This document shows positions 1 through 64,000 of a stretch of 64,000 nt of DNA, piece by piece. The translations under genes were made by a program, and so were the position numbers. The notes under the pieces are model-generated. The model was not told the origin of the DNA, made no database searches, and was given only the letters and a program-made list of their open reading frames with translations. This DNA comes from Candidatus Omnitrophota bacterium. Its GTDB lineage: Bacteria; Omnitrophota; Gorgyraeia; S143-82. The DNA is taken from NCBI GenBank assembly GCA_015494465.1, contig WGBD01000001.1, positions 25,030-89,029 of the forward strand, read 5' to 3'. Numbering within the stretch: the stretch's first letter is position 1; each line of letters begins with the position of its first letter.

Positions 1-546
1 CCCATCCAGATCGGGGACAAATCCCCTCTCCAACTCCGCCAACAATTCATTCACCACCAGTGCCCGGGTATAGGTCCCCAAGGACAACAACCTCTCGTAG
101 AACCGCCTGCGGGCAGAAGGGAAGGCCTCCCACACACGATAAAACAGATCCGAAGGATCGTGGGCGCTAAGTATCCCTTTCACCCCTGACAGGGCCTCGT
201 CGGAGATAGCGGACAGAGAGGTCTGCTCGAATGCCCCGAATATGGACCGCGCCCAAGGGTAAAACCTGTCCCAGTCCGAGAACTCCTCAACAAAACCCTC
301 CCAGACCGCCTTCATCTCCGGCAGGATGTCCTCAATCCCTCCCACATAAACCGGCCGGACGAGGGATAGCAGGTATCTCCAGAAGTCTTTCAGGGAATAG
401 GCGCGAGGAGGAAAAACCACCCCCCGTTTAGCAAGCAATCTATCCATAAAGAAAGAGGGCCTCAAGGAAGGAAAGACCACCGCCCACCTCTGCGCATCAT
501 CTTTATCCAGCAGTATGCGGACCACTTCCTCGTGCAGAGACCTCAT
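1..546 (-). CDS. hypothetical protein, N-terminal part only (gene continues past window start); not in ORF track
   Basis: Hand translation of minus strand from ATG at 546-544 gives MRSLHEEVVRILLDKDDAQRWAVVFPSLRPSFFMDRLLAKRG... open to position 1; its ATG overlaps the TGA stop of the upstream nuclease ORF (ATGA). Confidence 0.4.
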   Translation of the reverse strand, partial: MRSLHEEVVRILLDKDDAQRWAVVFPSLRPSFFMDRLLAKRGVVFPPRAYSLKDFWRYLLSLVRPVYVGGIEDILPEMKAVWEGFVEEFSDWDRFYPWARSIFGAFEQTSLSAISDEALSGVKGILSAHDPSDLFYRVWEAFPSARRRFYERLLSLGTYTRALVVNELLAELERGFVPDLDG

Positions 547-1031
547 ATCACCCTCTCCAGATGACCGGAACCGTCGGAAGAGATGTAAAAGAGATACCCC
601 TTTACATCCTCGCCAATTCCCCGGGAGAGTATCTCCGCGTACCTGCGCACCTGCTCTGCGTGATCCTGTCGGGGAGATGAAACCTTGTAATCCACCACCG
701 CAGACCCGCCCGCACGCCTCAGGAAAAGATCCACCCGGAACCTCTGCCCCCTCTCCCCGAGGATAGGGACCTCGCAAAAGACCTGAGCACCCTCCACAAG
801 ACGCAACAACGCACCAAAGCCCTCCGAGGCCTCCAATGCCCCAAACAAGGACAGCAACCTCTCCCGAAACTCCTCCCTCAAGCCGTAAGGGAGCATATCC
901 CCAACTGCCCTGTCAACCGCGCCGGTGAGATCTCTATCCCCTGAAAAGTAGGCCTCAAGGGCCCGGTGGACCAACTCCCCGAACCGCCTCTCCTCCCAGC
1001 CGACTACCTCCTCATGCCTTATCCTAATCAT
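543..1031 (-). CDS. RecB-family PD-(D/E)XK nuclease domain protein (AddA/RecB C-terminal-like)
   Basis: Motifs GELVHRALE, VDLFL, VVDYKVSSPRQDHAEQVRRY match RecB nuclease motifs (H..E, D, DYK, Q...Y); start overlaps helicase stop by 8 nt in a different frame. Confidence 0.6.
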   Translation of the reverse strand: MIRIRHEEVVGWEERRFGELVHRALEAYFSGDRDLTGAVDRAVGDMLPYGLREEFRERLLSLFGALEASEGFGALLRLVEGAQVFCEVPILGERGQRFRVDLFLRRAGGSAVVDYKVSSPRQDHAEQVRRYAEILSRGIGEDVKGYLFYISSDGSGHLERVI

Positions 1032-3534
1032 TCGCTCTCACCTCACCTCCGTCTTTAACCAACATGGGCCTTATCACCTCCTGCCAGGAGAAGACATAAC
1101 GGGATGGATCGGTGAGGAAGAGGGTCAACTTCCTCTTTGCCCTCGTCAGGGCCACGTACAAAAGATTGACATCGTCCCAGATGCGCAGGTGGGATTCGTT
1201 GCGGTAAAGTTCCCGCAGGGCAGGATGGCGCTTGGCCATGTTGGAATTGACGTAATATACCCGTATGTTCTCTCCCGGATCCCAGAAGAGATTTCCCTGT
1301 AGGCCCGGGCTGCGGTTCTCTCCTATTTTCACATCCAGAAACGGCAGAATCACCTCGTCGAACTCCAATCCCTTTGCGGAGTGAATGGTCATAACCCTCA
1401 CTGCTGAAGAAGCAAACGGAAGTGCCACCCGCTCGGCCTCCACCGGACTGTCCTCCTGATACTCCCAGAAGCGCAGAAATTCCTTCACGAAGGCACCGTT
1501 CCTGCTCTCCCAGTCCCAGAGGAGGTCCAGAAACGCAGATACAAACAGGTCCTGATCCGGGAAATTCTCCCTTATCCTCAACCTATCAATCAAATTCACC
1601 ACCGTGCGATAGATACTGCCCTCCACCGCCGAATCCAATACTTCCCACACCAGTTGACGGAAATAACCGCTCCCCCGCAGGCGTAGTTCCTCCTGCCAGT
1701 AGGAGAGTGGTTTGCCGGTAAAACAGGCCCAGACCTCCGAGATAATAATCCCCTTCAAAAAGAGATCCTCCTCGGGATAGGCAAGACAGCGAAGGAAGGT
1801 AACCAAGGCCATAACCACCGGATGCCCCACCAGAGTCATGGACTCCTCAGAGATGGCCGATATTCCCTCAACCGTCAGGCGGGAAATGACCTTCCTTGCC
1901 TCCTCCCGCCGTCTCACGAGTATCGCCTTCTCCCCCTCCGGACTGTTTTTCAGATAATCCACCAGTTTCTCTATCAACACATCTTCGTAATCCGACCACG
2001 ACAGGGAAGGATCCCCCTGCACCAGCAGAGAATCCACCTGCCCCTCCTCTTCTTTGACCGGCCTCTGCACCACCGCCTCCTCCGAGAAGACCCTATCCAT
2101 ACGCAACAGGACATCCGATTCAGTTTTATCCTCAGACAACCTGTCCACTATCCCGCTGAACAACTCGTTGTTAAAGGCAACAATCCCTTTGGCACTGCGC
2201 CAGTTACGATCCAAAACAAATTCCCGGAAATCAAACGGAAAGGCCTCCCTCAACATACCAAACATATCCGGATGACTCCCCCGCCAGCGGTATATCGTCT
2301 GCTTGGGATCGCCCACGCAAAACAATAAGCCACCGCTGGCAAGGGCCTCCTCAAAGATGGGCCGTAGGGCAGACCACTGGGAGAGACTCGTATCCTGAAA
2401 CTCGTCTATGAGAAAGTGCGTGTACCTTCCGAAGCGGGCAGAGATACGCTCGGCTACCAGATGGGGATCAAGGTTCGCTATGTCCAACTGGATGAGCGGA
2501 AGATAGGTTATGTCCTTCCGGCGACGCAGGTCGTCAAGCCCCCTCTTGAACGCGGAGTAAACGTACATAAAAGGTGCAGGGAAGGATCGACTAAAGGCCT
2601 CATCCAGACGATTAAAGGTCTCCAGAAGACTCAACCACATCTCGTAAAGTTCACGGGCGGGGTCTTCTGCCACCCTGCCCTTGAGCACACCCCTGCGAAA
2701 GGCCTCGTAGTCGGCGTAGGTGAGACTGAAGAATGTCGTCTTCACATCCTTCACCGACGCCAATATAGACTCACTGAGCCCTTCCAATGCCTCCCGAGAC
2801 CTTTTAGTCAGTTTCACCCTCAACGCATCTGCCCGACTCAGGAACGCATCCCTGAGACGCAGGACCTCCCTGATCAGGCCCTTAAGAGAAGTCGGAGTAA
2901 TGGGTTCTAGTTCCCTGCCGAGATGCGACTGCTTCTCCAGATAGACAGGAAACAGCCACTCCGCATAGCCTATCGGATCCCATCCCCGATAGACCGCCAA
3001 AGAGCGCGAAAAGTAGCCCACGAATCTGTAGATAGAGCGCAATAAAGTGCGATCGCTCTTAGCCCTCTCCAAGGCATGCGATACGATGAGGTCCATATCC
3101 GAACGGATGGACGTGCGCATAGCAGAATAAGGCGACAGGCCCAATTCGAAAGAAAAAGACATCCTCAACTGATTCAGAAAACTGTCTATCGTCTGGATGC
3201 GAATCCGTGAATAGTCAAAAACGAGGTCGATCAAAACCCTACCTGCCTCCTCTCGGACCTCATCCTCCGGCAGATCCAACAACTCCGCAAACTCCCCTGC
3301 CCTGTCCCCATACACCACCTCCATAAGGGTATCAATCACCCGCCTGCGCATCTCCTCCGCAGACTTGTTGGTGAAGGTAATAGCCAAAATAGAATCGGGA
3401 CCAATCCCTTTCAGGAGGAGGGAGATGTAAACCGCAGTTAAGGTATAGGTCTTCCCCGCCCCCGCCGAGGCAATAACCGACACCACCCCCGGCGCAGGCT
3501 TAGTACAATGCCGAACTATTTCTTTTAGGACCAT
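1024..3534 (-). CDS. UvrD/PcrA-family superfamily 1 DNA helicase
   Basis: Walker A ASAGAGKTYT, DEFQDTS, motif VI LLYVALTRAKRKL; ORF track gives GTG start at 3660 but ATG at 3534 is preceded by TATAAT and avoids overlap with upstream gene. Confidence 0.75.
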   Translation of the reverse strand: MVLKEIVRHCTKPAPGVVSVIASAGAGKTYTLTAVYISLLLKGIGPDSILAITFTNKSAEEMRRRVIDTLMEVVYGDRAGEFAELLDLPEDEVREEAGRVLIDLVFDYSRIRIQTIDSFLNQLRMSFSFELGLSPYSAMRTSIRSDMDLIVSHALERAKSDRTLLRSIYRFVGYFSRSLAVYRGWDPIGYAEWLFPVYLEKQSHLGRELEPITPTSLKGLIREVLRLRDAFLSRADALRVKLTKRSREALEGLSESILASVKDVKTTFFSLTYADYEAFRRGVLKGRVAEDPARELYEMWLSLLETFNRLDEAFSRSFPAPFMYVYSAFKRGLDDLRRRKDITYLPLIQLDIANLDPHLVAERISARFGRYTHFLIDEFQDTSLSQWSALRPIFEEALASGGLLFCVGDPKQTIYRWRGSHPDMFGMLREAFPFDFREFVLDRNWRSAKGIVAFNNELFSGIVDRLSEDKTESDVLLRMDRVFSEEAVVQRPVKEEEGQVDSLLVQGDPSLSWSDYEDVLIEKLVDYLKNSPEGEKAILVRRREEARKVISRLTVEGISAISEESMTLVGHPVVMALVTFLRCLAYPEEDLFLKGIIISEVWACFTGKPLSYWQEELRLRGSGYFRQLVWEVLDSAVEGSIYRTVVNLIDRLRIRENFPDQDLFVSAFLDLLWDWESRNGAFVKEFLRFWEYQEDSPVEAERVALPFASSAVRVMTIHSAKGLEFDEVILPFLDVKIGENRSPGLQGNLFWDPGENIRVYYVNSNMAKRHPALRELYRNESHLRIWDDVNLLYVALTRAKRKLTLFLTDPSRYVFSWQEVIRPMLVKDGGEVRAND

Positions 3535-3632
3535 AGGGTTATTATACAGCAATGAGATCCTAGCCCAACAACGAAACTGTCCGGGGAAGGAGGTGTAAGG
3601 CCCCGGACAACTTAATATGGCCTTTAGAAGCG

Positions 3633-4148
3633 TTATCGGTGTCTTCTCCTCCCAAACCACACGAAGCCGTTTTCGTCGATGTAATACTTTTGGAAGGCAA
3701 ACATATAAGGATGGTCAAAGGAGACGAAGTGCCATTGGCCACTCTGACTAATCCTTATCACATTTGACATCGTAACGAAGTCCAGTTGCCAACCCTGAGG
3801 GCCTTTTCTCAAGAAGAAAGGGGCATACTTTAGATCCTGTGGGTAATAGATGACCGCATACCTGCCTTTTATGGCAATCTTAAAAGGGACTCCCTCGTAT
3901 ATTCGCATATTATCCTGTTGGGCGTCGGTCACCGTCCAACGCCTGAAGAACTCTTTGGTCTCGTCGGTGTAGATGTCAAGGTCCGGGTCCTTTACGTGGA
4001 GACGACAGGCCTCCAGATAGCGTTTCAGGGTAAACTCTGGCCTGGATTGGGCACGGAAATAACTCTTATCAAATTCTCTGGCCCATAAGGTAAGACCGAT
4101 CCCAAGCACGAGCAGACACAAGATTACAGAGCTACCTCGCTTCATCAT
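3633..4148 (-). CDS. hypothetical secreted/periplasmic protein
   Basis: 171 aa ORF with N-terminal signal-peptide-like segment MMKRGSSVILCLLVLGIGLTLWA; no family recognised. Confidence 0.5.
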   Translation of the reverse strand: MMKRGSSVILCLLVLGIGLTLWAREFDKSYFRAQSRPEFTLKRYLEACRLHVKDPDLDIYTDETKEFFRRWTVTDAQQDNMRIYEGVPFKIAIKGRYAVIYYPQDLKYAPFFLRKGPQGWQLDFVTMSNVIRISQSGQWHFVSFDHPYMFAFQKYYIDENGFVWFGRRRHR

Positions 4149-4197
4149 CTCCCCCCTTCTTATGCCGGCCTCCCTTAACTAAAAAAATTATAGGGTT

Positions 4198-4235
4198 ATG
4201 AGCCAGATTCTTCTAGAAAGATTTCGTCTCATTTC
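4198..4235 (+). repeat. copy A of a 38-nt start-codon-containing dispersed element
   Basis: ATGAGCCAGATTCTTCTAGAAAGATTTCGTCTCATTTC; 34/38 identical to copy B; opens a 25-codon ORF MSQILLERFRLISVSKGFLGLKAEA. Confidence 0.6.
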
Positions 4236-4271
4236 GGTCTCGAAGGGTTTTTTAGGTCTCAAGGCCGAGGC

Positions 4272-4306
4272 GTGAGACAGATTCCTTATGGAAGATCTTG
4301 TCTCAC
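4272..4306 (+). repeat. copy C (diverged) of the same element, at the GTG start of the plus-strand membrane protein ORF
   Basis: GTGAGACAGATTCCTTATGGAAGATCTTGTCTCAC; shares CAGATTC...RAAGAT...GTCTCA core; ends form an 8-bp inverted repeat GTGAGACA/TGTCTCAC. Confidence 0.5.
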
Positions 4307-5099
4307 AAGGTATGATATAGGGATGAGGTCGGTAGTGTTAGCGCTCGAGTTGTTTCTGTTGGGTTATCTTGGGGCGGTGGTATCGGCCCTGTTGTATAAG
4401 TATGCCCCGAAATTGCATCCCGATCGGGGGTTGCTTCAGGCAAGCGTATTTGCGATACTCAGCCCGTCTTGTCTTTGCGCAAGTTATCCAGTCCTTCTCA
4501 CTATGAACAATCGCTATCTCAGGGTGTACACCGCCAGTCTCTCTGCTCTACTAAGTCCGTACATATTACTCTTTTCCTGGAGGCTGTTGGGCTGGGAGTT
4601 TGCGGGAGAGAGGGTCATCCTTTCCCTCACTTTATCATCCTTAATCGCCTCTTTTACCTACCGCATGGCCCCTCCGGGGGCACCTGTCAAAGACACCCTA
4701 TCCTCACTTGACGAAAGGCCGGCCCTGATGGCTATCGCAAACTCCATATTCAAACTCTCTTTAAGACCGCTCATCCTGACTATAGCGATTTCTCTCCTCG
4801 TGGCAAAGGTGTTGGATCCAAATCTGGTTGGGAAGTACGCCCTTTTCCCGGGCACGCGGACGATGGCGATAATATTGGCAGGTCTTGGAAAGTTCTGCTA
4901 CGGGCAGGAGACATTCCTCTTATATGCTATCCGCGGTCTGCCCCACAATCCGGGATTCCGACTGGGATTTTCACTGACCGGCAGTGGGATATGCCTTGGA
5001 ATGGTGCCTCTCTATCTCAAGATCTACGGCAGGATGGGAACCGCAATCTTTCTAATTACGACCTTCCTATTCGCCCTATCGCTCAATTGGCTCATTTAA
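4272..5099 (+). CDS. hypothetical polytopic membrane protein (start at GTG 4272 or ATG 4320)
   Basis: 275 aa ORF with several hydrophobic helices; one of only three plus-strand genes; GTG start coincides with repeat copy C. Confidence 0.5.
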   Translation: MRQIPYGRSCLTRYDIGMRSVVLALELFLLGYLGAVVSALLYKYAPKLHPDRGLLQASVFAILSPSCLCASYPVLLTMNNRYLRVYTASLSALLSPYILLFSWRLLGWEFAGERVILSLTLSSLIASFTYRMAPPGAPVKDTLSSLDERPALMAIANSIFKLSLRPLILTIAISLLVAKVLDPNLVGKYALFPGTRTMAIILAGLGKFCYGQETFLLYAIRGLPHNPGFRLGFSLTGSGICLGMVPLYLKIYGRMGTAIFLITTFLFALSLNWLI

Positions 5100-5472
5100 C
5101 GAAGGGTATCCTCATCAGGTGGGCCATAAGTAAGCCAAGGAAGAGATAAAACAGGCCTATCCCCCTTAAGACCGAGACCGGCAGGAGTTGGACCAACGAG
5201 ATTATCTTTTCGTAGGCCCTGCGGGTGGTTTTGAGGAAGAGCAATATCAATCCTACGATGATCACCAGATAGGATATCCAGCGAATGAGGGGCCACTTTA
5301 TTATCCCTGCCGCGGAAAAGAGGGGTGAGATGAGCCCGAAAAAGAAGAATAGCAAGATCCAGCGGACCTTCTTGTATGCCTTTTTGGTGAGTTTGGTGCG
5401 AAAAATTTCAGGCCTGATCAGAATGATCAGGCCCCAGATTATAAGAAACCAGCCTACTATCCTCTCTATCAC
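5092..5472 (-). CDS. hypothetical small membrane protein
   Basis: 126 aa, 3-4 predicted TM segments; start overlaps rplQ stop by 4 nt suggesting co-transcription with alpha operon. Confidence 0.5.
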   Translation of the reverse strand: MIERIVGWFLIIWGLIILIRPEIFRTKLTKKAYKKVRWILLFFFFGLISPLFSAAGIIKWPLIRWISYLVIIVGLILLFLKTTRRAYEKIISLVQLLPVSVLRGIGLFYLFLGLLMAHLMRIPFVK

Positions 5473-5957
5473 TCTTCGGCCTCTTCGCCTTCCTTGCCCT
5501 GTCTTCTCTGACGCTTGAAGAGGCTCCTGAGTCCGCCAAACACGCCCTTCTTTTCCTCCTCCTTGGGTGCCTCCACAGAGATCTGTGCAGGCTCACGATA
5601 GAATTCGGTCAGCTCTATTATGCAGAGGCTCGCACCATCTCCTTTACGCCACTGGGCCAGTTTGTATATGCGGGTATAACCACCGTTTCTCTCGCTGAAT
5701 TTGGGAGCAATCTCGTCGAACAGGAGTTTGACCAACTTCCTATCGTTGAGCACCCTGTTTGCCCGGCGCCTGGCTGCGAGTGTGTTCCGTTTACCCAAGG
5801 TGATTAGTTTCTCCACAACCTTACGCACCTCTTTTGCCAGCGCGGGACGGGTCTTTATCCTTTGATGAATCAACAGGGCCTTGGCAAGGTCCCTTAAGAC
5901 CGCACGCCGGGCCCCCATGTTCCGGGAAAGCCTCTGGGACTTCACTCTATGCCTCAT
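5469..5957 (-). CDS. rplQ: 50S ribosomal protein L17, with charged C-terminal extension
   Basis: N-terminus MRHRVKSQRLSRNMGARRAVLRDLAKALL typical of L17; directly downstream of rpoA; about 35 extra C-terminal residues rich in E/K/R. Confidence 0.9.
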   Translation of the reverse strand: MRHRVKSQRLSRNMGARRAVLRDLAKALLIHQRIKTRPALAKEVRKVVEKLITLGKRNTLAARRRANRVLNDRKLVKLLFDEIAPKFSERNGGYTRIYKLAQWRKGDGASLCIIELTEFYREPAQISVEAPKEEEKKGVFGGLRSLFKRQRRQGKEGEEAEE

Positions 5958-6964
5958 GATTCCCCTTCTCCTTCGCTTGTCTCAGGTTTGTATATCCGAG
6001 GATCTATCTTCATACCCAACGAGAGACCCAACTTGGCAAGGACCTCCTTTATCTCGTTCAGCGACTTCTTTCCGAAGTTCCGGTAAGAGAGCATCTCCTG
6101 TTCGGTTTTCATCACCAATTCGCCGATGGTTTTTATGTTGGCCTGTGAAAGGCAGTTAGTGGATCTGACCGAAAGTTCCAGTTCACTGATGGGCATACGC
6201 AGTTTCTCTGCCAGTTCCCTCTCTTCGGGCGTGAGGGAGGATTCGTCTTCGCCACCTTCCTCCTCCTCTATGTGCCCGAGTTCCGAGAAGATGTCGAGGT
6301 ACTTTCTCAATACCGTCGCGGAATAGACCAATGCCTCTTTTGGCTCTATAGCCCCGTTAGTGAAGACCTCTATTATCAACCTGTCGTAATCGGTCTGCTG
6401 ACCTACACGGGTGTTCTCCACCCTATAACTAACTCTCTGCACCGGGCTGAATATCGCATCCACTCCAATGGTACCTACAGGTCTCTCTTTCTTATTCTCC
6501 TCTGCGGGAAGATAACCCCGCCCTCTCTCTAACTCCATTTCCATGTAGAACTCCACATCCCCGGTTATGGTGGCGATGTGGTGGTCCTTGTTTACCACCT
6601 CAACGGTCTCGTCGGTAACGATGTCGGAAGCAGTCACCTCACCCGGGCCCTTCTTCTTTATGTGGACCTTCTTGGGGAAGGTGCCGTGGGCCTTGAACAC
6701 TAAGCGCTTTATGTTCAGGACTATGTCGGTAACGTCCTCCAATACGCCCTCTACCGCCGAGAACTCGTGAAGGGCACCGTCTATTTTCACCGAGGTCACT
6801 GCAACCCCGTCTATGCAGGACAGGAGCATCCTCCTAAGGGAATTCCCAAAGGTAACCCCATAACCTCTCTCTAGAGGCTCGGCCACAAATCTACCGTAGG
6901 TCGGTGTATGCTCTTCTACGACTATCTTCTTTGGCATCTGGAATTCACGCCACTTTATCCCCAT
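5954..6964 (-). CDS. rpoA: DNA-directed RNA polymerase subunit alpha
   Basis: EPLERGYGVTFGNSLRR N-terminal domain motif; C-terminal domain; position after rpsD. Confidence 0.95.
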   Translation of the reverse strand: MGIKWREFQMPKKIVVEEHTPTYGRFVAEPLERGYGVTFGNSLRRMLLSCIDGVAVTSVKIDGALHEFSAVEGVLEDVTDIVLNIKRLVFKAHGTFPKKVHIKKKGPGEVTASDIVTDETVEVVNKDHHIATITGDVEFYMEMELERGRGYLPAEENKKERPVGTIGVDAIFSPVQRVSYRVENTRVGQQTDYDRLIIEVFTNGAIEPKEALVYSATVLRKYLDIFSELGHIEEEEGGEDESSLTPEERELAEKLRMPISELELSVRSTNCLSQANIKTIGELVMKTEQEMLSYRNFGKKSLNEIKEVLAKLGLSLGMKIDPRIYKPETSEGEGES

Positions 6965-6989
6965 CGCATTTGACCTCCTCTAAAGAGAT

Positions 6990-7616
6990 TTATTTGGAAT
7001 ACAACTCGACTATCATCTGCTCTTTTATGTCTGCGGGCATATCCTCCCGTTCGGGCAGTCTGACTATCTTTACGGTGTTCTTATCCTCGTCCACCATCAA
7101 CCAGAGCGGGACCGGGCGTTTTTTATTCAGTTGCTTGTAATCCTTCAGGTGCTGTTTCACCTTCTCGTCGTTCTTGAAGGATATCTCGTCTCCCTCTCTC
7201 ACCAGGTAAGAGGGAATGTTCACCCGCTTGCCGTTAACGTAGACCCAGTTGTGCCGGACCATCTGGCGGGCCTGGGCCCTCGAGGTGGCAAATCCCGCCT
7301 GATAGACGACATTGTCCAAACGCCTCTCCAAGAGCTGTAAGAGGACGGTTCCAGTAACGCCCTTCTTGCGCTGGGCGATCCGGAAGTACCTGCGGAACTG
7401 CCTCTCCAAGACGCCGTACATCCTCTTGACCTTCTGCTTCTCCCTAAGCTGCAGGCCATAGTTGGAGAGTTTCGTCCTTATCCTACCGTGCTGTCCCGGG
7501 GCATACGGCCTGCGGGACAGGGCGCACTTATCGGTATAACAGCGAGGCCCTTTCAAAAACAGCTTCGTGCCTATCCGCCGACATATCCTGCACTTAGGTC
7601 CAAGGTACCTTCCCAT
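6990..7616 (-). CDS. rpsD: 30S ribosomal protein S4
   Basis: MGRYLGPKCRICRR... zinc-ribbon start and S4 domain; alpha-operon position. Confidence 0.95.
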   Translation of the reverse strand: MGRYLGPKCRICRRIGTKLFLKGPRCYTDKCALSRRPYAPGQHGRIRTKLSNYGLQLREKQKVKRMYGVLERQFRRYFRIAQRKKGVTGTVLLQLLERRLDNVVYQAGFATSRAQARQMVRHNWVYVNGKRVNIPSYLVREGDEISFKNDEKVKQHLKDYKQLNKKRPVPLWLMVDEDKNTVKIVRLPEREDMPADIKEQMIVELYSK

Positions 7617-7634
7617 ATCGCCTCCTCAATAATC

Positions 7635-8030
7635 TCAGACTCTTCTCTTCTTCTTTGGTCTGCAACCGTTGTGGGGGACCGGTGTCAAGTCCCTTACCCT
7701 CAAGATGCGAAAGCCCGCTGCCTGAAAGGACTTTATTGTGGCGTCCCTCCCTGCACCGGGGCCCTTTACCCATATCTCCACTTCCTGTATGCCTGCCTCT
7801 TTTGCCCTGCGAATCACATCCGCTGCTACCTGCTGGGCAGCGAACGGAGTGGACTTCTTGGAACCGGAAAAACCTACCATCCCTGCGGAAGAGGATATAA
7901 GGGCATTGCCCTCTCTGTCGGTAAGGGTAATGATGGTATTGTTAAAGGTGGCCTTTACGTGAACTATAGCCGATGTAATACCCTTTATTACCTTCTTCTT
8001 CCGTCTCTGTCCTTTGCGCCTCTGTGCCAT
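7635..8030 (-). CDS. rpsK: 30S ribosomal protein S11
   Basis: 131 aa; ...AHVKATFNNTIITLTD... S11 signature; operon position. Confidence 0.95.
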   Translation of the reverse strand: MAQRRKGQRRKKKVIKGITSAIVHVKATFNNTIITLTDREGNALISSSAGMVGFSGSKKSTPFAAQQVAADVIRRAKEAGIQEVEIWVKGPGAGRDATIKSFQAAGFRILRVRDLTPVPHNGCRPKKKRRV

Positions 8031-8049
8031 AGTGCTTCACTCCCGTTGT

Positions 8050-8433
8050 TTATACACCTGACTTCTTCTTGGCTCGCTTCAGGAGATTACCGCGAGGCCC
8101 CTTTCTGGTCCGGGCATTGGTCTTGGTCCTCTGCCCCCTGACCGGAAGGCCCTTCTTGTGCCGAATCCCTCTATAGCAGTTTATCTCCATCAACCTTTTT
8201 ATATTCTGTGCGACCTCCCTGCGCAGGTCACCTTCTACCTTGTAGTTTTTCTGGATAATCTCGGTTATCCGGGCGATCTCTGCCTCGGATAGGTCCTTGG
8301 CCCGCTTCATGGGGTCTATCTGGGCCTGTTTGAGTATCTCGCTGGACCTGCTCCGCCCTATCCCGTAAATGTAGGTCAGGGCTATCCAGATCGTTTTATC
8401 CTTCGGTATGTCGACACCCAGTATCCTCGGCAT
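8050..8433 (-). CDS. rpsM: 30S ribosomal protein S13
   Basis: [13 protein letters not shown]... typical S13 N-terminus. Confidence 0.95.
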
Positions 8434-8442
8434 AATCCCTCC

Positions 8443-8556
8443 TTATCCCTGTCTCTGCTTGTGGGCGGGATCCTCGCATATGACCCGCACTACCCCTTTT
8501 CGCTTTATAATCCTGCACTTGGGACATATCTTCTTGACCGATGCCCTTACCTTCAT
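8443..8556 (-). CDS. rpmJ: 50S ribosomal protein L36 (not in ORF track, below 60 aa)
   Basis: Hand translation: [37 protein letters not shown] (37 aa), canonical L36 zinc ribbon between rpsM and infA. Confidence 0.85.
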
Positions 8557-8570
8557 AATATTCCCCTCCG

Positions 8571-8792
8571 CTACTTGTATCGGTATACTATCCTGCCCCG
8601 GTTCAGGTCGTAGGGCGTCAGTTCTACCCTCACCCTGTCTCCGGGAACTATCTTGATAAAGTGCATCCTCATCTTACCCGCAACATGGGCGAGCACTCTA
8701 TGCCCGTTGTCGAGTTCTACCCTGAACATAACGTTGGGCAGACACTCGACTATCGTGCCGTCTACCTCTATGACGTTGTCTTTCTTGCCCAT
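8571..8792 (-). CDS. infA: translation initiation factor IF-1
   Basis: 73 aa, S1-like OB fold ...[28 protein letters not shown]... Confidence 0.95.
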
Positions 8793-8825
8793 AGCCCTTT
8801 AATAAAATCTCTGCCTACTGGAAAT

Positions 8826-8854
8826 TTTATATTTTAACTGATATTCAACCTCAA
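8826..8854 (-). promoter_or_regulatory. candidate sigma-70-type internal promoter upstream of infA
   Basis: Minus strand TTGAGG-17 nt-TATAAA in the 82-nt AT-rich map-infA spacer. Confidence 0.3.
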
Positions 8855-8874
8855 ATCCAGAAAAAGTTTTTTAC

Positions 8875-9621
8875 TCAGGTCAACACTTGGACCTCTCCAT
8901 CCAGAATAGCGATGGTGTGTTCGTAATGAGCACTCTTTTTACCGTCTAAGGTCCTAACGGTCCAGCCGTCCTCGGGATCTATACGGACCTTCCAAGTGCC
9001 TGCGTTTACCATTGGCTCTATCGCCAGAACCATCCCGGGGGATATGCGCTCACCCCTTCCCGGCTGTCCGTAATTTGGCACCATCGGGGGCTCGTGGATG
9101 TCAAACCCTACACCGTGTCCTACAAAATCCCTCACCACCGAGAAACCTGCCTTCTCAACCGTGCGCTGTATCGTGTAGGATATGTCCCCTATGTGGGTGG
9201 CAGTCTCGGCCTTCTTTATCGCCCGCTGAAGGGCCAAGAGGGTGGTCTCCATCAACCGCCTATCCTCTTCATTCACCTCACCGATGGCAAAGGTCCAGGC
9301 GGAATCCGCATAATACCCGCCTTTCTCTACCCCAACGTCTATGCCAACTATATCTGATTCCCTCAACACCTTCTTCTCCGAAGGTATCCCGTGAACCACC
9401 TCCTCGTTGACGGATATGCAACTCGCCGAGGGATATCCCCTATACCCTTTAAAGGCAGGTCTGGCCCCGTGATCCCTTATGTAGGTCTCTATAAACTTAT
9501 CTATCTCCTTAGTGGACACTCCGGGGACCAGTTTCTCCGGGAGTATTTCAAAGAGCGAATGTATTATCCGGCCCGCCTCTGCAATGCCCTCGATATCCTC
9601 GGGCCCTTTCAAGCGTATCAT
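8875..9621 (-). CDS. map: methionine aminopeptidase type I
   Basis: 248 aa; metal-ligand context DIVGIDVG, HGVGFDIHE; located between adk and infA as in many spc/alpha clusters. Confidence 0.9.
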   Translation of the reverse strand: MIRLKGPEDIEGIAEAGRIIHSLFEILPEKLVPGVSTKEIDKFIETYIRDHGARPAFKGYRGYPSASCISVNEEVVHGIPSEKKVLRESDIVGIDVGVEKGGYYADSAWTFAIGEVNEEDRRLMETTLLALQRAIKKAETATHIGDISYTIQRTVEKAGFSVVRDFVGHGVGFDIHEPPMVPNYGQPGRGERISPGMVLAIEPMVNAGTWKVRIDPEDGWTVRTLDGKKSAHYEHTIAILDGEVQVLT

Positions 9622-10271
9622 AGGGAGTTCAATATGTTCTCTATCTGCTTGAAGGTCTCTTCTGCGGAGACCTCACTGTTCACCTCAAAGAGGATACCTT
9701 TCTGCCTATAGAAATCCACTAAAGGTGCGGTCTGCTGGTTGTAGACCTCAAACCTCTGCTTGATGACCTCTTCTTTGTCGTCCTCGCGCTGGTATAGCTC
9801 CCCTCCGCAGATGTCACAGCGCATGTCGTTCTTCGGGGGCTTGTTTACCCTGTGATATATCGCCCCGCAGTTCCGACATATCAGGCGACCGGTCAACCTC
9901 ATCCTCACCACTTCCCAAGAGACTTTGAGGTAGATAACTGCGGTCAGTTCCCTGCCTATCTCCTTCAGGAGTTCATCCAATGCCTCCGCTTGGGCGACGG
10001 TGCGGGGAAAACCGTCCAACAGAAATCCCTTCTCCTTCGGCAGGGCCAACAGTTTCTCCCTTATCATACCGATGATCACCTCGTCGGGGACCAGTTCGCC
10101 CTTCTCCACGTATTCCTTTGCCTTCTTCCCCAACTCGCTCCCTGCCTTCATCTCCGCCCGCAAGATATCCCCGGTGGAGAGGTGCTCCAATCCGAGGCGC
10201 TCTCTCAATATCTCTGCCTGCGTGCCCTTTCCCGCCCCGGGTGGTCCCAATAGAACGAGATTCGCCGTCAT
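9618..10271 (-). CDS. adk: adenylate kinase (Cys4 zinc-lid type)
   Basis: P-loop GPPGAGKGTQ; lid CRNCGAIYH...CDICGGEL; ORF track start 10436 is an artefactual extension overlapping secY, ATG at 10271 gives a normal 217 aa. Confidence 0.9.
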   Translation of the reverse strand: MTANLVLLGPPGAGKGTQAEILRERLGLEHLSTGDILRAEMKAGSELGKKAKEYVEKGELVPDEVIIGMIREKLLALPKEKGFLLDGFPRTVAQAEALDELLKEIGRELTAVIYLKVSWEVVRMRLTGRLICRNCGAIYHRVNKPPKNDMRCDICGGELYQREDDKEEVIKQRFEVYNQQTAPLVDFYRQKGILFEVNSEVSAEETFKQIENILNSL

Positions 10272-11599
10272 CCGTACCTCCTCCCCCTTATCCTTCCCGA
10301 ACGGATAAATCCATCGTAGTGTCTCATAAGCAGGTGCGACTCTATCTGTCTTATCGTGTCCAGCAATACGCCGACGACTATCAATATACCCGTCCCTCCG
10401 AAGAACTGGGAGACCAGATAGGGGATGTTCAACCACCGGCTCAACAACATCGGTATCACCGCTATGATGGCCAAGAATATCGCACCAAGGGTGGTAACCT
10501 TTATCATAACGTCGTAAAGGTACTCTGCGGTGGGCATGCCCGGTCTTATGCCGGGGATGAATCCACCGTACTTTTTCAGGTTATCCGCGATGTCCAAGGG
10601 ACGGAATATTATCTGGGTGTAAAAGAAGGTAAAGAAGATTATCAGGGCCGAGTAAACCAATATGTAGGTTAGATCTGCGGTCCTTATCCAGTTGGCTACC
10701 TTTTCTATCCCAAACCGCAAACCCATACTGGCAAGGGTTGCGGGAAAGAGCAATACCGACTGGGCAAAGATTATGGGCATAACGCTGGCCTGATTGACCC
10801 GCAGGGGTATGTAGGAGGTTTGGCCACCGACAACCCGGGTTCCGCTTATCTTTCGGGCGTATTGGACCGGTATCTTGCGCTGTCCCTGAGTAATTGCGGT
10901 AACAAACCAGACCACCGCAAACAGCATTACTATCAGGAACACGACCACCTCCGGGCGGATCTGTCCGGTCTTGGCCAGGGTGTACAATTGGTAGATCGCA
11001 CCGGGCATACGGGAAAGGATACCTGCGGTAATAATCAGGGATATGCCGTTGCCTATCCCGTATTCCTGTATCTGTTCACCCAACCACATAATAAACGCGG
11101 TGCCGGTCGTAAGGGATATCATGGTCATTATCCTGAAGCCCCACCCCGGGAACAGGACCACCGCCTCGCCCCCTATACCGTTCTCGAGGTAAAGGGCGAT
11201 GAAGTAGGCCTGAAGGAGACACAATAGGATGGTCCCGTAGCGGGTGTACTGGAGTATCTGCCTATAACCGGTGGCTCCCTCCTTGGAGAGTTGTTCCAGC
11301 TTTGGTATCACCGGGGTGAGCAGTTGCAGTATTATGGACACCGATATGTAGGGCATTATACCCAAGGCAAAGATGGTCGCCCTCCGGAGTGCGCCTCCGG
11401 AGAAGAGGTTCATCAGCCCGAACAGACCACCACCCGCCTGCTTGGCGAGGTTGTCGAATATCTGGGCCAGTTTCAGACTGTCTATACCGGGGATCGGAAT
11501 GTAGGCACCTATCCTGTAGACGACCAACAGGCCCAAGGTGATGAGGAGTTTCTTTCGCAGGTCCTCTATCTTGAATATGTTGACGAAGGTCTTTAACAT
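10268..11599 (-). CDS. secY: preprotein translocase subunit SecY
   Basis: 443 aa polytopic membrane protein between rplO and adk. Confidence 0.95.
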   Translation of the reverse strand: MLKTFVNIFKIEDLRKKLLITLGLLVVYRIGAYIPIPGIDSLKLAQIFDNLAKQAGGGLFGLMNLFSGGALRRATIFALGIMPYISVSIILQLLTPVIPKLEQLSKEGATGYRQILQYTRYGTILLCLLQAYFIALYLENGIGGEAVVLFPGWGFRIMTMISLTTGTAFIMWLGEQIQEYGIGNGISLIITAGILSRMPGAIYQLYTLAKTGQIRPEVVVFLIVMLFAVVWFVTAITQGQRKIPVQYARKISGTRVVGGQTSYIPLRVNQASVMPIIFAQSVLLFPATLASMGLRFGIEKVANWIRTADLTYILVYSALIIFFTFFYTQIIFRPLDIADNLKKYGGFIPGIRPGMPTAEYLYDVMIKVTTLGAIFLAIIAVIPMLLSRWLNIPYLVSQFFGGTGILIVVGVLLDTIRQIESHLLMRHYDGFIRSGRIRGRRYG

Positions 11600-12045
11600 C
11601 AGGCTATGAGTTCTACCTCACCGCCAGCGGATTTCACCTTTTCCACCGCTGACCTTGATGCCTTGTGGACCTTTATCCTGAAGGCGACGGTAACCTCACC
11701 GTTGCCCAAGAGTTTTACCTTGGTGTGCTTCTTAACGAGGCCCTTTCTCAAGAGGTCCTCAGGGGTTATCTCACCTCCGTTGGGGAACACTGTGGAGAGT
11801 TTACCCACATTAACTATGCTGTACTCCTCAGCAAAGGCCCGGTTGTTGAAGCCCCTCTTGGGTATGCGCCTTATCAGGGGCATCTGGCCTCCCTCAAAAC
11901 CGGGATAGACGCCCGGTCCCGAGCGGGCCTTGGCACCTTTGTGCCCCCTTCCGGAGGTCTTGTCCATACCCGAACCGACTCCCCTGCCCACGCGCTTGGG
12001 GGAGGTATTTGCCCCTTTAGGCATCCTTATATCCTGCAATCCCAT
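11599..12045 (-). CDS. rplO: 50S ribosomal protein L15
   Basis: 148 aa, Gly/Arg-rich N-terminus; spc operon position. Confidence 0.95.
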   Translation of the reverse strand: MGLQDIRMPKGANTSPKRVGRGVGSGMDKTSGRGHKGAKARSGPGVYPGFEGGQMPLIRRIPKRGFNNRAFAEEYSIVNVGKLSTVFPNGGEITPEDLLRKGLVKKHTKVKLLGNGEVTVAFRIKVHKASRSAVEKVKSAGGEVELIA

Positions 12046-12060
12046 ATATCGTCTCCTCCT

Positions 12061-12564
12061 TTACTCTACCTTCTCGTCCTCTCCCAAGGGAGGAGGCGGT
12101 GTCATCTTCAACTTGGAAAACCCGTTCATCGCTGCCTTTATCAGGTTCACCGGGGTGTTGGACTTGAGGGACTTGGTCAATATATCCTGTATACCTGCCG
12201 CCTCGCAGAGGGCACGCACCACCTCGCCGGCGATGATACCGGTTCCGCGAGAGGCCGGCTTCATAACCACCTTGGAGGCGCCGAACTCCCCTATCACATC
12301 GTGGGGGATGGTGTGCCCCTTTATGGGTATCCAGACCATGTTCTGCCTTGCCTTCATCAGCCCTTTCCGGATCGCATCTATCACCTCATTGGCCTTACCA
12401 AGGGCATATCCCACCTTGCCCTTTCCGTTCCCCACAACGACGAGGGCGGAGAAGGAAAGTTTCTTCCCTCCGGTGGTGACCTTGGTGACCCTCTTTATCT
12501 GCAATACCTTTTCGTAAACTATCTCGTCTTGCTGCTCCTGAGTCTGCTTGTTGACCTCTGCCAT
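12061..12564 (-). CDS. rpsE: 30S ribosomal protein S5
   Basis: 167 aa; ...VTKVTTGGKKLSFSALVVVGNGKG... S5 dsRBD signature. Confidence 0.95.
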   Translation of the reverse strand: MAEVNKQTQEQQDEIVYEKVLQIKRVTKVTTGGKKLSFSALVVVGNGKGKVGYALGKANEVIDAIRKGLMKARQNMVWIPIKGHTIPHDVIGEFGASKVVMKPASRGTGIIAGEVVRALCEAAGIQDILTKSLKSNTPVNLIKAAMNGFSKLKMTPPPPLGEDEKVE

Positions 12565-12935
12565 CAGAACTTGATCCCTCCTTTCCTCATACCCTCAGCG
12601 CAGGCCTTTACCCTGCCGTGGTATCTATACCCGGCCCTGTCAAAGGCTATCTCTTCAATACCCTTTTCCTTAAGGCGTTTGGCCATAAGTTCTCCCACCT
12701 TCTCGGCTGCCTCCACATTTCCCCCATAGGAGATCTGATCCCTTATCTCCGGGGAGAGAGTAGAGGCACCGGTTATCACTATCCCCCGCTCGTCGTCTAC
12801 TGCCTGGACATAGAAGTGGCGCAGGCTCCTGTAGACCACCACCCTCGGCTTCTCTGCGGTCCCGAACATCTTCTTCAATATATGCTTGTGCCTGCGCTCT
12901 TTTCTCTTGCGCTTCTCCTTCGGATCCATTCCCAT
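12564..12935 (-). CDS. rplR: 50S ribosomal protein L18
   Basis: 123 aa; L18 family; operon position. Confidence 0.95.
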   Translation of the reverse strand: MGMDPKEKRKRKERRHKHILKKMFGTAEKPRVVVYRSLRHFYVQAVDDERGIVITGASTLSPEIRDQISYGGNVEAAEKVGELMAKRLKEKGIEEIAFDRAGYRYHGRVKACAEGMRKGGIKF

Positions 12936-12965
12936 AGCAAATCCTCCCAGTGAGGCTATCTTTCG

Positions 12966-13511
12966 TTACTTCTTACCGGCGGCCTTACCCGCCTTCCTGC
13001 GTATCTTCTCGCCGACGTATCTTATCCCCTTGCCCTTGTACGGCTCGGGTGGTCTTATCTTCCTTATCTCCGCTGCTACCTGACCTACCTTCTGCTTGTC
13101 TATCCCCTCCACCACTATCTGGGTGGGCTTCGGGGTCTGGATGTTTACTCCCTCGGGTATGGGGTAGACCACCGGATGGGAATAGCCCACTTCCAAGACC
13201 AACTCCTTGCCCTTCAACTGGGCCTTATAACCCACACCCACCATCTCCAGTTCCTTTTTATAGCCCTGAGTAACCCCGATTATCATGTTGTTTATCAGAC
13301 TGCGATACAACCCGTGCAGGGCCTTGTCCATCTTCAGATCGGTGGGACGCTCCACCCTTACCTGTCCGTCTTCCACCACTATCTTGATTCTCGGGGAAAC
13401 CTGCAGGGTGAGTTTCCCTTTCGGTCCCTCAACGGTGACTATATTGGCCTTATCCACGCTCACCTTAACGCCGTATGGCATAGGTATGGGCTTTTTCCCT
13501 ATCCTCGACAT
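12966..13511 (-). CDS. rplF: 50S ribosomal protein L6
   Basis: 181 aa; MSRIGKKPIPMPYGVKV... typical L6 start. Confidence 0.95.
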   Translation of the reverse strand: MSRIGKKPIPMPYGVKVSVDKANIVTVEGPKGKLTLQVSPRIKIVVEDGQVRVERPTDLKMDKALHGLYRSLINNMIIGVTQGYKKELEMVGVGYKAQLKGKELVLEVGYSHPVVYPIPEGVNIQTPKPTQIVVEGIDKQKVGQVAAEIRKIRPPEPYKGKGIRYVGEKIRRKAGKAAGKK

Positions 13512-13523
13512 AGACCTTTCTCC

Positions 13524-13919
13524 TTAATAGATGTAACAGATGTACTCTCCGCCGACTCTCAACTTCTTTGCGTCCTTATTGGTGATAACCCCTTTGGAGG
13601 TGGACAAAACCGCTATGCCTACACCCCGCTTCACATTGGGGAGGTTTTCGAGATCCACGTAGATCCGCCTACCCGGCTTGGAGACCCTGACTATCTCGCT
13701 GAAGGCGGGCTCGCCTTCTATGTATCGCAGATGTATCTCCAGTATCCCCTGCTTGTTGTCCTCTATATACCTGTATCCCCTTATGTATCCGTGATCCCTG
13801 AAAATGTCCAGTATCCTGCGTTTCAGGTTAGAGGCAGGTACGCGCACTACCTCCTTGCGCGCCATACCCGCATTCCTTATCGCGGTCAACATATCGGCAA
13901 TCGGATCGCTTACGCTCAT
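13524..13919 (-). CDS. rpsH: 30S ribosomal protein S8
   Basis: 131 aa; MSVSDPIADMLTAIRNA... typical S8 start. Confidence 0.95.
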   Translation of the reverse strand: MSVSDPIADMLTAIRNAGMARKEVVRVPASNLKRRILDIFRDHGYIRGYRYIEDNKQGILEIHLRYIEGEPAFSEIVRVSKPGRRIYVDLENLPNVKRGVGIAVLSTSKGVITNKDAKKLRVGGEYICYIY

Positions 13920-13932
13920 GAACCTTCCCTCC

Positions 13933-14118
13933 TTACCAGGAAGCGTGCCTTACGCCGGGAATTTCTCCCTTCCAAGCCATCTCACGAAAACATATCCTGC
14001 ACAATCCAAACCGGCTCAGGTAGGCCCTTGGCCGTCCGCATATATGACAACGATTGTACTTCCTCACCTTGAATTTCGGCTCCCTCTTCCACTTCTCTAT
14101 CATTGCCTTCTTGGCCAT
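13933..14118 (-). CDS. rpsZ: 30S ribosomal protein S14 type Z (zinc-binding)
   Basis: 61 aa with [23 protein letters not shown] Cys4 motif. Confidence 0.95.
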
Positions 14119-14129
14119 AGTCCCTCCTG

Positions 14130-14681
14130 TTATCTCTTTCTAAAAGGCATTCCCAACAATTCGAGCAGTGCCTTCGCCTCCTCGTCGGTCTCTGCAGTGG
14201 TGACGAAGGCGATGTCCATACCCTGCACCCGACTGACCTTATCCAGGTCTATCTCCGGAAAAATGGTCTGCTCCGCTATGCCCAGATTGTAATTCCCCCG
14301 CCCGTCAAAGGAGGACAACGGCACACCCCGGAAGTCCCTCAACCTGGGCAGTATGATGTTAACGAACCTGTCGAAGAACTCGTACATCCTCGCTCGTCTA
14401 AGGGTGACTTTACAGCCAACCGGCATACCCCTTCTTATCTTGAAGTTGGATATAGACTTCCTCGCCCTGCGGATGGCCGGCCTCTGGCCGGTTATCATCG
14501 CCAGATCATCCATTGCGGATTCCAACAACTTTATGTCCCGCGCTGCCTCACCTATACCCATATTTATCACTATCTTCTCCAGACGGGGCACCTGCATAAC
14601 CGATTCATATCCGAACCGGTTCATCAACTCCGGCACTATCTCTTCCCTGTATTTCTTAAGCAGTCTGGGCACGATTGCCAT
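14130..14681 (-). CDS. rplE: 50S ribosomal protein L5
   Basis: 183 aa; L5 family; operon position. Confidence 0.95.
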
Positions 14682-14696
14682 CTCGCTTTTCCCTCC

Positions 14697-15026
14697 TTAA
14701 ACGATCGCTCCACAGGACCTGCATATCCTGACCTTCTTACCATCCGACTCCACGCGAAATCCGACCCTAACACCACGCTTGCACTCGGGGCAGTAGAGCA
14801 TAACATTGGAGATGTCCATAGGCATCTCCACCTCTGTTATCCCGCCGGGCAACTCCTCGCTTATCCTTCTCACATGCTTCTTTGCCTTGTTCACGCCTTC
14901 CACGAGGACCTTGCCCTTGTCCCTGAGGACGCGCAGGACGCGCCCCATCTTGCCCTTGTCCTTGCCGGTTATAACCACGACCGTGTCGTCTTTCTTTATC
15001 TTCTTGAACTTCAACATCCCTATCAC
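14697..15026 (-). CDS. rplX: 50S ribosomal protein L24
   Basis: 109 aa; KOW motif region ...[16 protein letters not shown]... Confidence 0.95.
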
Positions 15027-15027
15027 C

Positions 15028-15396
15028 TCACAAGACTTCCGGTGCCAAAGATACTATCTTCATGAAATTTCTATCCCTGAGTTCCCGGGCGATGGGCCCA
15101 AAGACCCTCGTGCCCTTGGGATTGCCCTGATTGTCTATTATGACCACCGCATTGCTGTCAAACCTGACGACCGTTCCGTCCTTCCTGCGGATCGGAAACT
15201 TCTGCCTGACCACCACTGCCTTGACCACCGACCCCTTCTTTATCGGTGAATTCGGCAGGGCCTCCTTCACCGAACAGGTGATAACATCTCCCACCTGCGC
15301 ATAGCGGGAGTTCTTTTTATGTATTACGCCTATGCAGGCAACCTTCTTCGCCCCGCTGTTGTCAGCAACCACCAGACGAGTGCGCATCTGAATCAT
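15028..15396 (-). CDS. rplN: 50S ribosomal protein L14
   Basis: 122 aa; [24 protein letters not shown]... typical L14. Confidence 0.95.
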
Positions 15397-15641
15397 TTCA
15401 GCACCTCCAACAGCCTCCAGCGCTTCTCCTTAGAAAGGGGACGCGTCTCTATAAACCGCACCCGATCTCCAACCTTGGCAGTTTCTTTCTCGTCGTGGAC
15501 CTTGTACTTCTTCCTGACCTTCACCCTCTTCTTATAGAGCGGATGCTCCACCATTCGCTCGACCATCACGACGATAGTCTTCTGCATCTTATCGCTGACC
15601 ACAACGCCTTCCAATATCCTCTTCCTACTGCGCATAATCAC
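15393..15641 (-). CDS. rpsQ: 30S ribosomal protein S17
   Basis: 82 aa; OB-fold S17; operon position. Confidence 0.95.
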
Positions 15642-15844
15642 TTCTCCTGAGTTCTGGCCAACTCTCTCTCCCGCAAGATGGTTAGAATCCGGGCAATGTC
15701 CTTCTTTATGGCCTTGAACAGATGAGGCTTATCCGCCCCGGTAACCGCATGCTTCATCCTCAACTCGAAGAGTTGCTTCTTAAGGGCCAGGAGTTTATCC
15801 TGCAGCATCTGATCGTCCCACTCTCGCAAATCCCTTGCCTTCAT
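15638..15844 (-). CDS. rpmC: 50S ribosomal protein L29
   Basis: 68 aa helical protein between rplP and rpsQ. Confidence 0.9.
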
Positions 15845-15848
15845 AGTC

Positions 15849-16265
15849 TCACTCCATCGTTCTGGTCACGAACTTGGTCCGAAACGGCAGTTTGTAGGAG
15901 GCGGTCCTTATCGCCTCTCTCGCAAGGTCCTCGGGAACACCTGCTATCTCAAACAGTATCTTGCCCCGATGGACCACTGCAACCCAGCCCTCAGGAGAGC
16001 CCTTCCCCTTACCCATTCGGGTCTCCGCGGGCTTTTTGGTGTAGGACTTATCGGGAAATACCTTTATCCAGACCTTACCGCCCCTCTTAAGTTTCCTGCT
16101 TATGGCAACCCTGGCTGCCTCCAACTGGGTGGCGGTAAGCCAGGCGTTCTCTAAAGCCTTTATGCCGTATTCGCCAAAGGTGAGTTTACTGCCTCTAACC
16201 GCAATCCCCTTGCGGGTCCCTCTTTGGTGCTTTCTGTACTTGACTCTACTGGGCATCAAAGGCAT
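15849..16265 (-). CDS. rplP: 50S ribosomal protein L16
   Basis: 138 aa; [16 protein letters not shown]... typical L16. Confidence 0.95.
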
Positions 16266-16277
16266 AGCGCGTCCTCC

Positions 16278-16952
16278 TCACACGAACATCTCCATCTGCT
16301 CCTTGAAGATCTCCTTCAACGGCTTGCCCTCGCCGTGATAGACCCACACCTTTACACCGATGGTACCATATGTGGTCTGGGCCTCGGAGAGGGCGTAATC
16401 TATATCCGCCTTTAAGGTGGACAAGGGGACCTTACCTGCCCTGTACTTCTCGGTCCGGGCTATCTCTGCCCCGCCAAGCCTTCCACCTATCTCTATCTTT
16501 ATCCCCTGGGCGCCGGCCTGCATTGCCTGCTCTATCGCCCGCTTCACCGCCCGCTTGTAAGGGATGCGCTTCTCTATCTGATAGGCGATGTTGTCTGCGA
16601 TTATCTGGGCATCGGTCTCAGGGACGCTCACCTCTTCGGTGTCTATCCTGACCTCCTGATCGGTCGCTATCTGTTCTATCTCGTTCTTGAGTTTCTCTAT
16701 CTCCGCACCCTTGCGCCCGATTATCACCCCCGGACGGGCAGTGTATATTATTACCCGAAGGTTATTTTCTCCATAGCGCTCTATCTCTACCCGGCTGACC
16801 GCTGCGTGTCTCAGCTTCTTGCGGATGTGATCCCTAATCCTGCGGTCCTCTATAACATACTTGACGAACTTTGGCCCTTTGGCGAACCAGCGAGACCGCC
16901 AGTCCTTTATGTAACCGACACGCAACACGAAAGGATGTACCTTCTGTCCCAT
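16278..16952 (-). CDS. rpsC: 30S ribosomal protein S3
   Basis: 224 aa; MGQKVHPFVLRVGYIKDWRSRWFA... typical S3 (KH domain). Confidence 0.95.
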   Translation of the reverse strand: MGQKVHPFVLRVGYIKDWRSRWFAKGPKFVKYVIEDRRIRDHIRKKLRHAAVSRVEIERYGENNLRVIIYTARPGVIIGRKGAEIEKLKNEIEQIATDQEVRIDTEEVSVPETDAQIIADNIAYQIEKRIPYKRAVKRAIEQAMQAGAQGIKIEIGGRLGGAEIARTEKYRAGKVPLSTLKADIDYALSEAQTTYGTIGVKVWVYHGEGKPLKEIFKEQMEMFV

Positions 16953-16953
16953 A

Positions 16954-17343
16954 TTACTCCTCGTCTCCTTGGGTTAAATCTGTGCTCTCGTGCACACTAT
17001 CTTTGGTCTCCGGATATCGGACATCCAGTTCCACGGTTATGTGGGCGGTGCGCTTGCGGATGGGCATCGCCCTGCCCATGGTACCTGCCCTCCAGCGGTG
17101 CCATATCGGCCCGGGATCCGCACATATCTTGGATATGTAAAGGGCCTCGAGGGGAATATTCTTCTGCAAGGCGTTGTTTACCGCCGACTTCAACACCTTA
17201 TAAACCGGGTACTTTGCCCGCTTGTTCACGCCCAACAATATCTTTTCCGCCTCCAAGACGCTCTTTCCCCGGAGGTGGTCTATGACGTATCTGACCTTCC
17301 TCGGGGACATCCTTACGTATCTGGCTATCGCTCTAGCGACCAT
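16954..17343 (-). CDS. rplV: 50S ribosomal protein L22
   Basis: 129 aa; MVARAIARYVRMSPRKVRYV... typical L22. Confidence 0.95.
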   Translation of the reverse strand: MVARAIARYVRMSPRKVRYVIDHLRGKSVLEAEKILLGVNKRAKYPVYKVLKSAVNNALQKNIPLEALYISKICADPGPIWHRWRAGTMGRAMPIRKRTAHITVELDVRYPETKDSVHESTDLTQGDEE

Positions 17344-17356
17344 ATCAAGCCCTTCC

Positions 17357-17644
17357 TCACTTCCTCGCCATCGCCTTCTTGGCCTTTATACCACCGTGCT
17401 GGATGAACTTGCGAGTAGGGGCAAACTCGCCCAGTTTGTGCCCTACCATATTCTCGGTGACATAGACCGAAACGAACTTATGCCCGTCGTAAACCGCAAA
17501 TGTGTGTCCGACGAACTCCGGGATTATGTCCGACCTGCGGGACCAGGTCTTTATCGGGGTCCTGTCCCCGGTCTCCTTGGCCTTCATAACCTTTTTGAGG
17601 AGTTTTGGATCTACGTATGGACCTTTCTTAAGAGACCTTGGCAT
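17357..17644 (-). CDS. rpsS: 30S ribosomal protein S19
   Basis: 95 aa; [19 protein letters not shown]... typical S19. Confidence 0.95.
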
Positions 17645-17653
17645 AATCCCTCC

Positions 17654-18484
17654 TTACTTGCGTCTCCTGACGATGAGTTTATCAGACGGCTTCTTCTTGC
17701 GGGTCTTTTTACCCTTGGTGTTCCATCCCCAGGGGCTGACCGGATGAGGATTACCCTGAGGCGCCTTACCTTCACCACCACCGTGAGGGTGGTCAACCGG
17801 ATTCATCGCAACACCCCTGACGATGGGCCTGCGCCCCAACCAGCGCATCCTACCTGCCTTACCTATCACTATGGAATCGTGCTCGGGGTTGCTCACCTGC
17901 CCCACAGTGGCAAGGCAGTCCTGTAGGAACAACCGCACCTCACCCGACGGCATCTTTATGTGGGCATACTTACCTTCCTTGGCCATCAACTGGACACTCG
18001 TACCCGCGGACCGGGCAATCTGCCCGCCCTTGCCGGGATAGAGCTCGAGGTTGTGGAGTATGGTGCCCAGCGGTATAAACCTCAACGGCATCGCATTACC
18101 GGGTTTGACCTCTACTACCTGTGAACGGGAACTTATAACCGTATCCCCGACCTTCAAGCCCAGCGGAGCGATGATGTACCGCTTCTCTCCGTCCTCGTAC
18201 TGAATTAGAGCAATCCTCGCACTCCGGTTGGGATCGTACTCTATGGACAGAACCTTCGCGGGAATGTCAAACTTGTTGCGCTTGAAGTCTATTATCCTAT
18301 ACCTGCGCTTGTGCCCTCCACCCCGGTGCCTTACGGTGATGCGACCGTAAACATTGCGGCCGCCGGTTTTTTTCAGCGGAGCCAGAAGCGACTTCTCCGG
18401 TTCGGTTTTGGTAATCTCCTCGAAGGTGTATCCCGTCATCCAGCGACGGGAAGGAGTAACTGGTTTATAGCGCTTGATACCCAT
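17654..18484 (-). CDS. rplB: 50S ribosomal protein L2
   Basis: Internal start [17 protein letters not shown]... is the canonical L2 N-terminus; ORF track start at 18571 overlaps rplW and is an artefact of longest-ORF calling. Confidence 0.92.
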
Positions 18485-18486
18485 CT

Positions 18487-18771
18487 CTAACTTCCTGTCT
18501 CTATCTTGTGTCCCTTCTCCAGCGTTACTATGGCCTTCTTCCACTCGCCGGTATGCCCTTCCAAGCCCCACCTAATCCTCTTGGGCTTGCCGGGCATAAT
18601 CATAGTGTTGACCTTCTTTACCTTCACGTTAAAAATCTCTTCGACTGCCTTGCGAATTTCTATCTTGTTGACCGACTTTGGCACGACGAAAGTGTACTTG
18701 TTGTACCCCTGCTGGTCGACCGACTTCTCAGATTGGTATAAGAATTTGATTATATCGTACTTAGTTTTCAT
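18487..18771 (-). CDS. rplW: 50S ribosomal protein L23
   Basis: 94 aa; L23 family; between rplD and rplB. Confidence 0.95.
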
Positions 18772-19417
18772 CTGTCAATCCCTTTCTTTTGGTTCTGTCC
18801 ATCAATACCGCCCATGCCTCAACGTCTACTACCACCTTGTCCGCCCACATAAGATCGTAGGGATTAACATCTTTGGCCAGAAGGACCCATACATCAGGGA
18901 TGTTCCGCGAGGCCAGATACAGGTTATTGCTTATCTGGTTAACGACCACCAGACAATTGTCCACACCCGGCTCAACGCCAATCTTCTTGAGGGCCTGGGC
19001 AAACTCCTTGGTCTTGGGAGAACTGGCGTCAAGATCCTTTACCAGAAGGACCTTCGCCTCCTCAAGGGCACGCTTGAGGGCTGCCCGATAGGCGGACAAT
19101 CGCAGGGAACGAGTTATCTTCTGGGAGAAGTCTCTTGGCTTGGGCCCAAATACGACTCCTCCACCCCGCCAGAGAGGAGATCTGATGGATCCTGCCCTTG
19201 CCCTTCCAGTTCCTTTCTGTCTCCACGGCTTCCTCCCGCCACCAGAGACCTCTCCTCTGGTCTTGGTGGAGGCGGTACCGCTCCTCTGATTGGCAAGGTA
19301 GGCCTTGATGTAGAAGTACAAAGGATTGTTGCCGTTCCCCTTAACCGGGATATCCTCCGGATTGAACTCCAGTTTACCGGTCTCGTTGCCGTTAAGATCC
19401 TTTATGCTCAGTTCCAT
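18761..19417 (-). CDS. rplD: 50S ribosomal protein L4
   Basis: MELSIKDLNGNETG... with GGGRKPWRQKGTGRARAGS signature; ORF track start 19459 overlaps rplC, ATG at 19417 preferred. Confidence 0.92.
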   Translation of the reverse strand: MELSIKDLNGNETGKLEFNPEDIPVKGNGNNPLYFYIKAYLANQRSGTASTKTRGEVSGGGRKPWRQKGTGRARAGSIRSPLWRGGGVVFGPKPRDFSQKITRSLRLSAYRAALKRALEEAKVLLVKDLDASSPKTKEFAQALKKIGVEPGVDNCLVVVNQISNNLYLASRNIPDVWVLLAKDVNPYDLMWADKVVVDVEAWAVLMDRTKRKGLTDEN

Positions 19418-19433
19418 CTCTTCACACCTCGCG

Positions 19434-20060
19434 TTAAGACTTCTTGGCCTTGCGCACAAACACCATAGACTTGATGTGTCCCGGCACTGAACCCTTTATC
19501 ACCAACACATTGTTATCCTTGTCTATCCTAACAACCTTAAGATTCTGGACGGTCACCCTCGCGTTGCCCATGTGTCCAGGCAGGTGCCTGCCCTTTATCA
19601 CCCGTCCCGGGAAGGTGCCCGGTCCCAAAGAACCTATCACCCGATGGGACATGGAACCGTGGGTGGCAGGCCCACCGGACCAGCCCCAGCGCTTCATACC
19701 TCCTGCAAAGCCCCGCCCTTTGGACTTGCCAACCACATCCACCTTGGCAACGCCCTCAAAGAGCTCTATCCCTATCTCCTGACCGACCGAGGGCAACTCC
19801 TCACCCTTGGCCAGGACCTCGCGTATGTACCTCTTGGGCGGGATCTCCAGCTTTTTGAATATGCCCAGAACCGGCTTGGTGAGCTTATTCTCTTTTACGT
19901 CAACGAAGGCAATCTGAACGTTCTTCTTGCCAGAAGGAAATTCTTTTACGCCAAGAACGACTGCAGGATATATCTCTATAACCGTAACCGGGACGAGTCT
20001 GCCATCCTCTTCGAATATCTGGGTCATCCCCAGTTTTCTGCCAAACAAACCTTCTATCAT
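19434..20060 (-). CDS. rplC: 50S ribosomal protein L3
   Basis: L3 N-terminus (M)IEGLFGRKLGMTQIF; ATG at about 20060 is 9 nt downstream of a GGAGG Shine-Dalgarno; ORF track TTG start at 20069. Confidence 0.92.
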   Translation of the reverse strand: MIEGLFGRKLGMTQIFEEDGRLVPVTVIEIYPAVVLGVKEFPSGKKNVQIAFVDVKENKLTKPVLGIFKKLEIPPKRYIREVLAKGEELPSVGQEIGIELFEGVAKVDVVGKSKGRGFAGGMKRWGWSGGPATHGSMSHRVIGSLGPGTFPGRVIKGRHLPGHMGNARVTVQNLKVVRIDKDNNVLVIKGSVPGHIKSMVFVRKAKKS

Positions 20061-20094
20061 ATCGGTCAAGCCTCCTTTCGTCCAGCGCAGTTCG

Positions 20095-20125
20095 GCAGGT
20101 CTCCCCAGCCGAACTGTTAGACCAT
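20095..20125 (-). promoter_or_regulatory. second leader hairpin upstream of rplC
   Basis: 9-bp inverted repeat CAGTTCGGC / GCCGAACTG with 11-nt loop, about 25 nt upstream of the GGAGG SD of rplC. Confidence 0.35.
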
Positions 20126-20140
20126 ACCCATCTTCGGATA

Positions 20141-20178
20141 CAAAAAGGTGACGGGCGATCTATCTCCGGCCCGTCACC
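20141..20178 (-). terminator. intrinsic-terminator-like hairpin immediately downstream of rpsJ
   Basis: Minus-strand RNA: perfect 10-bp GC-rich stem GGUGACGGGC/GCCCGUCACC with 12-nt loop, followed by UUUUU; 6 nt after rpsJ stop, about 80 nt before rplC start. Confidence 0.55.
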
Positions 20179-20184
20179 CTTCGT

Positions 20185-20493
20185 TTACATCTTTATCTCT
20201 ACATCCACCCCTGCGGGCAGATTGAGTTTCTTCAAGGCATCTATCGTCTTGGCAGTCGGCCCCACTATCTCCAGGAGGCGCTTGTGAGTGCGTATCTCAA
20301 ACTGCTCCCTGGACTTCTTGTCTATCACCGGAGACCTCAACACGGTGTAGATCTCCCTCTTCGTGGGAAGAGGGATAGGACCAACCACCTTGGCACCCGT
20401 GCGCTGGGCAGATGCCACTATCTCTTTCACCGACCGATCGAGTATCCTGTGCTCGTACGACTTCAGCTTTATCCGTATTCTCTGTTCCGCCAT
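20185..20493 (-). CDS. rpsJ: 30S ribosomal protein S10
   Basis: 102 aa; [19 protein letters not shown]... typical S10. Confidence 0.95.
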
Positions 20494-20524
20494 GGCAAAG
20501 AACGACCGCCTCTCGAATCGCGAA

Positions 20525-21727
20525 CTACTCTATTATCTCGGTTACGACACCCTTTCCGATGGTCTTACCACCCTCACGGATAGCAAACCTCAACTCCTTC
20601 TCCAGAGCAACCGGTGCAATCAACTCCACCTCAAAGGTGACGTTGTCGCCCGGCATCACCATCTCAACGCCCTCGGGCAGTTTTATGGTCCCGGTAACGT
20701 CGGTGGTGCGGAAGTAGAACTGAGGCCTGTATCCGGTGAAGAACGGCTTGTGCCTTCCTCCTTCCTCCTTGCTCAGGACGTAGACCTGGGCCCTGAACTT
20801 GGTGTGAGGGGTAATGCTACCCGGAGCAGCGAGGACCATTCCTCTCTTGAGGTCCTTCTTCTCAACGCCCCTCAACAACAGACCAACGTTGTCTCCTGCC
20901 TGACCCTCGTCAAGGATCTTGCGGAACATCTCTATACCGGTAACCACGGTCTTACCGATCTTGTTGTTGAAACCGACGACCTCAACCTCATCGCCGACCT
21001 TTATCTTACCCCTCTCTATCCTACCGGTAGCGACGGTTCCACGACCGGAGATGGAGAAGACATCCTCAACCGCCATAAGGAACGGCTTGTCTATCTCCCT
21101 GACCGGATCGGGTATGTACTCATCTACCGCCTTCATCAACTCTATTATCGGCTTGCAGTTGGGACAGTCGTCCTTTCCGCAACCGCACTCCATAGCTTTC
21201 AGAGCGCTTCCCCTGATTATGGGGACCTCGTCGCCGGGATACTCGTACTTGCTCAGGAGCTCCCTTATCTCCATCTCGACCAGATCCAACAACTCCGGAT
21301 CGTCCACCTGATCTACCTTGTTCATAAAGACGACGATCGCAGGAACATTCACCTGTCTGGCCAAGAGGATGTGCTCTCTGGTCTGGGGCATCGGTCCATC
21401 GGTAGCAGCGACCACCAATATGGCACCATCCATCTGGGCTGCACCGGTAATCATGTTCTTTATGTAGTCAGCGTGCCCTGGACAGTCTATGTGGGCGTAG
21501 TGCCTCTTGTCGGTCTGGTACTCCACGTGGGCGATGTTTATGGTAACACCCCTCTGCTTCTCCTCGGGAGCGTTATCTATCTGATCGTATTCCTTTGCCT
21601 CAGCCATACCCCTCTGGGCAAGGACCTTGGTTATCGCCGAAGTCAACGTGGTCTTACCGTGGTCAACGTGACCTATGGTTCCGATGTTGACGTGCGGTTT
21701 CGTTCTTACGAACTTCTCTTTTGCCAT
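20525..21727 (-). CDS. tuf: elongation factor Tu (with unusual CxCx4CxxC insertion)
   Basis: 400 aa; [23 protein letters not shown]-domain motifs; domains II and III conserved; extra [12 protein letters not shown] loop in domain I. Confidence 0.97.
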
Positions 21728-21747
21728 CTCCTACACCTCCTGCTGTT

Positions 21748-23835
21748 TTATGCGCTCTTACTTGCTGTCCTCTTTCCGACGATCTTCTCGGCTATATTAG
21801 GCGGAACCTCCGCATAATAAGAAGGTTCCATTGTATATGTTCCACGGCCCTGTGTCAAGGACCTCAAGGCATTGGCGTAATCAAAGGTCTCCGCCAAGGG
21901 GATATCGCCCCTTATCACCTTCAAATGTCCCCTCTGTCCCAGAGAGGTTATCTTACACCTACGGCTGTTAAGATCGCCTATCACCGCACCCATATATTCC
22001 TCAGGAACGGTTACCTCTATGTCCATAATGGGCTCCAAGAGGATGAGCCCTGCCCTTTTGGCCCCGTCGCTAAGGGCAAGCGCTGCAGCCAGTTTAAAGG
22101 CGAACTCCGACGAATCCACCTCGTGGAAAGATCCGTCCACAAGCGTGACCTTTATGTCGGTAAGGGGATAACCTGCCAAGACCCCGTTCTGGGCCTCGGA
22201 GAGGATTCCCTCTTTTACCGCGGGGATGTATTCTTTGGGTATTACGCCTCCCTTTATCTTGTCCACGAACTCTATCCCTGATCCCCTTTCACCGGGTTCT
22301 ATCTCTATGATAACATGGCCGTACTGCCCCCTACCTCCGGACTGCTGTATGTACTTACCTTCACTGCGGACCGGCTTTCGGATGGTCTCGCGGTAGGCGA
22401 CCTCCGGAGTACCTACATTGGCATCCACGTTGAATTCCCGGCGCATACGGTCAACGATTATCTCCAGATGGAGCTGGCCCATGCCGGAGATAAGCGTCTG
22501 GCCGGTCTCGGGGTTATACCTGACCCGGAAGGTCGGGTCCTCTTCTTCAAATTTCTTGAGAGCCATGGCCAGTTTGTCCTGATCCGCCTTGGTCTTGGGC
22601 TCTATGGAAAGGGATATGACCGGCTCGGGGAACTTCATGGATTCCAAGATAATCGGATATTCCTCGTCGCAGAGGGTATCACCGGTCTTGGTCTCCTTCA
22701 GGCCAACGAAGGCGACTATGTCGCCGGTAAATATCTCTTTCACTATCTCCTGACGGTTTGCGTGCATCCGCACTATCTTGGAGACCCTCTCCTTGGTGCG
22801 ACGGGTGGAGTTGTATATGTAAACACCGGAGGTGAGCTTCCCGGAATACACCCGCACATAGGTTAGTTTACCAACGTAAGGATCGGTCATTATCTTGAAG
22901 GCTAAGGCACAGAAGGGCGCCTCGTCCGAAGGTATTCTCTCCTCGTATTCCCCGGTCTTGGGATTCATCCCCTTCACTGCAGGTATATCTATTGGGGAAG
23001 GGAGGTAGTCGCAGATCGCATCCAACAGCAACTGCACACCCTTATTCTTGAGGGCGGTTCCGCATAGGACGGGGACGAACTTATTCTTTACCACTGTACG
23101 GCGGATGGCCTTCTTTATGTCTTCGGTGGTAATCTCCTCCTCTGCGAGGTACTTCTCCATTATCTCATCGTCTACCTCGCCCAACCTCTCTATCAGGTTC
23201 TCCCGCCACTTCTTGGCCTCCTCTATCATCTCCTCGGAGATGGGCAGTATCTCCATCTCCTTACCGAGGTCGTCCTTGTAGATGCGCATATTCCACTCCA
23301 CCAGATCCACTATCCCTTTAAAGGAATCCTCTTTACCTACGGGTAATTGTATAGGCGCTGCATGGGAGGCCAAGCGCTCCTTCATCTGATCCAAGACTGC
23401 AAAGAAGTCTGCACCCACGCGGTCCATCTTGTTGACGAAGGCGATGCGCGGGACATTGTACTTGTCCGCCTGGCGCCACACCGTCTCGGTCTGGGGCTGA
23501 ACCCCACCCACACCGCAGAACACGACCACCGCACCGTCGAGGACCTTCAAGGACCTCTCCACCTCAACGGTGAAGTCCACGTGGCCCGGAGTGTCTATGA
23601 TGTTTATCTGGCAGTCCTTCCACTTACAGCTTATACTTGCCGCGGTAATGGTTATTCCTCTTTCCCTTTCCTGGGCCATCCAGTCGGTAGTGGCGGTCCC
23701 TTCGTGGACCTCACCTATCTTGTGTATCCTTCCGGTATAAAAGAGGATTCTTTCCGTAGTGGTGGTCTTGCCCGCATCTATGTGGGCGATAATACCGATG
23801 TTGCGTATCTTATCCAAAGGTATCTCTCTCGGCAT
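21748..23835 (-). CDS. fusA: elongation factor G
   Basis: 695 aa; [23 protein letters not shown]; str operon position. Confidence 0.97.
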
Positions 23836-23847
23836 GGTTCCCTCTCC

Positions 23848-24315
23848 TTACCATCTGAAGTGGGCAAACGCCTTGTTTGCCTCTGCCATCTTGTGGGTAT
23901 CTTCCTTCTTCTTGACCGCTGCACCCTCTCCGCGGTATGCAGAGAGCAACTCATCCGCAAGTTTCTCGTGCATGGGCCTGCCCTTTCTGGCCCGGGCAAG
24001 GTCCCGTATCCACTTCATTGCCAGAAAGTATCCCCTGTAATCGGGGACCTCCATGGGTATCTGGTAGGTTGCACCCCCGACCCTACGGGGTCTTACCTCT
24101 ACCCGAGGACGCACGTTGTCCAGGGCCTTGTAAAACACCTTTAACTCGTCCTCTCCGGTCTTTTCTTTTAATATCTTAAAGGCGGTATAAACTATACGCT
24201 GGGCAAGGGTCTTCTTGCCCCGCATCATTATCATGTTTATAAACTTGGCAACCCGCTCACTGTTGTATATGGGATCGGGTGCTATCTTGCGTCTCTCTGC
24301 CCTTCTTCGCCTCAT
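23848..24315 (-). CDS. rpsG: 30S ribosomal protein S7
   Basis: 155 aa; S7 family; between rpsL and fusA. Confidence 0.95.
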
Positions 24316-24330
24316 ATCCCCATCTCTCCT

Positions 24331-24705
24331 TTACTTCTTGGGCCGTTTGGTCCCGTAAAGCGAACGGGACTTCTTACGGCCTTCCACTCCAGCGGCATCC
24401 AACGCACCTCTTATAATGTGATATCTGACACCGGGAAGGTCCTTTACCCTTCCACCCCTTACCAAGACTATAGAGTGCTCTTGAAGGTTGTGCCCTTCAC
24501 CGGGGATGTATGCGGTCACCTCGATCCCGGTGGTCAGGCGGACCCTTGCGACCTTACGCAGAGCGGAGTTCGGCTTTTTCGGAGTCATGGTCCTAACCTG
24601 TACGCACACTCCCCTGCGCTGAGGACAACCCTTTAGAGCAGGAGACTTGGACTTTCTGACCTTCGGTTTCCTCCCCAGTCTAACTAACTGATTTATCGTC
24701 GGCAT
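24331..24705 (-). CDS. rpsL: 30S ribosomal protein S12
   Basis: 124 aa; [13 protein letters not shown]... canonical S12. Confidence 0.97.
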
Positions 24706-24721
24706 AATACCTCCCGTAAAC

Positions 24722-27700
24722 TTACCTCGGTATCTCTTCTAGGTCCTCTTCCTCGGCAGCTTTTATGTTTGCCTTGGCTCCCGTACCTGCGGGAATTACA
24801 TGGCCTACAATTACGTTCTCCTTAAGGCCGTAGAGACTATCCTTTTTACCAGCCCAAGCGGCCTCTGTCAAGACCCTTGCTGTCTCCTGGAAGCTGGCTG
24901 CGGATATAAAGCTCTCGGTGTGGAGCGCAGCCTTGGTTATCCCGAGGAGCACTGGGGAATAGGTGGCAGGCCTTTTCCCTTGCTTTATCAGTTCACGGTT
25001 AACAGCGAGGAGCTTGTGTTTGTCCACGTAATCACCTGCCAAGAACTCGCTGTCTCCCGGATCCTCTACCTGCACCTTGCGGAGCATCTGGCGGATGATG
25101 ATCTCTATGTGCTTGTCGTTTATCTTTACGCCCTGCAGGCGGTAGACCTCCTGTATCTCGTTGACCAGGTACTCCTGCAAGACCCTATCACCGCAGATCC
25201 TGAGTATGTCCTGCAGGACTACCGGCCCATCGGTCAACTGCTGACCTGCGGTAACGTAATCGCCTTTATACACGGTTGGGTGCTTACCCGGTGGCAGGAC
25301 GTACTCCTTAACCATACCCGAGGGACTGCGGATGATTATCTTCCTCTGTCCCTTCTTGGTCTCGCCGAACTCAACATACCCGTCTATCTCACTGATGATG
25401 GCAGGATCTTTGGGCCTCCTGGCCTCAAACAGCTCAGCCACCCTTGGGAGACCACCGGTGATGTCGCGGGTCTTGATAACCACTTTCGGTTGTTTGGCCA
25501 AGATATCTCCCGCCTCCACCTTCTGGCCCTCATCCACGAGAATGTGGGCACCCCTTGGAATGGGGTATATGCCGACGGTCTCTCCCTTGGCATTGAGTAT
25601 GACTATCTGCGGGTGATAATCCGCTCTGTGCTCCAAAACCACCCGCTCTTTTATACCCGATATCTCGTTCACCTGCTGTTTTATGGTGACGTTCTCTATG
25701 ATGTCTTCGTACTTGACCGTACCGTCCACCTCGCTGAGTATCGGCTGGGTGTAGGGATCCCACTTCACGATGGTCTCGTTGGCCTTGACCTTGCTCTTGT
25801 CGGGATAGAGGATCAGGGCTCCCTGGGGAACCGGATACCTCTCCAGTTCGCGCCCGCTGGGATCATTTATGCTGATGGCCCCGTTCCGGTTGAGGACCAC
25901 ATATCCCTCGGACTTCTTGGCCACCCGCAGGTTATGATAGACGAGCACTCCGTCGCTTTTGGGTTCTATGCTGGACTTCTCCACCACCCTGCTGGCGGTT
26001 CCACCGATGTGGAACGTGCGCATCGTCAACTGGGTGCCCGGCTCACCAATGGACTGGGCAGCAACTATACCTACCGCCTCGCCCACCTCGACAAGTTTCC
26101 CGGTGGCCAGGTTCCTGCCGTAGCACTTTGCGCACACGCCCCTCTGGGACTCACAGGTCAATACACTCCTTATGCGAACGGTCTCTATCCCTGCCTCGCG
26201 GATCTTCCTTGCCTTTTCCTCGGTTATCTCCTCACCCGCCCGAACTATCACCTCATCGGTAATGACGTCCACGATGTTGTCGAGGGCGGTCCTTCCTATT
26301 ATCCTCTCCTCCAGGCTCACGACCTCCTCGTCGCCCTCCATGATCGAACTAACCGCTATTCCGTTGAGAGTCCCACAGTCTTCCTCAACGACGATCACAT
26401 CCTGGGCGACATCCACCAGCCTGCGGGTGAGGTATCCCGCATCCGCGGTCTTCAAGGCGGTATCCGCCAATCCCTTTCTGGCCCCGTGGGCGGAGAGGAA
26501 GTACTCCAAGACATTCAGTCCTTCGCGGAAGTTGGCCACGATCGGGTTCTCAATAATCTCTCCCGAAGGCTTTGCCATCAATCCCCTCATACCTGCCAAC
26601 TGCCTTATCTGTAGTTTGGATCCCCTTGCGCCGGAGTCTGCCATGAGGAAGAGGGGATTGAAGGGATCGAATTCCTTAAACACATAATTGGAGACCTCTT
26701 CGGTGGTGTGGGTCCAGATGTCTATTATCTTGCTGTAGCGCTCACCCTCGGTTATCAATCCCTTGCGGTACTGCTCTTCTATCCTGCGGGCCTCCTTCAT
26801 CGCCTGCTCGATCAACCTCTTCTTTTCTTTGGGGACATTGAGATCGGTTATTGCGATGGAGAGACCCGAATAGGTCGCGTAGTTGAACCCGAGTTCCTTT
26901 ATCTTGTCGAGTGTCTCTACGGTAACTTCGTGCCCCATGCGATCGTATATATCCTTCACCAACTGGGCGAGCTTGCCCTTGTCCATCTGCAGGTTGACGA
27001 ACGGGAAGCCCTTGGGCAGATAGTGATTGAATACCACCCTCCCTACGGTGGTCTCGATTATCTGGGTCTTCTCCTCAGGCACATCCTCCTGCCCGTAATA
27101 GGGCCCCTTTATCCTCACCTTTATCTTGGCGTGGAGATCCACCTCCTTGTCCTGATAGGCGGTCAGGACCTCATCCACGTCGGCGAATACCATCCCTTCG
27201 CCCTTGGCTCCTGGTTTTTCCTTGGTCATGTAGGCGATACCTAAGACCATGTCCTGGCTGGGAGTGGCAATCGCCCGACCGTTTGCCGGGGAGAAGAGGT
27301 TGCGGGCTGCGTTCATCAGTATCCGGGCCTCGGTCTGGGCCTCCAAAGACAACGGCACGTGGACCGCCATCTGGTCTCCGTCGAAGTCTGCATTGAATGC
27401 TGCGCAGACCAGAGGATGGAGCTGTATTGCCTTACCCTCTATGAGTTTGGGCTGGAAGGCCTGTATACTCAAGCGGTGAAGTGTGGGTGCGCGGTTGAGG
27501 AGAACATAGTGGTCCTGGATCACCTCTTCCAGTATGTCCCAGACCTCGGACTTGGTGCGCTCTACGACTTTGCGCGCACCCTTTATGGTGTGGACGACGC
27601 CTCTTTCTTTCAGTTTCCTTATGATGAAGGGCTCAAACAACTCGAGGGCCATCTCCTTGGGCAGACCGCACTCGTTTATCTTCAACTCCGGTCCGACGAC

Positions 27701-28738
27701 TATGACCGAACGGCCGGAATAGTCAACGCGCTTACCCAACAGATTCTGACGGAACCGGCCCTGCTTACCCTTTAGCATATCCGCCAAGGACTTCAGCGGA
27801 CGATTGTTCGCACCGAGAGCGGGCCTCCCGTGCCTGCCGTTGTCAAACAGGGCATCTACCGCCTCCTGAAGCATCCTCTTCTCGTTGCGGATGATTATGT
27901 CCGGGGCGTTCAGAGCAAGGAGTTTCTTCAGACGATTATTGCGGTTTATCACCCTCCTGTACAGGTCGTTAAGGTCGCTGGTTGCGAACCTGCCACCGTC
28001 CAACGGCACCAATGGACGCAGATCCGGGGGTATCACCGGTATCACATCCATAACCAGCCACTCGGGCTGATTACCGGACCTGCGGAAGTCCTCCAGGATG
28101 GACAGGACCTTCAACTGTTTCTTTACATTCTGTCCGCCCTTCTCTATCTGCTTGCGCAGTTCCGCTATCTTCTTCTCCAGATCCAGCTCCAGAAGAAGGT
28201 CCCTAATCGCCTCAGCACCTATCTTGGCGACGAAGGTGCCCTCGCCGTATCTGTCGAGGCAGTCGTAATAACGCTCTATGGTGAGCATCTCCCCTTTGGC
28301 CAAGGGGGTATCGCCCGGATCTATGACGATGAACTCCTCGTAGTAGATGATCTTCTCCAGATTCCGATAAGACAGGCCCAACAGCGCGCTCAACCTGCTG
28401 GGGACGACCTTGAAAAACCATACGTGGACCACCGGTGCAGCCAACTGGATGTGTCCCATCCTCTCCCTGCGCACGGTGGAGCGGGTTATCTCCACCCCGC
28501 ACCGGTCGCAGACCACGCCCTTGTACTTCATCCCCTTGTACTTTCCACAGTTGCACTCCCAGTCCTTCACCGGACCGAATATACGCTCACAGAAGAGGCC
28601 GTCTTTTTCCGGTTTCAGGGTTCGGTAATTAATCGTCTCCGGCTTCTTGACCTCACCGTAAGACCAAGAGCGTATTGCCTCAGGAGAGGCTATCTTGATA
28701 GAGATACTATCAAACCCGCCTTTGGTACTAAATAACAT
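24722..28738 (-). CDS. rpoC: DNA-directed RNA polymerase subunit beta prime
   Basis: 1338 aa; zinc-binding CNCGKYKG...CDRCGVE, catalytic NADFDGDQM. Confidence 0.97.
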
Positions 28739-31700
28739 GTCTCTCCTTCTCCGCTTTTATGTCCAGCCCCAAACCTCTAATCTCCCTCATCAACACATTA
28801 AACGACTCAGGAGTACCACCCTCAAGGTGTGGTTCTCCCTTGACGATGGACTCGTATAGTCTGGTCCTACCCTCCACATCGTCGCTCTTCACGGTCAGCA
28901 TCTCGTGCAGGGTGGCAGCAGCACCGTAACCCTCCAGTGCCCAGACCTCCATCTCTCCAAAACGCTGACCACCGAACTGGGCCTTTCCGCCCAGAGGCTG
29001 TTGGGTTATCAGTGAGTAGGGGCCTATCGCCCGCGCGTGTATCTTATCCGCAACCATGTGTATCAGTTTCATTATGTACATGTATCCGACGGTGACTTCC
29101 TGATCGAACGGCTCTCCGGTGTGACCGTCGTATACAGTGACCTTCCCGTGCTCGGGCAGGCCTGCCTTTCGCATGTATTCCCGTATCTCCTCTTCACTCG
29201 CACCGTCGAACACCGGACAGGCGAAGTGCAGGCCGAGGAGCTTACCCGCCCAACCGAGGTGGGTCTCGAGTATCTGACCCACATTCATACGGGAAGGCAC
29301 TCCCAGCGGGTTCAAGACCACATCCACCGGTGTACCGTCTGCGAGGAACGGCATGTCCTCACGGGGGACTATTGTGGCTATGACGCCTTTATTTCCGTGC
29401 CTACCGGCCAACTTGTCTCCCACTGACAGCTTCCGCTTGGTAGCGACGTAGACTATCACCTTCTTAAGGACGCCCGGCTTGAGGTCGTCGCCGTACTTTA
29501 TCTGGTTTATCTCCAACTGTTTGTCGGTGAGAAGGGCCCGGTAGTCCTCTTCGTAATTAATGAGGACCTCCCTGGCCTCTTCCAAAACATCCTCCTCTAT
29601 CTTCATATCTGCCAGATCCTCCAGGGTAAGGGTCGCAGCCTTTCTGGCGCTCACCCCCAAGAGTTCCTGAAGGGTCTGGTTCTTTTTCTTCTCCAGTTCC
29701 TCTAACTTCTTCTGATAAAGGGCCTCTACCTCCTTTATCCGGGCATTCTCCAGTTGCCGGTCCTTCTTGGTCTTCTTCTTGGGATCCTTCCTCTCAAAGA
29801 CCTCCACCTTCACTACGACGCCCTCTACACCCGGAGGGGCAACCAAGGAGGTGTTCTTTACATCTCCTGCCTTTGTGCCGAATATGGCCCTGAGGAGCCT
29901 CTCCTCGGGAGAAAGCTCCTTCTCGGTCTGAGGTGTTATCTTACCAACCAGTATCGTGCCGGGTTTGACCTCTGCCCCTATGCGGATAATCCCATTTTCG
30001 TCGAGGTCCTTTAGGGCTTCTTCACTTATACCCGGTATGTCCCGGGTAATCTCCTCGTTGCCCAGGCGGGTCTCGCGGGCCTCTATCTCGAATTCGTCTA
30101 TGTGGATTGAGGTGTAGACATCCTCCCGCACGACATTCTCGCTTATCACTATAGCGTCCTCGAAGTTGTATCCCCGCCAGGGCATAAAGGCGACCAGGAG
30201 GTTCTTACCCAGAGCTAGCTCCCCGTTGGCAGTGGCCTGACCGTCGGCGAGGACCTCACCCTTCTTTACCTTCTGACCGGGCTTAACGATGGGCTTCTGG
30301 TTGACACAGGTATTGGTGTTGGAGCGCTCGAACTTCCTTAGGCGGTACTCAACCTCCCCGCTCTTGCCCTTTACGACTATACGGGAGGCATCTACGTAAA
30401 CGACCTCTCCTGCCTCCCGCGCTATCACCACTGCCCCGGAGTCCCGGGCGACCTTTGCCTCCATGCCCGTACCCACTATCGGGGCCTCGGTCTTCATAAG
30501 CGGTACCGCCTGCCTCTGCATGTTGGAACCCATCAACGCACGGTTGGCGTCGTCGTGCTCCAAGAACGGAATGAGAGAGGCAGCAACCGAAACCAACTGC
30601 TTGGGAGATACATCCATATACTCAACCTTCTCCGGCGGGACCTGAGGGAAGTCTCCCTTGTACCTACAGGAGACCAACGGGCCTATCAATCTGCCCTCTT
30701 CGTCTACCGGGGTGTTGGCGTTGGCTATGATCTTCTCCTCTTCCACATCCGCAGTGAGGTACTCTATCTTGCCGGTTAACCTGCCGTTCTCCACCTTTAT
30801 GTACGGCGTCTCCAGAAAGCCCAACTTGTTCACCCGGGCATAGCAGGCCAGAGAGTTTATCAATCCGATGTTCGGACCTTCCGGGGTCTCTATCGGACAT
30901 ATTCGCCCGTAGTGGGAGGGGTGTATGTCCCTCACCTCAAAGCCTGCCCTCTCCCGGGATAGACCTCCCGGACCAAGCGCGCTCAGACGGCGCTTGTGGG
31001 TGGTCTCTGCCAAAGGATTGACCTGATCCATAAATTGGGACAGAGGCGAACGGGCAAAGAAGTCGTGTATCTGGTTGTACAGGAACTTGTAATTTATGAT
31101 GTGCTGGGGCAGAAGTTTTTTCAGGTCCTCTTCCCCGAGGATGGAGATCCTCTCCCTTATGGCCCGCTCCATACGGACCAAGGCTATACGCACCTGTTCC
31201 TGCAACAGCTCACCTGCGGGTTTTACCCTCCGGTTGCCAAGGTGGTCTATGTCGTCGGGTTTGCCTCCCAGATCCGCCTGCAGGGAGAGGAGATACTTCA
31301 CGGTAGCGAGCATTATGTCCGGCGTCAGGACCCGCTTGGAAGGGGAAAGCTTAATACCGAGTTTCCTATGGATGATAAAGGCCCCGACATCGCCCATGTC
31401 GTAATATCTGGGATCGTAGAACATCCTTATAAAGAGGTTCTGGGCGATCTCTAAAGTGGAGGGCTCGGTGGGCCTCATCTTGCGATGAAACTCTAGAAGA
31501 GCGGACTCCATGTCCCTGTTGTGGCTCTTCTTTAGGGTGGGCTCAAAGGCCTTGAAAAGCTCCTCGCTCCCGAGGGCCTTTCTTATGTCCTCATCAGTAG
31601 AGAAGCCGAACATCCTCAGGATGTCCGCTGCGTTGAAGGTGCGCCTCCGGTCTATCTGGACTATAAGGGCATCGGCGTAATCGAAGTGGAAGTCAACCCA

Positions 31701-32195
31701 GGCCCCCCGATGGGGGATGATACGGGCTATGTAAGTGGGCTTCCCGGTGGGATGCTCTTCTTCTATGAAGAAGACACCCGGAGACCTCTGCAACTGGTTA
31801 ACGATCACCCTCTCGTCGCCGTTGATAACATAGGAGGCATTAGGGGTAATGAGTGGGATCTCACCCATATACACATCCTGCTCCCGGGCCTCTTCCCCTA
31901 CGATCAGACGGAAACGGACCCTGAGCGGAGCAGAATAGGTCACCCCCCGCCTCTTGGCCTCCTCTATAGAGTACCTCGGGATACCTATCGAATAGGACAC
32001 ATACTCCAGCCGAATCCCTTTTTCCGGTATCTCTATAGGGAAAATCTCCCGAAATACCGCCTCTAATCCCTGATTCTTCCTCTTACTGGCGGGGACACTT
32101 CTCTGGAGGAAGTTTTCGAAGGAATTTACCTGCAGTTCCAACAGATACGGGATCTTCGCCTGTTCTTTTACCCTACCGAAACTTATCCTTTTCAT
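28728..32195 (-). CDS. rpoB: DNA-directed RNA polymerase subunit beta
   Basis: 1155 aa; conserved beta-subunit blocks; directly upstream of rpoC. Confidence 0.97.
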
Positions 32196-32251
32196 GGCCC
32201 TCCACTATTAACGGTTAACGGTGATTTTGCACATACACTATCATAATCACG

Positions 32252-32280
32252 ATCCCCTGTCCCGCACGGACAGGGGATCG
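32252..32280 (-). promoter_or_regulatory. rplL-rpoB intergenic attenuator-like hairpin
   Basis: Perfect 12-bp inverted repeat GATCCCCTGTCC / GGACAGGGGATC with 5-nt loop in the 108-nt rplL-rpoB spacer; no clean U tract. Confidence 0.45.
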
Positions 32281-32303
32281 CAACCTATTGACGCTTAAAG
32301 GGA

Positions 32304-32696
32304 TTACTCGAGTTCAACAACGGCCCCGGCAGCGGTGAGTTTGTTCTTTATCTCCTCTGCTTCCTCTTTGGAGACGTTCTCTTTCACCTTGGAAGGCGCC
32401 TTGTCGACCAGTTCCTTTGCCTCCTTGAGACCGAGGTTGGTAATAGCCCTGATCTCCTTTATGACCTGTATCTTGTTGGGCCCGGCCTCCTTCAGGACCA
32501 CGGTGAAGGAGGTCTTCTCCTCCTCAGCGGGAGCACCTGCGCCCGCACCTGCCATTGCACCGGGGGCCATTGCCATCACCGGAGCGGCTGCCTGCACGCC
32601 GAACTTGTCCTCCAAGGCCTTCACCAACTCGGAAAGCTCCAACACGGTGAGGGAACTGATTTCCTCGATAATCTGGTTCAACTTTTCACTAGCCAT
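32304..32696 (-). CDS. rplL: 50S ribosomal protein L7/L12
   Basis: [34 protein letters not shown]...; Ala/Gly/Pro hinge; ORF track start at 32705. Confidence 0.95.
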
Positions 32697-32711
32697 CTCA
32701 CACACCTCCGT

Positions 32712-33251
32712 TTACTTACCCTGCTGTTTTTCCTCTATCGCCTTTAAGACGTACACCAACTTGCGCAACACACCGCTTAGCGCACCAACCAGACCGGAAA
32801 GCGGTGCGGAGACCGCACCGACGACCTGCGCGTAGAGATAATCCTTGGAGGGCAGTTTGCTCATCGCCACGATGTCGTCGGCACTCAGGACCCTGCCCTC
32901 TATAACGCCACCAAATATCTGCACCACATCCTTGTTCTGGGTGGCGAAATCCACGACCAATTTGGTAAAGGCAATGGTATCCTCGCAGGGGAAGACCAGT
33001 GCAGACTGGGCCTGACAGAACTGAGCCAATTCGGGCATACCCGCCTGTTCAGCGGACAACTTCGCCAAGGTGTTCTTCACCACCAGCATCCGGGCACCTT
33101 CCTCTCGAAGTTTTCTCCGGAACTGGTTCAGGTCGTTGGCAGAGATGCCAACATAGGTTATGACCACCGCACCGCCCTTCTCCTCGAGGAGGGCCTTTAC
33201 ATCCTCAACTATCTTCTCTCTGGCTATCCTTCCTAACGCTACCGATGCCAT
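32712..33251 (-). CDS. rplJ: 50S ribosomal protein L10
   Basis: 179 aa; L10 family; upstream of rplL. Confidence 0.95.
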   Translation of the reverse strand: MASVALGRIAREKIVEDVKALLEEKGGAVVITYVGISANDLNQFRRKLREEGARMLVVKNTLAKLSAEQAGMPELAQFCQAQSALVFPCEDTIAFTKLVVDFATQNKDVVQIFGGVIEGRVLSADDIVAMSKLPSKDYLYAQVVGAVSAPLSGLVGALSGVLRKLVYVLKAIEEKQQGK

Positions 33252-33265
33252 AGCCCAACTCTCCT

Positions 33266-33946
33266 TTATACAGATATCTTCAGACCCGGCCCCATAGAAG
33301 TGGAGACATAGGCAGACTTGATGAGATTACCCTTCACCGCTTGCGGTTTCAACTCCTTAACCCGTTCTACAAAATGCATTATATTATCAACTAAATGCTC
33401 CTTTGGGAAGGAAATTTTTCCGACCCCGGCATTTATACACCCCTGCCTGTCGGTCTTGAACTCCACCTTACCCGCCTTCACCTCACGAACTGCCTTTGCC
33501 ACATCTTGGGTAACGGTGCCGGTCTTGGGGGAAGGCATAAGGCCTCTTGGCCCGAGTATGCGGCCCAACTTGGACAGTTCCCGCATCATATCCGGGGTGG
33601 CTATCACGCTGTCAAAGTCCAACCAACCATTTGCTATCTTATCTATCAACTCCTTCCCGCCAACGTAGTCTGCCCCTGCCTCCTTGGCTTCCTTTTCCGC
33701 CTCACCGGAGCATATCACCACCACTCGCACCTCCTTTCCCAGGCCATGGGGCAGAACCACCGCACCCCTTATCAACTGATCCGGCTTCCTCGGATCCACA
33801 TTCAAGGCAAGATTGACCTCCACGGTCTCGTCAAACCTGGGCTTAGGCTCTAACTTCTTCAGGATCTCCACCGCCTCCTCTACGGAGTAGACCTTGTTGA
33901 GATCCAGATCCTTTACCAGTTCCTGATAACGCTTGCTCCTTTTCAT
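33266..33946 (-). CDS. rplA: 50S ribosomal protein L1
   Basis: 226 aa; L1 family; between rplK and rplJ. Confidence 0.95.
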   Translation of the reverse strand: MKRSKRYQELVKDLDLNKVYSVEEAVEILKKLEPKPRFDETVEVNLALNVDPRKPDQLIRGAVVLPHGLGKEVRVVVICSGEAEKEAKEAGADYVGGKELIDKIANGWLDFDSVIATPDMMRELSKLGRILGPRGLMPSPKTGTVTQDVAKAVREVKAGKVEFKTDRQGCINAGVGKISFPKEHLVDNIMHFVERVKELKPQAVKGNLIKSAYVSTSMGPGLKISV

Positions 33947-33947
33947 C

Positions 33948-34376
33948 TCAATCTACCACCTTTATTCCCATGCTCCTCGCGGTCCCTTCTACCATCTTTA
34001 TCGCCGACTCCAGATCACCTGCGTTCATATCCTGGAGCTTTTGCTTGGCTATCTCCACCACCTTATCCCGGCTGATCTGGGCAATGGTCTCTCTCCCGGG
34101 AGTGGAAGACGCCTTGGCTATGGCGCAGGCCCTCTTTATCAGCACGGAGGTGGGTGGACTCTTTATAATAAAGTCAAAAGACCTGTCTTCGTAAACGTTT
34201 ATGACCACGGGCAGGATAAGCCCCGGCTCCTTGTCTCTGGTCCTGTCGTTGAACTCCTTCACGAAGGCACCGATGTTGACCCCGTGCTGTCCCAAGGCAG
34301 GACCAACCGGAGGAGCAGGCGTGGCCTGTCCTGCGGGTATCTGCAGTTTTATCTGGGCAACTACCTTCTTTGCCAT
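33948..34376 (-). CDS. rplK: 50S ribosomal protein L11
   Basis: 142 aa; [35 protein letters not shown]... canonical L11. Confidence 0.97.
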
Positions 34377-34393
34377 ACCGAATTCTCCTTAAC

Positions 34394-34924
34394 TTATATC
34401 TTCTCTACCTGCCAGAACTCCAACTCCACCGGGGTAGTACGGCCAAATATGGCCACGGAGACCTTCAACTTCCCCTTCTCCGGGTAGACCTCATCGACCA
34501 CCCCACTGAAGTTAAGGAACGGCCCCTCTATAACCCTAACCGCCTCCCCGGGGAAGAACATAACCCGAGGCGTAGGCTTCTCTTGAGCCTCTTGGGACCT
34601 GCGCATAATCTCCTCAACCTCTCTTTCAGTAAGGGGGGTGGGTTTGTTCCCTGCACCGATAAACCCGGTTACTCCAGGCGTATTGCGAATGGCATACCAG
34701 GTCTCCTCGTCCAGATCCACCTCCACCAATATGTATCCCGGGAAGAACTTGCGCTCGGAGATGCGCTTTTTCCCCTTCTTTACCTCCGAAACCTGTTCGG
34801 TAGGGATGAATATCTGAGAGACCTTATCCTGCAGGCCAAGGGTCTTTATCCTGTCTTCCAACAGGGCCTTGACCTTGTATTCAGAACCCGTATGGGTGTG
34901 CAACACATACCACTTTTTGGCCAT
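34394..34924 (-). CDS. nusG: transcription termination/antitermination factor NusG
   Basis: 176 aa; NGN domain MAKKWYVLHTHTGSEYKV... and C-terminal KOW. Confidence 0.95.
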   Translation of the reverse strand: MAKKWYVLHTHTGSEYKVKALLEDRIKTLGLQDKVSQIFIPTEQVSEVKKGKKRISERKFFPGYILVEVDLDEETWYAIRNTPGVTGFIGAGNKPTPLTEREVEEIMRRSQEAQEKPTPRVMFFPGEAVRVIEGPFLNFSGVVDEVYPEKGKLKVSVAIFGRTTPVELEFWQVEKI

Positions 34925-34927
34925 TCC

Positions 34928-35113
34928 TCACCTCAAAATGAAATTGATCACCTTTAATATCAAAAAATCCACTATCCCGATGTACCCTGCCAACAGGAAC
35001 GTAAATATCAAGACCAACACCGAAGAGGCGAACAACTGCCTCCGCGAGGGCCAAGATATCCTCTTGAACTCTACTATTACGCTACCTATAAAATCCTTGA
35101 CCCGCTGTATCAT
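34928..35113 (-). CDS. secE: preprotein translocase subunit SecE
   Basis: 61 aa single-TM protein immediately upstream of nusG. Confidence 0.9.
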   Translation of the reverse strand: MIQRVKDFIGSVIVEFKRISWPSRRQLFASSVLVLIFTFLLAGYIGIVDFLILKVINFILR

Positions 35114-35133
35114 CCAACAATACCTTTTTCCAA

Positions 35134-35207
35134 CAGGCCTGGAGGGATTCGAACCCCCAACCCGCGGTTTTGGAGACCGCCGCTCTGCCAGTTAGAGCTA
35201 CAGGCCT
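35134..35207 (-). tRNA. trnW: tRNA-Trp (anticodon CCA)
   Basis: Minus-strand 74 nt AGGCCTGTAGCTCTAAC...GGTCTCCAAAACCGCGGGTTGGGGGTTCGAATCCCTCCAGGCCTG; 7-bp acceptor stem, TTCGAAT T-loop, anticodon loop CTCCAAA; no encoded CCA tail. Confidence 0.9.
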
Positions 35208-35361
35208 ACTTCTTCTTGACTTCCCGGTGCAGGGTATGTTTGCGACAGTGCTTGCAATATTTCCTTAATTCCAAGCGCTCCGTGTGGGTGCGCTTATTCT
35301 TGGTATAGTGATAATTCCTATTACCGCACTCGGTGCACTCAAGAGATATCGGCTCTCTCAT
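35206..35361 (-). CDS. rpmG: 50S ribosomal protein L33 (not in ORF track, below 60 aa)
   Basis: Hand translation [51 protein letters not shown] (51 aa), Cys4 zinc-ribbon L33 between the two tRNAs. Confidence 0.85.
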
Positions 35362-35379
35362 CGTTGCCCTTTCTTCTTA

Positions 35380-35452
35380 AGCCCACGACCGGAATCGAAC
35401 CGGTGACCTCATCCTTACCAAGGATGTGCTCTACCGACTGAGCTACGTGGGC
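35380..35452 (-). tRNA. trnT: tRNA-Thr (anticodon GGT)
   Basis: Minus-strand 73 nt GCCCACGTAGCTCAGTCGGTAGAGCACATCCTTGGTAAGGATGAGGTCACCGGTTCGATTCCGGTCGTGGGCT; acceptor GCCCACG/CGTGGGC, anticodon loop TTGGTAA. Confidence 0.9.
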
Positions 35453-35516
35453 ACAAAGCAACCTTATGATAAGCCATAATTTTAGTAATCATCAACTCAG
35501 GTGTCAAGGGAAAATT

Positions 35517-37304
35517 TCAATCTATCTTGAGCGTGGCTAAGAAGGCCTCTTGCGGGACCTGGACCTTGCCCATCATCTTCATCCGCTTCTTACCTTCCTT
35601 CTGTTTCTCCCAGAGCTTTCTTTTCCGGGTGATGTCCCCTCCATAACACTTGGCGGTCACATTCTTGGCCAAAGGTCGTATCTTCTCGCTGGCGATTATG
35701 CGCGAGCCTATCGCCGCCTGAACCGAGACCTCGAAGAGCTGGCGGGGGATCAACTCCTTCAACTTGCGCACCACTGCCTTGCCCCGCTCGTAGGCCTTCT
35801 CCCTTGGCACGAGGAAGGACAGGGCATCGGTTGGCTTGCGGTTGAGGAGGATGTCCATCTTGACCAGATCCACCTTTTCGTATCCGTCCAACTCGTAATC
35901 CAGAGAGGCGAATCCCCGAGAGACGGTCTTTAGTTTGTCGTAAAAGTCGGTGATTACCTCAGCCAATGGCAGGCGGAATATCAGCTCCAAGCGGTCATTG
36001 CCCAGATAATTCGTCTGGATGTGTCTGCCCCGCTTTTCCTTGCACAGGTTCATCACCGGCTCTATAAACGAGATAGGGATTATTATGTTTGCCCGGATGT
36101 AGGGCTCATAACTGGCCTCTACCTTCTCGGGTGGGGGCATCTGGGAGGGACTGCGCACCTCTATCTCCTTGCCATCAACCGTCCTGACCTTATACACCAC
36201 CGAAGGGGTGGTAAGGATGAGATCCAACCCGAATTCCCTCTCCAACCGCTCCTGGACTATCTCCATGTGGAGCATCCCTAAAAAGCCACAGCGAAAACCG
36301 AATCCGCAGGCAGTGGAGTTCTCGGGCTCGAACACGAAAGAGGCATCGTTCAGGGACAGTTTCTCCATGGCATCCCGCAGAGCAGGGAAGTCCGCGGGAT
36401 TCACCGGATAGACCCCGGCGAAGACCATTGGCGGGATCCTGCGGTAGCCGGGAAGGGGCCTATCCGTCGGTCTCTTCAGGTGGGTTATCGTATCACCCAC
36501 ATTGACCGAGCGGGGGTTCCTTATGTTGGCAAAGAGATAGCCTACCTCCCCCACCGTAAGGGAGTTAACCGCCACCCTCTCCGGAGTGAGCACCCCTATC
36601 CCCTCCACCTCAAAGGAATCTCCAGTTGCCATAAACTTTATCCTGTCCCCCACCGCCACCGTCCCGTCAAAGACGCGGAAATAGACGATTACCCCCTTGT
36701 ACTGGTCGTAATGGGAATCGAACACCAGGACCCGCAACGGGGCGTCCTTATCGCCTTGGGGTGGGGGTATCTCCTTTACGATGCGCTCCAGTATCTCCTC
36801 GATACCTATGCCCTCCTTGGCAGAGGCCAGTATTATCTCCTCGGATGAGAAGCCCAGTGCCTCCACCTGAGGCAGGACTACGTCCAGATCCGCACTGGGC
36901 AGGTCTATCTTGTTCAGGACCGGGATGACCTTCAACCCCTGCTTGCGGGCCAAGTGGAGATTGGCAATCGTCTGGGCCTCCACCCCTTGAGAGGCATCCA
37001 CAAGGAGCAAGGCCCCCTCGCAGGAGGCAAGGGCCTTGGACACCTCGTAGGAGAAGTCCACGTGCCCGGGGGTATCTATGAGGTTTAATACATATTCCTT
37101 GCCATCCTTGGAGCGATAATTAAGCCGTACCGCGGAGGACTTGATAGTTATCCCCCTCTCCCGCTCCAGTTCCATGTCGTCCAGCAACTGTTCGTGGAAC
37201 CTGCGCTCGTCCACCGCCCCGCAGAACTTTATGATCTGATCCGCAAGGGTGGACTTTCCGTGGTCTATATGGGCTATTATGCAGAAATTTCGTATGTTCT
37301 CCAT
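35517..37304 (-). CDS. lepA: elongation factor 4 (LepA)
   Basis: 595 aa; [29 protein letters not shown], LepA-specific C-terminal domain. Confidence 0.95.
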   Translation of the reverse strand: MENIRNFCIIAHIDHGKSTLADQIIKFCGAVDERRFHEQLLDDMELERERGITIKSSAVRLNYRSKDGKEYVLNLIDTPGHVDFSYEVSKALASCEGALLLVDASQGVEAQTIANLHLARKQGLKVIPVLNKIDLPSADLDVVLPQVEALGFSSEEIILASAKEGIGIEEILERIVKEIPPPQGDKDAPLRVLVFDSHYDQYKGVIVYFRVFDGTVAVGDRIKFMATGDSFEVEGIGVLTPERVAVNSLTVGEVGYLFANIRNPRSVNVGDTITHLKRPTDRPLPGYRRIPPMVFAGVYPVNPADFPALRDAMEKLSLNDASFVFEPENSTACGFGFRCGFLGMLHMEIVQERLEREFGLDLILTTPSVVYKVRTVDGKEIEVRSPSQMPPPEKVEASYEPYIRANIIIPISFIEPVMNLCKEKRGRHIQTNYLGNDRLELIFRLPLAEVITDFYDKLKTVSRGFASLDYELDGYEKVDLVKMDILLNRKPTDALSFLVPREKAYERGKAVVRKLKELIPRQLFEVSVQAAIGSRIIASEKIRPLAKNVTAKCYGGDITRKRKLWEKQKEGKKRMKMMGKVQVPQEAFLATLKID

Positions 37305-37307
37305 CGC

Positions 37308-38306
37308 CTACCTCAGGACATAAAGGCAGACAGCCCACAGGAGATAGATTATACCCAAAAGGTAACTGGCAGGAGAAAGAGGACCTACCTTCTTCACCTG
37401 CCTCATAAGGGCAAAGAGGACAAATATAGAGGTCATCAGCACGATAACCCCGTAAGAGAACAGGTGCTCCAGTGAACCTGCCAACATCGTCCCGGGGATC
37501 AACAGATCCACCACCGGTATGATAACCACATTGAACATATTACTGCCGAAGACATTGCCCACCGCCATATCCACCGCACCGAGCCTTACAGCGGAAATAG
37601 AGACCGTAAATTCCGGCAGACTGGTGGCCATCCCCAACAATATCCCCCCCACCAGCGTACCCCCGAGAGGGACTCCCGCAATTGGGATCTGGGAAATCCT
37701 ATCGCACACCACCGCTATGGCCACTCCTGCCACCACCACCGCGAGCGAGAGAAGACCTATCCGAAGGAGCCTATCTCTATTGAGACCTTCCTTTTCCTCT
37801 CCCTCTCCCTCTCCCTCTCCGTTTGCCTTCTCAGCGCTCCACATCCCCACACCGATGGCAAAGTAGGAAAAGAGGACAATCCAATCCATCGCTGGCATAC
37901 CCGCCAGCGGAAATCCGTAGCCATTGTTGTAGAGATACAGACCCAAGGAGAGCATAGAGATCATCACCAAGGCCCCGAGCGCAGAGACCAGAGACTGTCG
38001 GGATATCGAATAACTGAGGGAATCGCTGACCCGACGATTCGCCAGATCCGCCCATATTAACATACTTATGTTGAACACATTGGAACCGTAGATGTTGCCC
38101 AACCCCAGATCCCAGTTTTTAAGGGCCCCTGCTGTGAGCGTAGAAAGCAGTTCCGGCAGTGAGGTGATAAGCCCCAGTAGGAATACCCCCAAGAATCCCC
38201 TGCCAAGGCCCGTCTCTTCTGCCAGCTCGTCCACCTCGCGAGTCAGATGGGATCCCGCCTTCCATATAAAGACAGCCAAGACGACAAAGGCAACAAAGTA
38301 TAGCAT
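37308..38306 (-). CDS. Na+/Ca2+ exchanger (CaCA) family membrane protein
   Basis: Two alpha-repeat motifs (GNIYGSNVFNI and GNVFGSNMFNV) separated by an acidic loop EKANGEGEGEGEEKEG. Confidence 0.8.
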   Translation of the reverse strand: MLYFVAFVVLAVFIWKAGSHLTREVDELAEETGLGRGFLGVFLLGLITSLPELLSTLTAGALKNWDLGLGNIYGSNVFNISMLIWADLANRRVSDSLSYSISRQSLVSALGALVMISMLSLGLYLYNNGYGFPLAGMPAMDWIVLFSYFAIGVGMWSAEKANGEGEGEGEEKEGLNRDRLLRIGLLSLAVVVAGVAIAVVCDRISQIPIAGVPLGGTLVGGILLGMATSLPEFTVSISAVRLGAVDMAVGNVFGSNMFNVVIIPVVDLLIPGTMLAGSLEHLFSYGVIVLMTSIFVLFALMRQVKKVGPLSPASYLLGIIYLLWAVCLYVLR

Positions 38307-38309
38307 CCA

Positions 38310-39449
38310 CTACCTCCTCCTCAAGAACGCCACCACCTCCACATGTGGGGTGTGAGGGAACATATCCACCGCCTTAAAGTCCACCAACTCGTAGACCGAG
38401 AGCAGATCCTTGAGGTCTGCCATAAAGGTCAGGGGATTGCAGGATATGTATACGAGGTCCCGCGCCCCCAACTTGGCCACCCTATACCGGACCTTAGGAG
38501 GCATCCCAGAGCGTGGGGGATCGATTATCACGCAGTCAAACTGCCCCCGCCAGTTGGGATTCAGGCCTAACAAGGCGCGGACATTTCCCTTGAGCATAGA
38601 GTAGCCCTTTATCCCGTTCAGTAGGAGATTCTGCTTGGCCTCCCCAACCGCCCCGTCGTCCATCTCTATACCCAAGACCTCAAATCCCGCCTTCGCCAAG
38701 ACCAGCCCTATCCCCCCCGAACCCGCATACAGATCCAACACCTTGCCCTGAACATTATTAGAAACGTAATCCTTTACCCAGGCGTAGAGTATCTCCGTGC
38801 TCCAGGGATTGACCTGAAAGAATCCCCGCAGGCCTACCACGAACCTCATCCCGAGGATCTCCTCTACCAGATACCCCGCTCCCCTCAGGTGAACGACCCG
38901 GTCATAACCCACCGCATCCCCCCAACCATCGTGGACCACCCAGTAAAGCGTATCCACCCAGTCCAGATCAGAAAACCGCCGGGCCAACTCCTCTCCCAAG
39001 ACCTGCCCCTGGGAAGAGGTCACCAACGCCAGGAGATATTCCTCCTTACGGGTCCGCTTGACCACCACATACCTCAAGAAGCCCTTGTGAGAGTACTTGT
39101 CGTAGGGGATGAGGGAATGCTCACGGGCGAAATCCCGCAGGACATCAAGTAGTTCGGGCAGGCGCTCGGAAAACAGAAGGCACTCCTGGAGGTCTATTAC
39201 CCTCCGGTTCTGTCCCCTCTGATGGAACCCCAAGAATACCTCTCCCCCCTCACCCCGAGAAAAGGTGAGCTCGACCTTGTTCCGGTAAAAAAAAACGCGC
39301 GGGGAGGGCTCTACCTCGAACTCCGGCAGATCAACCTTGTGCTTATAGGCCTGCTTGTGCACCAGATCCCGCTTGAGGCCCAATTGCTCCTCGTAAGGCA
39401 CATCCTGTATGGCACAGCCTCCGCAGACCCCAAAGTGTTTACACAGCAT
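38310..39449 (-). CDS. RNA (uracil-C5)-methyltransferase, RlmD/TrmA family
   Basis: N-terminal Cys cluster CKHFGVCGGC, SAM-binding VLDLYAGSGGIGLVLA, catalytic region DPPRSG. Confidence 0.75.
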   Translation of the reverse strand: MLCKHFGVCGGCAIQDVPYEEQLGLKRDLVHKQAYKHKVDLPEFEVEPSPRVFFYRNKVELTFSRGEGGEVFLGFHQRGQNRRVIDLQECLLFSERLPELLDVLRDFAREHSLIPYDKYSHKGFLRYVVVKRTRKEEYLLALVTSSQGQVLGEELARRFSDLDWVDTLYWVVHDGWGDAVGYDRVVHLRGAGYLVEEILGMRFVVGLRGFFQVNPWSTEILYAWVKDYVSNNVQGKVLDLYAGSGGIGLVLAKAGFEVLGIEMDDGAVGEAKQNLLLNGIKGYSMLKGNVRALLGLNPNWRGQFDCVIIDPPRSGMPPKVRYRVAKLGARDLVYISCNPLTFMADLKDLLSVYELVDFKAVDMFPHTPHVEVVAFLRRR

Positions 39450-40338
39450 ACCCCAGCTCCCTTATAAGATCGGGATCGTTCATCCAATCCTCGTCTACCT
39501 TGACCCACAGATCCAGATGCACCTTCTTGCCAAACAACAACTTCAACTCCTTCCTGGCCCTCGTGCCCGCAGCCTTAATGAGCTGTCCCTCCCTACCAAT
39601 AATTATACCCTTGTGCCTGTGCTCCTTGGTAATCACCACTGCCTTTATATATATAAGGTCTGGCCTCTCTTCCCTAATCTCCTCAACCACCACCGTAAGA
39701 TAGTGGGGGATCTCCTCGCGCAAGAGGTTAAGGAATTTTTCTCTAATTACCTCTGCCACAAAGAGTTTCAACGGAAAATCCGTCTTCATGTGCTCGGGAT
39801 AGTAATAGTGATCCGCAGGAGGCAAGAGCTCAAACAGGGCATCTATAACCTCATCTACCCCTTCTCCTCGAATAGCGGAGACCGGGATAAAGTACTTGGT
39901 AATCTCCTTCGTCTCCTCGATGTAGTCGTTCACAAAGCCCTTACCCTTGTCCTTTTTATTGAGGGCGACCACCACCGGCTTGGAGACCTCCTTGAGGGTA
40001 TCAATGATAACCCGCTCCTCCTGCCCAATCTTGTCGTGGATGTCCACCACATAAAGGACCGCATCCACATTCTGCAGGGCAGTGAAGGCAGTGTTGTTGA
40101 ACCGCTTAGCCAAGGGAAAGCGTATGAGATTTATCCCCGGGGTATCCACGAAAACGATCTGTCCCCGGTCATCGGTGTATATTCCCCTCACCTGATGGCG
40201 GGTGGTCTGGGGAACCGGAGATATAATAGAGACCTTGTGATTCAATATAGCGTTCAGCAGGGTAGACTTCCCCGTATTGCATCGTCCCACTATGGCAACA
40301 AACCCAGCCTTTTTGGACATAGCGGTATATTCTATCAC
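39439..40338 (-). CDS. era: GTPase Era
   Basis: G1 GRCNTGKST, G3 DTPG, G4 NKKD, C-terminal KH domain; TAGAAT 9 nt upstream of ATG without Shine-Dalgarno. Confidence 0.93.
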   Translation of the reverse strand: MIEYTAMSKKAGFVAIVGRCNTGKSTLLNAILNHKVSIISPVPQTTRHQVRGIYTDDRGQIVFVDTPGINLIRFPLAKRFNNTAFTALQNVDAVLYVVDIHDKIGQEERVIIDTLKEVSKPVVVALNKKDKGKGFVNDYIEETKEITKYFIPVSAIRGEGVDEVIDALFELLPPADHYYYPEHMKTDFPLKLFVAEVIREKFLNLLREEIPHYLTVVVEEIREERPDLIYIKAVVITKEHRHKGIIIGREGQLIKAAGTRARKELKLLFGKKVHLDLWVKVDEDWMNDPDLIRELGYAV

Positions 40339-40378
40339 AAAAGAGTAGAATCCTCCCCACTAATCCACCCCCGGATCT

Positions 40379-40416
40379 ATGACACAGATTCTTCCAGAAA
40401 GATTTTGTCTCATTTC
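40379..40416 (+). repeat. copy B of the 38-nt element, antisense to flanking genes
   Basis: ATGACACAGATTCTTCCAGAAAGATTTTGTCTCATTTC in the 309-nt spacer between the small membrane protein gene and era; opens plus-strand ORF 40379..40711. Confidence 0.6.
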
Positions 40417-40647
40417 CCAGAGGTCACGGACAAAAAACTATAGGAAAAACGAACGAGAAGACATAGTACAGGCCCATCCAGGTCCTATAACGAAACAGAC
40501 AGCAGATTGCCCTCTGATCGTTTTTAATCCACCTCCGTGTCCTAAAAAAGGAGAGAAAAGAGGCAACCGCCCGCTGAATCCCAATGCGAACTTTATTTTT
40601 ATTTCCGGAGCCCGTTCTCTTATCTCTGCATCACCTAGATCTCACTT

Positions 40648-40968
40648 CTATCCCCTAAGGCCCTGCCAAATACCCCAACCTATCAGTACCAAAACAAAAA
40701 AAACGAGGTAGGCCACAGCGAGAATAAATCGCATCCGGGCGATAGCCCTCGCCCCTTCGACCTTAGGGGAGTCCATCTTCTCTCCGAAAAGGATACGCAA
40801 AACAATCCCTGTTCTGCCCGGAGCGATATCGGCGATACTTTCCGGTCTGCCTAATCTCCCCCACAGATCGGACCCTTCCTCTCTCATCAGACGGATAAGC
40901 CTTTCCACTGCTTGCAGATACCACACAAAAAGCCCAAACCCTATAAATACCACTGCAAAACTAAACAT
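40648..40968 (-). CDS. hypothetical small 2-TM membrane protein
   Basis: 106 aa with two hydrophobic helices; 16 nt downstream of TPM-PDZ gene on same strand. Confidence 0.45.
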   Translation of the reverse strand: MFSFAVVFIGFGLFVWYLQAVERLIRLMREEGSDLWGRLGRPESIADIAPGRTGIVLRILFGEKMDSPKVEGARAIARMRFILAVAYLVFFVLVLIGWGIWQGLRG

Positions 40969-40983
40969 CCTCCCACCTTCTAG

Positions 40984-42492
40984 CTAAAAACAACCTCTCC
41001 TGTCGGTCCTTTCCAGGACGAGCTCTATCTTCTTCCTCTCCTTCAAATCCCGCAGTATCTCTAATGCGATTCTATCTCCCGGTCTGTGCCTGCGTATGAT
41101 GTCCAGAAACTGCCTCGGGAGCAATTCACCGTAAGGACCTTTTCTGCCGTCAACGGTTAGAATGATATCGCCCGCCTTCAACCCTGCCTCGTCAGCAGGA
41201 CTGCCCGGACACACATCAAGCACAACGGTTGAGGGCACACCTGCGTACTTTTCTTCTACCTGGTTCGTCATCGCGATGTATGCCCCAATCCAAACGCGCG
41301 GAGGCCTCTGGTAATGCTCATATATGGAAAACACATCCCTGGCATTCGGCATCTCTGCCAGCAGGTCGGACCTCTTCCTCAACGACATCATACGCGGATC
41401 CAATGTGTAATCATTCATAAGGACTTCCACATAAGGGTAAAGCCAGGCATCGTTTGCCCAGTGGACATACGGTCCGCCGAAGACGAGTCCCCGGGCCATT
41501 GCATCCAAGTCCATCTGCCAGCCCTTGTCCGTTTTTTCTATGAAGTACGGTGGAAGTTTTGCCATCTTCATGTAATCCGCATCCGGATGAAACACCACTG
41601 CCCACTTGCCCTTCTGTCTCACCTCATAACTAACGCCATCCCAGGCCTGGGCCTCGGCTCGTCTCTGGCCGGTAGTGGTGTTCCAGTACCTGAAGAATGC
41701 CTTGGTGCGCTCGTTGAAGAGGTCCACGGAATAATCCGACAAATTCATCGTGCAGAATTCCAGATAGCGCCTGAAGGCAAGTTCCGGAGTGGGTTGGGCA
41801 GAGAAGTACTCCTTCAACTCCTTGGGCGTTTGGGGGCGCGGTCTCCTGAGGGCGGATCCAAAGTCGAATCTCCCTTTTGCGCCTCCACCACCGGAGTAGT
41901 GGCCTATCCTTAAGCGCTCCTTTATCTGCCTCACATCAACGCCCCTATCCTGCATACGGTATATCCTGTAGACGAAGTTCTCTATACTGGCCAGAAAGCC
42001 TTTCTCCCAGTCCGCCTGTTCAAGAAACTCGTTCAGTATCTCCCTCTCCACCTGGCCTACATACCTATCCGTAAACACCGCCTCTAAGTCATAACCGATC
42101 TCTATCTTCACCTGTTTGGTCCGCCAGTCTATCAGTATCAGGACACCCTTCTTACCCTGAGTGCTCCTGCCTATCTGCCAGCGGGTAAATATGTCCGCGG
42201 TATAGGTGGTAATGTCCTTTGGAGCCACGGAGGGCACCACCATCACCACGAAGTCTATGTCAAAGGCCTTACGAAGGTTTTGCCCCATTTGATTTATCTC
42301 TCTCACCACATCCATTGGGACCACACCGACGAAATCAAAGCAAAAGATCTCCTTACCCTTGGCATCCTTGGGCCTCCTCGCCGGGACACTTCCGCGTTTG
42401 TGGGCATGGGAAAACCGTTCGTAAGCCCAAAATCCAAGGCCGGAAAGCATCACGAGGAGCAATCCAATCAGTACAACCCGACCGATCTTCAT
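40984..42492 (-). CDS. membrane-anchored TPM-domain protein with C-terminal PDZ domain
   Basis: N-terminal TM; TPM/DUF477-like block FDFVGVVPMD...VLILIDWRTKQVKIEIGYDLE; about 250 aa unassigned; C-terminal PDZ GSPADEAGLKAGDIILTVDG. Confidence 0.7.
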   Translation of the reverse strand: MKIGRVVLIGLLLVMLSGLGFWAYERFSHAHKRGSVPARRPKDAKGKEIFCFDFVGVVPMDVVREINQMGQNLRKAFDIDFVVMVVPSVAPKDITTYTADIFTRWQIGRSTQGKKGVLILIDWRTKQVKIEIGYDLEAVFTDRYVGQVEREILNEFLEQADWEKGFLASIENFVYRIYRMQDRGVDVRQIKERLRIGHYSGGGGAKGRFDFGSALRRPRPQTPKELKEYFSAQPTPELAFRRYLEFCTMNLSDYSVDLFNERTKAFFRYWNTTTGQRRAEAQAWDGVSYEVRQKGKWAVVFHPDADYMKMAKLPPYFIEKTDKGWQMDLDAMARGLVFGGPYVHWANDAWLYPYVEVLMNDYTLDPRMMSLRKRSDLLAEMPNARDVFSIYEHYQRPPRVWIGAYIAMTNQVEEKYAGVPSTVVLDVCPGSPADEAGLKAGDIILTVDGRKGPYGELLPRQFLDIIRRHRPGDRIALEILRDLKERKKIELVLERTDRRGCF

Positions 42493-42527
42493 CTCCTACC
42501 CCCTACACTGCCGGTCCCCGGAGACCT

Positions 42528-43118
42528 CTAAAACTTTACCTCCGCGGGCTTGTTAGCCTGATTCGTTGCCTTGAAAAACTCCTTAGGCCTAAAGCCCAAT
42601 ACCTTGGCAATGATCTTGTGAGGGAATATCTCCAGGGTTCGGTTGTAGTCTGCTACAGCATAGTTGTACCTCTCCCTCGCCACTGCGATGCGGTTCTCGG
42701 TGCCCTCTAACTGGTCCTGAAGGGCCAAGAAGTTCTGGTCGGCCTTGAGGTAGGGATAGTTTTCCACCAACGCCAACAACCTCTCAATCTCCCCATCTAA
42801 TACGCTCTTTGCCTCCATCAACTTCTCAGGAGAGGCACCGTTACCCTTAAGGAGATTTTCCATCATCGCCCTGGTCTTGGTCACCCCAAGCAGTACCTCC
42901 TTTTCGTGAACCGCATAACCCTTTACCGTATTAACGAGATTCGGTACCAGATCCAGCCTCCTCTGGAGTTGGGCCTCTACATCCCCCCAGGCAGCCTCTA
43001 CTGCCTTCTGCTTTGTTACGATGGTGTTATAGGCAACCACAAACCAGCCCAAAATCACCGCAACGAAGATCAATACAACCACACCAACCGCACCACTGCC
43101 TACCCGATTCATTCTCAT
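42528..43118 (-). CDS. lemA: LemA family protein
   Basis: 196 aa, N-terminal TM then LemA-type helical domain (...AWGDVEAQLQRRLDLVPNLV...VENYPYLKADQNF...RERYNYAVADYN...). Confidence 0.8.
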   Translation of the reverse strand: MRMNRVGSGAVGVVVLIFVAVILGWFVVAYNTIVTKQKAVEAAWGDVEAQLQRRLDLVPNLVNTVKGYAVHEKEVLLGVTKTRAMMENLLKGNGASPEKLMEAKSVLDGEIERLLALVENYPYLKADQNFLALQDQLEGTENRIAVARERYNYAVADYNRTLEIFPHKIIAKVLGFRPKEFFKATNQANKPAEVKF

Positions 43119-43135
43119 CTCAGACCTCCTTTTTA

Positions 43136-43900
43136 TTAGGCCCCGTAATAACTAACTTCCTTGGCCTCTCTCACCACAATACTGCCCGGGAAGGCCTTGG
43201 TAAAGACCTTATAGACCTTCACCGCACGGTTGTAGGCAAGCCTTGCCTTCGTGAGCATCTTCTCGACTTCCCTGATCTGCAATATCACGGTCGCGTAGTC
43301 CTTGCCGAATTCCGTAATAGGATAGGACTCCACCAATGCAAGTAGTTTGGACGCACCCGCATCTACCTCGTCGAGGTTGACATTCCGGTAATTGCTGAGT
43401 TTGGTCCGCAACTTGGCAATCTCCTCCAGCAAGGTTCTCTCTATCTGGGCGTGGCGCTCGGCAAGGGATATGGCCTTCTCCAAGAGGTCCACCTTCTGCT
43501 GATAAAAGGCCAAGACCGACGCCCAGGCCTCGTTGACCCTCTCCTCCAAGCGTATCTTTTGGTTCCTGAGATGGATAAAGAACAACTGCCAAGCGGTGAT
43601 GATAAACACCGCCAGGGCAACGATTGAGAATAAGAGCGCCCTATCCATGTCTCTCACCTCCTTCACGACCCACCAGATCCCAACCCCGACCACTAGGGCC
43701 AGCGGGATAAACCGCAAAAAGCTCAACACCGGATAAGCCCCTTTCTTCTCACCCTCTCCGGTGGCCTCTATCAACCTCTCCAGAACCTGCTCCTTCTTTA
43801 CCTGAGAATCCAGTATCGCCTGCTTCAGGGCGGAGGCCTCCTCAGGGGATATACTCCCCTTCATCAGCATCTCGTCTATTCTCCTCATCTCCTCCTGCAT
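43136..43900 (-). CDS. LemA-like protein with N-terminal SHOCT-like motif
   Basis: N-terminus RIDEMLMKGSISPEEASALKQAIL resembles SHOCT; TM segment; C-terminal LemA-like region (...VESYPITEFGKDYATV...ARLAYNRAVKVY...). Confidence 0.6.
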   Translation of the reverse strand: MQEEMRRIDEMLMKGSISPEEASALKQAILDSQVKKEQVLERLIEATGEGEKKGAYPVLSFLRFIPLALVVGVGIWWVVKEVRDMDRALLFSIVALAVFIITAWQLFFIHLRNQKIRLEERVNEAWASVLAFYQQKVDLLEKAISLAERHAQIERTLLEEIAKLRTKLSNYRNVNLDEVDAGASKLLALVESYPITEFGKDYATVILQIREVEKMLTKARLAYNRAVKVYKVFTKAFPGSIVVREAKEVSYYGA

Positions 43901-43910
43901 ATGTCCCCTC

Positions 43911-44270
43911 CTACAACTCCTTTATCAACTTGCTAGCCACTTCCGCCGAGATATTCCCCTTATCCACCTGATTGAGGATGTACCGGATCTCACCAGCCCT
44001 ATGCTCCTCCACCAGATCCCTGAGGCGGGCAATCACCCTGTCCAGACGCAGGCGTACGGTGGGATAACTTACCCCCAACTTCCGGGCCAGATCCTTTAGT
44101 TTCCCATCGCAGAGCAGGAACTCCTCTATCAGGCGCTGGTCCTCGTAGGGCAACCTGCTCAAGGCGCTGAGGGAGAACAGACCCGAGATCTCCGTCCCGC
44201 AGTCCTGACACCCGACCGCGCTCACCCTCACCTTACCACCGCAGAACGGGCACCTGTCCATCAACCTCAT
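43911..44270 (-). CDS. DUF2089-like zinc-ribbon/HTH protein with C-terminal SHOCT-like motif
   Basis: CPFCGGKVRVSAVGCQDCG zinc ribbon, HTH-like LARKLGVSYPTVRLRLDR, C-terminal ILNQVDKGNISAEVASKLIKEL; strong SD GGTGAGGAG and TTGACT-N16-TATATT upstream. Confidence 0.6.
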   Translation of the reverse strand: MRLMDRCPFCGGKVRVSAVGCQDCGTEISGLFSLSALSRLPYEDQRLIEEFLLCDGKLKDLARKLGVSYPTVRLRLDRVIARLRDLVEEHRAGEIRYILNQVDKGNISAEVASKLIKEL

Positions 44271-44460
44271 CTCTCCTCACCTCATCTGGAAATATAACAA
44301 AAATTAAACCAAAGTCAACAAATTGATTGAAAAAATGCAACAAAATTGACGAATTAATTTAACAATATTGAATGGCTACTCCATTCCCCCTCCCATCCAC
44401 CCCTCAGCAAGGCTCTCAATCCTAACTCTGGTCCTATATATGTGTTAAAATTAATCCGTA
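44271..44460. promoter_or_regulatory. AT-rich divergent promoter region between DUF2089 gene (minus) and comM-rpoN (plus)
   Basis: 190 nt far more AT-rich than surroundings; direct repeats CAACAAATTGA / CAACAAAATTGA / AATATTGAA; minus-strand TTGACT-N16-TATATT plus SD GGTGAGGAG; plus-strand TAAAAT 10 nt before comM ATG. Confidence 0.5.
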
Positions 44461-45990
44461 ATGGCAGGTATAGTTAAAGTACACAGTATCGGAATGTTTG
44501 GGGTGGAAACGGTACCGGTTGAGGTGGAGGTGGACCTCTCCAGCGGACTGCCGAGCGTAGCGATCGTCGGACTTCCTGATTCAGCGGTAAGAGAGAGCAA
44601 GGAGCGGATAAGGTCCGCCCTAAAAAACACCTTCAACACCCTACCCAAAGGCAGGTTGACGATAAGCCTTGCCCCTGCAGATGTCAAAAAGGAAGGGGCA
44701 TTCTTTGACCTGCCGATAGCCCTGGCGATCCTTGCCCACCTCGAGGTCCTGCCCCGCCAAACCCTGCAGGAGTTCACCATCATCGGAGAACTGTCTCTGG
44801 ACGGGAAGGTGCGCAGGGTAAACGGGGCCCTGGCCATAGCAGACGAGGTGGCAAGGTCGGCCAAATTGCCTCAGAAACTTATCCTACCCCACGCCAACAG
44901 GTTAGAGGCCAGCTTGATAAGAGATCTTCAATTATACCCGGTCAAGAGTCTCGCGGAGGCAGTCGAGGTAATTCTCGATCCGGAACGACCTCCTTATTCC
45001 CGGCAGGGAGAACCAGACATAGAAAACGAATCGCTTAACGAAGACCTGGACTTCGCGGAGGTGAAGGGGCAGGAGACCGCCAAGCGGGCATTGGAGATAT
45101 CCGCTGCCGGTGGACACAATGTCCTTATGGTCGGCCCCCCGGGAACGGGCAAGACCATGCTCGCCCGCAGGCTCCCGACCATCCTTCCACCCCTTACCGA
45201 GGCCCAGATAGTGGAGACGACCAAGATATACAGTATAAAAGGGCTCCTCGGGGAAGACGGCATCGTCCGCAGGCCACCCTTCCGAGCCCCTCACCACAGC
45301 AGTAGCGCCCCTGCAGTAGTAGGCGGAGGCAATCCCCCGATGCCCGGTGAGATAAGCCTCGCCCACAACGGGGTGCTGTTTCTAGACGAGCTGCCGGAAT
45401 TCCGCAGGGATGTCATAGAGGCCCTGAGGGAGCCCATGGAAGAGGGATACATCCGCATCTCTCGGGCAGGCACTACCACCAGGTTTCCCGCCAGATTCAT
45501 AATGATTGCAGCGATGAACCCCTGCCCCTGCGGTTACCTCAACAGCACCCGTCGGACCTGCGTGTGCGAAGAGTACCAGATACAGAGGTACCGCAGAAAG
45601 GTCTCTGGACCCATTCTGGACAGGATAGACCTACACATAGAGGTCAACGACATAGAACCGGAGAAACTACAAGCCAGTGAATCCTCGGTGGATTCCGCCT
45701 CTATGAGGGAACGGGTCATAAAGGCACGGGAACGCCAGAGGTGGCGCTTTCGTGATACCCCGATAGAGACCAACTCCCAGATGAGCAACAGACTCATAAG
45801 ACTCCACTGCAGACTGGACGATAAGGCCCAGGAGATGCTCAAACAGGCAGTCCTGCGCCTGGGACTGTCCACCCGGGCCTACACCCGCACCCTCAAGGTG
45901 GCAAGGACCATAGCGGACCTCGAGAACAGTGAGCAGATAAAGACCACGCACATACTCGAGGCCCTCACCTACCGGTTTTCTTGGCAATGA
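44461..45990 (+). CDS. comM: Mg-chelatase-like AAA+ ATPase YifB/ComM
   Basis: 509 aa; N-terminal Lon-protease-like domain, Walker A GPPGTGKTMLA, C-terminal Mg-chelatase domain. Confidence 0.9.
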   Translation: MAGIVKVHSIGMFGVETVPVEVEVDLSSGLPSVAIVGLPDSAVRESKERIRSALKNTFNTLPKGRLTISLAPADVKKEGAFFDLPIALAILAHLEVLPRQTLQEFTIIGELSLDGKVRRVNGALAIADEVARSAKLPQKLILPHANRLEASLIRDLQLYPVKSLAEAVEVILDPERPPYSRQGEPDIENESLNEDLDFAEVKGQETAKRALEISAAGGHNVLMVGPPGTGKTMLARRLPTILPPLTEAQIVETTKIYSIKGLLGEDGIVRRPPFRAPHHSSSAPAVVGGGNPPMPGEISLAHNGVLFLDELPEFRRDVIEALREPMEEGYIRISRAGTTTRFPARFIMIAAMNPCPCGYLNSTRRTCVCEEYQIQRYRRKVSGPILDRIDLHIEVNDIEPEKLQASESSVDSASMRERVIKARERQRWRFRDTPIETNSQMSNRLIRLHCRLDDKAQEMLKQAVLRLGLSTRAYTRTLKVARTIADLENSEQIKTTHILEALTYRFSWQ

Positions 45991-47318
45991 AGCAGAAGCT
46001 GACCCAGACCACATCCATCCGACAGGAGATACACCTCACTCCCCAGATGCAGCAGTTTCTCAAGGTCATACAAATGCCTGCATTGGAACTGTACCAGTTT
46101 ATACAAACCGAACTGGAGAACAATCCCCTCCTAGAGGCGGAGATGGACTACGAGGTGCTACAGGACCAACCCACGCCGCCAGAAGACATAACTGAGACCC
46201 TGCCCGATCCCGACACCCTCTTCACCCAAGACCTCTACAATCCCGTAAACGAGCAATACGACTACGGAGACAGCGACCACCTTCGTCCTGAACCAACCTG
46301 TAGGGAGAACTGGCGGAGTCAGGCAGTAAAAGACCTCAGGTTAACACTGGATGAGAGAGAGGCCAAGATCGCAGAGTACATAATATTCAACCTCGACGAG
46401 GAGGGCTTTCTCAAACTCACCGACGAAGAGATCGCCCAGGCTCTGGGGGTTGAGGAAGAGGAGGTCCAATCGACACTTGCCCACCTGAGACAGATACTGC
46501 CTCCCGGTCTCACCGCCCGCACCGTGAAGGAGTGCCTCCTCCTGCAGATAGAACGACGGGAAGGCAGGGAAAGTCCGACCTACCGCATAGTAAACGAGGC
46601 CTTCTCCGACCTCATACGCAGAAGATACAGGAAGATCGCCCGAGAATTAAAGCTGCCCCTAAAACAGGTCAACCTCGTCGCCCAGAACCTTTCTCGATAC
46701 CGCACCCGTCCATTGGTCGCCAAGGACATCCCCGCCTGCGCCTACCCCGAATACGAGATAAAGGTAGTGGACGGACAGATAGTGATAGAGAGGATATCCA
46801 CCCTGCCCGTCCCAAGGCTTCGTTTAAATCAAAGGTACATAGAGACCCTGCGCAATTCCAAGGACAGATCTGCCCGCAAGTTCCTCTCCCATTACCTGCA
46901 AAGGGCAAAGGCAGTGATACAGGCCACCCGAGAGCGGGAGGAGAAACTGCTGTCTCTCCTGCAATTCCTGGCCCAGCGCCAACGGGAATTCGTAGAGAGT
47001 GGACCTGCTTACCTAAAGCCCCTCACCATGAAACAGGCCTCGCGTACCACCGGCCTGTCGGAATCAACCATCTCCCGACTGGCTAATAACAAGTTCGTGC
47101 AGGTCCCGTGGGGATGCATCAGGATAAAGGACTTCTTCCTCAATCCCCTCTCCTACACCAACGACACACCCAGAGATATGATATTGGGAATCATCAGGGA
47201 GATCATAGAATCCTCGGACAAACGCTTATCCGACGAGAAGATACGGGAACTCCTCAAGGAACGCGGTATACAACTATCCCGCAGGACAGTGAACAAATAT
47301 AGGCACATGCTGGGATGA
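45981..47318 (+). CDS. rpoN: RNA polymerase sigma-54 factor
   Basis: 445 aa; region I, core-binding region, C-terminal RpoN box RRTVNKYR; start overlaps comM stop by 10 nt. Confidence 0.92.
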   Translation: MAMKQKLTQTTSIRQEIHLTPQMQQFLKVIQMPALELYQFIQTELENNPLLEAEMDYEVLQDQPTPPEDITETLPDPDTLFTQDLYNPVNEQYDYGDSDHLRPEPTCRENWRSQAVKDLRLTLDEREAKIAEYIIFNLDEEGFLKLTDEEIAQALGVEEEEVQSTLAHLRQILPPGLTARTVKECLLLQIERREGRESPTYRIVNEAFSDLIRRRYRKIARELKLPLKQVNLVAQNLSRYRTRPLVAKDIPACAYPEYEIKVVDGQIVIERISTLPVPRLRLNQRYIETLRNSKDRSARKFLSHYLQRAKAVIQATREREEKLLSLLQFLAQRQREFVESGPAYLKPLTMKQASRTTGLSESTISRLANNKFVQVPWGCIRIKDFFLNPLSYTNDTPRDMILGIIREIIESSDKRLSDEKIRELLKERGIQLSRRTVNKYRHMLG

Positions 47319-47322
47319 GGGC

Positions 47323-48507
47323 TCAAATCACAAACTCCTCCAGCGATTCTATTCGGATGGTTTCCATTCTATTTTCAAGATCTCGGGAGGAACTGAACCT
47401 AACCTTGAGGTAATTCCTCGCAGTACCTATCCAGACGCCTCTTTGTTCCTCTTCTTCGAACAGGACCTCCAATTCCCTGCCTACGAACCGCTCTGCATAC
47501 TCCCGGGCATAGATTTTGGCCCGATCCAGGACCTCCGCCACCCGTCTCTTCTTCTCCCTTCCGCTGACCTGTCCATCGAAGCCCTCTGCAGGTGTACCCG
47601 GGCGGGGACTGAATGGAAAGGCATGCACCCGCATAGGCCTTATCTCGTCCAATAAAGAGAGGGTCTCCTTAAACTGCACCTCTCCTTCACCGGGGAAGCC
47701 AACCATTATGTCCGTGCTTATCGCTATATCTGGGACCTCCTTTCGTATCCGTTCCACCAACCGCAGGATGAAGTCCCTGTCGTAAGGCCTGCCCATCCGA
47801 CTCAGGATCTCCGAAGATCCGCTCTGGAAAGGAATGTGCAGGTGCTCACAGAGTAGGCCCTCCTTGCAGGCCTGAACGATCTCATCCGAGACGAAAAACG
47901 GCTCTATAGAACTCAACCTCACCCGGGCAATCCCCGCCTTTTCCCGGGCAAACCTCGCCAAGGAGACCAGATCCTGTCCGCCCCAGCCCATGCATATCCC
48001 GGTAAGGACTACCTCCTGCACACCTAACTCACCAAGTCGCAAGAGGTCCTGCTCTATTGCCCGCGGGTCTCTCAATCTGGCCTCTCCCCTCAACTTTGGT
48101 ATGTAACAATAGGTGCACCCCATACTGCATCCGTCCTGGACCTTCACGAAGGCCCGGGTGTGCCCGTAGAAGGAAGTGATACCCCCCGGCAACTGGAAGA
48201 ATCTCTCCTTCTCCACTTGCGGGACAAGGCGGACCTCCCCAACGCTCTTTTTCTGGAGCAGGAGTGCGGTGGCACTGCAGGCGGTAACGAGTACCTCCTT
48301 ACCCTCCCTAAGGGCCTTTTTCGCAGTCTGCTCCGCCTTGGACTGGGCCCGGGATGTGACCGCGCAACCGTTTATTATCACCGTACGGGCAGAGGCCCAA
48401 TCGTCGGTAAGAAGGATCCCCTGGCGCACCAAGGCCTCCCTCATCAACTGGCCCTCGTACTGATTGACCTTGCATCCAAAGTTAACTATCAATACCGGTC
48501 CCGTCAT
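47323..48507 (-). CDS. MiaB-family radical-SAM tRNA/ribosomal methylthiotransferase (MtaB/RimO-like)
   Basis: N-terminal MTTase domain FGCKVNQYE, radical SAM CSMGCTYC, C-terminal TRAM; ORF track start 48537, ATG at 48507 fits family N-terminus. Confidence 0.85.
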   Translation of the reverse strand: MTGPVLIVNFGCKVNQYEGQLMREALVRQGILLTDDWASARTVIINGCAVTSRAQSKAEQTAKKALREGKEVLVTACSATALLLQKKSVGEVRLVPQVEKERFFQLPGGITSFYGHTRAFVKVQDGCSMGCTYCYIPKLRGEARLRDPRAIEQDLLRLGELGVQEVVLTGICMGWGGQDLVSLARFAREKAGIARVRLSSIEPFFVSDEIVQACKEGLLCEHLHIPFQSGSSEILSRMGRPYDRDFILRLVERIRKEVPDIAISTDIMVGFPGEGEVQFKETLSLLDEIRPMRVHAFPFSPRPGTPAEGFDGQVSGREKKRRVAEVLDRAKIYAREYAERFVGRELEVLFEEEEQRGVWIGTARNYLKVRFSSSRDLENRMETIRIESLEEFVI

Positions 48508-48814
48508 CCAGATCGTCCTCCCACTCCAGACCTGCAAGCGGATTCTGAATCACGGCATCGTAATCGTAAAGGCAATAAATGGCCTCCCTGCTAACCTTGT
48601 AGTGAGTGTAATATCGGATGGCTCCGACCATCACCACCAAGGTACAGGCCAGCACCACCCCCCATCCCCCTCGCAGTAACAGGCCTCGCCATCCGGGGAC
48701 TACCCTGCGCCTTTCCTCCTCCAAGGCCCTTTTGAGGATGACGCCCCACAGCCCCTTTGGCGGGGATTCCTTGAGACCCTTCATCCCCTCGTACAACCTG
48801 TCTATCCTGTCCAT
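48482..48814 (-). CDS. hypothetical single-TM protein, putative anti-sigma factor
   Basis: 110 aa with one TM segment; start overlaps ECF sigma stop by 13 nt; no HxxxCxxC zinc motif, so assignment is positional only. Confidence 0.4.
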   Translation of the reverse strand: MDRIDRLYEGMKGLKESPPKGLWGVILKRALEEERRRVVPGWRGLLLRGGWGVVLACTLVVMVGAIRYYTHYKVSREAIYCLYDYDAVIQNPLAGLEWEDDLDDGTGIDS

Positions 48815-49341
48815 AACCCCTCCTGCTTCAAGAGGATCCGTCCCTGTTTCCTAAACTCTTCCCTGGCCCGATTGAGGCGACTCTTTACCGTGTTTACACC
48901 CATCCCCAGGGCCCTGCCTATCTCCTCGTAAGATAGCCCTTCCACCTCCCGCAAGACCAATATCAACCGCGTCTCCGGCGACAATCGCCTGAGTATCTCC
49001 CTCACCAATTCCTTGTCTTCCCACCTCTCACCAGGGCGATCGTCTGCCTTCAAGGTCTCTTCCTTTATCCCGCAATCCTTTCTCCTGCGAAGGTAATTGA
49101 GGGCGGTATTCACCGTCGCCCTGTATATGTAGGTCTTCAAACTGGAACGGAACATAAACCCTTTAACCTTCCGATAAAGGCGCAAGAAGACCTCCTGCGC
49201 CAGATCCTCTGCCTCGGAAGGGTTGCCCAGGACATTGTAGGCAACGCTGTACACGAAAGAGCCGTACCTGTGGTAGACCTCCTCAAAGGCCCGCAGGTCC
49301 CCTTTACGCAGTCGCTCTATCAGGTCCCTGTCCTCAACCAT
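48802..49341 (-). CDS. ECF-type RNA polymerase sigma-70 factor
   Basis: 179 aa; region 2 (...YRYGSFVYSVAYNVLGNPSEAEDLAQEVFLRLYRK...) and region 4 HTH (...LSYEEIGRALGMGVNTVKSRL...). Confidence 0.9.
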   Translation of the reverse strand: MVEDRDLIERLRKGDLRAFEEVYHRYGSFVYSVAYNVLGNPSEAEDLAQEVFLRLYRKVKGFMFRSSLKTYIYRATVNTALNYLRRRKDCGIKEETLKADDRPGERWEDKELVREILRRLSPETRLILVLREVEGLSYEEIGRALGMGVNTVKSRLNRAREEFRKQGRILLKQEGLWTG

Positions 49342-49357
49342 AATCCCGTCTCAATAC

Positions 49358-49386
49358 ATTAGACACGCAAAGGCGCACTTAAGTTC
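49358..49386 (-). promoter_or_regulatory. candidate ECF-sigma-dependent (autoregulatory) promoter upstream of ECF sigma gene
   Basis: Minus strand reads GGAACTT-N16-GTCTAA, about 16 nt upstream of the sigma ATG, matching the sigE/ECF consensus (-35 GGAACTT, -10 GTCTAA). Confidence 0.55.
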
Positions 49387-49404
49387 CCCAGAGATTCACC
49401 GATA

Positions 49405-49434
49405 GACAAAAAGAGGGGGATCAGCTCCCCCTTT
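49405..49434 (-). terminator. intrinsic terminator downstream of nitroreductase gene
   Basis: Minus-strand RNA AGGGGGA-gcuga-UCCCCCU followed by CUUUUUG; about 30 nt after nitroreductase stop. Confidence 0.6.
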
Positions 49435-49465
49435 AGATCCCAAGAAAGGGCCACTCAGCATCCAA

Positions 49466-49978
49466 CTACTCTAACCTATCCCAGTGCAGTACCTCGTCAA
49501 GGGAGCGCTTGTTCCTCGGAAGATCCCAAAGGGAAGGATCCGCCGGCCTCCCCACCGCTATCACGCTCACCAACCTGTATGCCTCGGGATCCGCCCCGCA
49601 GAACCTCACGACCTCCGGGGCGTAGTCCTTCTTGTCCCCTGCAATCCAGCACGAGCCATATCCAAGGGCCGTAGCGGAAAGGAGGATGTTCTCTGTGGCA
49701 GAGGAACCGTCCTCCAGATACTGCTTGGTCGGTCGGCACAACACGATTATCGCGCACCCGCAATCCTTGAGGAACGGCCCGTTCCTTCCCACGATCCGGG
49801 TCAGCTCCTCCAACCGCGCCTTGTCGGTTATCACTACGAACTCCCATGGCTGTTCGTTGCGTGCGGTGGGGGCAAGCCTGCCCGCATCCACCATCAACTC
49901 TATGTCTTCCCTTTTTACCTCTGACCCGTCGTACTTGCGGATGCTCCTGCGCCTGCGCACCACATCAAAGAAATCCAT
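49466..49978 (-). CDS. nitroreductase family protein
   Basis: 170 aa; RRSIRKY N-terminal motif and nitroreductase fold. Confidence 0.8.
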   Translation of the reverse strand: MDFFDVVRRRRSIRKYDGSEVKREDIELMVDAGRLAPTARNEQPWEFVVITDKARLEELTRIVGRNGPFLKDCGCAIIVLCRPTKQYLEDGSSATENILLSATALGYGSCWIAGDKKDYAPEVVRFCGADPEAYRLVSVIAVGRPADPSLWDLPRNKRSLDEVLHWDRLE

Positions 49979-49988
49979 AATTCCCCTC

Positions 49989-50801
49989 CTAATTTCCTAT
50001 GCACAACCCCTTGCACTCGTAATCCATAAGCCTGCGCAGGGCGGAAAGGACCGCCATAAAACTGGTGCGGGGGTTCTCCGGTGAAGGTAGGTTCTCGGTG
50101 CGGGTAAATATCCTGCCGTGGCTTCCCTCCACCACGAGTTCGTGTACATTAGTGGATAGGGCGGGATCTGCCACTATCCTTACATACACCCCTCGCATCC
50201 GCCCTACTGCCAGACTCACCGTCGCTGCGACATTGATGTTCTTGGGAAAGTACCTCACCGCCTGCCTGACCGTGCCGGAGAAGACCTCTGTCTTCTCATT
50301 CAGAGAAGACAAGTCTATTCCCTGCTTCTTAATGTACTCCACCCCTGCCAGTCCGGATGGAGGTTTGTAGGTCGTCAATGTTATTCTCTTTATCCTACCG
50401 AGGGCAGCGGACTTCAGGGCATCTATACCCGATATCGCCCCGCTGGGCACCAAGACCCTGATACCCACCTTTTCCGCTCGCTCCAACAGATCCCCACAGG
50501 CCAGCAATCCCCCCACGCTCAAGACCATCAGGTCCTTCCGATGCCTTATGCACAACTCCAGGACATCCCTCACCACCGAGACTACCGCAGTCTCCAACAC
50601 CAGGTCTACCGAGGAGACCAACCTATCAAGGTCCTTAACCACCCTTACCCCCCAGCGCCTGTTGACCTCCTCTACGCGCAGGGGATCTACCTCGCACACT
50701 CCGCCCAACCGCAGATGGGGGAACATTCCCCCAACGAGATGCTCCACCACAACCGAGCCTATCGCCCCACAACCGACGACACCGACCTTCTTCTTCCTCA
50801 T
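49989..50801 (-). CDS. nadX: L-aspartate dehydrogenase (NadX-like)
   Basis: Rossmann VGVVGCGAIGS; C-terminal ...NINVAATVSLA...IVADPALSTNVHELVVEGSHGRIFTRTENLPSPENPRTS resembles my recollection of Thermotoga NadX. Confidence 0.65.
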   Translation of the reverse strand: MRKKKVGVVGCGAIGSVVVEHLVGGMFPHLRLGGVCEVDPLRVEEVNRRWGVRVVKDLDRLVSSVDLVLETAVVSVVRDVLELCIRHRKDLMVLSVGGLLACGDLLERAEKVGIRVLVPSGAISGIDALKSAALGRIKRITLTTYKPPSGLAGVEYIKKQGIDLSSLNEKTEVFSGTVRQAVRYFPKNINVAATVSLAVGRMRGVYVRIVADPALSTNVHELVVEGSHGRIFTRTENLPSPENPRTSFMAVLSALRRLMDYECKGLCIGN

Positions 50802-51655
50802 CCCCGCTCCCCGGCCCTGAAGACCACATTGTCTATCAGCCTGGCCCGGCCGAACCAGACCGCCATCGCTAAGACATACCTCTCCCCGGGAGCTAACTTC
50901 CTCACCGGTGCCATGTCCTCCCAGCGCACCAGCTCCACATAATCGACCTTTCCCCCCGCCATTTCCACATCCCTAGCCAGTTCCTTCAACACCCTGCCGA
51001 CCTGCCTGCCTGCGAGGAGTTCCCGTTTGCCCTTCAACAGGCTCTGGTATATGATGGGAGCCTTTCTCCTCTCCTCTTCAGATAAATACACATTGCGAGA
51101 GCTCATCGCCAGACCGTCAGGCTCCCTGACTATCGGCATTATCCTTATCCTTATCGGGAAGTTGAGGTCCGCAACCATCTGTTCTATGATCCTGGCCTGC
51201 TGGACATCCTTCTGACCGAAGTAGGCCACATCCGGCATCACTATGTTGAACAGTTTGGCCACCACCGTACAGACCCCCCGAAAGTGTCCGGGCCGGGATG
51301 CCCCACAGAGGTGCTTATCCAATTCCTTTACCTCTACATAGGTGAGAAAGGGTTGAGGATACATTTCCTCTACGGAAGGTGCGAACACGAGATCTACTCC
51401 CGCCTCCTTACACAGTTTAAGGTCCCGACGCAGATCCCGGGGATACCTGCGGTAGTCTTCTCTGGGACCAAACTGTATGGGATTCACGAAGATGCTGACC
51501 ACGACGAAGTCGTTGTACTTGCGGGCCTGGCGGATAAGTGAGAGGTGCCCCTCGTGGAGGTAGCCCATGGTGGGAACGAAGCCCACCCTCTGACCTCGCC
51601 TCTTGGCCGAATCAACTGCCTTGCGCACCGTGGTTATCTTCTTGGCTACCTTCAT
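50798..51655 (-). CDS. panC: pantoate--beta-alanine ligase
   Basis: 285 aa; GFVPTMGYLHEGHLSL HIGH-type motif. Confidence 0.92.
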   Translation of the reverse strand: MKVAKKITTVRKAVDSAKRRGQRVGFVPTMGYLHEGHLSLIRQARKYNDFVVVSIFVNPIQFGPREDYRRYPRDLRRDLKLCKEAGVDLVFAPSVEEMYPQPFLTYVEVKELDKHLCGASRPGHFRGVCTVVAKLFNIVMPDVAYFGQKDVQQARIIEQMVADLNFPIRIRIMPIVREPDGLAMSSRNVYLSEEERRKAPIIYQSLLKGKRELLAGRQVGRVLKELARDVEMAGGKVDYVELVRWEDMAPVRKLAPGERYVLAMAVWFGRARLIDNVVFRAGERG

Positions 51656-53742
51656 GACCCACTATTATACGACAGTTCCAGCGCCTCCTCCACTATCCGT
51701 GGCTCTATCCCCTCCATACACACCTTTACCTCCCGCGGACAGTCCTTTTTATAACAAGGGGCACAGGTATCCAGATAGACTACCCGAAATCGAGCCTTGA
51801 TCCTTCCCGGCGGAAGGGGGACATGCCTTTGGGGCGAGGTAGGCCCGAAGTAGACCACCGTCGGCACCTTGAGGGCAAAGCCGAGGTGCATAAGGGCACT
51901 GTCCGGGGTTATCAGCAGAGAAAGGCTTGCTACTATCCGCAACAGTTCCTTAACCGAGGACCTTCCCACGAGGTCCACCAAGGAAATCCCCTTAGAGGAG
52001 AGCTCCCGAACCAACTCCTTCGCCACTTCTCTATCCCTATCCACCCCCAACAGGACGAAGGTCGCCTTCAGCTTTGCGGAAAGGTCCTCTATCACCCGCA
52101 GGATCTGATCCTTATCAAGAGACTTACTTTTCCAGCGGGATGACATCACGATGCCAATCAATCTATCTTTCATCTCTCCGCTTACCAGATTGGCGAGGAG
52201 TTTGAGCCTGACGGTCTCCTTCTCCTCGTCGGAGACTTCAAATAGGGGAGACTCCGGAGGGATGGGCTGGATCCCGGCGGACCTCAGGAATCTCACCTGC
52301 TCAAGAAGGGGGAAGTCCTGAACATACTCTATCGGATCCGTGTAGAGAAACCTCCCCAACTTCCGGGCATAGCCAAGTGTCCGGTAGGCCCCGGACCGGC
52401 TGGCCAGGAACTGCGTCTTCACCTTCCCCTGCAGGTCAAAGACCACATCCGGACCCCAGCGTCTTAGCCATCTTCCATCCACTCCCCGGCAATCCTTTGC
52501 CCGCTCCCCCCAGAGATCGCAGGTGTACTCAGAACCCACCACCACAAGGTCAGAACCCGGAAATTGCCTCCGTATAGACTCAAACGAATAGGTCCCCAGC
52601 ACGACATCCCCAAAAGAGGAGGTCTTGATAATGCCTATCGAATAGGTCCCGTACACCTCCTCGTAGACCTTAAGCGTGCGCTCGCACATCTCCTCAAGGC
52701 TATAACGCTGACTCTCCCTAAACCCCCTCTCCGCCAAGGCACTGGCCAGGTCCCGCCTGCGAATCAGCAATTCCATCTTCTCTGCCCAGTCGCCCGGATC
52801 GCCGGGCCGGGCCAGAAGTCCGGTCTGAGAATGGGCAATCAACTCGTTGAGCGCGGGAAGGTCCGAGGCGATAACCGGACGGCCTACTGCCCAAGCCTCC
52901 AGGACTGCCCTCCCGAAGGACTCCGGATACACCGAGGGCACCAGCACCGCATAGGCCTTGGCCAGCAATCCCGCCACATCCTTAACCGGCCCCAGGAACC
53001 TGACCGACGATCCCAAGGAAAAGCGGGTAATCAGGGAACGCAGGCGGGAATAGTACTTCTCCTTCCGCCCCACATCCCCGGCTACCCACAATTGGGCACT
53101 GGGGAAGTTCCTGACCACCTTGGCAAAGGCCTCGAGGGCAACATGGATCCCCTTGTTCGGGGTTATACGGCTTACGATGAGGAATATCGGCTCATCCACT
53201 ACCCTCGCCTTGGGGAATTCCTCCCGTTCAACCCCGCGGGGGATAACCACTATCTTGGCCTCCGGGACCCCAAACACCGAATGCATGTGTTCCGCTATCA
53301 ATTGGGAGGGAGTTATCACCCGCCTGCCCATCCCCATCACCCAGGAGATGGGACCGCGGGAATACAGGCCGTGGCAGGTGGTAACGAAGTTCACCACCTT
53401 GGGGTACCTCTCTCGGGCAAACCTCCGGCGGTTGACCCAGCGCACCGCATGATACCCTATCCAGCCCGGCACCCGGGAGCGGGCATGGACTATGTCCACG
53501 CCCAATTCCTCTATCAAGTGCGCCAAGCGAGGGACCTGGGCGAGCATAACCAGAGGATTCTTGGAGTGCACCGGCATACGGATGTGCCTTGCCCCCATCC
53601 TCTCAAGGCTGGACTGCCTCCATCCCCCGGAAGAGACGACTATCGCGGTGTGCCCCTGAGATATCAGGTAGGAGCAGACCTCAACAGTGCCCCGTTCCAC
53701 CCCCCCGCTGTCGAGTTTAGGCAGGATCTGGAGTACCTTCAT
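51652..53742 (-). CDS. bifunctional glycosyltransferase: N-terminal GT4 fused to C-terminal GT9 (heptosyltransferase-like)
   Basis: N-half GT4 ...PSVYPESFGRAVLEAWAVGRPVIASD...; C-half GT9 ...IKTSSFGDVVL...LLITPDSALMHLGFALKVPTVVYFGPTSP; single 696 aa ORF. Confidence 0.75.
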   Translation of the reverse strand: MKVLQILPKLDSGGVERGTVEVCSYLISQGHTAIVVSSGGWRQSSLERMGARHIRMPVHSKNPLVMLAQVPRLAHLIEELGVDIVHARSRVPGWIGYHAVRWVNRRRFARERYPKVVNFVTTCHGLYSRGPISWVMGMGRRVITPSQLIAEHMHSVFGVPEAKIVVIPRGVEREEFPKARVVDEPIFLIVSRITPNKGIHVALEAFAKVVRNFPSAQLWVAGDVGRKEKYYSRLRSLITRFSLGSSVRFLGPVKDVAGLLAKAYAVLVPSVYPESFGRAVLEAWAVGRPVIASDLPALNELIAHSQTGLLARPGDPGDWAEKMELLIRRRDLASALAERGFRESQRYSLEEMCERTLKVYEEVYGTYSIGIIKTSSFGDVVLGTYSFESIRRQFPGSDLVVVGSEYTCDLWGERAKDCRGVDGRWLRRWGPDVVFDLQGKVKTQFLASRSGAYRTLGYARKLGRFLYTDPIEYVQDFPLLEQVRFLRSAGIQPIPPESPLFEVSDEEKETVRLKLLANLVSGEMKDRLIGIVMSSRWKSKSLDKDQILRVIEDLSAKLKATFVLLGVDRDREVAKELVRELSSKGISLVDLVGRSSVKELLRIVASLSLLITPDSALMHLGFALKVPTVVYFGPTSPQRHVPLPPGRIKARFRVVYLDTCAPCYKKDCPREVKVCMEGIEPRIVEEALELSYNSGS

Positions 53743-55091
53743 CAGTTGTGGTGCACCATTTGTAGTTTAACGAAGTCCTTTGCCAGAGAGTAGACCTTGC
53801 CCGCACCCAAGAATACCAAACAATCCCCGGATCGGGTCGCCGCCCTGACCTCGTCCAGGTCGTAGGAGAGCATAGCGTAGGCAGGAATAGACATCCCCCG
53901 ATTGAGCTCAAGGGCAAACCTCTCCGCGCTTATACCCGGAATAGGATCCTCACTGGCGGAATGTATCGGGGTAACCAAGACCGCATCCGCATACCTCAAC
54001 GCAGACATAAACTCCGACCAGAAGGCGGAGAAACGACTATATCTGTGGGGCTCAAAGACCACCAACATCCTCCGCTTGCCTATCACCTGCCTCACTGCCT
54101 CAAGGGTGGTGCGGATCTCGGTGGGATGATGGGCATAATCGTGCACGACGGTGATCTCTCCCTTCAACAGGACATCCATCCGGCGTGAGACTCCGGGAAA
54201 CGATGCCATAGCCCTCAAGGCGTCCTCTCCCTTTATCCCCAAGATGTCACAGACCTGCAGGACACCGCAGGCATTCCTGACATTGTGCACGCCCACCAAC
54301 GGCAGACGCTGGGAAAGGATCCTCTCCTCCCTCCTGTCCAGTATCTCCACCCGCATAGAGAAATCCTCCCCCACATCAAACCTTAGGGGGAGATAGCGCC
54401 CCTCCTCCACGAACCTCACATTATCAAATCCCGCAAACTCCTTGCCCAACTTACTCCCGAGTCCGAAGAGGAATCGGGTCTCCTTCCTCTGGAGGATAAA
54501 ATTGCGAAAGAACTCCGCCATGCCCGCTTCGTCCTGATAGAAGTCCACATGCTCCAGTTCGAGGTAAGGGATAAACATGACCTCCGGATTAAAGAGAGAA
54601 AAGGTCCCGTCGCTCTCGTCCAACTCCAGGACCGAAAAATCCCCCATCCCCAACCAAGCGTTGCTGTTTATCTTCTTCACCACCCCTCCGATGTAGGCGG
54701 AAGGCTGGTATCCCAGTTCGTGGAGAACCCAGGCCAGAAGCGCAGAGGAGGTCGTCTTGCCGTGGGCACCGGTTACCCCTATTATCCGGGTGGACTTGAA
54801 TATGGCCTGGAGAATCTCCGCCCGGTGGTAGATAGGGATCCCTAGATCCCGAGCCAGTACCAACTGGGGATCGTCGTCAGATATGGCACTGGAGCGCACC
54901 ACCGCAGAGACCTTCCGGTTCTTAACGACCTCCAGGAGGTCTTCGAGAACGAGACCCTGCCTCACCAGATCGTCTATTATGTAGTTATGGGAGATGTCGG
55001 TCCCGCTGACGGTGTGCCCCATCTGCAGGAGCAGGCGGGCTATCCCGCTCATCCCGATGCCTCCCACTGCCAATATGTGTATGTGCATCAC
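53742..55091 (-). CDS. murC: UDP-N-acetylmuramate--L-alanine ligase
   Basis: 449 aa; N-terminal GIGMSGIA, ATP-binding GAHGKTTSSALLA. Confidence 0.9.
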   Translation of the reverse strand: MMHIHILAVGGIGMSGIARLLLQMGHTVSGTDISHNYIIDDLVRQGLVLEDLLEVVKNRKVSAVVRSSAISDDDPQLVLARDLGIPIYHRAEILQAIFKSTRIIGVTGAHGKTTSSALLAWVLHELGYQPSAYIGGVVKKINSNAWLGMGDFSVLELDESDGTFSLFNPEVMFIPYLELEHVDFYQDEAGMAEFFRNFILQRKETRFLFGLGSKLGKEFAGFDNVRFVEEGRYLPLRFDVGEDFSMRVEILDRREERILSQRLPLVGVHNVRNACGVLQVCDILGIKGEDALRAMASFPGVSRRMDVLLKGEITVVHDYAHHPTEIRTTLEAVRQVIGKRRMLVVFEPHRYSRFSAFWSEFMSALRYADAVLVTPIHSASEDPIPGISAERFALELNRGMSIPAYAMLSYDLDEVRAATRSGDCLVFLGAGKVYSLAKDFVKLQMVHHN

Positions 55092-55369
55092 ACCACCTCT
55101 ACTTCCCAGTCAAGCAATTCCACTTCCGGATAACCCCTAAGGTAATCCAACAACGATTCAACCCCGCTGTCTACCTCTCCCCTGACCTGCCTCAACATCG
55201 CTACCGACAACATGGTCCTCTGCCACTTGTCCTTGAAGTCCGTCTCTATCACCGAGGCGTTAAAGCTCTCGCGGACCTTGTTCTTCAGGGCCTTGAGCAC
55301 ACTGCGCTTGTGCTTTAAGGACCTGACCTGCGGTATGTGGAGGTCCAGGTGCACGATGGCCACGAACAT
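55088..55369 (-). CDS. DUF503 (YlxP-like) protein
   Basis: 93 aa; MFVAIVHLDLHIPQVRSLKHKRSVLKALKNKV... resembles YlxP/DUF503. Confidence 0.6.
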   Translation of the reverse strand: MFVAIVHLDLHIPQVRSLKHKRSVLKALKNKVRESFNASVIETDFKDKWQRTMLSVAMLRQVRGEVDSGVESLLDYLRGYPEVELLDWEVEVV

Positions 55370-55378
55370 AGCGGATTT

Positions 55379-56383
55379 CTATCCCAACACTACCGTGCGG
55401 TTCTTTCCCTGTCGCTTCGCGGTGTAAAGGGCCTGATCCGCTATTTCTATTATAGAATAAGGATCCTTTCCGTCCTCAGGAAAAGCTGCCACGCCTACGC
55501 TGACGGTCACATTAAGGGTCTCGTTATAGGCAATTACGGGACTGGCGGAGACCACCTCACATATACGCTCCCCCGCCCTCTGGGCACCCTTCTTGTCGGT
55601 GTCCAATAGGATCACGCAGAACTCCTCCCCACCGTAGCGACCCACCAGATCTATCTCACGGGCGGTGGACTTTATGCGGGAGGCCACCTCCTTCAGGACC
55701 GCATCTCCTACGAGATGGCCGTAGGTATCGTTTATCTTCTTGAAGTCGTCCACATCTATCATCAAGAACCCAAGTGGACTGCCGAACTTGTTCGCCCGCA
55801 ACAAACTCTCAAAGAACCTATCCAGCACATACCTGCGCACATACACACCGGTCAGCTCGTCGGTTATCGCCATCTCTTCTATCGCCTTGTACAGCTTAAT
55901 CCTGCGCATCCCCAAGGCAAACTGATTGGCGAGGATGTGGAAGACATCCAGATCCTTCTCCTTACACCCCTTCACCGCAAGGTATCCCCGGATGTCGTTC
56001 TCCACCCTTATGGGGAAGAGGTAGTACTCGAGGCTATGGGTCAGTGACAACTGACTGCTGTCTATGAAGATACAGTCCTCTACCTCTATGTATTCCTTTA
56101 GCTTCTCCTTAAATGTCTTGAACATCTCCACCTCATCGAGGGTCTTGGTAAGGTCCTTGATTATCTCGTAGAGTCTTACCTCCTTCTCCGCTGCCCGCTC
56201 AAACTGCCGGTTCTTCGCCCGTTGGCGCTCCAGATCGTAGTACATCTTCTTGCGGGTGGACTCCAACTCTTCCACCTTTGCCTTCATTTCCGCCACGATC
56301 TTGCGGTGCTTCCTGACGAGGTAAAGTATCACCCCAAGACCGATCCCCACGACTATGGTCAGACTAAACATCAAGCAGAACAT
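55379..56383 (-). CDS. diguanylate cyclase (GGDEF), membrane-anchored
   Basis: N-terminal TM and coiled coil; GGDEF domain with RYGGEEF active site and RxxD-like context. Confidence 0.85.
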   Translation of the reverse strand: MFCLMFSLTIVVGIGLGVILYLVRKHRKIVAEMKAKVEELESTRKKMYYDLERQRAKNRQFERAAEKEVRLYEIIKDLTKTLDEVEMFKTFKEKLKEYIEVEDCIFIDSSQLSLTHSLEYYLFPIRVENDIRGYLAVKGCKEKDLDVFHILANQFALGMRRIKLYKAIEEMAITDELTGVYVRRYVLDRFFESLLRANKFGSPLGFLMIDVDDFKKINDTYGHLVGDAVLKEVASRIKSTAREIDLVGRYGGEEFCVILLDTDKKGAQRAGERICEVVSASPVIAYNETLNVTVSVGVAAFPEDGKDPYSIIEIADQALYTAKRQGKNRTVVLG

Positions 56384-57627
56384 ACCCGGTCCTTCCCCAT
56401 AGACTTGGCCCGATACAGCCTCTCATCCGCCTTCTTTATCAGGGTGGTTCGGTCCCGACCGTCTTTGGGATAACTGGCCACTCCTATGGATACGGTAACC
56501 CGCGTAGGGGTGCGCCTGAGGACCACCTCCTTCTGGGCGATCTCCTCCCTTATGCGCTCAGCTATCTCCACCGCGGACCTCGTGTCCTTGCCCTCCAGAT
56601 AGATAAGAAATTCCTCCCCACCGTACCTGGCCACGATGTCCTTGTGTCTGCGGGTGTGCTTCAGAAGGATCTTTGCGATGCTCTTTATGATGATGTCTCC
56701 TGCGGTGTGGCCGTAGGTGTCGTTGTACTTCTTGAAGTCGTCTATGTCCAGCATCAGGAGAGAGAAGGTGCTCTGCTTGCGATAGAGGAGGATCTCGTCT
56801 AACCTCTCCAGTATGTACCTCCTCAGGTAAAGCCCGGTCAGGCCGTCGTGCAGGGCCAACGATTCCATCCGCTTGTAGAGTATAGTATTGCCTATAGCCA
56901 CTGCAGCAAGGTCCCCTATCGTCTGGAGAAAGGAGAGATCCTCGGAATAGAAAGTATACTTGTCAAACGAGTTCAACCTCAAGATCCCTATTACCTTCTC
57001 TTCCAATATCAACGGCACCGAGATGAGGGAACCGACTGGGGTGGTTTTGCCCAGACTCTCCAGATCGAAGCGATAATCCTGACTGGTATCCTCTATGAGG
57101 AGGGGACAGGCGTGCTTTATTATCCACTTGTCGAAAATGTCTCCGGTCTTGGGCAGTCGATAAAAGTCCACATCGACCCCTGCGGAATCCACCAGTTCTA
57201 GACGCTGTTTCTCCTCGTCCACGATGTAAATCACGCATTGATCCGCCTTGGGTATCATGTCCAGAGTCTTTTGGACTATGTAGTGGGCAACTGCCTCCAG
57301 AGAGAGGTTATAACTCAACTTCTGCATCATGGACTCGAGCGCGAGATAGCGATTCTTCTTTCTCTGGAGAGCAGATTCTATCCGGGAGGCCTGCTCTAAC
57401 TCTGCCTGAAGGAGATTTATCCGCTCGTAGAGGTCGCTTTTCTTTATCTCCCAAGCACAGACCGAGTTGCTTATCCGACGATAAATGAAGACGATCGCGG
57501 AAAGGACGACTATGTAGGCCAAAAACAAAAAGAAGAGGTTATAAGGACAGGTCAGGGTTACATACACAAGAGGAACGACTACGTAAGCAGAGATCGCAGT
57601 GATTGTTAGTAGACTACGCTTAAACAA
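56371..57627 (-). CDS. diguanylate cyclase (GGDEF) with TM region and GAF-like sensor
   Basis: N-terminal TM helices, GAF-like middle domain, GGDEF domain with RYGGEEF. Confidence 0.85.
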
Positions 57628-58726
57628 TTGCCTTCTCTGTGTCCTTGTCGAAAAAGTGGGCCTTTGACATGTCGAAAATTACTTCTACTTCCGAATTGAC
57701 GCTAGGGGCCAAGTTCGGCCTCATCCTCGCTACAAAGGTCCTCACCCCGGTGGTGAAATAGACGAAGGAATCCGATCCCATAGGCTCTATCACCTCGCAT
57801 ATCACCTTCGCCCTGTTGCCCACCTGTTTGGCAAAGGTAACGTAACCTATGTCGTGTATGTCCTCGGCCCTTATCCCCATTATCACCTCTTTACCGAGAT
57901 AGGGCTTCAATTGGCCGTACATAGATTCGTTGATGCGCAGTTCCAGTCCATCGCCCTTGAAGTAGTACTTGTCCTCCCTCCTCTCTATCTTCCCAGTGAA
58001 GAAGTTCATGGGCGGGGTCCCGATGAATCCCGCCACGAACTTATTGGCGGGCTTCTCGTAGACGACGATCGGGTCGTCAAACTGCTGTATCTCCCCTGCC
58101 CGGAGTATGCATATCCTGTCCCCCATGGTCATGGCCTCGACTTGATCGTGGGTGACATATATCATCGTGGTCTTCAACCGGGCATGGAGGCGCTTTATCT
58201 CGGTGCGCATCGTCACCCTCAACTTGGCATCCAGGTTGCTGAGGGGCTCGTCGAACAAAAAGACCAACGGCTTACGCACTATCGCCCTCCCGACCGCTAC
58301 CCTCTGACGCTCTCCTCCCGATAGTTCCTTGGGCTTGCGATTCAGGAGGTGCTTTATCCCCAAGATCTCGGCTGCCTCCTCTACCCTGCGCCTTATCTCA
58401 TCCTTAGGATACCGGCGCAATTTCAGACCAAAGGCCATGTTGTCGAAAACAGTCATGTGAGGATAGAGGGCGTAGTTCTGGAAGACCATAGCGATGTTCC
58501 TATCCTTCGGCGGGACATCGTTCACCAACCTATCCCCGATGTAAATCTCCCCCGAGGTCACGCTCTCAAGGCCGGCTATAAGCCTCAAGGTGGTGGACTT
58601 ACCACAACCTGACGGGCCGACCAACACCACGAATTCGCCATCTTTGATGTCCAGATTTATACCCTTAACCGCAACTACGCCTTTATCGTATCTTTTAACG
58701 ACATTCTTAAGCACTACCTTGGCCAT
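57620..58726 (-). CDS. ABC transporter ATP-binding protein, MalK/UgpC/MsmX type
   Basis: Walker [10 protein letters not shown], signature LSGGERQRV, Walker [14 protein letters not shown]-terminal TOBE-like regulatory domain; no adjacent permease or binding-protein genes. Confidence 0.88.
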
Positions 58727-58749
58727 AGACCTCTCCCCTAGCTGAAAGA

Positions 58750-59610
58750 CTACACTCGCTTATTACCCCAGAGTGCCTCCAAAAGCGTAATAAGCGTATT
58801 ACGGAGGTTTTTACGCTCTACAATCATATCAATTAATCCATGCTCCTGCAAGAATTCCGAACGCTGGAATCCCTCTGGGAGATCTTGGTTTATGGTCTTC
58901 TTTATAACCCGCGGACCGGCAAAACCTATCAACGCCCCGGGCTCGGCGATCAACACATCTCCCAGAGAGGCAAAACTGGCAAGGACCCCTGCCATGGTGG
59001 GATTGGTCAACACCGATATGAATATCCCACCCATAGACTGGTACCTGCCTATCACCGCCGAGGTCTTGGCCATCTGCATCAAGGAGAACATCCCCTCGTA
59101 CATCCTCGCCCCCCCTCCAGAGGCAGAGATGATGATAAGGGGAAGCATCTCCTCTATGGCCACCTCGGTTACTCTCGCCACCCGCTCGCCCAACACCGAA
59201 CCCATCGACCCCATAATGAACCGGGAATCGGTAACCGCAACTGCAACCCGCCTGCCGTTCAATCTGGCGGTGCCGGCCATTATGGCCTCGTCCATTCCCG
59301 TTTTAGTTCGAGCCTCTTCCAGTTTCTCTTTGTAGGTCTTGGGACCGGAGAAGTTCAAGGGATCGGCAGTACGGAGCTCGGTGAACATCTCCTGAAAAGA
59401 TCCCTCGTCAAAGGTCATCTTTATCCTCTCTTCAGCCGAGATGGAAAAGTGATGTCCGCAATTAGGACAAACCCAGAGGTTCTCCTGCAACTGCTCGTTA
59501 AGGATCATCTTGTAGCAGGCATCACAGCGGGTAAAGATATCCGAGGGGACGTCCTTTTTCTTGGTCTTCTTGAACAACAGAAAGCGTTTTCGCGGTTTAA
59601 ATACGCTCAT
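58750..59610 (-). CDS. accD: acetyl-CoA carboxylase carboxyltransferase subunit beta
   Basis: N-terminal zinc ribbon CDACYKM...CPNCGHH followed by carboxyltransferase domain. Confidence 0.92.
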
Positions 59611-60191
59611 GCCCTTTCTCCCGAATAAAGCCGACGCCTCCTTATGTAGGAATCCACCTCCTCCGGCACCAAGAACCGCACGGATAGGCCCTGGCGAATC
59701 CTCTCCCTTATCAAAGAGGAACTGACTTCTATCCTAGGCATAGACAGGTACACCACATCTACTATCCCTCGGAGCTGATCAGCCGAGCCCTCGCCATGCC
59801 TAGTCGCAACCGCAAATTTAACCAATTTTACCAGCTTTTCCCAGTCTTTCCAAGAAGACAGGCCCTGGAGGGCGTCCGCCCCCAATAACCAGTAGATCTC
59901 CAGATCCGGCCGTTCCCTCAACAGATCCTCCACCGTGTCTATGGTGTAGGTCGTGCCAGCCCGCTCAACCTCCCGGGTATCCAACTCGAATCCCTCAAGC
60001 CCAGATATCGCCAACCTCACCATCTCCACCCTATCCTCAGCAGGAGCAACCGGGCGCTTGTAGGCACTGGAGAAGTAGGGCATAAACACCACTTTCTCCA
60101 GCTCTAATTCCTCCAGGGCCCACTGGGCCAGGATGAGGTGACCTATGTGTGGGGGATCAAAGGCCCCACCCAGCACGGCAATCCTGTCCAT
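59607..60191 (-). CDS. nadD: nicotinate-nucleotide adenylyltransferase
   Basis: 194 aa; GGAFDPPHIGH nucleotidyltransferase motif. Confidence 0.9.
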   Translation of the reverse strand: MDRIAVLGGAFDPPHIGHLILAQWALEELELEKVVFMPYFSSAYKRPVAPAEDRVEMVRLAISGLEGFELDTREVERAGTTYTIDTVEDLLRERPDLEIYWLLGADALQGLSSWKDWEKLVKLVKFAVATRHGEGSADQLRGIVDVVYLSMPRIEVSSSLIRERIRQGLSVRFLVPEEVDSYIRRRRLYSGERA

Positions 60192-60195
60192 ATCC

Positions 60196-61476
60196 TCACT
60201 GCCTTATCTGTCCCTCGCCGAACACCACATACTTGTAGGTGGTCAACTCCTCGACCCCCATCGGCCCCCTGGCGTGGAGCCTGTCGGTGCTGATGCCTAT
60301 CTCCGCCCCAAGCCCAAACACTCCCCCGTCGGTAAATCTCGTAGAGGCGTTCACATAGACCGCAGCAGAATCCACCTCCCTCACGAACCGCAGACCTGAC
60401 TCGTAGTCGGAGGTGATAATCCCGTCGGAATGGTGGGAACCGTGCTCGTTTATCCAGTCTATCGCCTCGTCCAACGACGAGACTACCTTTATCGCGATTA
60501 TCAGGTCCAGATACTCCTCGTACCAATCCTCCTCCGAAGCGGGTTTGCAGTCTATTATCTGGCGCGTCCTTTCACATCCCCTTACCTCCACTCCGTGTTT
60601 CTTGTAGACCTCCGCCATCTTGGGAAGGAATGTCGGGGCAACATCCTCGTGGACCAGTATCTTCTCTATAGCGTTACACACCCCTGGGCGCTGGACCTTG
60701 GCGTTCTCGCATATCCTCACCGCCATCTCCACATCCGCACTCCTGTCCACATACTCGTGACAGACCCCTTTATAGTGCTTTATCACCGGGATAAGGGAAT
60801 TCTCGGTAACGAACCTTATCAGTCCCTCTCCTCCTCTGGGGATGATCAGGTCTATCAATCCCACCTGCTTGAGCATCTCCCCCACCGCAGACCTATCGGT
60901 CGTCTCAATAAGAGCTATGCAATCCGGATCTATGTCCACCTCTTTGAAAGCGGACTTCAGGGCGGAATATATCGCCATATTGGAATTGATTGCCTCTTTT
61001 CCTCCCCGGAGGATGGCACCGTTGCCCGACTTCACGCAGAGCCCGATGCAGTCGGAGGTGACATTTGGACGGGACTCGTAGATGATACCGATTACCCCTA
61101 TGGGCACCCGTACCTTGTGTATCCAGAGATCATCCTTGTTCCTCCAGGCGGATATCACCTCGCCCACCGGATCCTTGAGGTTTGCGATCTCCTCTAAGGA
61201 GACTGCCATTGCCTCTATCCGCCTCTCGTTCAACAGGAGCCTGTCCTTCATCGCCTGACTCAACCCGTTCTCCTCGGCCCACTGCATATCCTTCCGATTG
61301 GCAGAGATGATCTCCTGCATACGCTCCCGCAGGGCCTTGGCCATTGCCCGTAGTAACCTATCCTTCTCCCGCGAACTTGCCTTACCTATAGAGTAGGAGG
61401 CCCGTTTTACCCTCTGGGCCATGTCCCGCACATAACTGACCACATCCGTCTGCATAATCAACCCTCCTCGCTCCAT
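60196..61476 (-). CDS. proA: gamma-glutamyl phosphate reductase
   Basis: 426 aa aldehyde-dehydrogenase-fold protein with ProA-type layout; true start may be the ATG about 61455 just after proB stop. Confidence 0.9.
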   Translation of the reverse strand: MERGGLIMQTDVVSYVRDMAQRVKRASYSIGKASSREKDRLLRAMAKALRERMQEIISANRKDMQWAEENGLSQAMKDRLLLNERRIEAMAVSLEEIANLKDPVGEVISAWRNKDDLWIHKVRVPIGVIGIIYESRPNVTSDCIGLCVKSGNGAILRGGKEAINSNMAIYSALKSAFKEVDIDPDCIALIETTDRSAVGEMLKQVGLIDLIIPRGGEGLIRFVTENSLIPVIKHYKGVCHEYVDRSADVEMAVRICENAKVQRPGVCNAIEKILVHEDVAPTFLPKMAEVYKKHGVEVRGCERTRQIIDCKPASEEDWYEEYLDLIIAIKVVSSLDEAIDWINEHGSHHSDGIITSDYESGLRFVREVDSAAVYVNASTRFTDGGVFGLGAEIGISTDRLHARGPMGVEELTTYKYVVFGEGQIRQ

Positions 61477-62615
61477 ATCACCATATTGTCCCTGTGAATG
61501 GCCTCACGCCCGGCCCTTTTCCCGATAAATCTTACCATCTCCTCAGAGGACATCCCGGCAATCCCCCTGCCGATTTCTTCTCCTCCACAGAAGACCTCCA
61601 CCACATCACCCTTATTAAACTGCCCCACTATCTCCCTCACCCCGGCGGTGAGCAGGCTCTTTCCCCTGCAAGATATCGCCTCTCTGGCCCCTGCATCGAC
61701 GATTATCCTGCCCTTGGGACGGGCGATGTAGGCAATCCACATCCGTCGGGAGTCTATACGCCGACTCGCAGGTAAAAACAGCGTCCCGCGGTGGATCTTC
61801 CTGACCAAAAGGTCAATGAGTATATCCCGGGCGTGCCCGTTGGCAATTATGGTGTAGATGCCCCACTTGCTCGCAATAGAGGCAGCGTCCAACTTCGTGG
61901 CCATACCACCCACGGTGGTCCTGCCCCTGCGCTTACTGGAGACCATGGCCCGAATACCAGCATCTACTCTTTCTACCACCGGAACCACCTTACGAGAGGC
62001 AACATCCGAATACAACCCTTCCACATCCGAGAGTATTATCAGGACCTTGGCATCGCAGGCACCCGCCACCAGCGCAGAGAGCCGATCGTTATCCCCGAAG
62101 GCAATCTCCTCGGTAGAGACGGTGTCGTTCTCGTTCACCACCGGAACGATTCTGCGCTCTATGAGTTCGTTCATCGTGTTCTTGGCGTTGATGTACCTAC
62201 TGCGACTGCGCAGGTCCTCGGCGGTCAACAGTATCTGGGCGCAGGTAAGCCCTCTGGCGTGGAACAGGCGCGCGTACTTCTTCATAAGTTCCACCTGACC
62301 CACCGAGGCGCAGGCCTGGAGCAAAGGGATACTCTTGGGCCGGACATTCAATCCCAAGGCCGACATCCCCCCCGCCACCGCCCCCGAACTCACCAACACC
62401 ACCTGCCAGCCGTGCCGAACCAGAACCGCAACCTGACGCACCAGATTGGACATCCTGCGCACATTCAGGGCAAGCGAATTCTTAGAGGTCAGGAGGCTAC
62501 TGCCTATCTTTATCACACACCTCTTAGGCGCTATCTCCGGCAGATATAAGTGACCGTAGGAAGCGTTCATTCTCTTCTTCTGCTCTGGAAATGAATTCCT
62601 CATCCGCTCCCGCAC
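61458..62615 (-). CDS. proB: glutamate 5-kinase
   Basis: Amino-acid kinase domain (VIKIGSSLLT...) plus C-terminal PUA domain; ORF track start overlaps 3' end of upstream PHP gene, true start probably internal. Confidence 0.9.
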   Translation of the reverse strand: MRERMRNSFPEQKKRMNASYGHLYLPEIAPKRCVIKIGSSLLTSKNSLALNVRRMSNLVRQVAVLVRHGWQVVLVSSGAVAGGMSALGLNVRPKSIPLLQACASVGQVELMKKYARLFHARGLTCAQILLTAEDLRSRSRYINAKNTMNELIERRIVPVVNENDTVSTEEIAFGDNDRLSALVAGACDAKVLIILSDVEGLYSDVASRKVVPVVERVDAGIRAMVSSKRRGRTTVGGMATKLDAASIASKWGIYTIIANGHARDILIDLLVRKIHRGTLFLPASRRIDSRRMWIAYIARPKGRIIVDAGAREAISCRGKSLLTAGVREIVGQFNKGDVVEVFCGGEEIGRGIAGMSSEEMVRFIGKRAGREAIHRDNMVIWSEEG

Positions 62616-63195
62616 CCCTCAAGACCCTCCGCATCACATCGTACGGGAGCATGTCCTTGGGGGCGTGGGCGTCGTTATTCACCACCACGGATGCCCCAAT
62701 CTCCCGGGCCAATCTGAGGACCCAGCCATTGGCGTAGCAGTGCCCGGATCGGGTGGTTATCTCCAGCCTCACACCCTTGATCCTGGCCAACTCCACTTCC
62801 CTCTCCGAGATAAACCCCGGGTGGGCAAGGATGTCACAGCCCGCCTCTATTGCCGACAGATTCGTGCCCTCCGCAACCGGCTCAACCGGACTCTCCCCGT
62901 GGACAACCACCACCCTCGCCCCCAGGGTGCGGGCCAGAGAGATCATCTTGCCTATCTTGGAAGGCGGGACATGGGTCAACTCCACCCCAGGAAGGACCTT
63001 TAAAGGATAGTCCTTGGGCAGATTATCCACGAAGGTAATGAGGGACTCCAACACGAACTCCAGATTGGAGGCATCGCAGTGATCGGTAATAGCGATCACA
63101 TCAAAACCGAGAGACATGTATCGTTGGGCTATCTCCGACGGCACACAACAGCCGTCGCTAAAGACAGAGTGTATGTGCAGATCCGCCTTAAGCAT
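62524..63195 (-). CDS. PHP-domain metal-dependent phosphoesterase
   Basis: 223 aa; LHIHSVFSDG and ITDHCD His-rich motifs of the PHP family. Confidence 0.75.
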   Translation of the reverse strand: MLKADLHIHSVFSDGCCVPSEIAQRYMSLGFDVIAITDHCDASNLEFVLESLITFVDNLPKDYPLKVLPGVELTHVPPSKIGKMISLARTLGARVVVVHGESPVEPVAEGTNLSAIEAGCDILAHPGFISEREVELARIKGVRLEITTRSGHCYANGWVLRLAREIGASVVVNNDAHAPKDMLPYDVMRRVLRGAGADEEFISRAEEENERFLRSLISAGDSA

Positions 63196-63294
63196 ATTAC
63201 CTACCCCGTTTTACTTTATCTATCCTATAATACCACAAGTATGCCCTTTACCAACCAATGGGGCAATCTCTTTTTGCCCCTCTACACCCCAGCC

Positions 63295-64000
63295 CTATGT
63301 TCCCCAGCACACCAACAACGACACGCCTATGCAGTAAAGGCCAAAGAGGAACAGGAGGTGGGCCAAGACTACCCGGCGCAGGAGGGCCAGAGAGACCATG
63401 CCCGACAAGAACGAGACCAATATCCCTGCAGAACTCACCCAACCAAATCCCGCGGGGCTCTTGATGGCGGAGTACAAAAACGCCAAGGCGATGATGGGGA
63501 TTCCCGCAAGAAACGACAACTCAAAGGCGGAAAGGGGAGAGAAACCCAAGAGCAACAGCAGGGTTATGGTAATGCCCGAACGCGAGATCCCCGGGAACAC
63601 CGCTATCGCCTGTACCAGCCCCAGCAATATCGCCTCACCCCACCTTAGATCCCGCGCCTCTCTCCCCCCTAATCGGATTCCACGGGTACCCAGAAGGATA
63701 AAACCCATAGCGGTGAGTATCCCTGCGGTGTACCTCGGCTGGGAGACCAACAACTCCGCCAGAGGATCCAGTCTCAGGGCAACGAGGCCGGAGACTAATG
63801 TAACCAAAATCAACTTCAGGACAAAGACCCTGCCCTCCCTGCCGAACAAACACTCCAAGGCGAGCGTCTTTATCCGAGGATAGAAGTAGACCAACAGGGC
63901 TATCAAGGTCCCAAAGTGCAAAGAAGTCAACAAGAACATCTCCGGCAGGTTTGGCCGTATCCCTGCCACCTCGGTCAGGAACACCAGGTGGGCAGAACTG
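63295..64000 (-). CDS. uppP: undecaprenyl-diphosphatase (UppP/BacA), N-terminus beyond window end
   Basis: Polytopic membrane protein with PGISRSGITI motif; ORF open to the window edge. Confidence 0.8.
   Translation of the reverse strand, partial: SSAHLVFLTEVAGIRPNLPEMFLLTSLHFGTLIALLVYFYPRIKTLALECLFGREGRVFVLKLILVTLVSGLVALRLDPLAELLVSQPRYTAGILTAMGFILLGTRGIRLGGREARDLRWGEAILLGLVQAIAVFPGISRSGITITLLLLLGFSPLSAFELSFLAGIPIIALAFLYSAIKSPAGFGWVSSAGILVSFLSGMVSLALLRRVVLAHLLFLFGLYCIGVSLLVCWGT

Follow-up and report, generated by a model that had tools for sequence, protein, structure and literature searches.

A conserved DUF2089–LemA–TPM operon of an Omnitrophota bacterium, and its possible role in coupling envelope state to transcription

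Within a 64,000-nucleotide stretch of DNA from Candidatus Omnitrophota (hereafter the window), a DUF2089-type regulator gene and genes for two LemA proteins, a TPM–NTF2-like–PDZ protein and a small membrane protein form a tight unit behind one conserved promoter. We propose that this operon is autoregulated and serves as a trans-envelope module for signalling and maintenance, a reading to which we give an even chance. It looks like an undescribed route by which a gene switch could be informed of the state of the bacterial envelope, and it gives the long mysterious LemA family a first role that can be tested.

The operon, its promoter and its regulator

The five open reading frames, g1 to g5, all lie on the minus strand at positions 40648-44270, where the sequence-only reading had placed them, with gaps of 10, 17, 35 and 15 nt (g1/g2, g2/g3, g3/g4 and g4/g5), in agreement with its description of co-directional genes with spacers of at most 35 nt behind an AT-rich promoter region. 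Profile searches with Pfam confirmed the families that it had named, i.e., DUF2089 (zinc ribbon and HTH), LemA twice, TPM and PDZ. The features are as follows.

44291-44318, minus strand: promoter-like site, -35 TTGACT, 16-nt spacer, extended -10 TGnTATATT (10 of 12 consensus matches, with TG)
44300-44308, no strand assigned: candidate operator half-site AAAATTAAA (TTTAATTTT on the gene strand), inside the -35/-10 spacer
43911-44270, minus strand: g1, DUF2089-type regulator, 119 aa
44160-44252, minus strand: g1 residues 7-37, four-Cys zinc ribbon (Zn_ribbon_DUF2089, PF22747, 39.1 bits, cut-off 27.6)
44022-44153, minus strand: g1 residues 40-83, HTH of sigma-region-4/GerE-like type (DUF2089-HTH, PF09862, 64 bits, cut-off 33.4)
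43914-43991, minus strand: g1 residues 94-119, C-terminal SHOCT-like domain (SHOCT-like_DUF2089-C, PF22746, 24.8 bits, just under the cut-off of 27; hhalign 96.9%)
43136-43900, minus strand: g2, 254 aa
43775-43900, minus strand: g2 residues 1-42, SHOCT-like head (PF22746, E=0.022, sub-threshold)
43565-43741, minus strand: g2 residues 54-112, two-span hydrophobic hairpin
43169-43528, minus strand: g2 residues 125-244, divergent LemA domain (Pfam LemA, 56.5 bits, cut-off 26.2; profile positions 1-125 of 149)
42528-43118, minus strand: g3, canonical single-pass LemA, 196 aa (Pfam LemA, 186.5 bits; profile positions 1-149 of 149)
40984-42492, minus strand: g4, TPM–NTF2-like–PDZ protein, 502 aa
41980-42336, minus strand: g4 residues 53-171, TPM domain (Pfam PF04536, 78.5 bits, cut-off 22.1)
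41377-41880, minus strand: g4 residues about 205-372, NTF2-like domain, after a Gly-rich linker
41005-41301, minus strand: g4 residues about 398-496, PDZ domain (PDZ_2, 39.3 bits, residues 417-486; PDZ_6, 38.8 bits)
40987-41004, minus strand: g4 conserved hydrophobic C-terminal tail, RRGCF
40648-40968, minus strand: g5, small membrane protein with two hydrophobic spans, 106 aa

The spacer upstream of g1 (44271-44460) has a GC content of 35.8%, falling to 23% in its 91-nt core, compared with 53.9% for the window. The block from the -35 element to the ATG is nearly invariant between the window and four related loci (L162, L164, L166 and L002), the encoded proteins being merely 65-80% identical. 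A 9-nt motif, AAARTTAAA, clusters upstream of the LemA-linked DUF2089 regulator genes, with 28 occurrences spread over 14 of the 16 upstream regions (shuffled sequences: 3.2 +/- 1.8); the motif is AT-rich and was defined post hoc. It is sparse upstream of other DUF2089 clades, and a scan of whole loci found motif pairs restricted to the region upstream of the regulator. The pattern AAWRTTAAR occurs a single time in the whole 64-kb window, at the candidate half-site. This enrichment at promoters is indirect evidence that g1 may bind DNA sequence-specifically and control transcription.

Judged from its sequence, g1 has the complete DUF2089 family architecture of zinc ribbon, HTH and SHOCT-like bihelical end, as had been read from the sequence in the first place; the first two parts match Pfam at 39.1 and 64 bits, and the last, sub-threshold at 24.8 bits, is recovered by profile-profile comparison. 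Cys7, Cys10, Cys21 and Cys24 are invariant across six orthologues, and orthologues also conserve the SHOCT-like C-terminal segment. Identity as an ECF sigma factor was considered and rejected: the region-4 matches are sub-threshold (TIGR02937, 24.3 versus 42.9 bits; Sigma70_r4_2, 23.5 versus 25.7 bits), and at 119 aa g1 leaves no room for sigma region 2.

Shared SHOCT-like domains and the membrane components

In g2, an additional SHOCT-like head and a second transmembrane segment lie ahead of the LemA domain. Its description as a LemA-like protein with a SHOCT-like start agrees with the LemA score and with the L004 orthologue, in which the head, sub-threshold in g2 itself, reaches 29.5 bits with PF22746, above the cut-off. 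Of 23 partner N-termini, from orthologues or analogues, 19 match the same profile at E<=1 (best value 4.8e-11), and comparison of regulator C-termini with partner N-termini by hhalign gave a probability of 96.9% (E=1.9e-10). By these sequence comparisons, the SHOCT-like end of the regulator and the N-terminus of the downstream partner are the same domain, so that the duplication of the motif on g1 and g2 holds. The two ends also co-vary: a SHOCT-like partner head is found in 27 of 30 DUF2089 loci whose regulator has a SHOCT-like end, compared with 6 of 27 whose regulator lacks one (Fisher p=1.7e-7, phylogeny not corrected for). Such co-variation would be expected if the DNA-binding and membrane components were linked physically or functionally, and it supports the link already suspected from the shared motif, physical contact itself being inferred. 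SHOCT-headed partners differ widely in the rest of their sequence, and several classes are soluble (L091 and L132 types).

Two hydrophobic spans separate the SHOCT head from the LemA domain in all 13 LemA-type partners examined and would therefore place both domains on the same side of the membrane. The tails of canonical LemA proteins, the export of the TPM partners and a kinase fusion (see below) conflict with this topology and suggest an extracytoplasmic LemA domain. The assignment of g3 as a canonical LemA is borne out over the full length of the profile; it has a single N-terminal transmembrane segment, and its N-terminal tail contains K/R.

The TPM domain of g4 resembles BA41 (5anp), 7tbr and AtTLP18.3 in fold (Foldseek TM-scores normalised to the target of 0.82, 0.80 and 0.77, respectively). 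The roughly 250 aa that had been left unassigned in the middle of the protein resolve into a Gly-rich linker and an NTF2-like domain: residues 172-400 have no match in Pfam and a best E of 0.4 in a profile search of PDB sequences, and the middle domain has the alpha+beta cone fold of the NTF2-like superfamily. This domain family, for which Pfam holds no model, is rare (341 representatives in 1.84 billion) and lies nearly always directly behind a TPM domain. The PDZ domain is of the HtrA type, its best structural neighbours being the PDZs of DegP, DegS, MucD and AlgW, and its W-[IL]-G-x carboxylate-binding loop is intact. No trypsin-like serine protease domain was found in g4 with Pfam, and the NCBIfam degP_htrA_DO match (38 bits versus a cut-off of 416.2) covers the PDZ part only; neither a protease nor another obvious output enzyme is encoded within the operon. 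The C-terminus of the family is conserved and hydrophobic, of the G-Y-F type (...G-[Y/C]-F), and sister systems have a TPR paralogue where g4 has its PDZ. The TPM proteins of these operons all contain the NTF2-like domain and are all exported, with signal peptides or lipoboxes; hence, the earlier view of g4 as a TPM protein with a C-terminal PDZ stands, and its simple anchoring by a transmembrane segment does not. Characterised TPM members differ in their phosphatase, ATPase or metal-binding activities; TPM domains have been given roles as different as phosphatase, ATPase and adapter, with one of them in the cytoplasm (PMC13456599).

The two hydrophobic spans expected of g5 are present, and searches of Pfam, NCBIfam and PADLOC gave no family match to it. 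In the closest relative (L162), the corresponding position is occupied by a gene whose product is 71% identical to g5, and no counterpart follows the TPM-PDZ gene in L002 or L165. On this comparison g5 appears to be a lineage-specific accessory gene outside the conserved module, and the proposed five-gene module shrinks to a conserved unit of three or four genes, g5 being seen in the nearest relative only.

Recurrence, proposed mechanism and alternatives

The core of the module comprises a DUF2089 regulator, a SHOCT-2TM-LemA protein, usually a plain LemA, and a TPM–NTF2–PDZ/TPR protein. It occurs with differing flanks in Omnitrophota MAGs (L002, L004, L007, L010, L162 and L164/165), in the cultured Desulfosarcina widdelii PP31 (L013) and on metagenome contigs (L084, L085, L093, L099 and L144), two of which (L099 and L144) carry a minimal version consisting of DUF2089, SHOCT-LemA and TPM–NTF2–TPR. 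The unit thus co-occurs in other genomes, as the sequence-only reading required, and does so across phyla and in different contexts. In one locus (L003), DUF2089 is missing, and so is the SHOCT-TM1 extension of the first LemA. Finally, a single chain, P0263, joins a Ser/Thr kinase (Pkinase, residues 1-281), a transmembrane segment, and LemA-like, TPM and NTF2-like domains, which suggests that LemA–TPM–NTF2 is a sensor input.

In the mechanism that we favour, exported g4 would sit on the outer side of the inner membrane, where it would act with g3 and with the LemA domain of g2. The PDZ of g4 may recognise exposed C-termini or unfolded stretches of envelope proteins, or the tail of g4 itself, and the NTF2-like pocket may take a further ligand. 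On the inside, g1 would be held at the membrane, or freed from it, through the SHOCT-like domain that it has in common with g2. Free g1 would bind AAARTTAAA sites, including the one between the -35 and -10 elements of its own promoter, and would in this way set the transcription of the whole operon. The physical contacts, the direction of regulation and the topology of g2 in this scheme are inferred. The signal would most plausibly be periplasmic or outer-membrane protein stress, and an envelope-stress function of the module is consistent with the up-regulation of both lemA and a TPM gene in a Flavobacterium columnare mutant deleted for signal peptide peptidase (PMC13236525) and with the prediction that DUF2089 zinc-ribbon–HTH–SHOCT regulators transduce membrane signals (PMC11237479).

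It is possible, if rather unlikely, that LemA–TPM–NTF2–PDZ is a constitutive factor of the membrane or periplasm that serves assembly and maintenance, as a chaperone or adapter for membrane complexes, g1 being merely a local autoregulator and the SHOCT-like domains anchoring separately to the inner leaflet with no mutual binding. PMC13456599 and bioRxiv 10.1101/2024.10.28.620569 describe TPM proteins as adapters or assembly factors, e.g., for photosystem II and the CIII-CIV supercomplex; a chaperone-like TPM and membrane-anchoring SHOCT-like domains were proposed by Ravi et al., who prefer such anchoring over SHOCT-SHOCT pairing (PMC11237479); one representative SHOCT domain did not self-associate or oligomerise in vitro (PMC3581485); and PDZ and TPR are generic client-binding modules. 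However, separate anchoring leaves unexplained why the protein encoded next, whatever its kind, has a SHOCT-like head when the regulator ends in a SHOCT-like tail. Several partner classes are soluble and so need no membrane anchor, and the kinase fusion puts the module at the input of a signalling enzyme. A periplasmic enzyme system, in which a TPM phosphatase or nucleotidase and a catalytic or small-molecule NTF2-like pocket would act on a lipid, cell-wall or phosphorylated substrate, with LemA as dock and PDZ for targeting, appears improbable given that TPM activities are weak and inconsistent, AscF binding neither metal nor nucleotide (PMC13456599), that no substrate-related genes are found in the operon, and that the swapped C-terminal modules, PDZ and TPR, bind proteins.

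A role in anti-phage defence or abortive infection, or as some other mobile accessory system, is very improbable. The different genomic contexts of the module among related genomes and the reported presence of SHOCT domains in some prophage-encoded proteins would suit such a role; against it, g1-g5 have no significant match in PADLOC-DB 2.0 (best E-values 0.0014-0.055, over short stretches), the neighbours are housekeeping genes (era, 309 nt from g5, comM, rpoN and an RNA methyltransferase), the operon borders show neither repeats nor mobility genes, and the GC content of the operon equals that of the window. The null hypothesis, fortuitous adjacency of five unrelated co-directional genes, is hardly credible, with no observation in its favour, and is ruled out by neighbourhood conservation: amid unrelated flanking genes, the same order recurs in Omnitrophota, in Desulfobacterota and on many metagenome contigs. 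In addition, one protein joins LemA, TPM and NTF2-like domains, and the SHOCT-like ends co-vary.

Comparison with known systems

Pairs of lemA and TPM genes (LemA PF04011; TPM PF04536) recur widely. They share with this operon a single-pass LemA gene directly upstream of an exported TPM-domain protein; here, however, the TPM protein adds NTF2-like and PDZ (or TPR) domains, and the operon also encodes a dedicated regulator and a further LemA that has an extra transmembrane segment and a SHOCT-like head. As in DegS/RseA/sigma-E and AlgW/MucA, a periplasmic HtrA-type PDZ would be coupled to a membrane protein controlling a cytoplasmic transcription factor, with C-terminal aromatic peptides as the probable ligand class, but no protease domain, anti-sigma fold, sigma factor or regulated-proteolysis component is found here. 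Transcription factors can also be sequestered at the membrane, such as Mlc by PtsG, or PutA; likewise, the proposed interaction would make the activity of a soluble DNA-binding protein depend on a membrane protein encoded nearby, although the domains are entirely different.

The magnetosome membrane biogenesis protein MamQ, said to be the one member of the LemA family with a link to a cellular process (PMC4902198), has the LemA fold and acts with PDZ (MamE/MamP) and TPR (MamA) proteins, and both Omnitrophota and Desulfobacterota include magnetotactic members. Identity of g2 or g3 with MamQ was rejected at 42.7 and 94.1 bits against an equivalog cut-off of 250 bits (NCBIfam NF040966), with no other magnetosome genes nearby. 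The PspA operon ydjFGHL of Bacillus subtilis also associates TPM (YdjH) and NTF2-like (YdjG) proteins in a membrane-stress context (PMC11237479), but as separate proteins with PspA and band-7, whereas here they form one exported chain with PDZ, linked to LemA and without PspA.

A close parallel in architecture was described by Ravi et al. (2024, mSystems; PMC11237479), whose DUF2089 systems combine zinc ribbon, HTH and SHOCT-like domain with membrane partners in PSP/Lia-like signalling. They share the three-part architecture of g1, an adjacent SHOCT-like membrane partner and a predicted path from membrane signal to transcription, and the claim of an undescribed system is to that extent too broad. 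LemA goes unmentioned in the text of that paper and in one supplement of it, and none of Toastrack, LiaI-LiaF-TM, PspC or PspA was detected in g2-g5 at E<=1 with Pfam. Thus, the domain identities, co-occurrence and shared SHOCT-like domain of the sequence-only reading survive, its count of five genes does not, and its novelty does in part: where the partners of the described systems are Toastrack, LiaI-LiaF-TM or PspC, here the partner is a LemA paralogue, accompanied by LemA and TPM–NTF2–PDZ output or sensor genes.

Gene content and recurrence of the module

Five open reading frames occupy the minus strand of the window between 40648 and 44270, with intergenic gaps of 10, 17, 35 and 15 nt from g1 to g5. 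This arrangement confirms the five closely spaced genes (spacers of 35 nt or less) reported in the sequence-only reading, whose domain calls are also upheld by Pfam, which finds DUF2089, the zinc ribbon, LemA (two), TPM and PDZ.

Genes of the module, and the two tRNA genes of the window
43911-44270, minus strand: g1, DUF2089-type regulator, 119 aa; Pfam zinc ribbon 39.1 bits, DUF2089 HTH 64 bits
43136-43900, minus strand: g2, SHOCT-LemA protein, 254 aa; Pfam LemA 56.5 bits, residues 125-244
42528-43118, minus strand: g3, plain LemA protein, 196 aa; Pfam full LemA 186.5 bits
40984-42492, minus strand: g4, TPM–NTF2–PDZ protein, 502 aa; Pfam TPM 78.5 bits (residues 53-171), PDZ 39.3 bits (417-486)
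40648-40968, minus strand: g5, small protein with two hydrophobic spans, 106 aa; no Pfam match
35134-35207 and 35380-35452, minus strand: two tRNA genes, the sole Rfam gathering-threshold matches in the whole window

The C-terminal end of g1 is SHOCT-like, at 24.8 bits against a Pfam cut-off of 27. A purine-rich ribosome-binding stretch, read from the sequence, precedes each of the five genes. Translations of the window place housekeeping genes on the flanks: era, an RNA methyltransferase-like gene, comM and rpoN. The spacer between g5 and era (40339-40647; 309 nt, 44.7% GC) yielded no convincing terminator hairpin in a terminator scan and RNA folding (z = 0.55); Rfam, run in E-value mode on 40200-44600, returned no match. 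On the opposite side, the comM/yifB-like gene (44461-45990, plus strand) and rpoN (45981-47318, plus strand), which diverge from the module promoter, overlap by 10 nt, suggesting translational coupling.

Full-length relatives of g4 were recovered at 14 loci when each species was scanned through a single genome, and contigs reached through close homologues were added to these. Four Omnitrophota loci (L002, L162, L164 and L165) present the order DUF2089, SHOCT-LemA, LemA and TPM–NTF2–PDZ, and three others (L004, L007 and L010) carry a TPM–NTF2–TPR paralogue inserted between LemA and the PDZ protein. The module, including the TPR paralogue, is also found in the complete genome of a cultured Desulfobacterota, Desulfosarcina widdelii PP31 (NZ_AP021875.1, about 6,359,245-6,364,334). 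Further complete modules (L084, L085 and L093) came from scanning metagenomes with the regulator as seed, as did a minimal three-gene form made of DUF2089, SHOCT-LemA and TPM–NTF2–TPR (L099 and L144). A word-indexed homologue search with g2 gave only 4 close relatives. In every LemA-linked DUF2089 operon with a downstream TPM gene on the contig, the TPM protein contains an NTF2-like domain. Whereas comM and era flank the module in the window, a LacI-family regulator and a secretin do so in L002 and L164; the same order in differing flanks indicates that the module stays together while its surroundings change. At one locus (L003) the regulator is lost, and the first LemA protein is devoid of the head and of the first span.

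In L162, the nearest relative, the position of g5 is occupied by a gene with which it shares 71% identity, while L002 and L165 have no g5; the gene is thus genuine, but an addition specific to the lineage. The conserved unit comprises the other four genes. The sequence-only interpretation, a five-gene module possibly for envelope stress or membrane maintenance, stands in part: the coupled conserved unit and its SHOCT-like link are retained, but g5 lies outside that unit. In some Omnitrophota loci (L007:4121-6436, L012:2816-7938 and L010:9653-12344), the pair of TPM–NTF2 genes is separated or followed by genes for several secreted proteins of unknown function, among them a 771-aa BamB-like PQQ_2 beta-propeller; these proteins may belong to the system or be its clients.

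An NTF2-like domain tied to TPM

The g4 family comprises about 46 full-length clusters in a collection of 5.8 billion proteins, titled only 'TPM domain-containing protein' and hosted by Omnitrophota, Desulfosalsimonas and Chitinivibrionales. In an alignment of 30 sequences, the stretch between TPM and PDZ is strongly conserved, its invariant positions including F230, Q233, R242, Y243, W270, Q276, E280, W325, Q326 and D328. This middle domain corresponds to no Pfam model, and a profile search against PDB sequences found no relative (best E = 0.4). AlphaFold2 modeled full g4 with a pLDDT of 83.5, and residues 198-372 with 88.9. Foldseek on the full model confirmed the TPM fold (BA41 5anp, TM 0.82; 7tbr; AtTLP18.3) and assigned the PDZ to the HtrA type, with DegP, DegS, MucD and AlgW as neighbors. 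Members of the family begin with a signal peptide, a lipobox or a signal anchor, so that g4 is exported. Its PDZ carries a W-[IL]-G-x carboxylate-binding loop in which W401 and G403 are invariant, and most relatives possess an extra PDZ that g4 of the window lacks. The hydrophobic C-terminus of the family is conserved as RGYF, KGYF or RGCF, with a minority of EGF or EGI. Stress-sensor PDZs, the fold neighbors of the g4 PDZ, read C-terminal aromatic peptides, and the G-Y-F-type tail of g4 itself could serve as an autoinhibitory or chain-forming PDZ ligand.

The count for the NTF2-like middle domain relies on an exhaustive profile search of 1.84 billion proteins, which returned 341 representatives at E<=1e-3; a word-indexed search with the middle-domain alignment had found only 2 proteins. 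In nearly all 341, the domain starts around residue 180-210, directly after TPM, and sampled members end with PDZ, TPR, TPR plus DUF1266, or none of these. The NTF2-like domain tied to TPM is a new domain family.

Relatives also occur in other settings. A 171-aa exported protein encoded at 3633-4148 (minus strand) of the window, which has no Pfam match, is a stand-alone paralogue of the g4 middle (36% identity over 107 aa) and adjoins a UvrD/AddA-like helicase (1024-3660) and a PD-(D/E)XK nuclease-like open reading frame (543-1031). Desulfobacterota loci L015-L037, in hosts including Desulfopila sp. IMCC35008, Desulfofustis glycolicus and Malonomonas rubra, encode TPM–NTF2-like lipoproteins of 330-380 aa devoid of PDZ or TPR; their contexts vary, and neither LemA nor DUF2089 neighbors were found beside them.

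In P0263, a single protein of 785 aa from the representative library, a Ser/Thr kinase (1-281), a basic stretch and a hydrophobic span (~311-328) are followed on the same chain by a LemA-like segment, TPM (476-595) and the NTF2-like domain (614-763). Bacterial receptor kinases are typically laid out in this way. By implication, LemA, TPM and the NTF2-like domain would act jointly as the kinase input, opposite the cytoplasmic signaling domain. In the window, the output partner of this trio would be the DUF2089 regulator, not a kinase.

SHOCT-like link and candidate operator

The first 42 residues of g2, which begin MQEEMRRIDEMLMKGSISPEEASALKQAIL, and the last 26 residues of g1, which end EIRYILNQVDKGNISAEVASKLIKEL, are similar in look. 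When the C-termini of 20 regulators were aligned, profile against profile, with the N-termini of 23 partners, the proteins encoded directly downstream, the probability was 96.9% (E=1.9e-10). The Pfam model SHOCT-like_DUF2089-C is matched at E<=1 by 19 of the 23 partner N-termini (best 4.8e-11), among them g2 of the window (E=0.022); its orthologue in L004 exceeds the cut-off with 29.5 bits. A strict HMM of partner N-termini, run against a background of 10,607 ORFs, did not detect the C-terminal tail of g1, hence the need for profile-profile comparison.

Among 57 non-redundant DUF2089 loci, the next protein starts with a SHOCT-like domain for 27 of 30 tailed regulators, and for only 6 of the 27 scored as tail-less (Fisher p=1.7e-7, loci being counted without phylogenetic correction); these 6 exceptions are full-length regulators (119-131 aa) falling below the strict tail criterion. 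Partner bodies vary: 17 loci encode a two-span LemA protein, and others single-pass HEAT-repeat or multi-span proteins, a 127-aa soluble protein, a Toastrack-like protein or zinc-ribbon membrane proteins. Across the metagenome DUF2089 loci L082-L161, a SHOCT-tailed DUF2089 regulator is as a rule followed by a SHOCT-headed next gene, whatever the body of the latter. Such co-variation is the pattern that a matched docking pair would predict, although binding itself is not proved thereby. In an in vitro test of one SHOCT domain, no self-association was seen (PMC3581485), and Ravi et al. propose membrane anchoring rather than SHOCT pairing (PMC11237479). DUF2089 proteins that lack the tail (85-104 aa, most of them on human-gut contigs) precede a 195-aa multi-span protein devoid of a SHOCT-like head.

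The divergent spacer between g1 and comM (44271-44460) has a GC content of 35.8%, and its 91-nt core 23%, against 53.9% for the window.

Sites upstream of g1
44318-44291, minus strand: promoter-like site, TTGACT-16 nt-TGnTATATT
44300-44308: candidate operator AAAATTAAA, the sole exact motif match in the 64-kb window, inside the promoter spacer

The stretch from the -35 element to the start codon is nearly invariant between the window, L162, L164, L166 and L002, whose proteins are only 65-80% identical. Upstream of LemA-linked regulators, the motif AA[AT][AG]TTAA[AG] occurs 28 times in 14 of 16 non-redundant regions, compared with 3.2 +/- 1.8 (maximum 13) in 1000 shuffles, a significance that is overstated, the motif having been chosen after inspection. 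A typical copy lies 35-44 nt before the ATG, inside the -35/-10 spacer, and a second is found another 26 or 32 nt upstream. Copies are few in other DUF2089 clades whose leaders are just as rich in AT (5 in 4 of 12 regions; 3 in 2 of 12), and over entire loci (10-17 kb) paired copies occur nowhere but in the region upstream of the regulator. This localization is still striking despite the post hoc choice. Because the site lies in the spacer, free g1 may repress the promoter, but the direction is a guess. Single AAARTTAAA-type copies at L084:8484 and L093:3410 lie in a ~430-nt gap between the SHOCT-LemA and plain LemA genes, where they could belong to an internal regulated promoter.

Proposed mechanism and relation to known systems

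Beyond the domain assignments, we infer every step of the following mechanism. The periplasm would be monitored jointly by the LemA proteins and the exported scaffold g4; g2 would cross the membrane and offer its SHOCT-like head to g1 in the cytoplasm; shifts in the fraction of g1 free for operator binding would then tune expression of the operon. The mechanism gains indirect support from Flavobacterium columnare, in which lemA and a TPM gene are both up-regulated after deletion of the signal peptide peptidase (PMC13236525). The topology of g2 complicates this scheme. In all 13 SHOCT-LemA proteins examined, the head is separated from the LemA domain by two hydrophobic spans, no more and no fewer, so that both domains are expected on the same side of the membrane. 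An extracytoplasmic LemA is instead suggested by the basic N-tails of canonical LemA proteins, by their exported TPM partners and by the position of LemA opposite the kinase in P0263. Positive-inside counts gave conflicting answers, and the contradictory literature on LemA/MamQ topology did not settle the matter. Either the LemA domain of g2 is cytoplasmic, with only the inter-span loop facing outward, or one span does not cross. This loop has 8 residues in the window, and is TPR-like with ~100 residues in L004, L007 and L010.

A functionally coupled, autoregulated and membrane-linked module is probable, while the chances of the specific tether-and-release sensing mechanism are evenly balanced. 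That the signal is envelope-protein stress is a tentative proposal, less likely than not. A broader scheme is equally speculative: LemA might be the transmembrane transducer of a new envelope-sensing system in which a TPM–NTF2-like scaffold senses periplasmic clients through PDZ/TPR, with interchangeable cytoplasmic outputs, either a SHOCT-tethered Zn-ribbon/HTH factor or, as P0263 exemplifies, a Ser/Thr kinase on the same chain, and in which a pair of SHOCT-like 'handles' docks DUF2089 regulators to the adjacent membrane sensor.

Bacteria very commonly carry LemA and TPM domains, for which we know of no function, the biochemical role of LemA being known to us only for the magnetosome protein MamQ, and we know of no role demonstrated for SHOCT since its description in 2013. 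The scheme gathers all three in one testable proposal: a TPM–NTF2–PDZ/TPR sensor, membrane LemA and a DUF2089 transcription factor, which matched SHOCT-like domains would join. The P0263 fusion is an independent pointer to LemA–TPM–NTF2 as a signal-input module, the candidate operator is directly testable, and the complete system of the cultured D. widdelii PP31 makes experiments feasible. If confirmed, the module would found a new class of envelope stress response beside sigma-E, Cpx, Rcs, Psp and Lia, mainly in poorly studied phyla such as Omnitrophota.

Several known systems were considered and rejected. MamQ is said to be the sole LemA member linked to a process (PMC4902198), and magnetosome membership is not retained, g2 and g3 scoring far below the MamQ NCBIfam cut-off and the MamE match being also far sub-threshold. 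The NCBIfam HtrA match is likewise far sub-threshold for an HtrA protease, Pfam and NCBIfam led to rejection of a sigma/anti-sigma pair, and a PADLOC scan of the five proteins gave no significant match to anti-phage defense. A search for LemA with TPM, TPM_phosphatase, SHOCT or DUF2089 found no mechanistic paper among searchable papers. A proposed role for SHOCT-like domains in the assembly of membrane-proximal signaling complexes was published in 2024 (PMC11237479), in a paper whose text and one supplement make no mention of LemA. Ravi et al. (2024) describe the same regulator type in Toastrack, LiaF and PspC contexts, whereas here it accompanies a LemA plus TPM–NTF2–PDZ sensor set. The module is of the already known DUF2089/SHOCT signaling type, equipped with a new sensor set that includes a new NTF2-like family.

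Follow-up and report, generated by a model that had tools for sequence, protein, structure and literature searches.

An ECF sigma factor gene with a conserved upstream promoter and a gene for a tiny membrane protein behind it, next to mtaB, in an Omnitrophota bacterium

Our analysis of a stretch of 64,000 nucleotides from a Candidatus Omnitrophota bacterium, which we call the window, indicates that the sigma factor gene within positions 47,323 to 49,434 is of an ordinary stress type, is preceded by a conserved promoter and is followed by the gene of a very small membrane partner. We propose, with a probability of roughly 0.7, that the unit is an ECF sigma module, self-contained and under positive autoregulation, and that the methylthiotransferase gene mtaB at its end is a passenger in this clade only. 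What the sequences show directly is the conserved promoter motif, the order of the genes, the selection acting on the small open reading frame (ORF), the protein families involved and the lineage restriction of the mtaB link. Every element described in the first-pass annotation was found at its stated place. The minus strand carries, in turn, a terminator, the promoter, the sigma gene, the 110-aa membrane ORF and the methylthiotransferase gene, with the following features (loci in relatives are denoted by L and a number).

49404..49432, minus strand: intrinsic terminator at the end of the upstream operon (stem-loop 49432-49414 plus T tract)
49359..49387, minus strand: ECF-type promoter of the sigma gene, GGAACTT-N16-GTCTAA
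49387-49381, minus strand: -35 element GGAAC(TT), followed by the 16-nt spacer
49364-49359, minus strand: -10 element GTCTAA
48802..49341, minus strand: ECF (group IV) sigma factor, 179 aa (Pfam and TIGR02937)
48482..48814, minus strand: 110-aa single-pass membrane protein, candidate minimal anti-sigma (sequence and gene callers)
48516..48522, minus strand: ribosome-binding site of mtaB (Shine-Dalgarno GGGAGGA), within the 3'-terminal part of the 110-aa ORF and 8 nt before the ATG at 48507
47323..48507, minus strand: radical-SAM methylthiotransferase of the MiaB/RimO family, nearest to MtaB (ms2t6A37 synthase), 394 aa (TIGR00089 and Pfam)

The sigma gene and its promoter

The only regions recognised in the sigma protein are Sigma70_r2 (4e-19, residues 23-88) and Sigma70_r4_2 (1e-16, residues 111-161), and at 179 aa it has the make-up of the ECF group IV factors, that is, sigma2 and sigma4 regions alone in a protein of about 180-200 aa. 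It scores 106.7 bits against TIGR02937 (cut-off 42.9), and its dN/dS relative to the ortholog in L005 is 0.13. All named sigma equivalog models (SigW, RpoE, SigE and others) leave it far under their cut-offs, with 95.8 bits against the RpoE model TIGR02939 (cut-off 236.15) and 100.5 and 106.5 bits against the SigW models TIGR02948 and NF007223 (cut-offs 243.1 and 209). The closest solved structures, AlgU, SigW, Mtb SigE and E. coli sigmaE, are all matched at about 1e-21 to 1e-24, and the protein is similarly distant in sequence from sigmaE, AlgU and SigW. In its layout the locus is comparable to two envelope-stress modules, sigmaE (RpoE)/RseA of E. coli and SigW/RsiW of B. subtilis, where an autoregulated promoter of the form GGAAC...TC(A/T)AA precedes a sigma gene and then a membrane partner or anti-sigma. 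However, it differs from them in the scores just given and in carrying no RseA_N or RsiW-type domain and no rseB or rseC; neither Pfam nor NCBIfam recognises the downstream ORF, and the next gene is the methylthiotransferase.

As the first-pass annotation had reported, the minus strand carries GGAACTT-N16-GTCTAA immediately before the sigma gene. The sigE-type likeness that it had seen there is real as well, since the window motif is close to the E. coli sigmaE promoter cores, GGAACTT and TCAAA (PMC1312014). An AAC-type -35 and a GTC/CGT-type -10 before the factor's own gene are what is expected of the ECF family. The sigma-gene ATG follows the -10 element by 17 nt, and the leader is therefore short.

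The same motif recurs in relatives. GGAAC-N18-GTCTAA, with a diverged spacer, lies 5' of the sigma orthologs in L005, L045 and L003, and it keeps its register at 87% and 52% identity despite that divergence. Cousin sigma genes, at roughly 35-49% identity, are preceded by G(G/A)AAC or AAC-N18-GTCTAA (L019, L020, L025/26/29, L032 and L046/47). In at least nine other loci (about 30-87% protein identity) both blocks stand with the same spacing before a sigma gene, and it is the spacer and the flanks that differ.

Could the motif be a chance occurrence, and no promoter at all? It is present in a single copy in the 64-kb window, and looser searches of the window find sites no more often than chance would, with 9 two-mismatch sites against 15.8 expected and 9 occurrences of GAAC-N17-20-GTCT against 7 expected, all of which a chance match would fit. 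However, only 0.01 exact matches were expected from shuffles against the one observed, and the recurrence of the same blocks and spacing at so many sigma loci, within sequence that otherwise differs, makes such an accident already very unlikely. With position and spacing conserved and the spacer diverged at ortholog and cousin sigma genes alike, we conclude on sequence grounds that the element is a real autoregulatory ECF promoter of the sigma gene, as had been proposed. No second exact site was found in the window, relaxed patterns occurring at about or below chance frequency, so that the scan of the 64 kb defines no regulon; a one-mismatch site at 5895-5923 lies within a coding region.

Upstream of the promoter lies the end of a glycosyltransferase-panC-aspartate dehydrogenase-nitroreductase operon. 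Its terminator, 3' of the nitroreductase gene, is a stem-loop, AGGGGGAGCTGATCCCCCT, of 7 pairs (5 of them G-C) with a 5-nt loop, followed by the tail CTTTTTGTCT; a counterpart hairpin, GGGGGAAAGCTTCCCCC and then TTTCTTTG, is present in L005 and L045. The promoter had been described as abutting the U tract of this terminator. The adjacency is roughly right, but the T tract and the -35 element are some 17 nt apart, and "abuts" holds only approximately.

A small membrane partner and a candidate anti-sigma

The 110-aa ORF begins with an ATG inside the 3' end of the sigma gene, an overlap of 13 nt, and gene callers also call the ORF. Hydropathy gives the predicted protein a single hydrophobic segment near residues 45-66 (Kyte-Doolittle maximum of 2.05 over 19 residues), with about 42 cytoplasmic residues before it and about 45 extracytoplasmic residues after it, the last of which form the acidic tail EWEDDLDD. 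L005, L045, L002 and L003/L004 have an ORF of 110 or 100 aa at the same position, and in all orthologous loci, five from three lineages, it stands directly 3' of the sigma gene and overlaps it. Conserved motifs are LKxxPPKxxW, GWG and the acidic tail, the most conserved stretch being the cytoplasmic LKxxPPKxxW helix region. With a dN/dS of about 0.27 at a dS of about 0.53, the ORF is, by this measure of its sequence, a genuine gene under purifying selection, and the initial description of a single-TM ORF overlapping the sigma stop stands.

The accompanying proposal that the ORF encodes an anti-sigma fared less well. A real, conserved membrane gene does occupy the right position with the right architecture, but no anti-sigma domain was detected. 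Pfam, NCBIfam and the PDB (E up to 10) yielded zero matches to the protein and a GTDB genome scan yielded no relatives, while word-indexed sequence and profile searches and exhaustive HMMER searches of 1.84 billion representative proteins returned a family of three clusters only. Class I anti-sigma domains are four-helix cytoplasmic domains of about 100 (at least 50) residues that match zf-HC2, RskA or RseA-type models; here we find about 42 cytoplasmic residues, two predicted helices and no family match. An AF2 model places helices at residues 2-12, 20-37 and 43-90, at low confidence (pLDDT 57, from an alignment of 3 sequences).

What do the sigma gene's relatives carry in this position? In group ECF281 (Casas-Pastor et al. 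2021; from original group ECF20) the sigma gene is followed at +1 by a zinc-finger anti-sigma and at +2 by a heavy-metal-resistance/LTXXQ protein. Exactly this architecture is found at those sigma genes that come closest to the window's without being orthologs (40-49% identity; L019, L020, L046/47 and L048), most of which carry the AAC-N18-GTCTAA promoter together with a FMFRSxLKT signature. Judged by the architecture of these homologs, the subgroup of the window sigma appears to be related to ECF281. The window partner, too, is a +1 single-pass membrane protein overlapping the sigma stop. It differs, however, in that the first 40 or so residues, which bear the HxxxCxxC zinc motif, are missing: the 110-aa ORF has neither a zf-HC2 match nor HxxxCxxC, whereas the cousins in L019, L020 and L048 match zf-HC2 and that in L046 carries the motif. 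A second difference lies at +2, which is mtaB in the window and secA in L003 rather than a Metal_resist/LTXXQ gene (PF13801); tblastn found no Metal_resist/LTXXQ homolog in the 64-kb window. A cousin zinc-finger anti-sigma gave a weak tblastn match at 59365-59523, but what it matches there is the zinc ribbon in a carboxyltransferase of AccD type and no second anti-sigma.

In alignments by MAFFT as well as by hhalign, the PPKGLWGVILKRAL stretch of the partner falls on the PxxxxWxxIK segment of the cousins, just ahead of the TM helix. Both hhalign comparisons with the cousin zinc-finger anti-sigmas picked this short segment, but they fall short of significance (E = 0.16-0.23, probability below 1%), and we treat homology between them as a lead, not as evidence. 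The 110-aa protein may descend from a zinc-finger anti-sigma that lost its zinc-binding helices.

A further point of comparison is CnrY, in which two helices of a short cytoplasmic N-terminus contact sigma domains 4 and 2 (PMC7406223). The window partner is also very small and single-pass, with two short helices predicted before the TM segment, and on these low-confidence predictions it resembles a minimal anti-sigma of two helices (class II-like). However, the two proteins share no sequence similarity, and the CnrY gene stands at -2 with the sensor CnrX, whereas the window partner stands at +1 with no sensor partner seen.

It could also be that the 110-aa protein is small membrane cargo, co-expressed with a sigma factor that is controlled in some other way, for instance solely through its transcription or through a regulator encoded elsewhere. 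Such cargo would need no recognisable anti-sigma domain, and the short cytoplasmic part, the non-significant profile comparison and the orphan character of the three-cluster family would all be in keeping with it. However, the partner holds the exact +1 overlapping slot that a zinc-finger anti-sigma holds in four of four cousin loci, it stays with the sigma gene while both flanks change between the window and L003, and its conservation peaks in the cytoplasmic helix region rather than elsewhere. Moreover, class II anti-sigmas of similar size with two helices do exist, as CnrY demonstrates. We therefore find the cargo explanation doubtful, and favor a minimal anti-sigma.

How would such a self-contained module work? 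The sigma factor would be made from its own GGAAC-N18-GTCTAA promoter and translated along with the small single-pass membrane protein. We infer that the two-helix cytoplasmic N-terminus of the latter, of about 42 residues, binds the sigma factor and tethers it at the membrane, so that the protein would act like a class II (CnrY-type) or an N-terminally truncated zinc-finger anti-sigma. A presumed extracytoplasmic signal on the short acidic outer segment would then free the sigma factor, most likely via proteolysis, and the released sigma would boost transcription of its own operon.

mtaB at the end of the unit

The last gene of the unit encodes a protein with UPF0004 and Radical_SAM domains, the cysteines Cys12, Cys48 and Cys77 and the radical-SAM motif C127-x3-C131-x2-C134. 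A UPF0004 domain with three cysteines, a CxxxCxxC motif and a score above the TIGR00089 (MiaB/RimO family) cut-off (310.7 bits against 251) place it in the MiaB/RimO/MtaB family, and its PDB relatives are MiaB and RimO. Against the MtaB equivalog model, TIGR01579, it scores 321.4 bits, under the cut-off of 357.05; since this is nonetheless the best specific model (MiaB 216, RimO 183), we describe the protein as MtaB-like, with a putative substrate assigned on that basis. When GTDB was scanned with MtaB, all matches were to Clostridia, at 30-37% identity. The dN/dS of mtaB is 0.10, its ATG is also the one picked by gene callers, and its stop lies 4 nt from that of the convergent rpoN.

The start of mtaB overlaps the 110-aa ORF by 26 nt, in agreement with the overlap first noticed. 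Both this overlap and the GGGAGGA site are conserved, and about 60 nt at the junction are near-invariant among the window, L005 and L002, where the genes overall are 81-83% identical. We found no terminator within the sigma/partner/mtaB unit, and a scan for a consensus sigma70-type promoter of mtaB found none; a sigma70-like match near 48570 (TTTACG-N17-CAGAAT, 8/12, from a relaxed scan) is kept in neither L005 nor L002 and was set aside as chance. On the sequence, then, the three-gene transcript that had been suggested is plausible: its genes overlap, and neither a terminator nor a conserved sigma70-like promoter separates them. Because its start overlaps the partner gene and is served by a strong ribosome-binding site, mtaB is probably both co-transcribed and translationally coupled with that gene.

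Does the sigma factor deliberately drive mtaB? In such a scheme, envelope (or heat or metal) stress would raise ms2t6A37 on the tRNAs for ANN codons, and translation would be retuned in this way. The scheme draws on the absence of an intergenic region, of a conserved sigma70-like promoter and of a preceding terminator at mtaB, and on an overlap and ribosome-binding site that are near-invariant between two species-level lineages. However, the adjacency is found only in the window's own clade, that is, in the window and one group of near-identical contigs, within a small sample of three lineages, two of them (at species level) having mtaB here and one lacking it. In the next ortholog, L003 (52% identity), secA lies downstream instead, after a 121-nt gap holding TGnTATAAT, an extended -10 promoter of its own. 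Four cousin loci have a Metal_resist/LTXXQ gene in mtaB's place, and at 13 distant mtaB loci the gene directly 5' of mtaB is in no case that of an ECF sigma. Moreover, the genome is tightly packed, overlapping neighbours are the rule in the window, and the overlap alone therefore weighs little. Our literature search found no paper linking ECF sigma factors to MtaB, its matches being "E-MTAB" accession strings. We consider a designed functional coupling of this kind unlikely, and the earlier claim that envelope-stress sigma control is linked to thiomethylation is unsupported as a designed pairing.

The placement of mtaB in a stress operon is also less novel than had been suggested, when the pairing was called non-classical. 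In B. subtilis, mtaB (yqeV) is the last gene of the heat-inducible dnaK operon (PMC2952846), and there as here a stress-regulated operon ends with a housekeeping gene for an ms2t6A methylthiotransferase. The two cases differ in that the dnaK operon uses HrcA/CIRCE with sigmaA, whereas the window has an ECF sigma, and in that the former has a constitutive internal promoter upstream of dnaJ, whereas none was recognised in the window unit. Our best reading is that mtaB is a housekeeping passenger of the operon and not the module's dedicated output, the link being most likely an accident of a compact genome.

More generally, the locus is a routine module of an ECF sigma factor and a membrane partner, mainly of use for annotation. 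G(G/A)AAC-N18-GTCTAA provides a clean, phylogenetically footprinted motif for a sigma subgroup apparently related to ECF281, and the case cautions that, where a genome is compact, overlapping genes say little about functional coupling. The 110-aa protein is a candidate for one of the smallest anti-sigmas, with about 42 cytoplasmic residues, and if it does bind sigma it would help to define the minimal sigma-binding unit. The lack of a visible mtaB promoter and the near-invariant junction leave a small probability to a sigma-controlled tRNA-modification response. In its fullest form, an uncultured, probably thermophilic lineage would join an ECF sigma and a minimal anti-sigma to mtaB as the sole other operon gene, and extracytoplasmic stress would directly raise ms2t6A37 on ANN-decoding tRNAs, which we regard as improbable. 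The locus would be of interest for stress-dependent tRNA modification only if mtaB depends on the sigma factor; a true dependence of mtaB on the ECF promoter would be unusual for a housekeeping enzyme and would favor a real regulatory link.

Layout of the locus and conservation of the promoter

The elements that the first-pass annotation had described are confirmed in the sequence and by gene calls made independently on a public contig of identical sequence, which give the same three genes with the same starts. The upstream operon has the order glycosyltransferase-panC-aspartate dehydrogenase-nitroreductase, and the features, all on the minus strand, are as follows.

49466-49978, minus: nitroreductase gene, last of the upstream operon
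49432-49414, minus: terminator hairpin, then CTTTTTGTCT
49387-49359, minus: promoter motif GGAACTT-N16-GTCTAA
48802-49341, minus: ECF sigma gene, 179 aa
48482-48814, minus: 110-aa ORF, sharing 13 nt with the 3' end of the sigma gene
47323-48507, minus: methylthiotransferase gene (mtaB), 394 aa, its ATG overlapping the 110-aa ORF by 26 nt

The promoter was said to abut the U tract of the terminator; the two are indeed neighbours, but about 17 nt lie between the T tract and the -35 element.

The sigma protein consists of regions 2 and 4 only and passes the general ECF model TIGR02937 (106.7 bits, cut-off 42.9), so that its assignment as an ECF sigma factor holds. It scores far under all named equivalog models, SigW, RpoE, SigE and SigM included, and is about equally far from the solved AlgU, SigW, M. 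tuberculosis SigE and E. coli sigmaE (1e-21 to 1e-24). Ortholog loci were recovered from public assemblies; sigma identity to the window is 87% in L005 and L045 and 52% in L003 and L004, while the partner protein (the 110-aa product) of a further locus, L002, is 74% identical to the window's. Sigma dN/dS is 0.13 (window vs L005 or L002).

A single exact copy of the promoter motif is present in the window (0.01 expected), and both blocks stand at equal spacing, with a diverged spacer, before every ortholog sigma gene having its 5' flank.

Promoter copies upstream of the sigma gene
Window: GGAACttaagtgcgcctttgcgtGTCTAA
L005: GGAACcctaccgtggggttgggtGTCTAA
L003: GGAACaatttctttccttaaggcGTCTAA

In these orthologs the -10 element ends 13-18 nt ahead of the start codon, leaving a short leader with a ribosome-binding site only. 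More distant sigma genes bearing FMFRSxLKT (L019, L020, L025/26/29, L032, L046/47) have G(G/A)AAC or AAC-N18-GTCTAA upstream, the TT after GGAAC being variable among promoter copies. Judged by this comparative pattern, the sigma-gene promoter is a phylogenetic footprint and no chance match, and the promoter together with the sigma/partner unit is well supported. Motifs of the GGAACTT type are common to many ECF groups. The label of sigE-type consensus survives as a resemblance, although the protein itself is no RpoE equivalog. The motif is similar to the E. coli sigmaE promoter cores, GGAACTT and TCAAA (PMC1312014). Recurrence of the motif upstream of other genes was not borne out by exact and relaxed pattern scans of the 64-kb window: because there is a single promoter copy and relaxed patterns occur at or below chance, no regulon can be stated.

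The 110-aa partner protein

By its substitution pattern and its conservation, the 110-aa ORF is a real gene. Its dS is about 0.53 and its dN/dS 0.27 (window vs L005 or L002); in the same comparison mtaB has a dN/dS of 0.10 and the nitroreductase gene one of 0.05. In L003 a 100-aa version lies 3' of the 52% ortholog, and both proteins have LKxxPPKxxW, a hydrophobic segment led by GWG, and an acidic tail. One transmembrane segment is predicted at residues 45-63 (19-residue Kyte-Doolittle maximum 2.05), and a low-confidence AF2 model (pLDDT 57) places two short helices (2-12 and 20-37) ahead of the membrane helix and leaves the acidic end disordered. The family comprises three clusters among 5.8 billion and 1.84 billion proteins, and the protein has no Pfam, NCBIfam or PDB match. 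Of the earlier description as a single-TM candidate anti-sigma overlapping the sigma stop, the single membrane segment and the overlap stand, but no anti-sigma domain match in those databases accompanies them.

How might such a protein relate to known anti-sigmas? The nearest non-orthologous sigmas (L019, L020, L046/47, L048; 40-49% identity) share an identical three-gene order, namely sigma, a 140-167-aa single-pass anti-sigma with HxxxCxxC (zf-HC2), and a periplasmic Metal_resist/LTXXQ protein, an arrangement described for group ECF281 by Casas-Pastor et al. (PMC7826278). The 110-aa protein aligns with the C-terminal two-thirds of these anti-sigmas, beginning just past the zinc motif; in this alignment PPKGLWGVILKRAL of the 110-aa protein lines up with their PxxxxWxxIK segment ahead of the membrane helix. 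The same segment is chosen by hhalign, at E = 0.16-0.23, values at which homology to zinc-finger anti-sigmas is not demonstrated. Class II anti-sigmas such as CnrY are defined by two cytoplasmic helices with a single membrane helix after them, and in CnrY the first helix touches sigma4 and the second sigma2 (PMC7406223). Since the 110-aa protein is similarly predicted to have two cytoplasmic helices and one membrane helix, we read it, by analogy, as a probable minimal anti-sigma that would act like class II.

Genomic surroundings

The operon closed by the terminator ahead of the sigma promoter starts with a gene (51652-53742, 696 aa) that fuses a GT4 glycosyltransferase to a glycosyltransferase family 9 (heptosyltransferase) domain, a fusion suggestive of LPS-core synthesis and of an outer membrane. 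On the other side, rpoN (plus strand, ending at 47318) and mtaB (minus strand, ending at 47323) converge with stops 4 nt apart, leaving no space for terminators between them (47316-47325); a terminator-like plus-strand hairpin lies within mtaB at 47355-47369. In L002 a nucleotidyltransferase/HEPN pair, toxin-antitoxin-like, sits exactly between rpoN and mtaB (1854-2584). A DUF2089 zinc-ribbon/HTH protein of 119 aa adjoins a 254-aa ORF (43136-44270), and this pair is kept in L002, where the equivalent 254-aa neighbour matches Pfam LemA.

Window GC is 54%. Taken over 14 long proteins, the IVYWREL fraction comes to 0.46, a value that the rough Zeldovich relation reportedly places with a (hyper)thermophile; protein composition thus suggests such a lifestyle for this organism. 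Among the GTDB r232 species representatives the lineage is without a close relative. Its phylogenetic placement could draw on ORFs as long as rpoB and rpoC (1155 and 1338 aa, 24722-32195) and on two tRNA genes (35134-35452).

The methylthiotransferase as third gene

UPF0004 and Radical_SAM domains are present in the methylthiotransferase, as are N-terminal cysteines 12, 48 and 77 and C127xxxC131xxC134. The protein passes the MiaB/RimO family model, in agreement with its MiaB-family assignment. Among specific models MtaB scores best (321 bits, below its cut-off of 357), ahead of MiaB (216) and RimO (183), so that MtaB (ms2t6A37) activity is likely on sequence grounds.

A three-gene transcript linking stress control to thiomethylation had been proposed. 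The overlaps and the lack of any terminator between the sigma, partner and mtaB genes make co-transcription plausible. At the partner/mtaB junction (48470-48570) the final ~60 nt of the 110-aa ORF, with the ribosome-binding site (GGGAGGA, 8 nt ahead of the ATG) and the mtaB start, are almost invariant among window, L005 and L002, whose genes are overall 81-83% identical. Such conservation would be expected of a stretch constrained twice, by overlapping reading frames and by the ribosome-binding site. The sole match to an internal sigma70-like promoter, 8/12 and unconserved, was rejected. Gene overlap is usual in the window, which speaks against reading these overlaps as a designed coupling. 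It is seen in panC/aspartate dehydrogenase and in yifB/rpoN, where the Mg-chelatase-like YifB/ComM gene (44461-45990) shares 10 nt with the sigma-54 gene (45981-47318), including the TTG at which the latter starts; the yifB/rpoN pair is kept in L002.

Designed functional coupling of sigma to mtaB is weakly supported, and we consider it improbable. The sigma/partner/mtaB order is found only in the window and one group of near-identical contigs (L005, L045, L002), that is, two species-level lineages. Downstream of the pair, L003 has 121 nt (6836-6956) with TGATATAAT, then secA, and its upstream flank differs too. This element is a strong extended -10 preceding secA. Before the sigma gene, L003 carries a PP-loop ATPase gene (PF01171, TilS/TtcA-type tRNA-modification family) and an ARMT1-like gene (4143-6000); the closeness of a tRNA-modification gene to sigma in this second lineage may be coincidental. 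The ECF281-like loci match the architecture of that group, with an LTXXQ protein as +2 gene in all four, whereas the window has mtaB at +2 and no LTXXQ homolog. Among 13 distant mtaB loci, none has an ECF sigma directly upstream and one has dnaJ there. As to the remark that this is not a classical pairing, mtaB at the end of a stress operon has a precedent: B. subtilis yqeV (mtaB) is the last gene of the heat-inducible dnaK operon (PMC2952846).

Thus the conserved unit is most likely the two-gene sigma/partner cassette, with mtaB as a 3' passenger in the window's clade. The partner protein is mildly unusual for its minimal size; the sigma/partner system is otherwise of a known kind.

Follow-up and report, generated by a model that had tools for sequence, protein, structure and literature searches.

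Fourteen tightly packed genes in a Candidatus Omnitrophota genome: a candidate nested operon composed of separately conserved blocks

A 64,000-nt stretch of DNA from a Candidatus Omnitrophota bacterium (the window) carries a long run of heterogeneous genes that follow one another almost without non-coding DNA. The question raised by this locus is whether such packing marks one transcription unit with a common purpose or only the general layout of the lineage. Transcription and translation are considered here through gene content, junctions, sequence signals, synteny and synonymous constraint, from which their behaviour is inferred. The array lies on the minus strand from 63195 to 49466 (13.7 kb; 13,730 nt) and comprises 14 genes. 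The first-pass annotation had counted fifteen, although its own list sums to 14, and its start at 49989 left out the nitroreductase gene and the terminator that its text described. The named genes are nevertheless real and on the minus strand as claimed, and all 14 are backed by Pfam and NCBIfam profile matches. Genes in the window were called with a codon-usage score; greedy longest-ORF calling was dropped because shadow ORFs mislabelled the ribosomal region. Rfam returned two tRNAs for the window and no match within the array.

In array order, the 13 junctions measure -47, +2, +4, -4, +23, -8, -13, +9, -1, -1, -4, -4, and +10 nt, so that non-coding DNA amounts to 48 nt in 13,730 nt and the widest spacer is 23 nt. 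Genes called independently on a Logan contig of identical sequence, which was reached via the exact GGDEF protein, agree with these curated values. An exact look-up of the window's PanC gave no match, and the collection holds a version that is 99% identical. All junctions are ≤25 nt, but the overlaps span 1–47 nt and not 4–11 nt as had been proposed. With all genes on one strand, the spacers are too short for intergenic promoters or terminators.

The first gene encodes a PHP-domain phosphoesterase of the PRK06361 family (62524..63195; PF02811; NF004981, 267 bits against a cutoff of 117). It is followed by proB, coding for a glutamate 5-kinase with a PUA domain (61458..62570; TIGR01027, 363 bits), which overlaps it by 47 nt and has no Shine–Dalgarno (SD) sequence (duplex only -2.9). 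This overlap is real, as the conservation of ProB extends past the alternative GTG to an N-terminus (HLYLPEI.PKRCV) encoded upstream of it; the same conservation rules out GTG 62516, with its +7 spacer, as the start. The proB ORF of four relatives opens just 9–15 nt ahead of the same ATG. The glutamate-5-semialdehyde dehydrogenase gene proA (60196..61455; NF001221, 614 bits) comes next with a spacer of +2 and a strong SD (GGAGGG; duplex -12.1), and then the nicotinate-nucleotide adenylyltransferase gene nadD (59607..60191; NF000840 and TIGR00482, above cutoffs) with a spacer of +4.

The acetyl-CoA carboxylase carboxyltransferase beta gene accD (58750..59610; TIGR00515, 367.5 bits against 317) overlaps nadD by 4 nt (ATGA). 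After the array's widest spacer (+23), a UgpC/MalK-type ABC transporter ATPase (57620..58726; PF00005 and PF17912; NF008653, 490.7 bits) starts behind a strong SD (GGGGAGAGG); it is 86–91% identical in relatives, and the array contains no permease gene for it. Two membrane-anchored diguanylate cyclases follow. The GAF-GGDEF protein (56371..57627; PF00990 and PF13185; GGEEF, I-site RHKD) has a TTG start within an 8-nt overlap with the ABC gene, and the second GGDEF protein (55379..56383; PF00990; GGEEF, I-site REID) is its paralogue, with 40% identity across the C-terminal half. The 13-nt overlap between the two is identical in eight genomes. Both proteins are 74–86% identical among relatives and thus more conserved than MurC, ProB, or NadD, and the alignment of the second has a mean column identity of 90%.

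A DUF503 protein (55088..55369; PF04456, 83.5 bits; spacer +9) precedes the UDP-N-acetylmuramate-L-alanine ligase gene murC (53742..55088; TIGR01082, 349.1 bits against 335.1), which it overlaps by 1 nt (TGATG). A 1-nt overlap also joins murC to a fused GT4-GT9 glycosyltransferase gene without SD (51652..53742; PF13439, PF00534, PF01075; duplex -2.8), a conserved fusion found phylum-wide in Omnitrophota. The pantoate-beta-alanine ligase gene panC (50798..51655; PF02569, 376 bits) overlaps the glycosyltransferase gene by 4 nt (ATGA), again without SD, and overlaps by another 4 nt an L-aspartate dehydrogenase gene of the nadX type (49989..50801; PF01958 and PF03447; NF009830, 244.8 bits, slightly below the cutoff of 267). 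The latter overlap is kept (-4) in one relative, L096. The last gene encodes a small nitroreductase-family protein (49466..49978; PF00881), with a spacer of +10 and a strong SD (UAGGAGGGG; duplex -10.7).

Candidate signals are present at both ends of the array. In the 99-nt gap before PHP, the promoter scan placed a promoter-like site, the best match in the window, at 63227..63254 (minus strand), with a -35 hexamer TTGGTA (63254..63249), a 16-nt spacer, and an extended -10 box TGgTATTAT (63235..63227); transcription is predicted to start at ~63220. Four relatives (L001, L002, L005, L006) also carry the motif TGTGGTAT(A/T/C)AT ahead of PHP, despite differing upstream neighbours, and the box is most likely the upstream start signal of the array. 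Just past the stop of the upstream uppP/BacA gene, the hairpin GGGGCAA-AAAGAGA-UUGCCCC (63260..63280, minus strand), the sole stem retained in the centroid fold (-12.1 kcal/mol), has a weak U tract and is a candidate terminator that would close the preceding unit. At the other end, the single intrinsic terminator anticipated after the last gene is found at 49433..49405 (minus strand), where AAGGGGGAGCUGAUCCCCCUC forms an 8-bp G+C-rich stem with a 5-nt loop, followed by UUUUUGU (dG -13.6). Across the minus-strand intergenic DNA of the window, the hairpin/U-tract scan found only one other compact G+C-rich hairpin with a U tract. A predicted ECF-type promoter directly downstream would start the next unit.

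Inside the array, neither the pattern scan nor the hairpin/U-tract scan found a canonical terminator. The latter scan, which was permissive, gave 16 irregular in-gene matches in 13.7 kb (~1.2 per kb), by eye a density similar to that in the window's other coding sequence; these were not accepted as terminators. Over 46–64 kb, pattern matches exceed those in shuffled sequence for both terminator-like (25 vs 13.8) and promoter-like (17 vs 9.6) sites, and because of the former excess, weak internal attenuation or Rho-dependent termination may occur in the array.

The strongest internal promoter candidate lies at the 3' end of accD (58823..58851, minus strand; -35 TTGCAG, 17-nt spacer, extended -10 TGaTATGAT), 96 nt upstream of the ABC ATPase start, with a predicted transcription start at ~58816. 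It is present in all eight genomes compared, 75–105 nt ahead of the ABC gene. Among its 11 amino-acid-invariant degenerate codons, 8 are also codon-invariant against a gene background of 9% (p=5.7e-7), which makes it the top outlier in a codon-level scan of all 11 genes, and it consists of codons that this genome seldom uses, among them TTA (4%) and ATT (12%). RNA structure was considered as an explanation and gave no signal (z=0.18). L091, which is more distant, differs at the TG and at two further synonymous sites. The element encodes a highly conserved AccD motif, and the nucleotide constraint could serve a purpose other than a promoter.

Two further candidates were found. One lies inside nadD (59825..59853, minus strand; TTGGAA-N17-TGgTAAAAT), 214 nt upstream of accD, where the promoter scan located it; it occupies the homologous place in 8/8 genomes, its synonymous sites are invariant in the hexamers and variable in the spacer, and its codon-level test is nominally significant only (p=0.02). 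The other, before panC (51664..51674, minus strand), is a one-mismatch match, TGTCGTATAAT, whose -10 box ends 8 nt ahead of the panC ATG. It also occurs in L001, shares its geometry with the near-leaderless PHP starts of relatives, and is located where the conserved block meets the lineage-specific tail. The box is absent upstream of panC in L096, and the candidate is therefore weak and lineage-specific. The idea of an ancestral leaderless panC promoter is weakened as well, because panC of L096 lies within another run without a -10 box. With two mismatches allowed, the window shows no enrichment of the 11-mer TGTGGTATAAT (11 vs 9.9 expected), so that motif counting alone proves nothing; moreover, the promoter search assumed a sigma-70 style consensus, which may not be that of Omnitrophota. 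The search for internal promoters thus returned, at the level of sequence, one strongly constrained candidate across eight genomes and two lesser ones. The claim of one apparent transcription unit holds insofar as a promoter-like box and a terminator bracket the array and no canonical terminator interrupts it, but it has to accommodate these internal start candidates, the best of them in accD. The locus is probably an array with internal promoters and not one simple operon.

Translational coupling had been proposed for the array as a whole. Canonical coupling overlaps occur at 5/13 junctions (nadD/accD, DUF503/murC, murC/GT, GT/panC, and panC/nadX), whereas the others measure -47, -13, -8, +2, +4, +9, +10, and +23. 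Termination-reinitiation, which is abolished by ~20 nt of spacer (PMC10666635), probably couples downstream translation at the five ATGA/TGATG junctions, and coupling is plausible at perhaps a few more. The distance is well under ~20 nt at 12/13 junctions; the exception is accD to ABC, where the +23-nt spacer makes coupling unlikely and is accompanied by a strong SD and the conserved promoter-like element upstream.

The packing itself is only marginally beyond chance and is not special. Elsewhere in the window, 44/59 same-strand junctions (75%) are ≤25 nt (array vs rest, Fisher p=0.057; 0.75^13=0.02), and overlapping junctions number 8/13 in the array against 16/59 elsewhere (p=0.025). The window also contains a 16-gene tight run of ribosomal proteins, and in one relative 14 genes form a tight run at a locus unrelated to the array. 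Candidatus Omnitrophota is a phylum with small genomes (PMC10066038). The description of the array as typical of a streamlined genome is borne out, as the window is ~95% coding with 72/74 genes on one strand, and the loci of relatives are equally compact and co-directional. Six such loci of 20 kb together contain 130 genes, all of which point the same way; 75% of junctions are ≤25 nt, 40% overlap, and tight runs extend over 7–14 genes.

Comparison among relatives divides the array into modules. The relatives were located via alignment of the GT fusion, whereas a genome scan with MurC peptides had returned none. The 11-gene order from PHP to GT4-GT9 is kept in L001, L002, L005, L006/L009, and L007, down to 52% MurC identity, and both flanks change in every genome. 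In one genome the block is split, with PHP..GGDEF2 and DUF503-murC-GT ~80 kb apart; it is reduced to proA..GGDEF2 in L095 and to accD..DUF503 in L091. The accD-ABC-GGDEF-GGDEF core is present in 10/10 genomes examined, and seven of the genomes have proB-proA-nadD side by side. Only in the window is the block followed by the panC-nadX-nitroreductase tail (L001, which ends after panC, shows panC there), and L096 carries panC-nadX within a different tight run; by this synteny the tail is lineage-specific. In the window, as in nine loci of relatives, murC has DUF503 and GT4-GT9 as its neighbours, and none of these loci has other mur, fts, or mraY genes flanking murC. The fusion precedes a GT4 gene and 1–3 GT9 genes in other Omnitrophota (L012-L029), whereas in the window's clade it is without accompanying GT4/GT9 genes. 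Judged by gene order, the array is a mosaic of smaller, separately conserved blocks.

How these observations are best combined depends on the weight given to the internal signals. A simple operon, with one promoter before PHP, one terminator, no functional internal promoters, and 14 genes tied by co-transcription and coupling, agrees with the absence of any spacer >23 nt, the conserved upstream box, the only canonical terminator at the array end, and in-gene terminator-like matches no denser than in the window's other coding sequence. It is nonetheless unlikely, as it leaves unexplained the synonymous-site invariance and rare codons of the accD element and the conservation of a second element in nadD, and the +23-nt step from accD to ABC is too long for termination-reinitiation (PMC10666635). 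Furthermore, the modules are found separately in other genomes and so can be expressed on their own. The opposite view would divide the array into several independent short units, closed by Rho-dependent or non-canonical terminators and started by coding-embedded promoters, with tight spacing reflecting deletion bias and having no expression consequence. The excess of weak terminator-like and promoter-like matches over shuffles and the three internal promoter candidates fit this view, which we hold to be very unlikely: the stems of the internal terminator-like matches are short or irregular and their U tracts poor, the five canonical -4/-1 overlaps, two of them without SD, are sensible only on a shared mRNA, and a start codon within the upstream gene leaves no room for prior termination.

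Selection might instead have assembled the genes for a common function. A super-operon of this kind would place murC, GT4-GT9 (LPS-core-type glycosylation), accD, c-di-GMP signalling, and NAD/CoA/proline supply on one transcript, matching envelope growth to metabolism. The survival of the 11-gene order while the flanks change, the invariable accD-ABC-GGDEF-GGDEF core, and the high conservation of the GGDEF proteins speak for it. The proposal is more doubtful still, since the block is broken at module borders in 3/10 genomes without loss of genes, the GT4-GT9 fusion in other Omnitrophota accompanies GT4/GT9 genes and not murC, heterogeneous runs of equal length occur at unrelated loci, and fewer assumptions are needed if adjacency has persisted neutrally in a compact, one-strand genome. 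A narrower version, in which accD, the orphan MalK/UgpC-type ABC ATPase, GAF-GGDEF, and GGDEF would form a dedicated, possibly essential c-di-GMP module linking fatty-acid/envelope synthesis to transport energy, is quite unlikely as well; it draws on the presence of the core in all ten clade genomes, on cyclase identities of 74–86% against 52–67% for MurC, and on the candidate promoter preserved inside accD.

The reading we favour, with somewhat better than even confidence, is that the 14-gene array is an ordinary compact, complex nested operon, an example of the lineage's general layout and not a dedicated functional system. Five modules (PHP-proB-proA-nadD; accD-ABC ATPase-GAF-GGDEF-GGDEF; DUF503-murC-GT4/GT9; panC-nadX; the nitroreductase gene) would simply abut head to tail, almost without non-coding DNA. 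Transcription most likely starts at the extended -10 promoter before PHP, and transcripts could read through to the terminator past the nitroreductase gene. As no intergenic space is left, extra promoters would be embedded in coding sequence; the best supported, at the accD 3' end, would drive the ABC-GGDEF-GGDEF segment, and the candidates inside nadD and directly ahead of panC are weaker. With internal promoters and read-through, the locus would behave as a complex, nested operon. Coupling by termination-reinitiation would matter especially from murC to GT and from GT to panC, which lack an SD, whereas the strong-SD genes proA, ABC, and nitroreductase probably initiate independently.

The array serves mainly to calibrate expectations: in compact genomes such as those of Omnitrophota, it is the default for unrelated genes to stand in long runs whose stop and start codons overlap, and such runs should not be taken as functional operons or as a basis for guilt by association before synteny is checked in relatives. 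The data also allow the promoters of this uncultured clade to be sketched from sequence for the first time; they appear to be of the extended -10 type (TGnTAnnAT), often 8–10 nt from the start codon, a distance that implies near-leaderless mRNAs. Synonymous-site conservation can expose promoters within coding sequence where intergenic DNA is gone. One cultured representative has been reported for the phylum, and the accD-ABC-GGDEF-GGDEF core, should it prove functional, would offer a way into c-di-GMP biology there.

The E. coli rpsU-dnaG-rpoD 'macromolecular synthesis' operon is a complex operon of unrelated housekeeping genes with promoters in upstream coding sequence. The array resembles operons of this type in its co-directional heterogeneous essential genes, minimal spacers, and predicted read-through and coding-embedded promoters; however, it is far longer (14 genes), and its internal promoters are inferred from sequence conservation alone. 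As in 'uber-operons' or conserved neighbourhoods, gene order persists within the array's nested modules although the flanks are reshuffled. The proB-proA-nadD adjacency is widespread, with obg upstream and rsfS downstream as usual neighbours; here both are absent, and PHP stands before and accD after. The dcw cluster has murC in common with the array, but here no other mur, fts, or mraY gene is next to it, and its companions in this clade are DUF503 and the GT4-GT9 glycosyltransferase. In contrast to glycosyltransferase clusters of the LPS-core type, the fusion has no further GT4/GT9 genes beside it. The five ATGA (-4) or TGATG (-1) overlaps are like those of termination-reinitiation gene pairs (PMC6728339, PMC10666635), and most downstream starts in the array have an SD inside the upstream gene. 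Overlapping gene pairs are reportedly enriched for subunits of one complex (PMC6728339, PMC10666635), whereas none of the five canonical pairs is a known complex. Moreover, with 8/13 junctions overlapping in the array and 40% in the clade's loci, the overlap fraction is above the typical ~15% and the ~30% maximum in Aquificae (PMC6728339, PMC10666635).

The array on the minus strand of the window comprises 14 genes, which were identified by ORF listing and translation followed by Pfam and NCBIfam searches. From its upstream end, it encodes a PHP phosphoesterase of the PRK06361 family (62524-63195), ProB (61458-62570), ProA (60196-61455), NadD (59607-60191), AccD (58750-59610), a UgpC/MalK-type ABC ATPase (57620-58726), a GAF-GGDEF cyclase with a TTG start (56371-57627), a second GGDEF cyclase (GGDEF2, 55379-56383), DUF503 (55088-55369), MurC (53742-55088), a fused GT4-GT9 glycosyltransferase (51652-53742), PanC (50798-51655), a nadX-type aspartate dehydrogenase (49989-50801), and a small nitroreductase (49466-49978). 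The first-pass annotation is essentially right and its gene identities are all borne out, though it miscounted and mis-bounded the array: it claimed 15 genes, while its own list also sums to 14, and a boundary at 49989 cuts off the nitroreductase gene and the terminator, both mentioned in its text.

Start codons were chosen from candidates listed with their upstream sequence, and the single ambiguous start was settled by comparison with relatives. The junctions from PHP to the nitroreductase are -47, +2, +4, -4, +23, -8, -13, +9, -1, -1, -4, -4, and +10 nt, and the same values come from genes called independently on a Logan contig that matches window 51841-64000 at 100% identity. All 13 junctions are ≤25 nt and non-coding sequence amounts to only 48 of 13,730 nt, in keeping with the tight packing described earlier, but the overlaps range from 1 to 47 nt rather than from 4 to 11. 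Conservation bears out the 47-nt overlap of PHP and proB: the residues HLYLPEI.PKRCV at the ProB N-terminus, encoded ahead of the alternative GTG, are conserved, and the proB frame opens merely 9-15 nt ahead of the same ATG in four relatives.

Such packing is common around the array. A codon-usage-based gene map places 72 of the 74 window genes on the minus strand, with ~95% of the sequence coding; only a ComM/YifB-like Mg-chelatase ATPase and rpoN (44461-47318) are encoded on the plus strand. Of the 59 same-strand junctions outside the array, 44 are likewise ≤25 nt (Fisher p=0.057; 0.75^13=0.02), and overlaps are somewhat enriched within it (8 of 13 junctions vs 16 of 59 elsewhere in the window, p=0.025); the packing thus exceeds chance only marginally. 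Ribosomal protein genes form another tight run, of 16 genes. Six ~20-kb loci of relatives contain 130 called genes, all of them co-directional; of their junctions, 75% are ≤25 nt and 40% overlap, and the longest tight runs contain 7-14 genes, including one 14-gene run at an unrelated locus. Overlapping co-directional pairs amount to ~15% in most prokaryotic groups and ~30% at maximum (PMC6728339); therefore, the clade falls at the extreme of compactness, and such an array is typical within it. Predicted Omnitrophota genomes are small, 0.86-3.2 Mb (PMC10066038), and the reading of a streamlined genome was right.

The window also contains rpoB-rpoC, fusA, tuf, and the S10/spc ribosomal run, together with tRNA-Trp and tRNA-Thr (35133-35452), and its GC skew is negative throughout (1-64000). 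The uppP/BacA gene (63295-64000, minus strand) looks N-terminally short solely because the window ends; the full protein has 257 aa in the identical Logan contig, where co-directional genes for NeuB, a nitroreductase, and a NUDIX protein lie upstream of it, and the one-strand run therefore extends upstream of the window.

In the 99-nt gap upstream of PHP, a hairpin (63280..63260, minus strand) comes immediately after the uppP stop, and a promoter-like TTGGTA-16-TGgTATTAT (63254..63227, minus strand) is also present. Downstream of the nitroreductase lies a canonical intrinsic terminator (49433..49405, minus strand, dG -13.6), as had been noticed. The array is therefore bracketed as supposed. 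Directly past this terminator and upstream of an ECF sigma gene (48802-49341), GGAACTT-N17-TCTAA (49387..49359, minus strand) resembles ECF-sigma promoters and looks like an autoregulated one. The sigma gene overlaps that of a 110-aa single-TM protein without a Pfam match, likely an anti-sigma, which is followed by a MiaB/MtaB-like radical-SAM gene.

The motif TGTGGTAT(A/T/C)AT recurs upstream of PHP in the window and in four relatives (L001, L002, L005, L006) with unrelated upstream DNA. TGnTAnnnT boxes are also present at other gap-preceded genes of the window, and from this recurrence the extended -10 looks like the promoter type of the clade. The -10 box ends just 8-10 nt ahead of the PHP ATG in L002 (1860-1880), L005 (1850-1876), and L006 (1840-1865), with the same layout in L094 (1815-1840). 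This spacing would imply near-leaderless mRNAs in these relatives, and suggests that leaderless or near-leaderless mRNAs may be common in this Omnitrophota clade. The ComM-like gene at 44461 (plus strand) has a similarly placed near-start box (44441-44451, plus strand). In L007, the most distant genome with an intact block of the first 11 genes (PHP to GT4-GT9), PHP shares 4 nt (1873-1876) with an NfeD/ClpP-like gene upstream of it; this gene contains TGnTAAAAT and TATAGT boxes, located 45 and 15 nt ahead of PHP, and the leading promoter, if any, would likewise be coding-embedded.

A scan of the block for extended -10 boxes in eight genomes found two at homologous positions in all eight. One, TTGGAA-N17-TGgTAAAAT inside nadD (59853..59825, minus strand), lies 187-221 nt before accD across the eight genomes, and the other, TTGCAG-N17-TGaTATGAT inside the accD 3' end (58851..58823, minus strand), 75-105 nt before the ABC gene. 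Synonymous constraint was assessed on codon alignments by an unbiased 16-codon sliding scan over all 11 block genes. Only 92 of 1,597 amino-acid-invariant degenerate codons (5.8%) are codon-invariant, synonymous sites being otherwise saturated, and the one clear outlier is exactly the accD element, with 8 of 11 codons invariant (p=5.7e-7; next-best 16-codon stretch p ~4e-3). Its variable synonymous sites are confined to the spacer and flanks. The element is made of rare codons in a 54% G+C genome (TTA is 4% of Leu, ATT 12% of Ile), with a codon string probability of 7e-6 given the protein and genome codon usage, and no RNA-structure signal was found in this region. The more distant L091 keeps the TTG and TATGAT and has lost the TG. 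Qualitatively the nadD element is similar, its hexamers being invariant and its spacer variable, though its codon test gives only p=0.02. A third candidate, TGTCGTATAAT (51674..51664, minus strand), stops 8 nt short of the panC ATG, where the block meets the panC-nadX-nitroreductase tail; it is also present in L001 and is absent before panC in L096.

The first-pass annotation proposed one transcription unit, translationally coupled, and named internal start sites as the finding that would speak against it. The bracketing signals favor such a unit, but the candidates inside accD, inside nadD, and before panC, taken together, make a single simple unit the less likely reading. Coupling is plausible at the five junctions with canonical ATGA/TGATG overlaps. 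Shine-Dalgarno-like pairing is strong for proA, nitroreductase, ABC, and murC, moderate for accD, PHP, nadX, GGDEF2, and nadD, and essentially absent for proB, GT4-GT9, panC, and DUF503. The murC-GT and GT-panC overlaps, which lack such pairing, would be the best candidates for termination-reinitiation. By experiment, a spacer of ~20 nt nearly abolishes this coupling (PMC10666635), and the accD-ABC spacer of +23 nt is the widest in the array and among the widest in five of seven relatives. With its strong Shine-Dalgarno-like pairing and the conserved promoter-like element upstream, accD-ABC is a natural seam. The proposal of one coupled unit is an over-simplification. Judged from sequence, the most likely picture is transcription that starts at a promoter ahead of PHP and reads through to the terminator downstream of the nitroreductase, with additional promoters embedded in coding sequence within the array.

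Comparison with relatives is in line with a composite array. MurC homologues are graded from 92% to 41% identity and then fall to ~36%. The 11-gene order and tight spacing are kept in L001 (MurC 92%), L005 (67%), L002 (65%), L006 and L009 (62%), and L007 (52%), with different flanks on both sides in each genome; L009 is an Omnitrophota locus recovered with the GT-fusion alignment. In L005 (3662-4918; GCA_054035575.1), proA is called in two pieces of 86 aa and 323 aa, either by a frameshift or by an assembly error in that MAG. Elsewhere the block is split: GCA_054040295.1 carries PHP to GGDEF2 and DUF503-murC-GT ~80 kb apart on the same contig, L095 has rmlACB-proA-nadD-accD-ABC-GGDEF-GGDEF-uvrD, L091 has accD-ABC-GGDEF-GGDEF-DUF503-efp-accB-accC and onward, and L010 and L011 retain DUF503-murC-GT. 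The part common to 10 of 10 genomes is thus accD-ABC-GAF-GGDEF-GGDEF. The tail follows the block in the window only, although at least panC does so in L001, where the contig breaks off inside this gene; L096 has panC-nadX within another tight run. Other Omnitrophota carry the GT4-GT9 fusion together with more GT4/GT9 genes and not with murC. The array is most likely a mosaic of modules that persist or separate in relatives.

Within the block, conservation is highest for the ABC ATPase (86-91% identity) and the two GGDEF cyclases (74-86%), encoded at 55379-58726 (minus strand), as compared over the homologous parts of L001-L007, L091, L094, and L095, whereas MurC (52-67%), ProB (60-70%), and NadD (54-57%) are much less conserved. 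Both cyclases retain GGEEF and the RxxD I-site, and GGDEF2-like proteins of ~330 aa with 41-50% identity are widespread in Omnitrophota. On the most novel, though less likely, reading, the accD-ABC-GGDEF-GGDEF core kept in all ten genomes, whose cyclases stand out for their conservation, might be a functional c-di-GMP module. Full-length matches to the GT4-GT9 fusion, at 32-52% identity, occur across Omnitrophota (L009-L029), and a few Rhodospirillales/Stellaceae MAGs (L030, L031, L033, L047, L059) match it through residue ~632-642. Outside the clade of the window, a further GT4 gene and as many as three GT9 genes come after the fusion, suggesting that its role is of the LPS-core type. The panC-nadX overlap of 4 nt is shared by the window (49989-51655, minus strand) and L096 (6001-7661), where panD (878-1219) belongs to the same run, a hint that the nadX-type enzyme may feed aspartate into pantothenate rather than NAD synthesis.

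The overlapping pairs of the array are not known complex partners, contrary to the trend reported in PMC10666635. Its organisation is of a well-known kind, of which the array is an uncharacterised example.
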